Source: Nemertoderma westbladi (taxonomy: Eukaryota > Animalia > Xenacoelomorpha). From it: a stretch of DNA of 32,662 nucleotides. The notes beneath the pieces are model-generated. The model saw only the letters and a list, made by a program, of their open reading frames with translations. It made no database searches and had not been told where the DNA came from. A program made the translations under genes and the position numbers. The number at the start of each line of letters is the position of its first letter. Position 1 is the stretch's first letter. The stretch is taken from contig JAUCBJ010000219.1 in the NCBI GenBank assembly GCA_032718475.1, positions 1 through 32,662 on the forward strand, read 5' to 3'. Positions 1 to 32,662 of this stretch are shown piece by piece.

Positions 1-2111
1 AACTTTCTGGGCGCTACTAATTTTGCATATAAATACTTAGCGATATTATTCCTATTACCATACCTGATGTTTAGTGTGTCCCAAACTTGTCTTAATCCGT
101 CTGGATGTCCAATAAACTTTAACGCCATTAACTTGGGAGATCCTTCCAAGCACTCGATGAGGAATCTAAGTTTCTCTCCATTAGATAGCACAGAGTTCTG
201 TATGTTATCTTTGTAATATTCATTAAAAGGTAACCATTTCATCTCATCTCCATTGAACTTGACGATCTCTCCCACCTTTACCGCTTGTCGGGCTTCGGTT
301 CTAGCCATTTGGCGTGTAAAACTTTCTTGAGCCATCGTATTATTGAATAGAGAATTATCGGTATATAAGTTTCTCGGATTATTATCAAGTCTAGATGATA
401 TATCATTATCAACAGGTTTATAATTACCCTTAATAGGGTTTACTATAGGAGTTTCTATTTCGCTAGCAGTATAGATGCGTGTAGGCTCCACACCTTGCGC
501 ATGGGATACTTCAGACCTAACGGGTTGACACATTGTTACAGGGGGTGGTGGTATACCCTTTTGTAAATTTACTAATTTATCGCGTTCTAGCGCGATATTT
601 TGCTGCACTTCCTGCAACTCTAACCTACTCTCCTTTACGGTTCCCTTTAACTGTTGAACAGTCTCCTGCATCTGCCCGAGCAGGAGATCCATCCCCCGCC
701 GTCTCTCGTCCACCCATTCGACCGCCGAAGCGGGAGTCGCCAACGTTGTAGCGGGCGGACGAGGGACAACGGGCGACAAATCAGGAATATTTCGCTCGGG
801 GTCCAGAACCTGAACTGTCTCCTGGGCAGTTTTACGGGGCACAGGTAGCTTAGTGCTATGCAGAGGGAATTTAGAGGTAGTTTCAGGGAGCACAGGTGTG
901 TCTATCACCGAAGGGGTGATTTCGAGAACAGGCCTAATTATTTCAGGCTCATCTACTATAGTAGGGAGTCTTTCTATTTTAATTATTTGGTCTGTGGGCT
1001 CTGTACTACCTAAGTTGGTGTTATTTAGTTGCCTTCTAACAGCTGGAGGCAAATCAGGCAATTTCTGACGGTGGAATGTTCTTTTACGTCTACTTAAACG
1101 AGATCTATTTCCTTTGCCTTCAGTATCGGTGGTATCGCCTTCCTCAGATGATGTATATCCCTGTCGTTTGGGAGTAGATCGATTCATCATCTGCATATTA
1201 CTAGCTGTTAACTGTTTATTTATGCAGTCTTGATTCTCCTGAATGTTTTCCAATTCTAATTGGATGGTTTCTTCAGCCGCCCTCCGTTCTGCTTCTGCTA
1301 CTGCTATTTTTCTTTCCGCTTTGGCCGCAGCTGCCGCTTTTGCCTCTGCCGCTTCTGCCTCTGCCGCTGCCGCTTTTGCCTCTGCCGCTGCCTCTGCCGC
1401 TTTTCTATCCGCTTCTGCCGCTGCCGCTGCTGCTGTCTTTCTATCTTCTATCCGTTTTTTCTTTACTTGTTCTTCTTGGACTCGTGTGATGCGGAGTTGT
1501 TCATCAAATTTAGCCTGGTTCGCAGCCCTCATATCCACATCGATGGCATCCAACACAAGCTTGGTTCCTTCACTATTAGGGCTAAGTCCCTCTAACCTTC
1601 TCCTCAACTCGTCATCACCTAAAAAACGTTGATAGTCTGACAGATAGATGTCAATGGCATCCCTCTTATGCGGTTTCTCTGCTGTCACTTCGCTTTCTTC
1701 TTGAGAAGAAGTGGCGTCGGTTGATTCTTCATAGGTTGGCCGCTCATCATAAACCTTATCCGCCATCTTCGCTCCGCGTTCGGGCGTCCGCTCAACAGTA
1801 TCCGAACTACTGGAGCTATCGGGCCGTTGAAAAGTAAGTTCTTGGCTCGCGGGTTGTTGAGGTTCCGCTGCTTCTTGGTCCCGCTTGACCTGAGCTCGAG
1901 TGCCTATGATAGACCTACGATGTTGGACTAGCCTAGGGTCTGATATTACTACAGTAGGGATGGCCTTTCTTACAGCAGGAGGTGACTTCGACTTGGATCT
2001 AGGATGTTCTATACTTTGATCTTGGTCACAGATCTTTTTAAGGCACTGTCTAACAGTCATTCTAACACTTTCTATGAGACTATCTGACAGTGTTTGTTGT
2101 GAGTCAGACAT
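1..2111 (-). CDS. N-terminal part of a BEL/Pao LTR retrotransposon Gag(-Pol) ORF, running off the left edge; DUF1759-type Gag domain
   Basis: Absent from the ORF track because it has no stop in the window. Manual translation from ATG at 2111 gives MSDSQQTLSDSLIESVRMTVRQCLKK..., an Ala/Glu/Lys coiled-coil segment (about 1290-1440) and a Pro-rich spacer. In the same frame near 1-270 it reads IVKFNGDEMKWLPFNEYYKDNIQNSVLSNGEKLRFLIECLEGSPK...VWDTLNIRYG. This matches the BEL/Pao Gag pattern FxGdxxxWxxF...LsxxEKLxYL...L...W..L..RYG. Confidence 0.85.
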   Translation of the reverse strand, partial: MSDSQQTLSDSLIESVRMTVRQCLKKICDQDQSIEHPRSKSKSPPAVRKAIPTVVISDPRLVQHRRSIIGTRAQVKRDQEAAEPQQPASQELTFQRPDSSSSSDTVERTPERGAKMADKVYDERPTYEESTDATSSQEESEVTAEKPHKRDAIDIYLSDYQRFLGDDELRRRLEGLSPNSEGTKLVLDAIDVDMRAANQAKFDEQLRITRVQEEQVKKKRIEDRKTAAAAAAEADRKAAEAAAEAKAAAAEAEAAEAKAAAAAKAERKIAVAEAERRAAEETIQLELENIQENQDCINKQLTASNMQMMNRSTPKRQGYTSSEEGDTTDTEGKGNRSRLSRRKRTFHRQKLPDLPPAVRRQLNNTNLGSTEPTDQIIKIERLPTIVDEPEIIRPVLEITPSVIDTPVLPETTSKFPLHSTKLPVPRKTAQETVQVLDPERNIPDLSPVVPRPPATTLATPASAVEWVDERRRGMDLLLGQMQETVQQLKGTVKESRLELQEVQQNIALERDKLVNLQKGIPPPPVTMCQPVRSEVSHAQGVEPTRIYTASEIETPIVNPIKGNYKPVDNDISSRLDNNPRNLYTDNSLFNNTMAQESFTRQMARTEARQAVKVGEIVKFNGDEMKWLPFNEYYKDNIQNSVLSNGEKLRFLIECLEGSPKLMALKFIGHPDGLRQVWDTLNIRYGNRNNIAKYLYAKLVAPRK

Positions 2112-2239
2112 GTTTGATTGTACAGTTGAATGCCTACTGCTATATTACAGTTAAAGCAAGTCTAGTAATTCAGTATCACTGTTAGCCTAGTAATTAATTA
2201 CTGATACTGCTACTCAGTGTAGCGTGATATGTAATATAT

Positions 2240-2500
2240 TAGTATACCGGTATGCTTATAGTATATATAAGTATTATTACAGACTAGGTTTTTCACAGAA
2301 ACCGGTATATAATTTTAGCACAAATATATATAAATATATAATAGGCCTATCGTGAATACCGGTATGCAGTTTACACTTATAGTGTATATATATAAGTATA
2401 ATTACAGACTAGAATTAATTACAGAGTACCGGTATGATTTCAACCTAAAATTTATAGAAATAAATATAATAAGCCTATTATTGTAATACCGGTATGTCAA
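2240..2500. repeat. Degenerate tandem repeats with ACCGGTAT cores in the retroelement leader
   Basis: ACCGGTAT recurs near 2245, 2300, 2358, 2428 and 2488. The block TTATAGT..TATATAAGTAT..TTACAGACTAG occurs twice. Confidence 0.7.
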
Positions 2501-3891
2501 TTATTTTAAATAATCGAATTTCTGAATTTTAAGGGTTACTTGGTTACTTTAACTTACTTTATTACTGTTATTTAAGCAGTAGTCCAACTGATATTGAGAC
2601 CTAATTGTTATATGGCAGGCCTACTATTTATAAATCGTTTGAGTTGATTTATAATATATATATATACCCGTTTTAATGGGTTTTGTCAATGTTTGAAATA
2701 AATGTTATTATTTCTGGGGAGTAATCACTACGCAAAGCGGTGCGCTTTCAGTGAAGTGTTACTTATAGGACACTAAAACAAATAATTCTAATTTACCTAA
2801 GTTACTTAATACTACAAAGTACGTACAATTCGGGTGAGATTACAATCTCTAAATAAACACAAAAATTTACAAAAACACAAAATACGAAATTTTTTAGGGT
2901 ATTTTTACAAGAAGTCTACAAACCAGTCTAACAAAGGGTTAGAATCTGGTTATTACAACGGACAGGGTACTACGGTATTTGAAATAATAAGTAGTAGTAA
3001 GTACACTGCGTTGTCCAGATAGGAAAATACCACCGCCTGACGACCTATAGCCGTATCGCTATAGGTTCTACGTTATGTATCACGGAGTGTTCCTACCTAG
3101 AAGTTAATAGAGCTAATCGAACGTGCCTATCAACCACTTTACAACACAAATATAATGCCTACACTAATTACTTCGGAAAGTACTGTACACTAAACCCTAA
3201 ATTAGGTACGAGTACTTGTACAACATATAATCAGTAGTTAAATATACTTGAACAGTTAAAAGAACCACGGCATCTGCTGGAGTGACCGATGCACAAAATC
3301 ACCAGTCTTTACCTACGCCAAGCAGCCCGTGTAGTACCGGTGTTAATTTAACTATAGCGGTATGTATAACAAACACAATTACTGTAGGAACAAACTTGGG
3401 GAATGAATGTTGCGGATAATCGCATAAACTCTGAATAATAAATATTACGCTACGCGTACAAACTACTCAAACAAAATGCAGACCGAACACTGACAGACTA
3501 CTATCAAGCCTAAACAAACTACGGTATATGCAGACTCCGAAATAATTAGGTAGTATGCGTTCTAACCCAGTAGTACGACTTATTCTTTAGTTGGGGGTTT
3601 ACCTTACAGCATTCGCTGCCCCTACTTCCTAACCGTTCTTTATCGGACAGGTGATCTACACACACTGCAATCCGTTCAGACTTAACAGCAATCAGACAAC
3701 AGCTCAGCCTACAAATTGTCTGTACAATCTGATCAGGCTTACACGTCTTCTGTTCAATACTGGCCTACAAATAAATAAAACTGACAGAAATAGGCCTAAG
3801 TAAAATCCCAATAAAAACCAGGCGTCCCCGATTAATTATTAAGACCTACCGGCATATATAATCAAATCGAATAATACTGCTGTACTTATAC

Positions 3892-4007
3892 GGAAGTACC
3901 GGTTAGGACAGTTAGGCCTACGGACCTACAGAAGTACCGGTTCTGGCAGTTGGACCTACGGGCCTACGGCAGTACCGGTTCTGGCAGTTGGGCCTACTGA
4001 CCTACAG
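3892..4007. repeat. 38-bp tandem repeat, 3 copies
   Basis: AGTACCGGTT...CAGTT.G.CCTAC.G.CCTAC starts at 3895, 3933 and 3971. Confidence 0.85.
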
Positions 4008-5797
4008 ATGGACCGTTCAGGTTTACCGGTTGACCGGTACTTTCAACTTTATTGCTTACTGCAATAAAGAAGCTATATCCGTTATTGTTCGCGCTTTCAG
4101 ACCTATGGCAGTTTAACCCGCCAAATTAGGATGTCTTCTAGATAATAAATCACCTTTAGTCTATGACAAGTATTTAATTCACTACACTAGTCGAAACCAA
4201 TCTGTGCGCGATCATTCACCCGCTGGATATACCCGGGAGATTGAGTTCGACGGCTTAATTTTATTGCTATGTAAGCCTAATGTATTATTCGACTGACAGT
4301 ATTATATAATCTCTGACAATATTATTCACCTTCGGGAAATATTAACAGTTCCTTTAGGACGTGGCGCTCTATCTATACAAACAGAGTTATGACTTAAACT
4401 ACTCACAACGATATGGCTTAGTTACAATTCACATATATGGCGCATTCTTTAGGAAATGCTTCGTTATCAGTCTCACTCATACACAATGCTGCACAATACT
4501 GCACACTGATCTGCCGATCTTCACTGATTTTAGTCACATATAAAAGGAACACGGACCGAATCATGTAGGGTCTATCAAATAACATTAGATTCACTTCAAA
4601 CCACTCAACATAGGTCGCAATCATTTATCTGTAACCATTCTCTCTTACCTTCGGTATATCAAGAATATTGGGTTTTCGGGGTTATTTGTCGTTATTCCAA
4701 ATATAATAATTCATCAACCATATTATGAAGAACTGACAGTAAATAGCAGTATAACAATATAAAAGTATGCACAGTGTTACACAGTATGCAGTGTATGCAG
4801 TATGCAGATAACGGATATATGTCCTTATAATTAAGCCTACTAGTGTAGGACTAAAAACTGAAAACACGGAGGTGCCAAAAGCCGGTTCTTAGGCTCTGGG
4901 CAAAACATAACACTGAACTACTGAGTTTCTGTATACACCTCCAACACAGAGACAACAAACGCTCTGATTGGTCAACCTGAACAACGAGAGAACAAAGAAA
5001 CAAAGAAACGTCGACGTGGCAATATCAGCTGCTAGCCGTCGTCATGGTAGCGACACTGTTTTCAAGAGTATCGAGCTTTTACGTCACGGAATTACGGATT
5101 ATGTCCTCTAAAGTACAAATACAGAAGAAATAGCTTTTATGTCCGCTAAAACACCAGTACAGCAAGGACACGGTCTTTTTATGCCTGGTAAACCAACTAC
5201 AGAGTATTTTACGGGAAAAATAAGGAAAAATAACCGGACAATTCAGCAAAAGCTTTTACAGAATGATTAATTTAGTGCAGGGAGATGTCGCACCATTAGT
5301 CTGACACCGAGAGGGCACATAGAAACACCAGAAGATGCCTAAACATCACTAACTATAGGCCTGCCTACTAGACACTATTAACCGCACACTATAAAGGTAA
5401 ACAAAATCCTTATCGCATTTCCAGCTGCAGCGAGTGACAGTTCGCGGCAAACTACAGAGAGTTTCCAGATTACTAAGCATTTCTAAAGTATTCAATTGTA
5501 TCCTTTGGCGAAAAAATTTTGGTTGTTGCCAATTCAATTCTGTTCAATTATGTTCAATTGTCCCGTTCAACAACATTACATTACACTGGTACACATTTGA
5601 TAAAATGTGTTCACAATTGTACAAATCTACGTTTTCTGGTGGCCTGTACTGTAATTCCATCCAATTAATCCATCTAATTCCTGCAAAATAAACTAAATAA
5701 ATTTTAGTTTGAAAAGGTTTTCTTCCGTATATTTATTAAATACCAAACCTTATACTAACTACAGTATGTAGCACAAATACTGGATGTTCAATATTGA

Positions 5798-5925
5798 TGT
5801 TCTAGAACATATTTATTTTGTTCTAGAACATTTTATTTAAACTAACTAGTTGTCGCTACTTTTTAATCTCCTAGAACAAGTTCGTTATCAATTAAGGTTC
5901 TAGAACACTTTGTTTTACTGGAACA
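5798..5925. promoter_or_regulatory. Cluster of GTTCTAGAAC palindromes (heat-shock-element-like nTTCnnGAAn)
   Basis: TGTTCTAGAACA at 5798 and 5819, GTTCTAGAAC at 5897, and partial copies near 5870 and 5918. The cluster is 190-320 bp upstream of the WD40 exon ATG. Confidence 0.4.
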
Positions 5926-6113
5926 TTAAAAATAAATTAAATATTATATTGATCGTTTATACAAACCGAATAAATAAAAACAGCTAGTAAATAATTACTG
6001 GCTACGCTGACTATCTAATAACAATTACTAGCGCTGTAATACTTATTAGTAGTTTAGCAATTTAGCGGCAATTTACTTTATTTTATCTTTTAGATTCAAT
6101 AATCCCCCTAACA

Positions 6114-6969
6114 ATGGCGCCGATCCGGGAACTAAAAATGATCCCGGGTACCGAGGAGGTTGTCTTTGTGTCTCTCAACCTCCCCTGTATCATAAACTCA
6201 ACAACTCTCTACGAAAAGGAAGATCTACCGGGATCCGGAGGTTCTAACGGTTACGGGACAGTCGCGGTTTCTACGGACGGGAACCGCGTTGCCTCGGGAA
6301 CCTGGGCGGGGGGGTCGGTGACTGTCTGGGAGCGGGAAGCGACCGGTTGGAGGGTCGTAGTGGAGGTACCGTGGAGGGAGTTCGTGGTTGGTGGGGGGGA
6401 GGGTAGAGCGAGGTTGGGAATAGATATAAATCCCTCCAACCGGGACGTAATTGCAACTTGTGGGGACGACGGGAGGATTTCTATTATATCAATAGCTGGG
6501 GGGAAATATAAGGTTACGAACTGGGTGGGGCATTCTGGGGTGGTTAACTGTATTCGGTTCGACTCGAACGGGTCCCGGTTGGCCAGCTGTTCGGATGATG
6601 GAACAGTAACAGTTTGGGTGACCGGAACCCGGGAGATGTTGTTGTTGTACCAATACCGGGGGCACAGTGGGGGGGTCTGGAGTCTGGGTTGGGGTCCGGA
6701 TGGGGAGTCAGTGGTGTCGGTAGATGAGGTAGGAGGGATCCATCGCTTTGTTGTTGGTACAGGGGAGACCTTGTGGAGACAGGAAGCAACTCCTGAGGTC
6801 AATAGGATCGTATTGAGTCCGAAAGGATCCAGAATCGCTGCTGTTGGGGTGAACGGGTTGATTTATATTCTAAATTCTGTAACTGGGGAGATTATCAACC
6901 GGATTGAAGGAACAGGGAGCGGCATCGAAGCGGTGGATTTCTGTAAAGATGACCGGCATATTATTACAG
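6114..6969 (+). CDS. First coding exon of a WD40-Roc-COR-CARD (ROCO) gene: WD40 beta-propeller
   Basis: WD40 repeats include GHSGVVNCIRFDSNGSRLASCSDDGTVTVW, GHSGGVWSLGWGPDGESVVS, VNRIVLSPKGSRIAAVG and IEAVDFCKDDRHIITG. Acceptor TTTTATCTTTTAG ends at 6093. Donor CAG|GTAATT is at 6970, phase 1. Confidence 0.9.
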
Positions 6970-7304
6970 GTAATTAATTAATAGACCTCTTTTATTAAAA
7001 CACGTTAATTAATTAATTAGGCCTAGGGTCTAATTCAGTACCGTACCACTACGTACCATAGTAAGTAATAATCATTATAACACTTAAATGAATTAATTAC
7101 ATTAATTATTATTATTTAATTCAATTTTATTGAATTAATAATTTACTTACCGATATGATGCGGATTAACTGAACATTACCTTCACTGCCTCCTGCCAATA
7201 TTGGGTACCATGGGAACGAAATATAAATTAGTCTAATAGGGGTATCAGAACATAGACCATTACAACATAGTCCCTGTCCAGGTTGGAATTTATGTAGAGT
7301 TTGC

Positions 7305-8135
7305 TCAACATGTGTGGCGCGGATTAAGGATCCTGGCGCGTAGTGACAGGGGCGTGTGGCGCGCATTGAGGATCCTGGCGGTCCTGGCGCGAATATGGAT
7401 GTAGGGTTAGGGTAGGATGTAAGCGTAGCAGCGGTGCACTGGCAACACATCCCACTATACAGCTCTATTTGAAATTATTCCATAGGTTTAAAAAGATTGA
7501 AAAATTTCCGCTCGCTTTGCTCCTCGCGTTTATACTGTAAGCCTACTCTTAGCATAGCACTGTCTGCAGACTGCAGGTCTGGCTGTGGACAAACGGACAG
7601 ATTGAGCATGACCATTCTGCCATTAAAAACATGATTTGTTTCAAAAGTGTTTCAATTGTCAGTTTCTTGAAACCAATAAAACCATGATTCAGCAGAATTT
7701 CCGTGCTCGCTACGCTCGCAATTTAATAACATCTGTATTTGAAAACAGTCGGTTTGTCTACTCTAAATGGTGAAATGTTAAAATTTTCGCGTTCGCTACG
7801 CTCGCAACACGCAATTTCATCACATCTGCTTTTAAAAACAGTCAGTTGACGTTGACCTACTATTTACAACTACTACTACAGTACGGTACTGTCAGACTGT
7901 ATTTATGTTAACATTATTAGAAAATTTCCTTGCTCGCTACGCTCGCATTTTATTGTTAAAATACTGTAGGGCTACAGCATTATAAACTGATAAATTATTG
8001 CAATTCAGCAATTACTGCAAAATTTCATAGTCAACTGTTGGCTTGGCGCGCATTGGATATCATGGCTGGCGCGATTTTCGTTTAACCAGAACGCGTGTGG
8101 CGCGCTTTTTGTCAGTATTCCATATAGGGTCCCTG
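7305..8135. repeat. Probable non-autonomous interspersed repeat with internal AAATTT.C..GCTCGCTACGCTCGCA motifs
   Basis: Motif copies occur near 7501, 7696, 7780 and 7921. GTGTGGCGCG occurs at both ends (about 7312, 7354 and 8095). No clean TSD was found. Confidence 0.45.
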
Positions 8136-8299
8136 TAGTCGGATAGATTTAGGTGCGGTTTGGTTCCGGTAAATGTAACATTAAAATAAACTAATAAACC
8201 AGCAATTAGCTTAATAATAGTATGTATTCAGTTATCTGTTAGGTTGTTTGTTATTGGTTTGTATCAATGGCGTTTTAACCAACTGGTAGTTCTACTTAA

Positions 8300-9852
8300 C
8301 CCTATTAAACCCGGGGGGGGGGTCAATATGACCCCTCCCGTGGTTTTTTTATTATAAATCTGAAACAAACGCAGTTGGGAATCTGAAATTTTATGACTTT
8401 TCCTAAAAATCTATTGTCTTCCTAGTAGTGAAAACCGTTTTCAAAAATATTGGGTACTTTTCGAGTTATAGCACCATTTTTTAACCCTACTTTTGGCACT
8501 TTTTTTGAGACGTTTTTTGAAAATTACATTTCATTAAATATGAATTGTAACATCTCTATTTATTATTTACACCGGTTTTTTGGTGTTAGAAATTTGATGG
8601 AATTCATATAAATTGATTTAGAAATTTCAAACTTGTTTTTTTCGGTGGGTGCCAAATTTTGGTGCCAGCACCAAATTTTGAAATAAGTCAATTTTGTAAA
8701 TTGATCGTTTGAAACTTGTTTTTTACGCAATTGGGTTTTTTTGGGTTTCTAGATTCGATGAAATATATACGAGTTGCACCAAGCGTATCAAACTTGTATT
8801 TTTCGGTGCTGTGTGCAAATTTTGGTGCAAGCACGAAATTTTGAAAATCCATTCAATAGATAAAATTGCTTGTGACAACTTATTTCTTGAGTTTTAGAGG
8901 TTTATGGCTGTTCTGAATTCAATGGAAAATATAATTATCGAACTAGACATCTCAAACTTGTATTTTTCGGATGTGGGTGCAAAATGTGGTGCTAGCACCA
9001 AATTTTGAAAACCATCAAATATATCAATTGATTGTGTCACCTTGTTTCTTGCGTTATATGGGTTTGTGATGGTTCTGAATTCAATGGAATCAGTAAAAAT
9101 TTCATAAGTGTTCTCAAAATGGTATTTTTCGCCGGTGGGTGAAAATTGTTGTGCCAGCACCAAATTTTGGAAAATATGCAAATTGATAAGTAGATAGTAT
9201 CACCTTGTTTCTTGCGTTATACGGGTTTATGAGGGTCCTGAATCCGATGGAATCAATAAAAACAGCACTGGACATCGCAAACTTGTACTTTTTGGTGATG
9301 GGTACGAAATTTGGTGCTAGCACCAAAATTTGCCAAAAAACGCCGAAAAATACAAGTAGCAATGATCTGGCATATTAGAAATGTATTCCATTAGAATCAG
9401 CGCCCTCGAAAACCTGAAAATGTGAATTTATAGCATCGTATAAGTGAATTAAAAATTTTGTGTTCTAACTGAAAAGTGCTGGTTACTTGTTTTTTTCATT
9501 TTTTTCCTATGCAGAGAGGACTAAACAGCCATTTATAGTAATCATATCATTTTTTAATATTTTCCAATGTATTTTGCACCCCAGAAAACCTGTATTGAAA
9601 AATAATTAGCCGAAAATGTAACTTTCAAATTTGGTGAAAATTGTGCACTACTTGTAATTTTGGTGCTGCAATATAACCACCCCAGTACATTTTTTTCGAA
9701 ATTTTTTTTTTCGGTCGGATCCAGACAAGTGATACCTACGTACAAACAAAAAATCAGACGTTTTCGTAATTATTTGTAGATTTTAGAGGGGGGGGTCAAT
9801 ATGACCCCCTCCCGGTATTTGTACAACATTTTATAGCCCGGTACTAATAGGG
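8300..9852. mobile_element. Non-autonomous piggyBac-like DNA transposon (MITE-like, 1553 bp)
   Basis: TTAA target duplication at 8296-8299 and 9853-9856. Terminal inverted repeats are CCCTATTAAACCCGGG and CCCGGTACTAATAGGG (13/16 match). Subterminal palindromes GGGGTCAATATGACCCC lie near both ends. There is no transposase ORF. Confidence 0.85.
8625..9335. repeat. About 162-bp tandem repeat, about 5 copies, inside the piggyBac-like element
   Basis: CAAACTTGTATTTTTCGG...AAATTTTGGTGCTAGCACCAAATTTT recurs near 8628, 8789, 8953, 9115 and 9278. Confidence 0.8.
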
Positions 9853-10139
9853 TTAAATACAAACTATAATGGTGCCAATAGGCCTACCGGTACTGCAATG
9901 CAGTAAAGTAACTGTACAGAGAATACAACCGGTACTGTATTATAAAAACTTTCATTATTAGGTCTGCCATACAGTCTCATTACTTAGGCATACAACAAAG
10001 GCTTATTATAATATATACCACCTTGCTCGCCATAGATAGTTAGTTAGGTAGCGCCTGGATAGCTATATATTTCAAATTATTTCTAATTATGTCACAAATT
10101 AAATATCACAAATTCAATATCCAGTATGTTACAGGAAAA

Positions 10140-10830
10140 CGTAGAAAATCAAAATAATATCAAAATAATATTAATCAAAATCAAATCAAAATCATTTAAA
10201 CAATTCTAGTAATTCGTAAATATATGCACAGAGGGTATGAGAGTCACCTTTAAAAAGAGTATTCAAGCGCCCCGCAAAATCGAGAGTCTGGTATTTTAAA
10301 CATAAATCTTTTGAGAGTGGGCACACACATAAAACGTGCAACTCATCTTGTACAGAGGTGTTGTCACAGATACAAGTTCTGTCCAATCGTGGTATCCTGG
10401 ACCACCGGCCGGTTTCTATACGCAGTCTATGACTCATTAATCTGACTCGGGTAAAAGCAGCGCGGTGATATTCCGGAATATACGGTTTGGCAGATTTGTA
10501 TATCGGGTGTACAGACAAGTCGCTATTTAAAACAGAACGGTATGTAAAAAACTTTGTAGCGGATTCTGGTTTGTTTATAACACGGGATTTTATTATACTG
10601 GTAGTGAATAAATTGAACGAGGCTTTATACAACAAATTCTAACCCGGGCTATTTGCCGATTTGCAAAGTTGGAATGCCTGATTAATCGGTGTATCGGGAT
10701 CGCTATGAAGTATTTTCATGTAAAATTGCTTCCTACATTTAATTATACGTTCTAGAATGGTTGGTAGCTCTAATTCGATCAGACAGATGTCGGTAGGAGT
10801 TTGATATCTAACACCTGCTAATGTTTGTAA
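10140..10830 (-). mobile_element. 5'-truncated non-LTR retrotransposon 3' end (RTEX/L2-type ORF2 C-terminus), degenerate
   Basis: GVRYQTPTDICLIE...FTRVRLMSHRLRIETGRWSRIPRLDRTCICDNTSVQDELHVLCVCP gives a CCHC-like C-terminal motif. There is an in-frame stop at 10639-10641 and an (ATTTTG)n-like tail near 10140-10192. Confidence 0.8.
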
Positions 10831-11894
10831 AATGTCCACTTTTTGGAGGACGTTTTTGTTTTTAGTTGTAGTCCAATACAAAATGCCGGCTAATATTTTT
10901 TATTGTTTGTTCCAAATTCATTAACATACTAATCATAAATACGCTGCCTAAAACTGGTCTACTTGGGGTAAAAAGCTTCCAGTTTCAGGCATAATTAATA
11001 CACCTACGACTGCACCGGTACCAGATTTGCCTACATAATGTAGTACGCATATAGATTACATCAGTATGTATTATAATAAATGTTTACTAGTTGTGTGTGA
11101 CAGGTGTAATGTGTCTTATCGGTCTGGTCACCTAATGTTTTCTATTATTATTTGATCATAAATTCAAATTGTATTGGGTGGGGGGTAGGACCGGTTTTTT
11201 TTCAAATTGTTTTTAAACTGCATTAGTTTATTTTAAGCAATACACCCATATTTGTCACCCATATAAAAACATTACAATCTTCTGGTTTACGAATATGGCG
11301 ACGAAATGCTCGAGAAACTACTCAAACGATCACAATTTGAATAAAAGTGGATGGGAGTAGTGTGGATCAAATGTGTCTACGTCAGAATACTTCAATTTTA
11401 ACCGCCAAAGAAACGTATTGTGTTGGATCAAATGGGTGGATTGAAGTACAGACAATTTTTATTCGAACCATCCCAGCATATATAACATCTCCACCTTTTG
11501 GAAACAAACTATTTCATGCAAAAAATTAAAAAAAAAAACTAAAAAATGGGTCAATAGATGTAAAGTTTTCAATGATTACTGGCTACGGCTTGTTTAAACA
11601 TTGAATTAGCAGTAAATATCGCACATTATCCTGCCCAGCATCAGTGCAGTAAAGGTAGGTCTACTACACCAATGCCAGGGATACTCCATTCAATATATTA
11701 ATTATCTACGGTAGTTCTGTAGTTAATTAGTAATGCTGTAAGCGGTATACGGAAACGTAGGATAATATGATAGAGCTAGACCCAGCTTCTACAACCAATA
11801 TCACGGCCTTCCCCCATCTGGGCACCTTTCATTCACCTACAAATTGTAATATTACCAGCTTCCCTGCAAGATACCACTGTCCATGTCCAATAAG

Positions 11895-12079
11895 GGAGCT
11901 CCCTATTCAAATACATCCCTTCCTTCTCATTGGAGCTTCCTATGCAAATACATCCCTTCCTTCTCATTGGAGCTTCCTATTCAAATACATCCCTTCCTTC
12001 TCATTGGAGCTTCCTATGCAAATACATCCCTTCCTTCTCATTGGAGCTTCCTATGCAAACACATCCATTCCTTCTCATT
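11895..12079. repeat. 37-bp minisatellite, 5 copies
   Basis: GGAGCTTCCTATGCAAATACATCCCTTCCTTCTCATT starts at 11895, 11932, 11969, 12006 and 12043. Confidence 0.95.
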
Positions 12080-12204
12080 GTATTAACCTTTACAGTTAAT
12101 AACAAGGAATATTTCTGTATCCAATAACTATATGAGATAACAGTGACAGTAAACGTTTATTGATCAGTTTGTAACAAGTCAATATCAATATTAAATCGCA
12201 TCAG

Positions 12205-13480
12205 GGATCCCATTGAGAGACTGCTCCGTGGAAATCAGAATGGGTTCCGTAAAGGTCGTGGGACCATGGAGCCCATTTTGGCACTTAGAAGGAAAATTGA
12301 AGAGTTATCACAAAAGAAAGACAGGCATCTGGCTGTTATCTTTGTTGACTTCTTCAAGGCCTTTGATTCAGTCTCTCGCTCACGTACAGTATGTTCAGCA
12401 TACTTTCATTATATGGGATTCCTGATGAAATTATTGCAGCAATCAGATCAGTATACGATGGTTCGACAACATTTGTGACACAGAACCATTTGAAGTGTTA
12501 TGGGGCGTCCTCCAAGGAGACACACTTGCACCATTCTTGTTCATTATTGTGGTTGACTATGTTCTACGCATGTCCTTAGATCATTATAATGATGATGGGG
12601 TGATGATAACTCCACCTACTGGCTCCAGAAGTTGAGGAAATCCTGCCAAGTACCTAACTGATCTAGACTTTGCTGATGACTTAGGAGTACTCTCAGAATC
12701 ACCAGAGGGAGCCCAACGGCTCTTCAGCTCATTAGAACATGCTGCTTCTAGTGTTGGTCTTTTTATTAACTCCAGAAAGACCAAAATTTTGACAGTTAAC
12801 TTTGAAAGTGATAATTGAAGTCAGTCTCTGATCGGATGAGCATAAGCTCAAAAGATGGTATGCTTGAGCATGTGGATGACTTCTGTTACCTGGGATCATG
12901 GATCCGGAAGTCAGATGAGGACCTTCGAATACGTAAGGGAAAGGCATGGGCAGCCTTGAATAGGCTTTCCAGGATTTGGAAGTCGCCGAATATTAATTGC
13001 AAACTTAAGGTCCGGTTATTTAGAGCAGCAGTAGTTCCAGTACTCCTATATGGGAGTCCATGCTGGGCTCTAACTGCTGAGGACACCAAATCTCTGGACG
13101 GCACATTCACAAGAATGCTACGCCGGGTTCATTGTGTCAAGTTCAATGCACACATCTCCAACCAGACACTATATAACATTGTAGGTGTCTCATTGGTTCC
13201 CCCAAGCTTGACACTAGAACAAAATCGCCTCCGCTTTGCAGGACATTGCTTTCGTCGTGAGGACCAGCCAGTGCATAATCTTGTACTTTGGCAGCCTCAT
13301 GGAGTGAATAAGCATGATGGACAGCCCATGACTTTCTTGAGATGCATCTTAAAGGACACTGGCCTTGAAGATGCGGATGATCTAGCAAATGTCGTGGGTG
13401 ATAAGGGAGTTGTGGCGGTGCAATTTTGTTGATAAGCCGGCACAGCATTCTTAAAAATGCAGCTGCAATGCAGCATGCCG
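12205..13480 (+). mobile_element. RTE-clade LINE reverse transcriptase fragment (frameshifted)
   Basis: RT motifs across frames: NQNGFRKGRGT, VIFVDFFKAFDSV, GVLQGDTLAPFLF, DLDFADD, VDDFCYLGSWI, LLYGSPCW, RLRFAGHCFR. Confidence 0.92.
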
Positions 13481-15100
13481 ATCCTAGTAGTAGTAATATC
13501 AATTATGTTTTACATGTGTTTAACGTAATCTTTGCACAGGAAAGACAGCTTCTAAATAGGTGATAATTAAGGGTCAACTTCACATCAACCTCAGATACCA
13601 GGTTTAAAAGGGCCAGTTTTGGATGTTTTAAACAGTCAGTAACAACAGGCCTAGTAGATGGCAGCCTCGGCAGCTAATTTTGGCTCTGCTTCTTGGTATC
13701 GGACCTAAACTACACCATTACTCTGATACCATCAGGGGAGGGGACCTAGTGGTGGATGTGTAGGTAAGGCTCCCGCTGAGAACTGAGCTTTGGCCAACCA
13801 GCCCTGGAGCGCTAGCGCACCCTGCCCGCTCCGCTGGCTATTCAGTCCGTCCCAGGATCGATTGTTTAGGTATGAGGACAAAGTAGCAGCATCTTCCTGG
13901 GTTTTGTCTCAGGTCAGATTATGGTAGAGCTTGCACTCTTTGCCCGTAAACTTAGTGGAGCGACCAGCGACCTCGGTTAATCCTCTAAGTCATAGGACAA
14001 ATTAGCAGCTAACCATCTGCATCCAATCGGTCCCACCCCCATTTGGACACAGAAGGTAACCTAGTGTTTTGCACTATTGCCAAGTTTCCAATAGCGTGAA
14101 GCCGCACCAAGTTTATTACGATTTTTATCAGTCTTTTCCGACTTTTTTCCACATTTAGTCTTTATGACTAACTATGACCTTTATCAGACGCTTTTTGTAT
14201 TACATTCTTCACAGTATTTTAGCATCAATAAACGACTAAAATATTGTATTTTATGTACTATTTTTCGGTTATAATTTTTTTAGATTGTATTATTTTTCGA
14301 GGCTATACTTTGGATCCTAATGGACGCAAAGCACCCCTCACCCTGTATTTTCTTTTTCCCTCTTCTCAGAGATTTTTCAATGGTGTTACATTACACTATT
14401 TTTATACCAGAAGCAAGCAATATAGCATCTGGAGAGAACAGAAATCGCTGAGTTTTAGTGCTATCTGGAAAGGGTTGTGGATGTCCGTAAATAACAAGTC
14501 ATTGAAGGACCGTGTATTACTGCGAGCTATTTTCAAGTCAGTCTTGCTACCGAGAAACCAATTCAACTTTTATGATTACACTTTATATTTGCCAATTACC
14601 ATTATTTACATTTCATTATTTACATTCAAATTTTAAGCCCACCACCTGTTAAAAAAAGTTTGTTTCACAATCAAGTTTCAAATCGAGTCAACTTAAACTT
14701 TATAAAAAAACAATTTTAATTGGTAGTTCTTCTGGTCCCATATATTTGACCGAGTCTACCTGCGTTCGAATTTATATGTGTGCAATCCAATCTGATCAAG
14801 GATTGTTTTTATAGCTTTGGAGACTGTTGGTACAAATCTTATAAAACTTTAAGTATCATCTGTAAGATTGGGTGCTTCTTTTAGTTCTGGGTGTTGAGGT
14901 TTTTATCAACCATATCTAGCGGGTTGTTGTTTATATTAACATAACAGTATATCAGTGTCTCCGGCTCAGAAATAGTTCAAGCAACTTATCTTTATAATTT
15001 TAACCATCCTATTGTCCCGTTTATCATTGCTATAATACGTAATATTGGATGTCAACTCAGTGGAAAGACAGCTTAACAATAATTATTATACTTTATACAG

Positions 15101-18100
15101 GAGATGATGGCGGCACAATTACAGTAATTGATACGTTCCGTGAAGGTCAAACTGAAACAAAGAAAAGTATCAAACAGGTGGAAAGTATATTGGAGAAAGC
15201 TGAAGAATTAAAGGAAATTGTTGAGTATATCGGATGGGTTGGTCCCATAAATAAACCACTCCAGGGTAAGATAACTGATATAATTATATCTACTGTTGAT
15301 GTTCTTTCAGATAAGGAAAAACAACTTTACTTTAGACTGGATGCAGATATTTCTGAGTTAACAACACAGAATCTGGTTAGTATTTGGGGTTTAGATGAAG
15401 TTTCAACAATAGAAATCGTTAAAAAATTCAGGGACTTGGGACTTCTGTCTACAACTGAATTAAATTCACTGAAAGTTCCAAAACTTTTAATTAATTATAT
15501 AAAAGAACAAAAACTGCCAATAGAGATACTGGCGAGAGGCCCAGAAGCATTGGCTGCTTATAAAGCAGCTCTTTCTAAAGGGACTACATGGATACTGAAA
15601 ACCCGGTTAATGTTAGTGGGACAAGAGAGGGCTGGTAAAACTAGTTTGAAGAAGTCCCTTATTGGTCAACCGTTTGATATTAATGAACAAATAACAGATG
15701 GTATTGACTCATCTGCTAACTGTATTATAAATACCGAACAAAACACAGATTGGACCAACTTACGAGATAAAGATAAAGAAAACTTGGAGAAAGATGTCAA
15801 TGACTTTGTTACTAAACAAATAGCAAAAACTGTTCTAGAAAGTAAACAAGTTGCAGATAATAAAAGTGTGACTCCCATAGTTTCAACCTCTTCATCAGCA
15901 GCTAATGCTAAACCTACAGAGATTCCTATTACAGTTGCAAGTGGAAGTGGTAATAAAGTTCCAACCGTTAGTTTGTGGAGGAGGTTAGTTTCCAAATTTA
16001 CACGCAATAAAGAACAAATCAGTATTGAAGGTGAAGTCAGGGTCACAGAGGGAAGCATTAGTAGACATAAAGGAGGTACAGGATATATTCAATCCAAACA
16101 TGATTCTTCTGAAACACAAATCCTCAGCAAACATATCTAAAGGAGTAGAAGATATACTCACATCTGGTAAACCCCAAGATATTCTGGCTAAATTTAATGA
16201 GGAAGACAGTCGCTTTTCTCTACAGATAGTCGATTTTGGTGGCCAATGTATTTATTACACAACCCATCAGATATTTTTGAGTAGACGAGCTATTTATATA
16301 ATTGTATTTAATCTCTTGGAAAATCTTGAAAAAACTGCTGATATTATTTTCAGATCTGATGAAAACAATATTAATGAGTTTGTTTTCGGTGAGATTAAGA
16401 ATATTGAGTTTATTGAATTTTGGTTAAAAAATATTTATTCATTTGGTACAAAACTAGAAGTAAATTCTTGTCCACCTGTTTTTGTAGTTGGAACTCATAA
16501 AGGCAGCTTACATGCTGATCCTGATACTCAATCTGTAATAGCAAGTAAAATATTTGAAAAGATTAAGACCCATTTGGGTAAATCTTCATATACAGATAAT
16601 CTAATTAAAGATTACATTGCTATAGAGAATAATAGAGAAATTATATATGGTGGAGAGAAAGGACTTGAAAATTTACAGGCAAATATTGTCAACGAAATGG
16701 CAAATTTTAAGGAGGAAATACCTTTGCAATATCTAAAATTTGACCAACTTGTGTCTCAATTAATCACGGATGGTAAAGTTTATATTGACATTGACTTGCT
16801 AGAGATTAAATTAAAGGATATTGATGTAGAAATGGATAACATTGGTTTGAAAACCATGTTAGAATTTTACCACGATTTGGGTACAATAATTTACTTTGAT
16901 GATGAATCTCTAAGGGATACTGTTATACTGAGCCCAGAATGGTTGAGTGGAATGTTTACCAAAATAATAACTGTAAAAGATAAAATAAAGAAACAACATT
17001 TTACTTTCTGGAAGGACCTGGATAACAATGGTATATTACATGAAGAACTCCTTGATTATCTGTGGGAAGGCGTTCTTGATAAAAAACAATTTATGTTGAA
17101 TATTCTAGAACGTTTTGATTTATTATGTGAACGAGTTTTACCAAGAACCGAAAGAACATTGCAAGATGATGTAAAGTTGGCTTATTATGTACCTTGCCGC
17201 CTTAAATCTGTTAGATATACTCCATTCACACCAAGACAATGTAAAGTTGAATTTTATATTACATTCAAGAGTTTCTTACCGCAAGGATTGTACTACCGTT
17301 TAATTAAGAGAACTATTGATTTGTCATACATTGTAGGTAATAGAGTAATTCAACCTAAACTTTACCACAGAGTTGCTCAAATATTTTTAGATTTTAATCA
17401 TCAGGTAATTTTGGAAAGATCTTCTATTTCATTAAATTGGATTAAAGTTCATGTAGTTAGATCTGAGGTGTTGAGTTCGGGCGATGAACAAACTGAAAGT
17501 AAACTTGCACCAGATCCGGATATTGTTAATAAAGTAAATCATTTCATTAATACATCATTGAAGGAAATTATCACCCAAATGAGATTTAAAAATATTTCAT
17601 TTGATTTCGAAATAAAATGTGAATGTAATGCTAAATGCGATCAACACAGATTACTTGACTGCAATGAAGAAGGGTGTTTTCACTTTGTTAAACTGGCTGA
17701 TATTTTATCAAATAATTTTGTTCAATGTAAATTTAATAACTCTGTTAGAAGTCGATTTATTAGTGGAAAATTCCCTGTTGTTGGGAGATTTAGCTCACAT
17801 TGGTTAAACATTACAACTAACCGAGATGACCTTATTGATAGACTGGAAATCTCAGAGTTACTTGTATACTTAGCAAGTAAGGGGGCTATATCAAAGGAAG
17901 TTTTAGCTGTTATTGAATCTAAGTCGAATTTGTTGAGTAAGAATAAGATTTTGTTGGAGTCAATAAAATGGGGATCAGAAAATAATTACAAAGTATTTAT
18001 TGAAGCATTATATGTAACCAATCAACCGCTTTTGGTTGAAATTTTGCATGAAAAAATCAAAATGGAAGACCAAATGTTCCCTGATATTCTAACAAAGTAT

Positions 18101-18478
18101 AAATATATGTTAATGAAAAATTTAGAACAAACTAAATTTGTTGCACAGCTTCTTGTTAGCCGAAACGTTATAAGTAAATCTATCATAGAAATAATCGAAT
18201 GTAAAGAATCAATAGATAGTAAGAATGTTGTACTTATAAACGCAGTAATGAAAAGATCTTACAAGGATTTTCTTACTTTTTGTAAATGTCTTCGTCTCAC
18301 CAACCAACATCATTTAGCTGATACTCTAGAGGAAGCAACCAAAGGTTATGATGCTGATATTGTAGACATTACCAATCAAGCTGATGAAGTTGCTGATATA
18401 GATAATACTAATCAAGGTGGAGAGGCCGCTGGGGTTATAGACGTTACCAATCAACCGGTGGAGAGGCTGCCGTTATAG
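15101..18478 (+). CDS. Main exon(s) of the ROCO gene: end of WD40, Apaf-1-like winged helix, Roc GTPase, COR, Cys-rich module, 2 CARDs; +1 frame break at about 15990-16140
   Basis: LPIEILARGPEALAAYKAAL leader; P-loop GQERAGKTS (15619-15645); TDGID switch I; DFGGQ (16232); YYTTHQIFLSRRAIYIIVFNL; VGTHKG; COR motifs LEFYHDLGTIIYF, VILSPEWL, ERFDLL, YYVPCRL. CARD-like helical domains lie near 17786-18052 and 18077-18334. ORFs 15049-16140 and 16025-18478 overlap in different frames. Confidence 0.85.
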
Positions 18479-21156
18479 ACATTGCCAATCAATGTAATGT
18501 AGCTGTTGTTATAGATGTTACCAATCAACAGGTGGAGAGTCTGCTGTTATAGACATTGCCAATCAAGGTAGAGGGGGTGCTGTTATAGACATTACCAATG
18601 AAGGTGAAGAGGCTGCTGTTATAGACGTTACCAATCAAGGTAGAGAGACTGCTGTTATAAACGTTACCAATCAACTGGTGGAGAGGCTGCTGTTATAGAC
18701 ATTGCCAATCAATGTAATGTAGCTGTTGTTATAGATGTTACCAATCAACCGGTGGAGAGACTGCTGTTATAGATAGACATTGCCAATTAATGTAATGTAG
18801 CTGTTGTTATAGATGTTACCAATCAACCGGTGGAGAGGCTGCTGGGGTTATAGACGTTACCAATCAACCGGTGGAGAGGCTGCTGTTATAAACGTTACCA
18901 ATCAAGGTAGGGGGGGTGCTGTTATAGACATTACCAATGAAGGTGGAGAGGCTGCTGTTATAGACGTTACCAATCAAGGATGAGAGGCTGCTGTTATAAA
19001 CGTTACCAATCAAGGTAGAGGGGCTGCTGTTATAGACATTACCAATCAAGGTAGAGGGGCTGCTGTTATAGACATTACCACTGAAGGTGGAGAGGCTGCT
19101 GTTATAGACATTACCAATCAAGGTAGAGGGGCTGCTGTTATAGACATTACCAATCAAGGTAGAGAGGGTGCTGTAATAGACGATACCAATCAAGGTAGAG
19201 GGGCTGCTTTTATAGACATTACCAATGAAGGTGGAGAGGCTGCTGTTATAGACATTACCAATGAAGGTTGAGAGGCTGCAGTTATATACATTACCAATCA
19301 AGGTAGAGAGGCTGCTGTAATAGACGATACCAATCAAGGTAGAGGGGCTGCTGTTATAGACATTACCAATGAAGGTGGAGAGGCTGCTGTTATAAACATT
19401 ACCAATCAAGGTAGAGAGGCTGCAGTTATATACATTACCAATGAAGGTGGAGAGGCTGCTGTTATAGGCGTTACCAATCAAGGTAGAGGGGCTGCTGTAA
19501 TAGACGATACCAACCAAGATAGAGGGGCTGCTGTTATAGACATTACCAATGAAGGTAGAGAGGCTGCTGTTATAGACGTTACCAATCAAGGTTGAGAGGC
19601 TGCTGTAATAGACGATACCAATCAAGGTAGAGGGGCTGCTGTTATAGACATTACCAATGAAGGTGGAGAGGCTGCTGTTATAAACATTACCAATCAAGGT
19701 AGAGAGGCTGCAGTTATATACATTACCAATGAAGGTGGAGAGGCTGCTGTTATAGGCGTTACCAATCAAGGTTGAAAGGCTGCTGTTATAGACGTTACCA
19801 TGAAGGTGGAGAGGCTGCTGTTATAAACATTACCAAACAAGGTAGAGAGGCTGCAGTTATAGACATTACCAATCAAGGTAGAGAGGCTGCTGTAATAGAC
19901 GATACCAATCAATGTAGAGAGGCTGCTGTTATAGACGTTACCAATCAAGCTAGAGAGTCTGCTGTTATAGACATTACCACTGAAGGTGGAGAGGCTGCTG
20001 TTATAGACATTACCAATCAAGGTAGAGAGGGTGCTGTAATAGACGATACCAATCAAGGTAGAGGGGCTGCTGTTATAGACGTTACCAATCAAGCTAGAGA
20101 GTCTGCTGTTATAGACATTACCAATCAAGGTAGAGAGGCTGCTGTAATAGACGACACCAATCAAGGTGGAGAGGCTGCTGTAATAGACGACACCAATCAA
20201 GGTGGAGAGGCTGCTGTAATAGACGATACCAATCAAGGTAGAGGGGCTGCTGTTATAGACGTTACCAATCAAGCTAGAGAGTCTGCTGTTATAGACATTA
20301 CCAATCAAGGTTGAGAGGTTGCTGTTATAGACATTACCAATCAAGGTAGAGAGGCTGCTGTAATAGACGATACCAATCAATGTAGAGAGGCTGCTGTTAT
20401 AGACGTTACCAATCAAGCTAGAGAGTCTGCTGTTATAGACATTACCACTGAAGGTGGAGAGGCTGCTGTTATAGACATTACCAATCAAGGTAGAGAGGGT
20501 GCTGTAATAGACGATACCAATCAAGGTAGAGGGGCTGCTGTTATAGACGTTACCAATCAAGCTAGAGAGTCTGCTGTTATAGACATTACCAATCAAGGTT
20601 GAGAGGTTGCTGTTATAGACATTACCAATCAAGGTAGAGAGGCTGCTGTAATAGACGATACCAATCAATGTAGAGAGGCTGCTGTTATAGACGTTACCAA
20701 TCAAGCTAGAGAGTCTGCTGTTATAGACATTACCACTGAAGGTGGAGAGGCTGCTGTTATAGACATTACCAATCAAGGTAGAGAGGGTGCTGTAATAGAC
20801 GATACCAATCAAGGTGGCTGCTGTTATAGACGTTACCAATCAAGGTAGAGATGCTGCTGTAATAGACGTTACCAATCAAGCTAGAGAGTCTGCTGTTATA
20901 GACATTACCAATCAAGGTAGAGAGGCTGCTGTAATAGACGACACCAATCAAGGTGGAGAGGCTGCTGTTATAGACATTACCAATCAAGGTAGAGAGTCTG
21001 CTGTTATAGACATTACCACTGAAGGTGGAGAGGCTGCTGTTATAGACATTACCAATCAAGGTAGAGAGGGTGCTGTAATAGACGATACCAATCAAGGTGG
21101 CTGCTGTTATAGACGTTACCAATCAAGGTAGAGAGGCTGCTGTTATTGACATTACC
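18338..21156 (+). repeat. 36-bp coding-derived minisatellite (about 78 units; peptide QGREAAVIDITN)
   Basis: The unit is CAAGGTAGAGAGGCTGCTGTTATAGACATTACCAAT. It begins in frame within the ROCO ORF and contains +2 insertions, a recurrent 5-bp deletion and TGA variants. Confidence 0.95.
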
Positions 21157-21969
21157 TGTGTGTTATCTTAATAATTCATTGCAGGAATTCCTTAAACAAA
21201 TTCGAATAAAAAACATTTCGTTTAGTTTTCATTTAAAATGTCAATGTAATTCAAAATGCGAACAGCACAATGAAATTAACTGTAGAGAAGAAATTTGTTT
21301 CCATTTTATTAAAATCGATGAAAATATTTCAGATAATAAAGTCAAATGTAAGTTTCATAAACATATGGAAAGCAACTTAATAAGAGAAAAATATACAGGT
21401 GATTTAAGTTCACATTGGAAGAAAATAACGTCTAAGGAGAATGAACTTCTAGATAAACTAGAAATATTAGAACTTATAATTTTCTTAGAAGCTAAGCGAA
21501 CTTTGTCTCGGGATGTTTTATCTATAATTAACTCGAAACCAAATGTATTCAGTAAAATAAAGACTTTATTGGAGGCAATAAAATGGGGTACAGAAAATAA
21601 TTACGGAATATTTATTGAAGGATTAAAGGAAACATATCAAACTCATATAGTAAATATTTTAGAGGATAAAACAACAGATGATGATAAAAAGTTTCCGTTG
21701 ATACTAACTAAATATAAGTTTGTTTTAGTTAATAGAATCGAACCAAACTTGGTAATAAAATTACTTTGTAGGAAACAAGTGTTTGGGGATTCTATAGCTG
21801 AATCAATCAATAGTAAAGAATCCACAGTGGCAAAGAATAATGAACTGGTCAACGCGATAATTAGAAGGTCATACCACGATTTTCTTACATTCTGTCAATT
21901 GACACAAATCAGGGTCAAATAGCTGATATCCTGACTACAGCTGTACATAATTTAGATGATTTAGTCTAA
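21155..21969 (+). pseudogene. Second, diverged Cys-module-CARD-CARD block (internal duplication of about 17535-18335), frameshifted near 21900
   Basis: YLNNSLQEFLKQIRIKNISFSFHLKCQCNSKCEQH aligns with FINTSLKEIITQMRFKNISFDFEIKCECNAKCDQH. Other shared motifs are SSHW, IKWG.ENNY, ILTKYK and RSY.DFLTFC. After 21900 homology continues in another frame as TNQGQIADILTTAVHNLDDLV* (TAA 21967-21969), matching TNQHHLADTLEEA. Confidence 0.8.
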
Positions 21970-22739
21970 ATATAAAAATAATTATATACAATTTTCAGTG
22001 TTTAATTTTGTTACCAACCAGAGATAAATAATGTTTTGGATATGATGGGAATATATCCCATAATAATGTTATTTAGCAAGAATGGTAAGGATAATATTTC
22101 ATACTTATTTTTAACTTATAGTGCCAGTCAGGGCCGGACAGACAATTTCTACTAGCATTTTATAGCTATTCGTGTCCGACCTACCATCCACTATATTAAA
22201 TATATAAAATTTAGTGCAATTTCTATTATATTACGGTAAATATACATTCAAGTTAAAGTTTGATAATTATTTTATAAGTTTTCTCTTTTATTGATGGAAA
22301 TACGAATTTCTCCTGATTTCGGAATCACAAACCAGTAAACTGTCAGGCTCTGAACCAAATCAAACAACCGCCTAAATTATAAAACAGATAACTTGAAATC
22401 TTTTAGTATCGCCGATCCGATATGATAACCTCGATTCTGGACTGTAATGAACCGACATGATTTGTTCCTTATCAGATATTCGTCGTAGTCTGAGAAACCA
22501 GGAAATCGGGAAACACAAACCTGGAATCTACTGGAACTCAAATATTAGTGGCTTAACGGAGATGTTGGAACCAAATTACTTGGAACACAATTATCGAAAA
22601 CTTCAGAATAAGTTAGTAATAAATTGTTACATGGAATATATCCTACAGTCGGGGTCTCAAAGTGTAATCTGGTATTACCGTTATTGTGAATACATTATTA
22701 ATAAATTATATTATTTCTACTTATTTTATAGGTAGAGCT

Positions 22740-25700
22740 CATAAACTCTATCCACCAACCCATCGGAACCATAAACTCTATCCACCAACCCATCGGAACC
22801 ATAAACTGTATCCACCAACCCATCGGAACCATAAACTCTATCCACCAACCCATCGGAACTATAAACTCTATCCACCAACCCATCGGAACCATAAACTCTA
22901 TCCACCAACCCATCGGAACCATAACTCTATCCACCAACCCATCGGAACCATAAACTCTATCCACCAACCCATCGGAACCATAAACTCTATCCACCAACCC
23001 ATCGTAACCATAAACTCTATCCACCAACCCATCGGATCCATAAACTCTATCCACCAACCCATCGTAACCATAAACTCTATCCACCAACCCATCGGAACCA
23101 TAAACTCTATCCACCAACCCATCGGAACCATAATCTGTATCCACCAACCCATCGGAACCATAAACTCTATCCACCAACCCATCGGAACCATAAACTCTAT
23201 CCACCAACCCATCGTAACCATAAACTCTATCCACCAACCCAACGGAACCATAAACTCTATTCACCAACCCATCGGAACCATAAACTCTATCCACCAACCC
23301 ATTGTAACCATAAACTCTATCCACCAACCCATCGGAACCATAAACTCTATCCACCAACCCATCGGAACCATAAACTCTATCCACCAACCCATCGGAACCA
23401 TAAACTCTATCCACCAACCCATCGGATCCATAAACTCTATCCACCAACCCATCGTAACCATAAACTCTATCCACCAACCCAACGGAACCATAAACTCTAT
23501 TCACCAACCCATCGGAACCATAAACTCTATCCACCAACCCATTGTAACCATAAACTCTATCCACCAATCCATCGGAACCATAAACTCTATCCACCAACCC
23601 ATCGGAACCATAAACTCTATCCACCAACCCATCGGAACCATAAACTCTATCCACCAACCCATCGGATCCATAAACTCTATCCACCAACCCATCGTAACCA
23701 TAAACTCTATCCACCAACCCATCGGAACCATAAACTCTATCCACCAACCCATCGGAACCATATACTCTATCCAGCAACCCATCGTAACCATAAACTCTAT
23801 CCACCAACCCATCGGAACCATAAACTCTATCCACCAACCCATCGGAACCATAAACTCTATCCACCAACCCATCGAAACCATAAACTCTATCCACCAACCC
23901 ATCGGAACCATAAACTCTATAACTCTATCAACCAAACCATCAGAACCATAAAGTCTATTCACCAACCCATCGGAACCATAAACTCTATCCACCAACCCAT
24001 CGGAACCATAAACTCTATCCACCAACCCATCGGAACCCTAAACTCTATCCAGTAACCCATCGGAACCATAAACTCTATCAACCAACCCATCAGAACCATA
24101 AAGTCTATTCACCAACCCATCGGAACCATAAACTCTATCCAGTAACCCCTCGGAACCATAAACTCTATCCAGTAACCCATCGGAACCCTAAACTCTATCC
24201 AGTAACCCATCGGAACCATAAACTCTATCCACCTACCCATCGGAACTCTAAACTCTATCCAGTAACCCATCGGAACCATAAACTCTATCAACCAACCCAT
24301 CAGAACCATAAACTCTATCCACCAATCCATCGGAACCATAAACTCTATCCACTAACCCATCGGAACCATAAACTCTATCCACCAACCCATCGGAACCCTA
24401 AACTCTATCCAGTAACCCATCGGAACCATAAACTCTATCAACCAACCCATCAGAACCATAAAGTCTTTTCACCATCCCATCGGAACCATAAAGTCTATTC
24501 ACCAACCCACCGGAACCCTAAACTCTATCCACCAACCCATCAGAACCAACAATTATATCCACCAACCCATCAGAACCATAATCTCTAACCACCAACCCAT
24601 CGGAACCATAAACTCTATCCAGTAACCCATCGGAACCATAAACTCTATCCAGTAACCCATCGGAACCCTAAACTCTATCCAGTAACCCATCGGAACCCTA
24701 AACTCTATTCACCACCAACCCATCAGAACCATAAACTCTACCCAGTAACCCATCGAAACCCTAAACTCTATCCACCAACCCATCGGAACCCTAATTCGAT
24801 CCAGTAACCCGTCGGACTCATAAACTCTGTCCAGTAACCCACCGGAACCATAAACTCTATCCACCAACCCATCGGAACCATAAACTCTATCCACCAACCC
24901 ATCGGAACCATAACTTCTATCCACCAACCCATCGGACTCATACACTCTATCCACCAACCCATCGGAACCATAACCTCTACCCACCAACCCATCGGACTCA
25001 TAAACTCTGTCCACTAATCCATCTGAACCATAAACTCTATCCACCAACCCATCGGAACCATAAACTATATCCACCAAACCATCGGACTCATAAACTCTGT
25101 CCAGTAATCTATCGGAACCATAAACTCTATCCATCAGAACATCGGAACCATAACTTCTTTCCACCAACCAATCGGACTCATAAACTCTATTCACCAACCC
25201 ATCGGAACCATAACCTCTAACCACCAACCCATCGATCTCATAAACTCTGTCCACCAACCCATCGGAACCATAAACTCTATCCACCAACCCATCGGAACCA
25301 TAACTTCTATCCACCAACCCATCGGACTCATACACTCTATCCACCAACCCATCGGAACCATAACCTCTACCCACCAACCCATCGGACTCATAAACTCTGT
25401 CCACTAATCCATCTGAACCATAAACTCTATCCACCAACCCATCGGAACCATAAACTATATCCACCAAACCATCGGACTCATAAACTCTGTCCAGTAATCT
25501 ATCGGAACCATAAACTCTATCCATCAGAACATCGGAACCATAACTTCTTTCCACCAACCAATCGGACTCATAAACTCTATTCACCAACCCATCGGAACCA
25601 TAACCTCTAACCACCAACCCATCGATCTCATAAACTCTGTCCACCAACCCATCGGACTCATAAACTCTATCCACCAACCCATCGGAACCATATCCTCTAT

Positions 25701-25894
25701 CCACCCACCCATCGGAACCATAACCTCTATCCACACCCATCGGAACCATAACTCATATCCACCAACCCATCGGACTCATAAACTATATCCACCAACCCAT
25801 CGGAACCATAAACTCTATCCACCAACCCATCGGAACCATAAACCCTATCCACCAACCCATCGGAACCATAAACTCTGTCCACTAAACCATCGGA
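22740..25894. repeat. 30-bp minisatellite, about 105 copies
   Basis: The unit is CATAAACTCTATCCACCAACCCATCGGAAC. The left part is homogeneous and the right part more diverged, with 240-bp and 390-bp higher-order duplications. Confidence 0.97.
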
Positions 25895-27081
25895 GTTATA
25901 AGATTTGGCAACTGAACTGGATCTTAATTACTGGTAAGTATTAATTATATGATTTTTTTGCCTTTGCTTGGTCACAGTGCAAACCTATCATCAAACATTC
26001 GTCAATAAACATATTTCTATACATTAAACTATGATATACTAGATATATAGTATATTGCATGTCACAGTTATATAAATTAAATGAAACTAAAACATGAGTA
26101 GACTAGACTATGTCACTAATACATACTACTAGGACAAGAGAGAATGGACTGGACAGTTGAAATGAGATTTATTCATAATTGTCGCAATTTCGTTTCTCTC
26201 AAGTTCAGTATCCCTTTCAAGTTGGTCTTTATATGTTATAGCCGGTCGTCCACGCCTACACGTTCATTGTGTTGGTTGCCAGAAAAGCAGATCTGGTATT
26301 AAGACCTCATGTTTACTTCTCCAGCAGTGCCCACTGAATCTTTATCTGCATTCACGGGGGTTGTGTGTTTGTTGTGTTGATCAATGTGTTATTTAATGTG
26401 TTATTTAATTAATAAACATCATCAATAATTGTTTTAGTTCGAGTAACAAATAATAGCAGGTTTCATGAGATCATTCGCAGAAGTAACAAACTGTACTGTA
26501 TATTGTATTATGTGTATGGTTGATATATTTTTTGCAGTTAAAAGTACATGCTGTATAATAATTAGGCCTGTATATAAATTATTTATAGTGTCATAAATAA
26601 TTTTGTGCCTGGTTATAAAGTAGTCAGTGTAAAGTTGACGTTGAACAGGAAACACAAAATACTGGAGGCAACCTATTGAAGTCTCCTCTCTTGTGGATGT
26701 TTACCTGTAAGGACCAATCTTTGAGTCCGAAGGTCGATCACTCACACTATCCAACCACTTGCTTTACTCACCAGCATAACCCGGGTTATTATCATATTGG
26801 TGAATAGGCACACCTGCCAAATGTCTACTGGCCAAACCCCAGATCGAACTCCCAGGCAAAGGGGAAAGATAGGCCTACAGTATTGTATACTATAGGCCTA
26901 TCACATTTACCAGACGATCTGATAAAGACTACAGGAGTGTATAAGGTATATATATACCTCACCAAAACATACACCCCTCAAGAGGGCTATTTTAACTGCA
27001 GCGCACTTAATAGTTGTACTGTAGTGAACTGCTGGTCCATCTCCCTATAAACATTGCTCTGCTAGTCTCAGAATGTATAAA

Positions 27082-27568
27082 ATACTGTACTGTACAACAC
27101 AAGAGCCATTTATTAAAACAAAAAAAGTGATAATTTGTAGCATTAAAGCCTTATATGTAGCGGCTGAGTCACTTTTCATATCTCCAACAAAAGTAGCACA
27201 AGAGCCACTTGATTACACTGCGTGTGAGGTGTCAAAGTGACCTGAGACTTGGTCTGCAATTACATCCACAGGGTTTAGATTGTATTAGAACCACTCTACT
27301 CAATAGATAAGATATTCCGCCTGTCGTAGCTAATTCAATCACAGCTCTGCTATTGTCAGTATATATATATACTGTACTGTACAACACAAGAGCCTTTTCT
27401 TATAACAAAAAAAAGTGAAAATTTGTAGCACTAAAGCCTTATATGTAACGGCTGGGCCACTTGTCATAACTCCAACAAAAGTAGCAGAAGAGCCACTTGG
27501 TTATACTTTATGGGAGGTGTCCCAGTGATTTTGCATCCAATTATACCTGCAGGGTTTAGATTGTATTA
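27082..27568. repeat. About 200-bp direct duplication (copies at 27082 and 27369)
   Basis: ATACTGTACTGTACAACACAAGAGCC...TCCAACAAAAGTAGCA...CAGGGTTTAGATTGTATTA is present twice, 287 bp apart. Confidence 0.85.
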
Positions 27569-27959
27569 ATTCTAGTACTACTGTAGCTCGAGCGAACTCG
27601 GACAGTGGAATTGAGATCCTTCCAGGCTTCCCGCTTGTCCATAGTTGTTTTATTATTATTCGTTACTTTAGTCAATCAAATTACATACATATGACAGACT
27701 AGTATATCCATTGCATAACTCCCCCACACCCCTAGGAAATGCCTTCAAGTGTCAGTATTTTGATGTCAGTATTTATGCTCCTGTTATAAATTATACTTGA
27801 AGTCCTTGTTTTGAATACTTTATGTTCCCTCTTAATGCTTAATGTTAAGGGGTCTATGAACAACAGCATTTAGACCTAGTAAATTATTTCAATAGTTGCA
27901 CTGCTTTACTGCGAATAGCAGACTTATACTGTGATACCTGGATGCTAGGGTAAATCTTT

Positions 27960-28940
27960 TTGACCTACGCGTAGTTACGCGTAATTTGTAACTTGCATTC
28001 CTATCATTTACCTATCGTTATACCATACTTACTGCCTTTTTAACAACTACGCGTAGGTGTTTTAAAACTACGCGTTGGTGTTTTAAAACTACGCGCAGGT
28101 ATTTAGAAGCTATGCGTAGGTATTCTCAAACAGCGTAGCATTTCGCGTAGGTGCTACGGGTAGCTACGCGTACCAGTCCTGAAAACAACGAGTTTTCATT
28201 TCAGGACCGGCAGGGCTTGAGTTGTTAGGCAGGTATCGGTATACTGTATGTCAGGTATCTGATTATCAGACAAACGGAATAACAGAATCGGTAGCTCATC
28301 TCTCTACACAGCACTGGTAATAAATAATATTCGGCTCTTTCACATGCAAATACAGGATGAATAAAAAGTAGACTTAAAATTCACGTACATTACCAAGTCT
28401 CTTTGCTTCCATTGGATAATTTAAATATTCTACAGTATAAGTTACCACTGAAGTGGTTAAGCGAAAGCTGAATAATTGAATGAACTGTATAATTCAATTG
28501 TTTAGTAAAATAACAATAAGTGCAACCAATCATGGTAGACAATTATTAGTCTCCCCCTTCCCTTGTCAACGGGTTAGCCCATTAAATATATCCTTGCCGT
28601 CTCATGAACAAAGGCAATAAAGGTCAATGGAGAATCGATAAGAACCAACGGCCTATTTCCTTTTAAGCTACTTTAAATAAACACATCATTGCGCGCGCAA
28701 CACATGAAGTGAAGAATATGTAGCAGCGTATGCCACTACTTTGAGTATACACTATAACATGGTATAGGATACATTTCTGTTGAAAGCATTTGATGATGGT
28801 TGTATTGTCTTATTTTAGAACTGAACCACATGGAATACGTAGGCCTACTAATGACAAACGTCGTATAGGCAGTTATGAGTAGCAACTACGCGTAGTTATA
28901 CGTAGCAACTACGCGTAGTTATACGTAGCAACTACGCCCT
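27960..28940. repeat. Two clusters of palindromic CTACGCGTAG short repeats (possible ends of non-autonomous DNA elements)
   Basis: 21-bp units AACTACGCGTAGGTGTTTTAA near 28045-28125, and 23-bp units AGCAACTACGCGTAGTTATACGT near 28881-28937. Confidence 0.6.
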
Positions 28941-29569
28941 TGGTTCAGTTTAGTTTATTTTCCAATAATAATATTTCCAATAATAACAATACATACATAC
29001 ACAATGGGAATACTTAAATGTTAAATTGTTACAAATTGATAATTTTATTAATTTAGACGGATGGAGACAGCGTGTAGCACGGTGGTGCTAGTATTTGCTG
29101 CCACCTTTAGGTATGGTGGTATGGCAATACAATAAGAGATAATATCCTTAAATTACACGTATTGATCGGCAAGACAACGAGTTCTAAGAGTAAAGCAGGG
29201 CAATATTAAGAAAAAAGTGTATATAATATATTAGCGACCAATGATATAACTATGAAACCTTAAATATTAAGATATTTATAATGTTAAATATAAATACAGT
29301 AAAATAAGTCGTGGAAGTCCTCTATACTGACGCGGCTTACTTAGAGGTGGAATGTTTTGATTGGTGGAATATTTGATGTAATTTAGATTAATTTGGAATT
29401 CGGAACCTAATGAGATACTATGATTTTAAATTTAATTTAATTTAAAGAGTGTTTAATTTAACTAATAGTAATATAAAATTTAGGGTGTTAATTTTTACCG
29501 ATAGTATACCAAAATTCAAATATTTATCCCAGCATTAATCTGAATATTCAAGGATCCAATGGGCGAAGT

Positions 29570-29655
29570 GCGTGACCCCGCGCCCGGGTAGAACATGGCA
29601 TCCCACCGGATACAGGCGTGACCCCGCGCCCGGGTAGAATATGGCACCCCACGCA
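29570..29655. repeat. 46-bp GC-rich tandem duplication
   Basis: GCGTGACCCCGCGCCCGGGTAGAA.ATGGCA.CCCAC at 29570 and 29616. Confidence 0.85.
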
Positions 29656-29729
29656 CGGGAGTACAATAAAACACATTCCGAATGATGCTACGCCTACTGG
29701 TTAGGTATATATCGTTGTGTAACTACTAT

Positions 29730-30020
29730 TTATAAAGAGTCCAGAAGATTAAGCTTAAGCTTCCTGCAGAAGAGAGGCTTATTTGGTAAATTTTTAAGTT
29801 TATCGTTGACAGAATTCCAAATGACAGGACCTTGATATTGCAGGGAGTTAGTTGGATAGCACGCGAACACGAATCTGGGCCGAACTGAAGCGAACTGATC
29901 GAAAATGTGGCGAAATCGACCAAGTGTCTATAGCGATAGTGTTAACCGAAATTCTGTCCATCTTCAGGATTTTATCTCTGTAAATGGATTGTTTTCGGCT
30001 GGAACTTAAAAGGGGGCTGA
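29730..30020 (-). mobile_element. 3' end fragment of a CR1/L2/Crack-type LINE ORF2
   Basis: The - strand reads TNSLQYQGPVIWNSVNDKLKNLPNKPLFCRKLKLNLLDSL* (stop 29730-29732). This is the typical GPxxWNSLP...FKxxLK terminus. Confidence 0.7.
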
Positions 30021-30129
30021 AAAGCTATGGACTCATAGTGGACCCAGTGGTCACAAGCCCCAGATAGACAATTTTCTGTTTCGTAGGAAATAAAGGAGCT
30101 CTATAAAAGACTGTAATGCTTTTACACTT

Positions 30130-31006
30130 CGACCCTTCTCCAGTGATCACCGCCTTATTGTGGCCAAGGTAAGACTTAGTCTGCGTGCTAGCAGAACAAC
30201 GAAATCTGCCTTGCCGCGGCATGACTGGTCCTCTCAGTTGCAACAGCCAAGTGTGAGATACAGCTTCACACTACAGCTGAGCAACAGGTATGAGGTTATT
30301 TCCTCTGAGGCGGCAGATCACTGTGAGGGCTATACTGCCTACACAGAAGCACCTAAGTTAGCAGCTGCAGAAAAAGTTGCTGTTTACCCTCGAAACAGGA
30401 AAAGGGCCCCCTGGACTGACCACAAAATTCAGAAGTTCCGATATGACCTCTATAAGGCGCCGAAAAAGTCCCGACTCAAACAGACAACAGCGGCCAAGAA
30501 TGCAGTTAAGACTGCATCTAGATCCCCAAACAGGCAGTACTCTGTTAATTTACAGGAGCTAATAAACCAACAGGTTGATGCCATCAATGATGCTGACAAC
30601 AGCAGGCAATCATCCCAGGCATGGAAATCGATCAACTTGCTTACTGGGCGGAAAAGCCAACCAACCACCAAGGTTATTACAGAATCACCAGCCGATCGCC
30701 TCAATGGTTGGAAGGCCCACTTTGAAAAGCTCCTCAATAATGACAGGGTATTGCCTGATAACTTTAAAGAAGTAAAAGTGTTTGAGTCTGTACTCCCAGA
30801 TATTCCCATTGGCGATATCTCCTTTGCAGAAGTGAAGGCTGCTGCAAAGAGAAGACAGGCATTTGGCTGTTATCTTTGTTGACTTCTTCAAGGCCTTTGA
30901 TTCAGTCTCTCGCCTATGTATCTTCAGCATACTTTCATTATATGGGATTCCTGATGAAATTATTGCAGCAACATATCAGTATACGGTGGTTCGACAACGT
31001 TTGTGT
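30130..31006 (+). mobile_element. RTE-clade LINE fragment (end of APE domain, linker, start of RT) with an internal deletion; same family as 12205-13480
   Basis: SDHRLIVAKVRLSL (APE C-terminus), LSNRYEVI, WKAHFEKLLN and EVKAAAK are followed directly by AVIFVDFFKAFDSVSR. 30852-31006 is nearly identical to about 12318-12477. Confidence 0.9.
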
Positions 31007-32304
31007 CGATCGAGGACCAAGGAATATGAGGTGATGCAAGGGCTGAGGGAACATGGGGTGACAGAAGTGGGGGAAAAACCAACAAATGGGGGGGGGGGGC
31101 AGCTGGCAAGTATAACGTGTATCCTTTGGTCAGTCGCCATGTAGGTAGGACTGTGTAATAAGTTTCCCCATAGTTTCCATATATCTGTTGGACAATATTA
31201 ACTGTGTTTAGTTGGCTATTAATTACTGTGGATGTCGGACGGTATACCACCATTGAGGTATCTTCTATTGATTGTGCTGTAATTTGTCTACTGGTACTTA
31301 TATATTTATCAGCTATTATTAACAACGATAAACCAATAACTCTTGCATTTTACCAGCCTACGGCATTCAGCCTTCATAGTCATTATAAACACGGCGATGC
31401 GTAGGAAACACAACAAGAGATTTACCCGGTCGGGATCCCACGCCAACTCGGATCCCATCACATATTATTATATTATTTATTTATTTACAGAATAACCGCG
31501 ATTCAAAAAAGAAATCCTAATAAAGTAATCCATCCCTCTACAGACAGAAGTTCAGATGTTGGAACGTCAAACTGTCCTAATTATGCCATTGAAGATCTGA
31601 TCAAATGATTGAATAACATCAGTTCAATTCCGTATCTTACAGAATATTTCATTTAGTTACAAAAAATAATTTAGAGTATTTTGTATTAATTTTAATTTAT
31701 GGAATTTTCTAACTCTATTTATATAAAAAATAATAACAAAGATTTATTAGTATTTTCCATAGGGAGAGCTCGCAATGTTTGCTAAAATTAGATATAAAAT
31801 AATTAATTTATATCAGATGTAAATACAATAATGATATAAATTTCTTTCAATTTATTTCCATTTTAATTCGTTCTTGGTTGATATTTTTCCCATATTATCT
31901 GTATTGTGTATTCTTGTAAAACCTGTGTATCTTGTCCCTTTGGTAGATACAAACCTGGACCATCTACTAATAAAACGTTTAAATTATAACTCAGAGGTTC
32001 CCATTGGTTATATTATTTAACCAATAAAACATTGGTTTACAATGAGTGTTATGGAGTTGGTTCCCATTCAGAACTACTATAATGTTATATGTTTATCTAA
32101 TCTATTCTAATTATCTCGGTCCCACTGTGGCTGGTTGTGGTTTCCCTAAAGTTACCCGACAACCCTATGTCATTGTACGTCCGTCCGTGTTACTAAACTA
32201 TCAACTCTGTTTGGACAATCGCACTCCATTCTGCATCCAAAATCTCCAGTTCAGCTATTTATATCCTATTTATATCCTTATATCCTTATATAATCAAATT
32301 TTCA

Positions 32305-32433
32305 GCTGTTGTAATTATTGAAGGATCATTATTGTGAGCTAACCCTATTCCTTTATATTAATTATTTGTATTTATTGAAAGATCATTATTGTGAGCTAAC
32401 CCTATTCCTTTCTATTAATTATTTGTAATTATT
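32305..32433. repeat. About 57-bp tandem duplication
   Basis: ATTGAA.GATCATTATTGTGAGCTAACCCTATTCCTTT..TATTAATTATTTGTA occurs twice. Confidence 0.85.
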
Positions 32434-32538
32434 CGGTTTAATTGATGCGATTTAATTGGATTGTGTTCCAGTTATTTATATTTAGTCATAATAAATAAAT
32501 TAAGTAAATATTAATAACATATTAATATATGAAAGCTA

Positions 32539-32662
32539 TGGGGAGGGGGGGGGGGGGGGGGGGGGGTGTAAGTTAGTCTGTTTCATTGGGGAGGGGGGGG
32601 GGGGTGTAAGTTAGTCTGTTTCATTGGAGAGGGAGGGGGGGGGGGGGGGGGTGTAAGTTTCA
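32539..32662. repeat. Poly-G-containing tandem repeat, 3 copies
   Basis: (G)nTGTAAGTTAGTCTGTTTCATTGG with G runs of variable length. Confidence 0.85.

What the first reader, a model, noticed from the sequence alone, without database searches (positions are those of the whole stretch)
6114..21969. Hidden WD40-winged helix-Roc-COR-(CARD)2-repeat-(CARD)2 gene: an apoptosome-like layout built on a ROCO GTPase
Seen: two ORFs 8 kb apart join through a phase-1 GT-AG intron that completes a WD40 repeat, followed by Roc G-motifs, COR and up to four CARD-like domains. Known: Apaf-1 is CARD-NB-ARC-WD40. LRRK-type ROCO proteins carry WD40 C-terminal to a kinase, and DAPK1 has a C-terminal death domain. 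Inference: here a sensor-switch-effector plan is reversed and uses a Roc-COR GTPase in place of NB-ARC, with no kinase or LRR. It is a candidate innate-immune or cell-death receptor whose architecture I do not recognise from characterised proteins.
Basis: partly seen in the sequence, partly recalled or inferred. Interest (0 to 1): 0.9.

Follow-up and report, generated by a model that had tools for sequence, protein, structure and literature searches.

The report
WD40-tipped Roco GTPase with tandem CARDs
These exons likely splice into one animal protein that joins a WD40 propeller, an LRRK2-type GTP switch and two cell-death adaptor (CARD) domains; it is predicted to act as an immune or cell-death receptor, is a new mix of parts in a family already known for mixing them, and may be decaying.

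Summary
Mostly real, less strange than claimed. The 8-kb phase-1 intron is well supported: acceptor 15100 is the best of 750 downstream AGs at completing WD40 repeat six. WD40, COR-A and two CARDs pass Pfam cut-offs; Roc is split but all G motifs are present. The 1378-aa model is open. Three claims weaken. The winged helix is only hinted (shuffle p 0.006-0.02). The frame break in Roc may be a 97-nt intron with a poor acceptor or an indel. The second CARD pair lies beyond the stop, behind an untranslatable 2.8-kb minisatellite; it is an old, once-constrained duplicate, now frameshifted. The order is the ordinary Roco one (sensor-Roc-COR-effector), not a reversed apoptosome. Its Roc-COR groups with invertebrate Neuralized-Roc-COR-Death-TIR proteins, in a family that swaps both ends freely. 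Roc-COR with CARDs (Trichoplax) and propeller-Roc (bacteria) are in print. I did not find the WD40-Roc-COR-CARD-CARD combination in any search, and the scan's earlier notes hold only its halves, on other genomes. No RNA evidence. Verdict: new variant of a known kind, possibly a pseudogene.

The parts
6114..6969 (+). Exon with WD40 repeats 1-5 and the first half of repeat 6; first 45 residues predicted disordered; GC3 0.57. A phase-1 acceptor-like site at 6093 may mark an upstream exon.
   Evidence: Pfam WD40 E 3e-23; AF2 pLDDT 82, propeller strands from residue 47 on; Foldseek WD40 propellers, TM about 0.7
6970..15100 (+). 8131-nt phase-1 GT-AG intron, holding non-LTR reverse-transcriptase relics and repeats; no frame-keeping internal exon found at the thresholds used
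15101..15140 (+). Second half of WD40 repeat 6
   Evidence: best of 750 acceptors with a WD40 profile built here
15160..15510 (+). Helical linker of about 116 aa; possible relic of a STAND HD1/winged-helix unit (unproven)
   Evidence: no Pfam hit; no homologue; AF2 pLDDT 34; weak matches to STAND HD1-WHD, 21/1000, 6/1000, 31/2000 and 43/2000 shuffles reach the score
15514..15759 (+). Roc N-terminal half: family entry motif, G1 (15619-15642), G2 (15694-15705)
16031..16127 (+). Frame break inside the low-complexity Roc insert: 97-nt intron candidate or a one-base-phase indel somewhere in 15989-16137
   Evidence: best of 192 frame-restoring GT-AG pairs but with a weak acceptor; composition between coding and non-coding
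16128..16720 (+). Roc C-terminal half: G3 (16232), G4 (16490, no Asp, as in the nearest clade), G5 (16622)
16769..17790 (+). COR-A (16769-17125), COR-B region and Cys-rich tail
   Evidence: COR-A E 2e-12 above cut-off; COR-B Pfam only E 0.2 but covered by 34-37% identity to Neuralized-Roc-COR proteins
17807..18049 (+). CARD1
   Evidence: Pfam CARD 35.4 bits, cut-off 23.9
18089..18334 (+). CARD2
   Evidence: Pfam CARD 31.9 bits
18363..21156 (+). 36-bp minisatellite, about 77 copies; main ORF stops at 18476-18478; not translatable end to end
   Evidence: 8 of 75 units not a multiple of three, 7 of 65 36-nt units with a stop; longest open run 193 of 932 codons
21164..21969 (+). Old duplicate of last COR helix + Cys-rich tail + CARD3 (21416-21667) + CARD4; 7-nt deletion near 21899; stops at 21920 (in frame) and 21967 (shifted frame)
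   Evidence: 48% aa identity over 248 residues; dN/dS 0.40, CI 0.28-0.57, 245 open codons

Best explanation
This is an animal Roco GTPase gene whose exons likely splice into WD40 propeller - helical linker - Roc - COR - CARD - CARD (about 1380-1410 aa), predicted to work as a cytosolic sensor-switch-adaptor for immune or cell-death signalling, though it may now be broken. Shown: the domains, the G motifs, the quality of the exon junction and the duplicate behind the stop. Inferred mechanism: a ligand on the propeller shifts the nucleotide-dependent monomer-dimer cycle of Roc-COR (described for CtRoco, PMC6337361); the dimer brings two tandem CARD pairs together; the clustered CARDs recruit a CARD-bearing caspase or adaptor. 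Inferred history: a fast-evolving offshoot of the Neuralized-Roc-COR-Death-TIR group changed both ends; its COR tail and CARD pair were duplicated; the linker between the copies grew into a minisatellite and cut the second pair off, which then began to decay.
For: Junction best of 750; both splice sites near the 99th percentile; open 1378-aa model. WD40, COR-A, CARD1 and CARD2 above Pfam cut-off. All five G motifs match the nearest clade, including the Asp-less G4. Trees place the Roc-COR with Neuralized-Roc-COR-Death-TIR proteins, SH-aLRT 99 and 95. Relatives carry many different N-termini and mostly Death, TIR or other signalling C-termini. Copy 2 evolved under constraint (dN/dS 0.40; simulated neutral decay left the frame open in 11 and 0 of 2000 runs), and its shifted-frame stop aligns with a sense codon in copy 1. 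CpG is depleted in the Roc-COR body (12 of 28 and 17 of 33 expected) but not in exon 1, as expected for a methylated gene body (recalled pattern).
Against: No transcript evidence. The Roc frame break may be an inactivating indel: its acceptor is weak and the 97 nt are purine-rich like exon. GC3 differs sharply between the WD40 exon (0.57) and the rest (0.24). Only six WD repeats are seen, so the propeller may be incomplete. No relative with this architecture was found, so conservation does not support function. The branch is long, so the tree position is unsure. No ligand, partner or activity was tested.
Confidence: 0.62

Rival explanations
1. Same architecture, but the copy seen here is a pseudogene or null allele: the Roc break is a real indel that ends translation at residue 631, before G3, COR and the CARDs.
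For: Acceptor 16127 only 59th percentile. Purine share 0.61 is reached by 1.6% of intron windows and 14% of coding windows. Codon score of the 97 nt (1.2) lies between coding (5.9 +- 4.9) and non-coding (-6.0 +- 4.2; 8 of 228 reach it). Other decay nearby: broken array, 7-nt deletion in CARD4. The G1-G3 distance of 610 nt fits the intron-less relatives (462-633 nt, 10 loci).
Against: Donor 16031 is strong (98th percentile) and the pair is the best of 192. The spliced distance, 513 nt, fits the same range. 26 of 36 related loci have G3 outside the G1 frame, so introns in this insert are usual. The rest of the gene, about 4 kb of coding sequence, has no other break. A single assembly error would look the same.
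Confidence: 0.4
2. The minisatellite is an intron (18458-21184), so a four-CARD protein of 1617 aa is still made, alone or as an alternative to the two-CARD form.
For: 18458-21184 is the best of 55 in-frame joins, donor 91st and acceptor 93rd percentile; the model is open; copy 2 stayed open for 245 codons under constraint; six poly(A) hexamer-free kilobases follow the first stop, the first hexamer lying at 21205.
Against: One such pair is expected by chance among so many sites. A stronger donor of the wrong phase lies upstream (18417) and 46 similar donors fill the array. Homology to copy 1 runs about 20 nt upstream of the acceptor, as if that stretch had been coding. CARD4 has lost its last helix by frameshift.
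Confidence: 0.15
3. The WD40 exon and the Roc gene are separate units; the junction is a coincidence.
For: 8 kb apart; very different GC3 and Gly/Arg codon use; no WD40 among 220 Roc relatives and no Roc among 120 WD40 hits.
Against: The WD40 frame ends at a strong donor in mid-repeat and has nowhere else to finish the repeat; the Roc frame opens at a strong acceptor with the missing half, 5.8 sd above the mean of 750 alternatives.
Confidence: 0.1
4. The protein is real but serves as a scaffold in trafficking or development, like LRRK or Tornado-type Roco proteins, with the CARDs as plain interaction modules.
For: WD repeats are only 21% alike on average, unlike the near-identical repeats of some fast-diversifying sensors (recalled); characterised Roco proteins have varied roles (PMC6337361 passages).
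Against: CARD is a death-fold signalling adaptor; relatives carry TIR, Death, DED, NACHT, HEPN, Macro, GT4; long branch and signs of turnover fit immune genes.
Confidence: 0.13

Closest known systems
Invertebrate Neuralized-Roc-COR-Death-TIR proteins ('neuralized PATS1' of Saccoglossus, P0002; Ptychodera P0001; Branchiostoma P0073; Aplysia MyD88-like ROCO in PMC9334734)
   Same: Closest Roc-COR (34-37% identity; same clade); same G4/G5 signature, long Roc insert and Cys-rich COR tail; death-fold domain right after COR
   Different: WD40 plus helical linker instead of Neuralized; CARD-CARD instead of Death-TIR; long branch; frame break
Trichoplax adhaerens ROCO repertoire (Civiero et al. 2014, PMC4104024)
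   Same: Kinase-less Roc-COR surrounded by CARD, death, TPR, LRR and AAA domains
   Different: WD40 does not occur in the paper's main text (0 hits); the figure itself was not seen
AP-GTPase (Roc)-COR counter-invader proteins (Kaur et al. 2021, PMC8195603)
   Same: Repeat sensor - AP-GTPase - COR - variable effector; supplements list bacterial BetaPropeller+AP-GTPase (42 occurrences) and a coral protein ending APGTPase+COR+Death+Death
   Different: Those propeller forms are bacterial; 'COR+CARD' has 0 occurrences in the files searched (one file was cut when stored)
Apaf-1 / Dark / CED-4 apoptosome scaffolds (CARD-NB-ARC-WD40; PMC11747288)
   Same: WD40 and CARD in one chain; possible HD1/winged-helix relic
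   Different: No NB-ARC ATPase; GTPase switch known for dimers, not rings; opposite order; six WD repeats; two CARDs
DAPK1, LRRK1/2, MFHAS1 (PMC6337361)
   Same: Roc-COR core; DAPK1 has a C-terminal death-fold and no LRR
   Different: No kinase, no LRR; WD40 is N-terminal here, C-terminal in LRRK

Membership tests
Roco proteins | Roc GTPase domain with G1-G3 and variant G4-G5 | tested here: met
   All five motifs located and matching the nearest clade; each Pfam half is below cut-off (23.9 and 25.7 vs 27 bits; 30 bits for the isolated 3' half) because the domain is split
Roco proteins | COR directly after Roc | tested here: met
   COR-A 47.6 bits vs cut-off 35.3; COR-B region aligned to relatives
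Roco proteins | Roc and COR translated as one intact chain | tested here: inconclusive
   Frame break between G2 and G3: intron or indel
Roco proteins | GTP binding, hydrolysis and nucleotide-dependent dimer | not testable with these tools
   Needs biochemistry
Neuralized-Roc-COR-Death-TIR orthologue group | Roc-COR in that clade | tested here: inconclusive
   Groups with it (SH-aLRT 99, 95) on a long branch; nested versus sister not resolved, p-AU 0.277
Neuralized-Roc-COR-Death-TIR orthologue group | N-terminal Neuralized, C-terminal Death and TIR | tested here: not met
   No such Pfam hit in the ORFs; tblastn of these proteins hits only Roc-COR and the duplicated tail
Apaf-1-like apoptosome scaffolds | NB-ARC (STAND) ATPase | tested here: not met
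   No Pfam NB-ARC; tblastn with NB-ARC/NACHT-bearing proteins finds none in the window
Apaf-1-like apoptosome scaffolds | HD1-winged helix unit | tested here: inconclusive
   Four weak, non-independent matches, p 0.006-0.02; 28 of 1537 natural decoys score as high; fold failed
Apaf-1-like apoptosome scaffolds | Order CARD - NB-ARC - WD40 | tested here: not met
   Order is WD40 - Roc - COR - CARD
Apaf-1-like apoptosome scaffolds | Caspase recruitment by CARD on an oligomeric ring | not testable with these tools
   No caspase of this organism was at hand (no genome)
LRRK / DAPK kinases | Kinase domain | tested here: not met
   No kinase hit in the ORFs or by tblastn with kinase-bearing proteins
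CARD family | Pfam CARD above gathering score | tested here: met
   CARD1 and CARD2 met; CARD3 borderline; CARD4 no hit

The most novel reading that the evidence does not exclude
A live animal receptor in which a Roc-COR GTPase took the place of the STAND ATPase of an NLR/Apaf-1-like ancestor (leaving a winged-helix relic), a WD40 propeller gates its dimer cycle, and splicing across a minisatellite switches the output between two and four CARDs, tuning how easily a caspase or adaptor filament is seeded.
Probability: 0.1. Interest if true: 0.78.

Novelty: new variant of a known kind. Interest (0 to 1): 0.42.

Why it matters
Invertebrate Roco proteins with death-fold outputs are numerous and untested. 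A WD40-Roc-COR-CARD-CARD protein has a simple readout (CARD clustering), so it could test directly whether the Roc-COR monomer-dimer cycle can do the job that STAND ATPases do in NLRs and the apoptosome. It would also be an animal parallel, reached independently by inference, of the bacterial propeller-Roc-COR-effector proteins. The locus also records how such receptors gain and lose effector copies. Its value drops if this copy is a pseudogene, and it is a single unreplicated case.

Tried and rejected
No whole genome is held, so paralogues, caspases and synteny were not examined. No RNA holder was listed; that is no evidence either way. The linker gave no PDB sequence hit, no Pfam hit, no homologue among 314 candidates and an unusable single-sequence fold; a protein-language-model look-up gave no answer. 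The CARD pair's only PDB hit was a designed protein at E 0.047. A codon model could not place the Roc frame switch. My impression that frame-B residues inside the proposed intron match the relatives was not borne out (693 of 1000 shuffles score as high). 'Both frames open for 97 nt' does not separate intron from indel (0.016-0.041 in non-coding, 0.023 in coding). The missing G4 Asp is not decay: 8 of 10 nearest relatives also lack it. Sequencing error as the cause of the array's breaks was set aside because the same variants recur (6, 6 and 2 copies). Simple phase-1 exon shuffling at the 8-kb intron was rejected as the fusion point, since the intron lies inside a WD repeat. No seventh WD repeat or upstream coding exon was found in six frames. 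A complex prediction of the propeller with the start of exon 2 was not obtained. The careful tree was not finished; both trees are quick trees.
Full report
1. What is in the sequence. The window is AT-rich eukaryotic DNA with transposon relics and satellites. Four open frames matter: 6114-6968 (WD40), 15103-16137 (linker and first half of Roc), 15989-18475 (second half of Roc, COR, two CARDs) and 21113-21919 (COR tail, two more CARD-like units). The organism is inferred to be an invertebrate animal from its best protein matches.

2. The 8-kb intron. The donor at 6970 and acceptor at 15100 score at the 99.3 and 99.0 percentile of all GT and AG sites of the window under an approximate matrix from recalled frequencies. 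I built a WD40 profile from 1403 repeats of the 120 listed WD40 hits (of 177 found) and scored the exon-1 tail joined to every downstream AG that gave no early stop. Acceptor 15100 came first of 750 (16.3 bits; next 13.0; mean 6.8, sd 1.6; unspliced 8.1). This is the strongest result. AlphaFold with a 24-row alignment gave pLDDT 82, with propeller strands from residue 47 and the first 45 residues unfolded; Foldseek returned WD40 propellers. Six repeats are seen, against seven in the bacterial rows. A phase-1 acceptor-like site at 6093 (96th percentile) could bring an upstream exon, but no seventh repeat was found in six frames. Against the join: GC3 is 0.57 in exon 1 and 0.24 downstream. CpG is undepleted in exon 1 (52 of 55 expected) and depleted in the Roc exons (12 of 28, 17 of 33), which fits an unmethylated 5' end and a methylated body (recalled pattern), so the contrast need not mean two genes.

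3. The 'winged helix'. No Pfam, PDB or database homologue was found and the fold failed (pLDDT 34). Profiles of HD1-winged-helix units from STAND proteins matched in a consistent register but weakly: 21 of 1000 and 6 of 1000 shuffles reached the score; a merged profile gave 43 of 2000 and 28 of 1537 natural decoys; P0188, a relative with an AAA-type NTPase followed by such a unit directly before Roc, gave 31 of 2000. These tests are not independent. I put a winged-helix relic at about even odds.

4. Roc-COR and its break. G1-G5 are present and match the nearest clade, whose G4 mostly lacks the Asp too (8 of 10 rows). The frame shifts between G2 and G3. Removing 16031-16127 gives 1378 aa with no stop; unspliced, translation stops at residue 632. 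The pair is the best of 192 frame-restoring GT-AG pairs, with a strong donor (98th percentile) but a weak acceptor (59th). Composition leans mildly to exon; homology and spacing do not decide. In 80 related loci kept from 150 in metagenome contigs, G3 was found in 36; it lay in the G1 frame in 10 and outside it in 26, so both intron-less and interrupted forms exist. My estimate: intron 0.4, real indel 0.4-0.45, assembly error 0.15-0.2.

5. The 3' end. CARD1 and CARD2 pass the Pfam cut-off. The frame runs a few units into a 36-bp array and stops at 18476. Of 75 units, 8 have lengths not divisible by three and 7 of the 65 regular units hold a stop; the same variants recur. The array cannot be read through. 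Behind it lies a copy of the last COR helix, Cys-rich tail and CARD pair, 48% identical, dN/dS 0.40 (CI 0.28-0.57), open for 245 codons, which simulated neutral change rarely allows (11 and 0 of 2000). So it was translated for most of its history. It now has a 7-nt deletion in CARD4. Its shifted-frame stop aligns with a sense codon in copy 1, and the array unit resembles the start of the last CARD helix (19 of 36 bases at 18299 and 21904; 17 of 29785 windows reach 19). The simplest history (inference) is an internal duplication giving four CARDs, then growth of the linker into a minisatellite. Splicing 18458-21184 would restore a 1617-aa form, but sites of that strength are expected by chance.

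6. Relatives. The best matches are Neuralized-Roc-COR-Death-TIR proteins of hemichordates, crinoid, bivalve and centipede. Quick trees of the G3-COR core put the window with them: 11 of 50 rows, SH-aLRT 99 (P0006, P0139, P0209 and L010 dropped for lack of a G3 match), and 9 of 22 rows, 95, after leaving out long branches. The branch is long and nested versus sister is unresolved (p-AU 0.277). I scanned 49 relatives (48 chosen for length from the 150 listed, plus P0007): N-termini include Neuralized, DED, Macro, TAZ, HEPN, OTU, SH3, zinc fingers, NACHT, NB-ARC-like, ankyrin, FN3, ETS, GT4 and kinase; 13 carry Death, 3 carry CARD (all N-terminal), none WD40. Eleven long metagenome frames added TPR, LRR and GT4 forms. 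No WD40 was found in 220 Roc hits, no Roc in 120 WD40 hits, and no WD40, linker or CARD match in 80 loci; these loci average under 5 kb, so a distant WD40 exon would mostly be missed. In 35 of the 47 loci where the entry motif was found (33 had no match) an acceptor lies just before Roc, all 35 in phase 1: a ready dock for swapping N-termini. The window gene lacks an intron there.

7. Mechanism. Shown: parts and order. From the literature: CtRoco is mainly monomeric with GTP and dimeric without nucleotide, and this is relayed to the sensor domain (PMC6337361, passages); AP-GTPase-COR proteins join a repeat sensor to a variable effector (PMC8195603, section 15 read whole). Inferred: the propeller binds a ligand or holds Roc shut; the dimer clusters four CARDs; these recruit a caspase or adaptor, as tandem CARDs do in RIG-I and NOD2 (recalled). 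Confidence 0.62 for this design; about 0.55 that this copy still makes it.

8. Comparison and novelty. It is a Roco protein by domain content; it is not an Apaf-1, LRRK or DAPK member. Roc-COR with CARD and death domains is described for Trichoplax (PMC4104024, passages and legend, figure not seen). N-terminal WD40 is named among Roco repeats in general (PMC11378527, passages). Roc-COR with TIR or Death is reported in Aplysia (PMC9334734, passages) and sea anemones (PMC5094078, passages). Supplements of PMC8195603 list bacterial propeller+AP-GTPase and a coral COR+Death+Death protein, and no 'COR+CARD' (search hits only; one file cut when stored). Novel Apaf-1 domain mixes are known in lancelets (PMC11747288, passages). 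Six paper searches (listings only apart from the papers named) showed no WD40-Roc-COR-CARD protein; subscription papers and most supplements were not covered. Earlier scan notes describe WD40-Roc-COR with other effectors and Roc-COR-CARD with other sensors on other genomes, none with all four, and nothing like this sequence or from this genome.

9. Verdict. Observation partly confirmed; interpretation partly supported. New variant of a known kind; interest 0.42.

Noticed in passing
window 3-2144 (-): 714-aa open frame running off the window with DUF1759, by recall the gag region of a BEL/Pao LTR retrotransposon; a 38-bp repeat at 3889-4015 may belong to its 5' region
   Followed up: partly
window 12164-13432 (+) and 30094-31144 (+): Broken non-LTR reverse-transcriptase relics (RVT_1 E 5e-6, DUF6451); the two share a near-identical peptide stretch by eye; the first lies in the long intron
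   Followed up: partly
window 22740-25894: Second large minisatellite, 30-bp unit, about 105 copies, with long stop-free frames
   Followed up: no
window 10195-10638 (-): 148-aa frame that by eye resembles the C-terminal end of a non-LTR retrotransposon ORF2; no Pfam hit
   Followed up: partly
window 8619-9332 and 7500-7950: 163-bp repeat (4.4 copies) and a cluster of GCTCGCTACGCTCGC-like motifs in the intron, probably DNA-transposon or MITE relics
   Followed up: no
L001-L080, Roc entry: 35 of 47 scorable loci have an acceptor 2-14 nt before the Roc entry motif, all phase 1: a family-wide exon-shuffling dock that may explain the variety of N-termini
   Followed up: partly
L002:227-4813, L022:75-4841: Intron-less TPR-Roc-COR-GT4 and LRR-Roc-COR-GT4 frames; L006 and L075 are kinase-Roc-COR-TIR types
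   Followed up: no
P0075 (Sinanodonta), P0188, P0148, P0121, P0196: P0075 has beta-rich repeats before each Roc start, possibly another propeller-Roc fusion (by eye, no Pfam propeller hit); the other four join a STAND-type NTPase to Roc
   Followed up: partly

Follow-up and report, generated by a model that had tools for sequence, protein, structure and literature searches.

It has been proposed that STAND ATPases and AP-GTPases serve as immune switches of equivalent kind (in parts of PMC8195603). Sections of the same source describe immune switches laid out as sensor repeats, AP-GTPase-COR and effector, and bacterial systems in which STAND NTPases have been displaced by AP-GTPases (PMC8195603). 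Among ROCO proteins, N-termini with WD40 repeats and CARD-bearing Trichoplax members are known (passages of PMC11378527), and in a bacterial Roco GTP binding swings the pre-Roc domain by 135 degrees about a linker and breaks the dimer (sections of PMC11052575). Little is known of what most invertebrate ROCO proteins do. Among STAND proteins, His438 of Apaf-1 binds ADP in the autoinhibited state (passages of PMC4691890 and PMC8813719). Chlorophyte APAF1_C/WD40 proteins have lost the NB-ARC but retain Apaf-1-like parts, in some cases including the winged helix (portions of PMC8891106).

The eukaryotic DNA of the window analysed here (the whole stretch of 32,662 nucleotides) is AT-rich and contains minisatellites and the remains of retroelements. 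It carries a ROCO gene whose product has parts of the same kind as Apaf-1, Dark and CED-4: a WD40 sensor, a probable winged helix and CARD. In contrast to these proteins it has no NBD, HD1 or HD2 within the window, its switch is a GTPase, and the equivalent of His438 is absent. The Apaf-1 order CARD-NBD-HD1-WHD-HD2-WD40 is also reversed, the order here being WD40-WHD-Roc-COR-CARD-CARD. The chlorophyte proteins differ from it in keeping HD2-WD40 and in having no GTPase (portions of PMC8891106). Like invertebrate ROCOs such as the Branchiostoma Neuralized-Roc-COR-Death-TIR protein XP_019640924 (33% identity over 808 columns), it combines the PEILARG linker with Roc, COR and a death-fold domain at the C-terminus; the closest Roc-COR relatives retrieved come from amphioxus and echinoderms (29-33% identity), which makes an invertebrate animal the likely source. 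It is also akin to the Trichoplax ROCOs with CARD or death domains, and it shares a variable N-terminal slot with these invertebrate proteins. In contrast to these relatives, the slot here holds WD40 and the probable winged helix, and Pfam WD40 is found in none of the 35 relatives scanned at E 1e-4. A ROCO protein with a winged helix was not found in full-text searches of the literature, although the architecture tables of PMC8195603 and reviews of ROCO diversity could hold one; sections of PMC6321704 make no mention of ROCO. The parts are familiar and only their combination is new, in a family noted for domain shuffling.

Gene structure and domain order

The gene is a spliced animal ROCO (LRRK2-family GTPase) gene with a product of about 1,410 aa, ordered as a 7-blade WD40 propeller, a linker, an 80-residue segment, Roc, COR, CARD and CARD. 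Exon 1 (6114..6969, + strand) contains the ATG and the WD40 beta-propeller (Pfam WD40, E 4.7e-24). Seven blades are counted by eye, the last of which is completed by exon 2. The intervening phase-1 GT..AG intron of 8.1 kb (6970..15100, +) lies within this last blade and contains repeats and broken reverse-transcriptase remnants; the seventh blade is continuous in frame across the exon 1/exon 2 junction. Exon 2 begins with the final strand of the WD40 propeller, followed by a linker some 45 residues long that has no match to HD1 (15101..15270, +). The segment follows (15271..15510, +; residues 343-422), stop-free on this strand and closed on the other, and its translation is the peptide of the preliminary description, VPK included. 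Next is the PIEILARG motif with a helix (15511..15603, +), a motif that precedes Roc throughout this ROCO clade; nearly all of the 150 matches listed in a representatives search begin in this region.

The Roc GTPase (15604..16650, +, end approximate) carries a long insertion and has intact motifs, G1 GQERAGKTS (P-loop from residue 459), G3 DFGGQ and G4 THK. Pfam recognizes Roc as two halves in two frames, each below the curated cut-off because a frameshift splits the domain. The shift is caused by one extra base at 16124 (+), which 4 of 4 runs, from 3 samples, lack at full depth and which is likely an assembly error; since no run has it, the gene is likely intact. With this base removed, COR lies directly 3' of Roc in one frame. 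COR-A (16769..17125, +) exceeds its Pfam cut-off (E 2e-12, 47.6 bits), the COR-B region extends to about 17780, and BLAST matches to ROCO relatives cover about 755 residues. Two tandem CARD domains (17807..18330, +, second boundary approximate; Pfam CARD, E 6.7e-13, in 2 stretches) precede the end of the exon 2 reading frame at 18478. Within the Roc insertion, all 4 runs have 31 extra letters at a joint from 15868 back to 15864 that the window lacks; another copy of different length is the likely source.

The joining of the two exons is also seen in one sequencing run. In three contigs of run X4, a loose end ahead of 15096 consists of sequence from the end of exon 1 (window 6937-6964), and X4 depth is 0-50 over unique intron bins vs 120-290 over exon bins; the 6969-15101 joint itself is absent among the 15 joints listed, a further 705 lying beyond that list. 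The depth pattern fits RNA, though the run is labelled 'DNA?'. Should X4 be DNA, there is an intronless copy; in both cases the domains adjoin one another. The gene model, the seventh-blade read-through and the X4 contigs thus uphold the earlier placement of the segment between WD40 and Roc. The segment has no flanking introns and is therefore not a shuffled exon on its own. GC3 is 0.57 in WD40 exon 1 (6114-6969) vs 0.18-0.32 in exon 2 (15101-18337), a contrast compatible with, without proving, different histories of the two exons.

In run X1 the segment occurs in two versions, with depths of 1123 and 854, which may be alleles or paralogues. One has an in-frame 6-base insertion at 15447-15455, inside the predicted wing. 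Among the differences listed within the segment, 7 of the 12 classified change a residue, most of them conservatively; a further 156 differences lie beyond the list.

The segment between propeller and Roc

The preliminary description took the segment for an Apaf-1-type winged helix. A winged helix it likely is, and probably one of STAND origin, as judged by profile, ESM Atlas and a guided structural model; descent from Apaf-1 is only suggested. Its first helix likely begins near 15253, and the predicted wing hairpin falls at about 15445-15470.

The profile comparison rests on a broad alignment that excludes the query and has 41 winged helices of NB-ARC type: 24 from bacteria, 8 from cyanobacteria and 9 of coral type. 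It was the third profile tried, and it omits 5 of the 29 listed bacterial loci (four short ORFs of ~300 aa and one misplaced motif), one locus without the motif, and all coral-type proteins but 9. The segment scores 9.6 bits (model 19-93 of 98, P 4.8e-5), a value reached by 0 of 3,000 shuffles; the reversed segment scores 2.0. Natural ROCO decoys outside the training protein all lie below it, the best of 1,487 windows at 8.8, a margin of 0.8 bits. A profile without cyanobacteria gives 10.3 bits (0 of 1,000 shuffles as high) and one without the coral rows 3.5 bits (25 of 1,000 as high), while true members left out in the same test score 8.6-30.1 bits. The likeness to STAND winged helices exceeds chance in a single comparison but not at database scale, and the evidence for a STAND-type winged helix is moderate. 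The narrow coral and cyanobacterial profiles miss the segment (0.4 bits, 329 of 2,000 shuffles as high; 3.0 bits, 99 of 2,000). A 29-sequence bacterial version has PH0952, DARK, wheat NLR and AfsR as its first PDB matches, and so does describe STAND winged helices; hhalign pairs the segment with it end to end at a probability of 1.1%.

Direct searches with the segment return little. Pfam gives no family at E up to 1, nor at 0.5 in a second scan, and no death-fold match; a phmmer search of the PDB gives no match of note. Homologues are absent from the longer and near homologous-protein searches, from the 150 listed ROCO matches at E under 0.08 (a search swamped by Roc) and from 280 metagenome candidates. 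A plasmid search has a best E of about 3, and one 27-residue bacterial match from a genome scan was taken as chance.

The ESM Atlas, which is independent of the alignments made here, recognizes the segment with high scores (3197 and 3573), with unnamed first matches at 0.96 and 0.95. Its named rows are WHD_MalT (0.91), HTH_77, DUF7779, WHD_NWD1 and one TPR row (0.79), those under 0.9 being leads only. With DUF7779 taken by us to be a STAND winged helix, all named neighbours but one belong to STAND winged-helix families. The best family matches fall 10 of 10 in one clan, as they do for a third of shuffled proteins.

Unguided AlphaFold on 189 residues including the segment yields no usable fold (pLDDT 36). 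With 22 bacterial winged helices as a guide, the model attains pLDDT 83; it is steered by the forced STAND alignment, and its fold matches are largely circular. With this steering, the top 9 VIA rows are all NB-ARC winged helices, led by Apaf-1 356-454 (Z 11.4, rmsd 2.5, 93 aligned). The winged helices of MarR, SmtB and ORC2 are close behind (Z 9.3-9.1 in VIA, tied E in Foldseek), and Foldseek gives no E below 0.001, with Apaf-1 joint best by TM-score (0.67).

DARK and Apaf-1 are the best animal matches to the segment. When it is added to 22 bacterial WHD rows, DARK rises from 16.6 to 23.1 bits, PH0952 and Zur fall, and Apaf-1 369-447 enters the list at E 0.36; in a 5-sequence version of the addition, Apaf-1 is lost and the alignment is visibly shifted. 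These changes in score hint, at somewhat less than even odds, at an origin in the Apaf-1/Dark branch in particular. The Pfam family APAF-1-like_WHD (PF21296), present in the library, does not match the segment, and no Apaf-1-type profile could be built, as PF21296 exceeds its cut-off in 0 of 301 bacterial genomes. Elsewhere in the ROCO protein Pfam APAF1_C has no match, the WD40 exon matches Apaf-1 no better than other propellers, and the CARD pair has no Apaf-1 match in the PDB.

The preliminary description noted that VPK stands in place of the LHD motif. VPK does align to the (M/L)HD position in the broad profile alignment, but this replacement is not diagnostic: histidine occupies the MHD column in 30 of 41 intact STAND winged helices, HD in 0 of 41 by column count, and with 11 of 41 lacking the histidine, loss of LHD proves little.

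Origin and role of the segment

A profile spanning NB-ARC to WHD, run against 887 six-frame pieces of the window, detects no ATPase; its best match in the window is the segment itself (E 0.29). The earlier statement that no NB-ARC lies beside the segment therefore stands, with moderate strength.

The slot before the PEILARG linker is hypervariable among the 35 scanned of the 150 listed ROCO matches, with Neuralized, HEPN, DED, OTU, SH3, kinase, Macro, GT4, zinc fingers or ankyrin; a STAND ATPase occurs in 3 of the 35. Fusions of a STAND ATPase to Roc are exemplified by P0140, P0152 and P0153, of coral type, and by the NACHT-Roc-COR proteins XP_068689636 (Montipora) and XP_031567289 (Actinia). 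Among the 120 listed of 805 relatives of P0140, 3 have an ATPase and winged helix fused straight onto the Roc linker; TPR repeats are found in most of the others, and the named relatives come from stony corals. In P0140, P0152 and P0153, 25-29 residues separate the end of the winged helix from the Roc linker motif, compared with 15 in the window, and, in contrast to the window protein, the ATPase is retained. Their winged helix is of the TPR-STAND family, and a profile of that family does not detect the segment, so the coral-type fusion likely had an independent origin. Cnidarian-type proteins with Roc and a STAND ATPase of TPR-STAND type or NACHT comprise P0140, P0152, P0153, P0098 and P0137; the P0140 cluster has 27 members, and such STAND-Roc proteins hold two NTPase switches in one chain. 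None was found in the literature searched.

The segment is best explained, at a probability of roughly 0.6, as a STAND-type winged helix that remains from the fusion of a STAND ATPase with a ROCO protein, the ATPase having since been replaced, and that now likely acts as a hinge linking sensor and GTPase. The observed part of this account comprises the order of the domains, the splicing, the uninterrupted frame, the intact Roc motifs and the lack of an ATPase in the window. As for origin, a relic of such a fusion is most likely. A STAND gene would have recombined just 3' of its winged helix with a Roc-COR-CARD gene, and a WD40 exon would then have replaced NBD-HD1; once there was no ADP left to hold, the MHD histidine could have drifted freely. 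We infer this sequence, fusion followed by exchange of NBD-HD1 for the WD40 exon, as the simplest history, and most likely the junction after the winged helix has been used elsewhere too, independently. The shuffling of STAND or Apaf-1 parts onto a ROCO core, as first suggested, is plausible given the STAND-ROCO precedents, and ordinary for this ROCO clade.

As for function, the layout of sensor, AP-GTPase-COR and effector matches the immune switches of PMC8195603, and the protein is likely an immune switch of Apaf-1-like parts built around a GTPase. The winged helix occupies the position of the swinging pre-Roc domain of bacterial Roco, and a hinge role is favoured here. A ligand on the propeller would shift propeller and winged helix against the Roc linker and thereby alter the GTP and dimer cycle of Roc; the CARD pair would then become accessible to a caspase or adaptor, and the protein would work as an innate-immune or cell-death switch. 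A stronger version of this, a GTPase-driven apoptosome-like sensor in which a winged helix of Apaf-1/Dark lineage, WD40 and the CARD pair surround Roc-COR and the winged helix gates the Roc nucleotide pocket as it does ADP in Apaf-1, is quite unlikely. Under that version, animal STAND and ROCO switches could be swapped for one another at a single recurrent junction, immediately after the winged helix.

The main rival to the hinge role accepts the STAND derivation and makes the segment a passive relic or spacer that merely links propeller and Roc, a reading with an appreciable, if minority, chance. The absence of the ADP-contacting histidine and of an NBD suits it, as do a pre-Roc slot that accepts almost any domain, the failure to find segment homologues outside this organism, and the share of residue-changing differences between copies given above. 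Against it, both copies maintain the frame, the indel preserves that frame and falls within the loop of the wing, and most replacements are conservative. It is unlikely that the segment is a winged helix of other origin (generic wHTH, ORC/Cdc6, Z-alpha or DEP) or an unrelated small helical domain with a convergent STAND likeness: the failure of database-scale searches and the closeness of MarR, SmtB and ORC2 in the fold lists speak for this, but the Atlas neighbours that bear names belong to STAND WHD families, DARK gains selectively in score and Zur loses, and there is no Pfam death-fold match.

Two further readings were considered. The segment would not be an orphan if an NB-ARC came from an exon upstream, beyond the retrotransposon, or from a partner gene. 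Such an exon ahead of the exon 1 ATG is possible, given a pyrimidine tract and AG at 6092-6093 that form a good acceptor 20 bases 5' of the ATG, in frame and stop-free. Yet the propeller looks complete from its Met by eye, no NB-ARC is found in the window, and an upstream NBD would be parted from the winged helix by the whole propeller, an arrangement not known from any STAND protein; this reading is very unlikely. Duplication of a COR-A subdomain, suggested by a DLG with a following proline common to both (by eye only), is extremely improbable and was rejected, as profiles of the COR-A halves (21 and 20 sequences) score 0.5 and -0.7 bits on the segment, 704 and 1,041 of 3,000 shuffles score as well, and DNA similarity is absent.

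As a natural hybrid in which a Roc-COR-CARD core retains a STAND winged helix, the window protein, together with the coral-type proteins that still bear the ATPase at the same junction, would offer a direct test of switch equivalence, and also a compact model for the control of LRRK2-family GTPases by a pre-Roc domain. If the segment is only a relic, it adds one more case of immune-domain shuffling.

Repeats and retroelements around the gene

The ROCO reading frame runs into a 36-bp minisatellite of 77 copies (18363..21156, +), with 42-75 stops per frame. A diverged second COR end and CARD pair follows (21113..21922, +; 48% identity over 248 aa), and this module beyond the minisatellite is in the same frame class as the ROCO frame. 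Upstream of the gene, a 714-aa open frame with DUF1759 (3-2144, - strand) runs off the window and presumably encodes the Gag-like protein of a Bel/Pao-type retrotransposon. The long open frames in a 30-bp minisatellite of 105 copies (22740-25894) and in a 163-bp high-copy repeat (8619-9332) are by-products of the repeats. Broken, LINE-like reverse-transcriptase remnants lie at 12164-13432 (+), 30160-31005 (+) and 10192-10638 (-), and the piece at 12.1-13.5 kb is present at very high copy in the runs.
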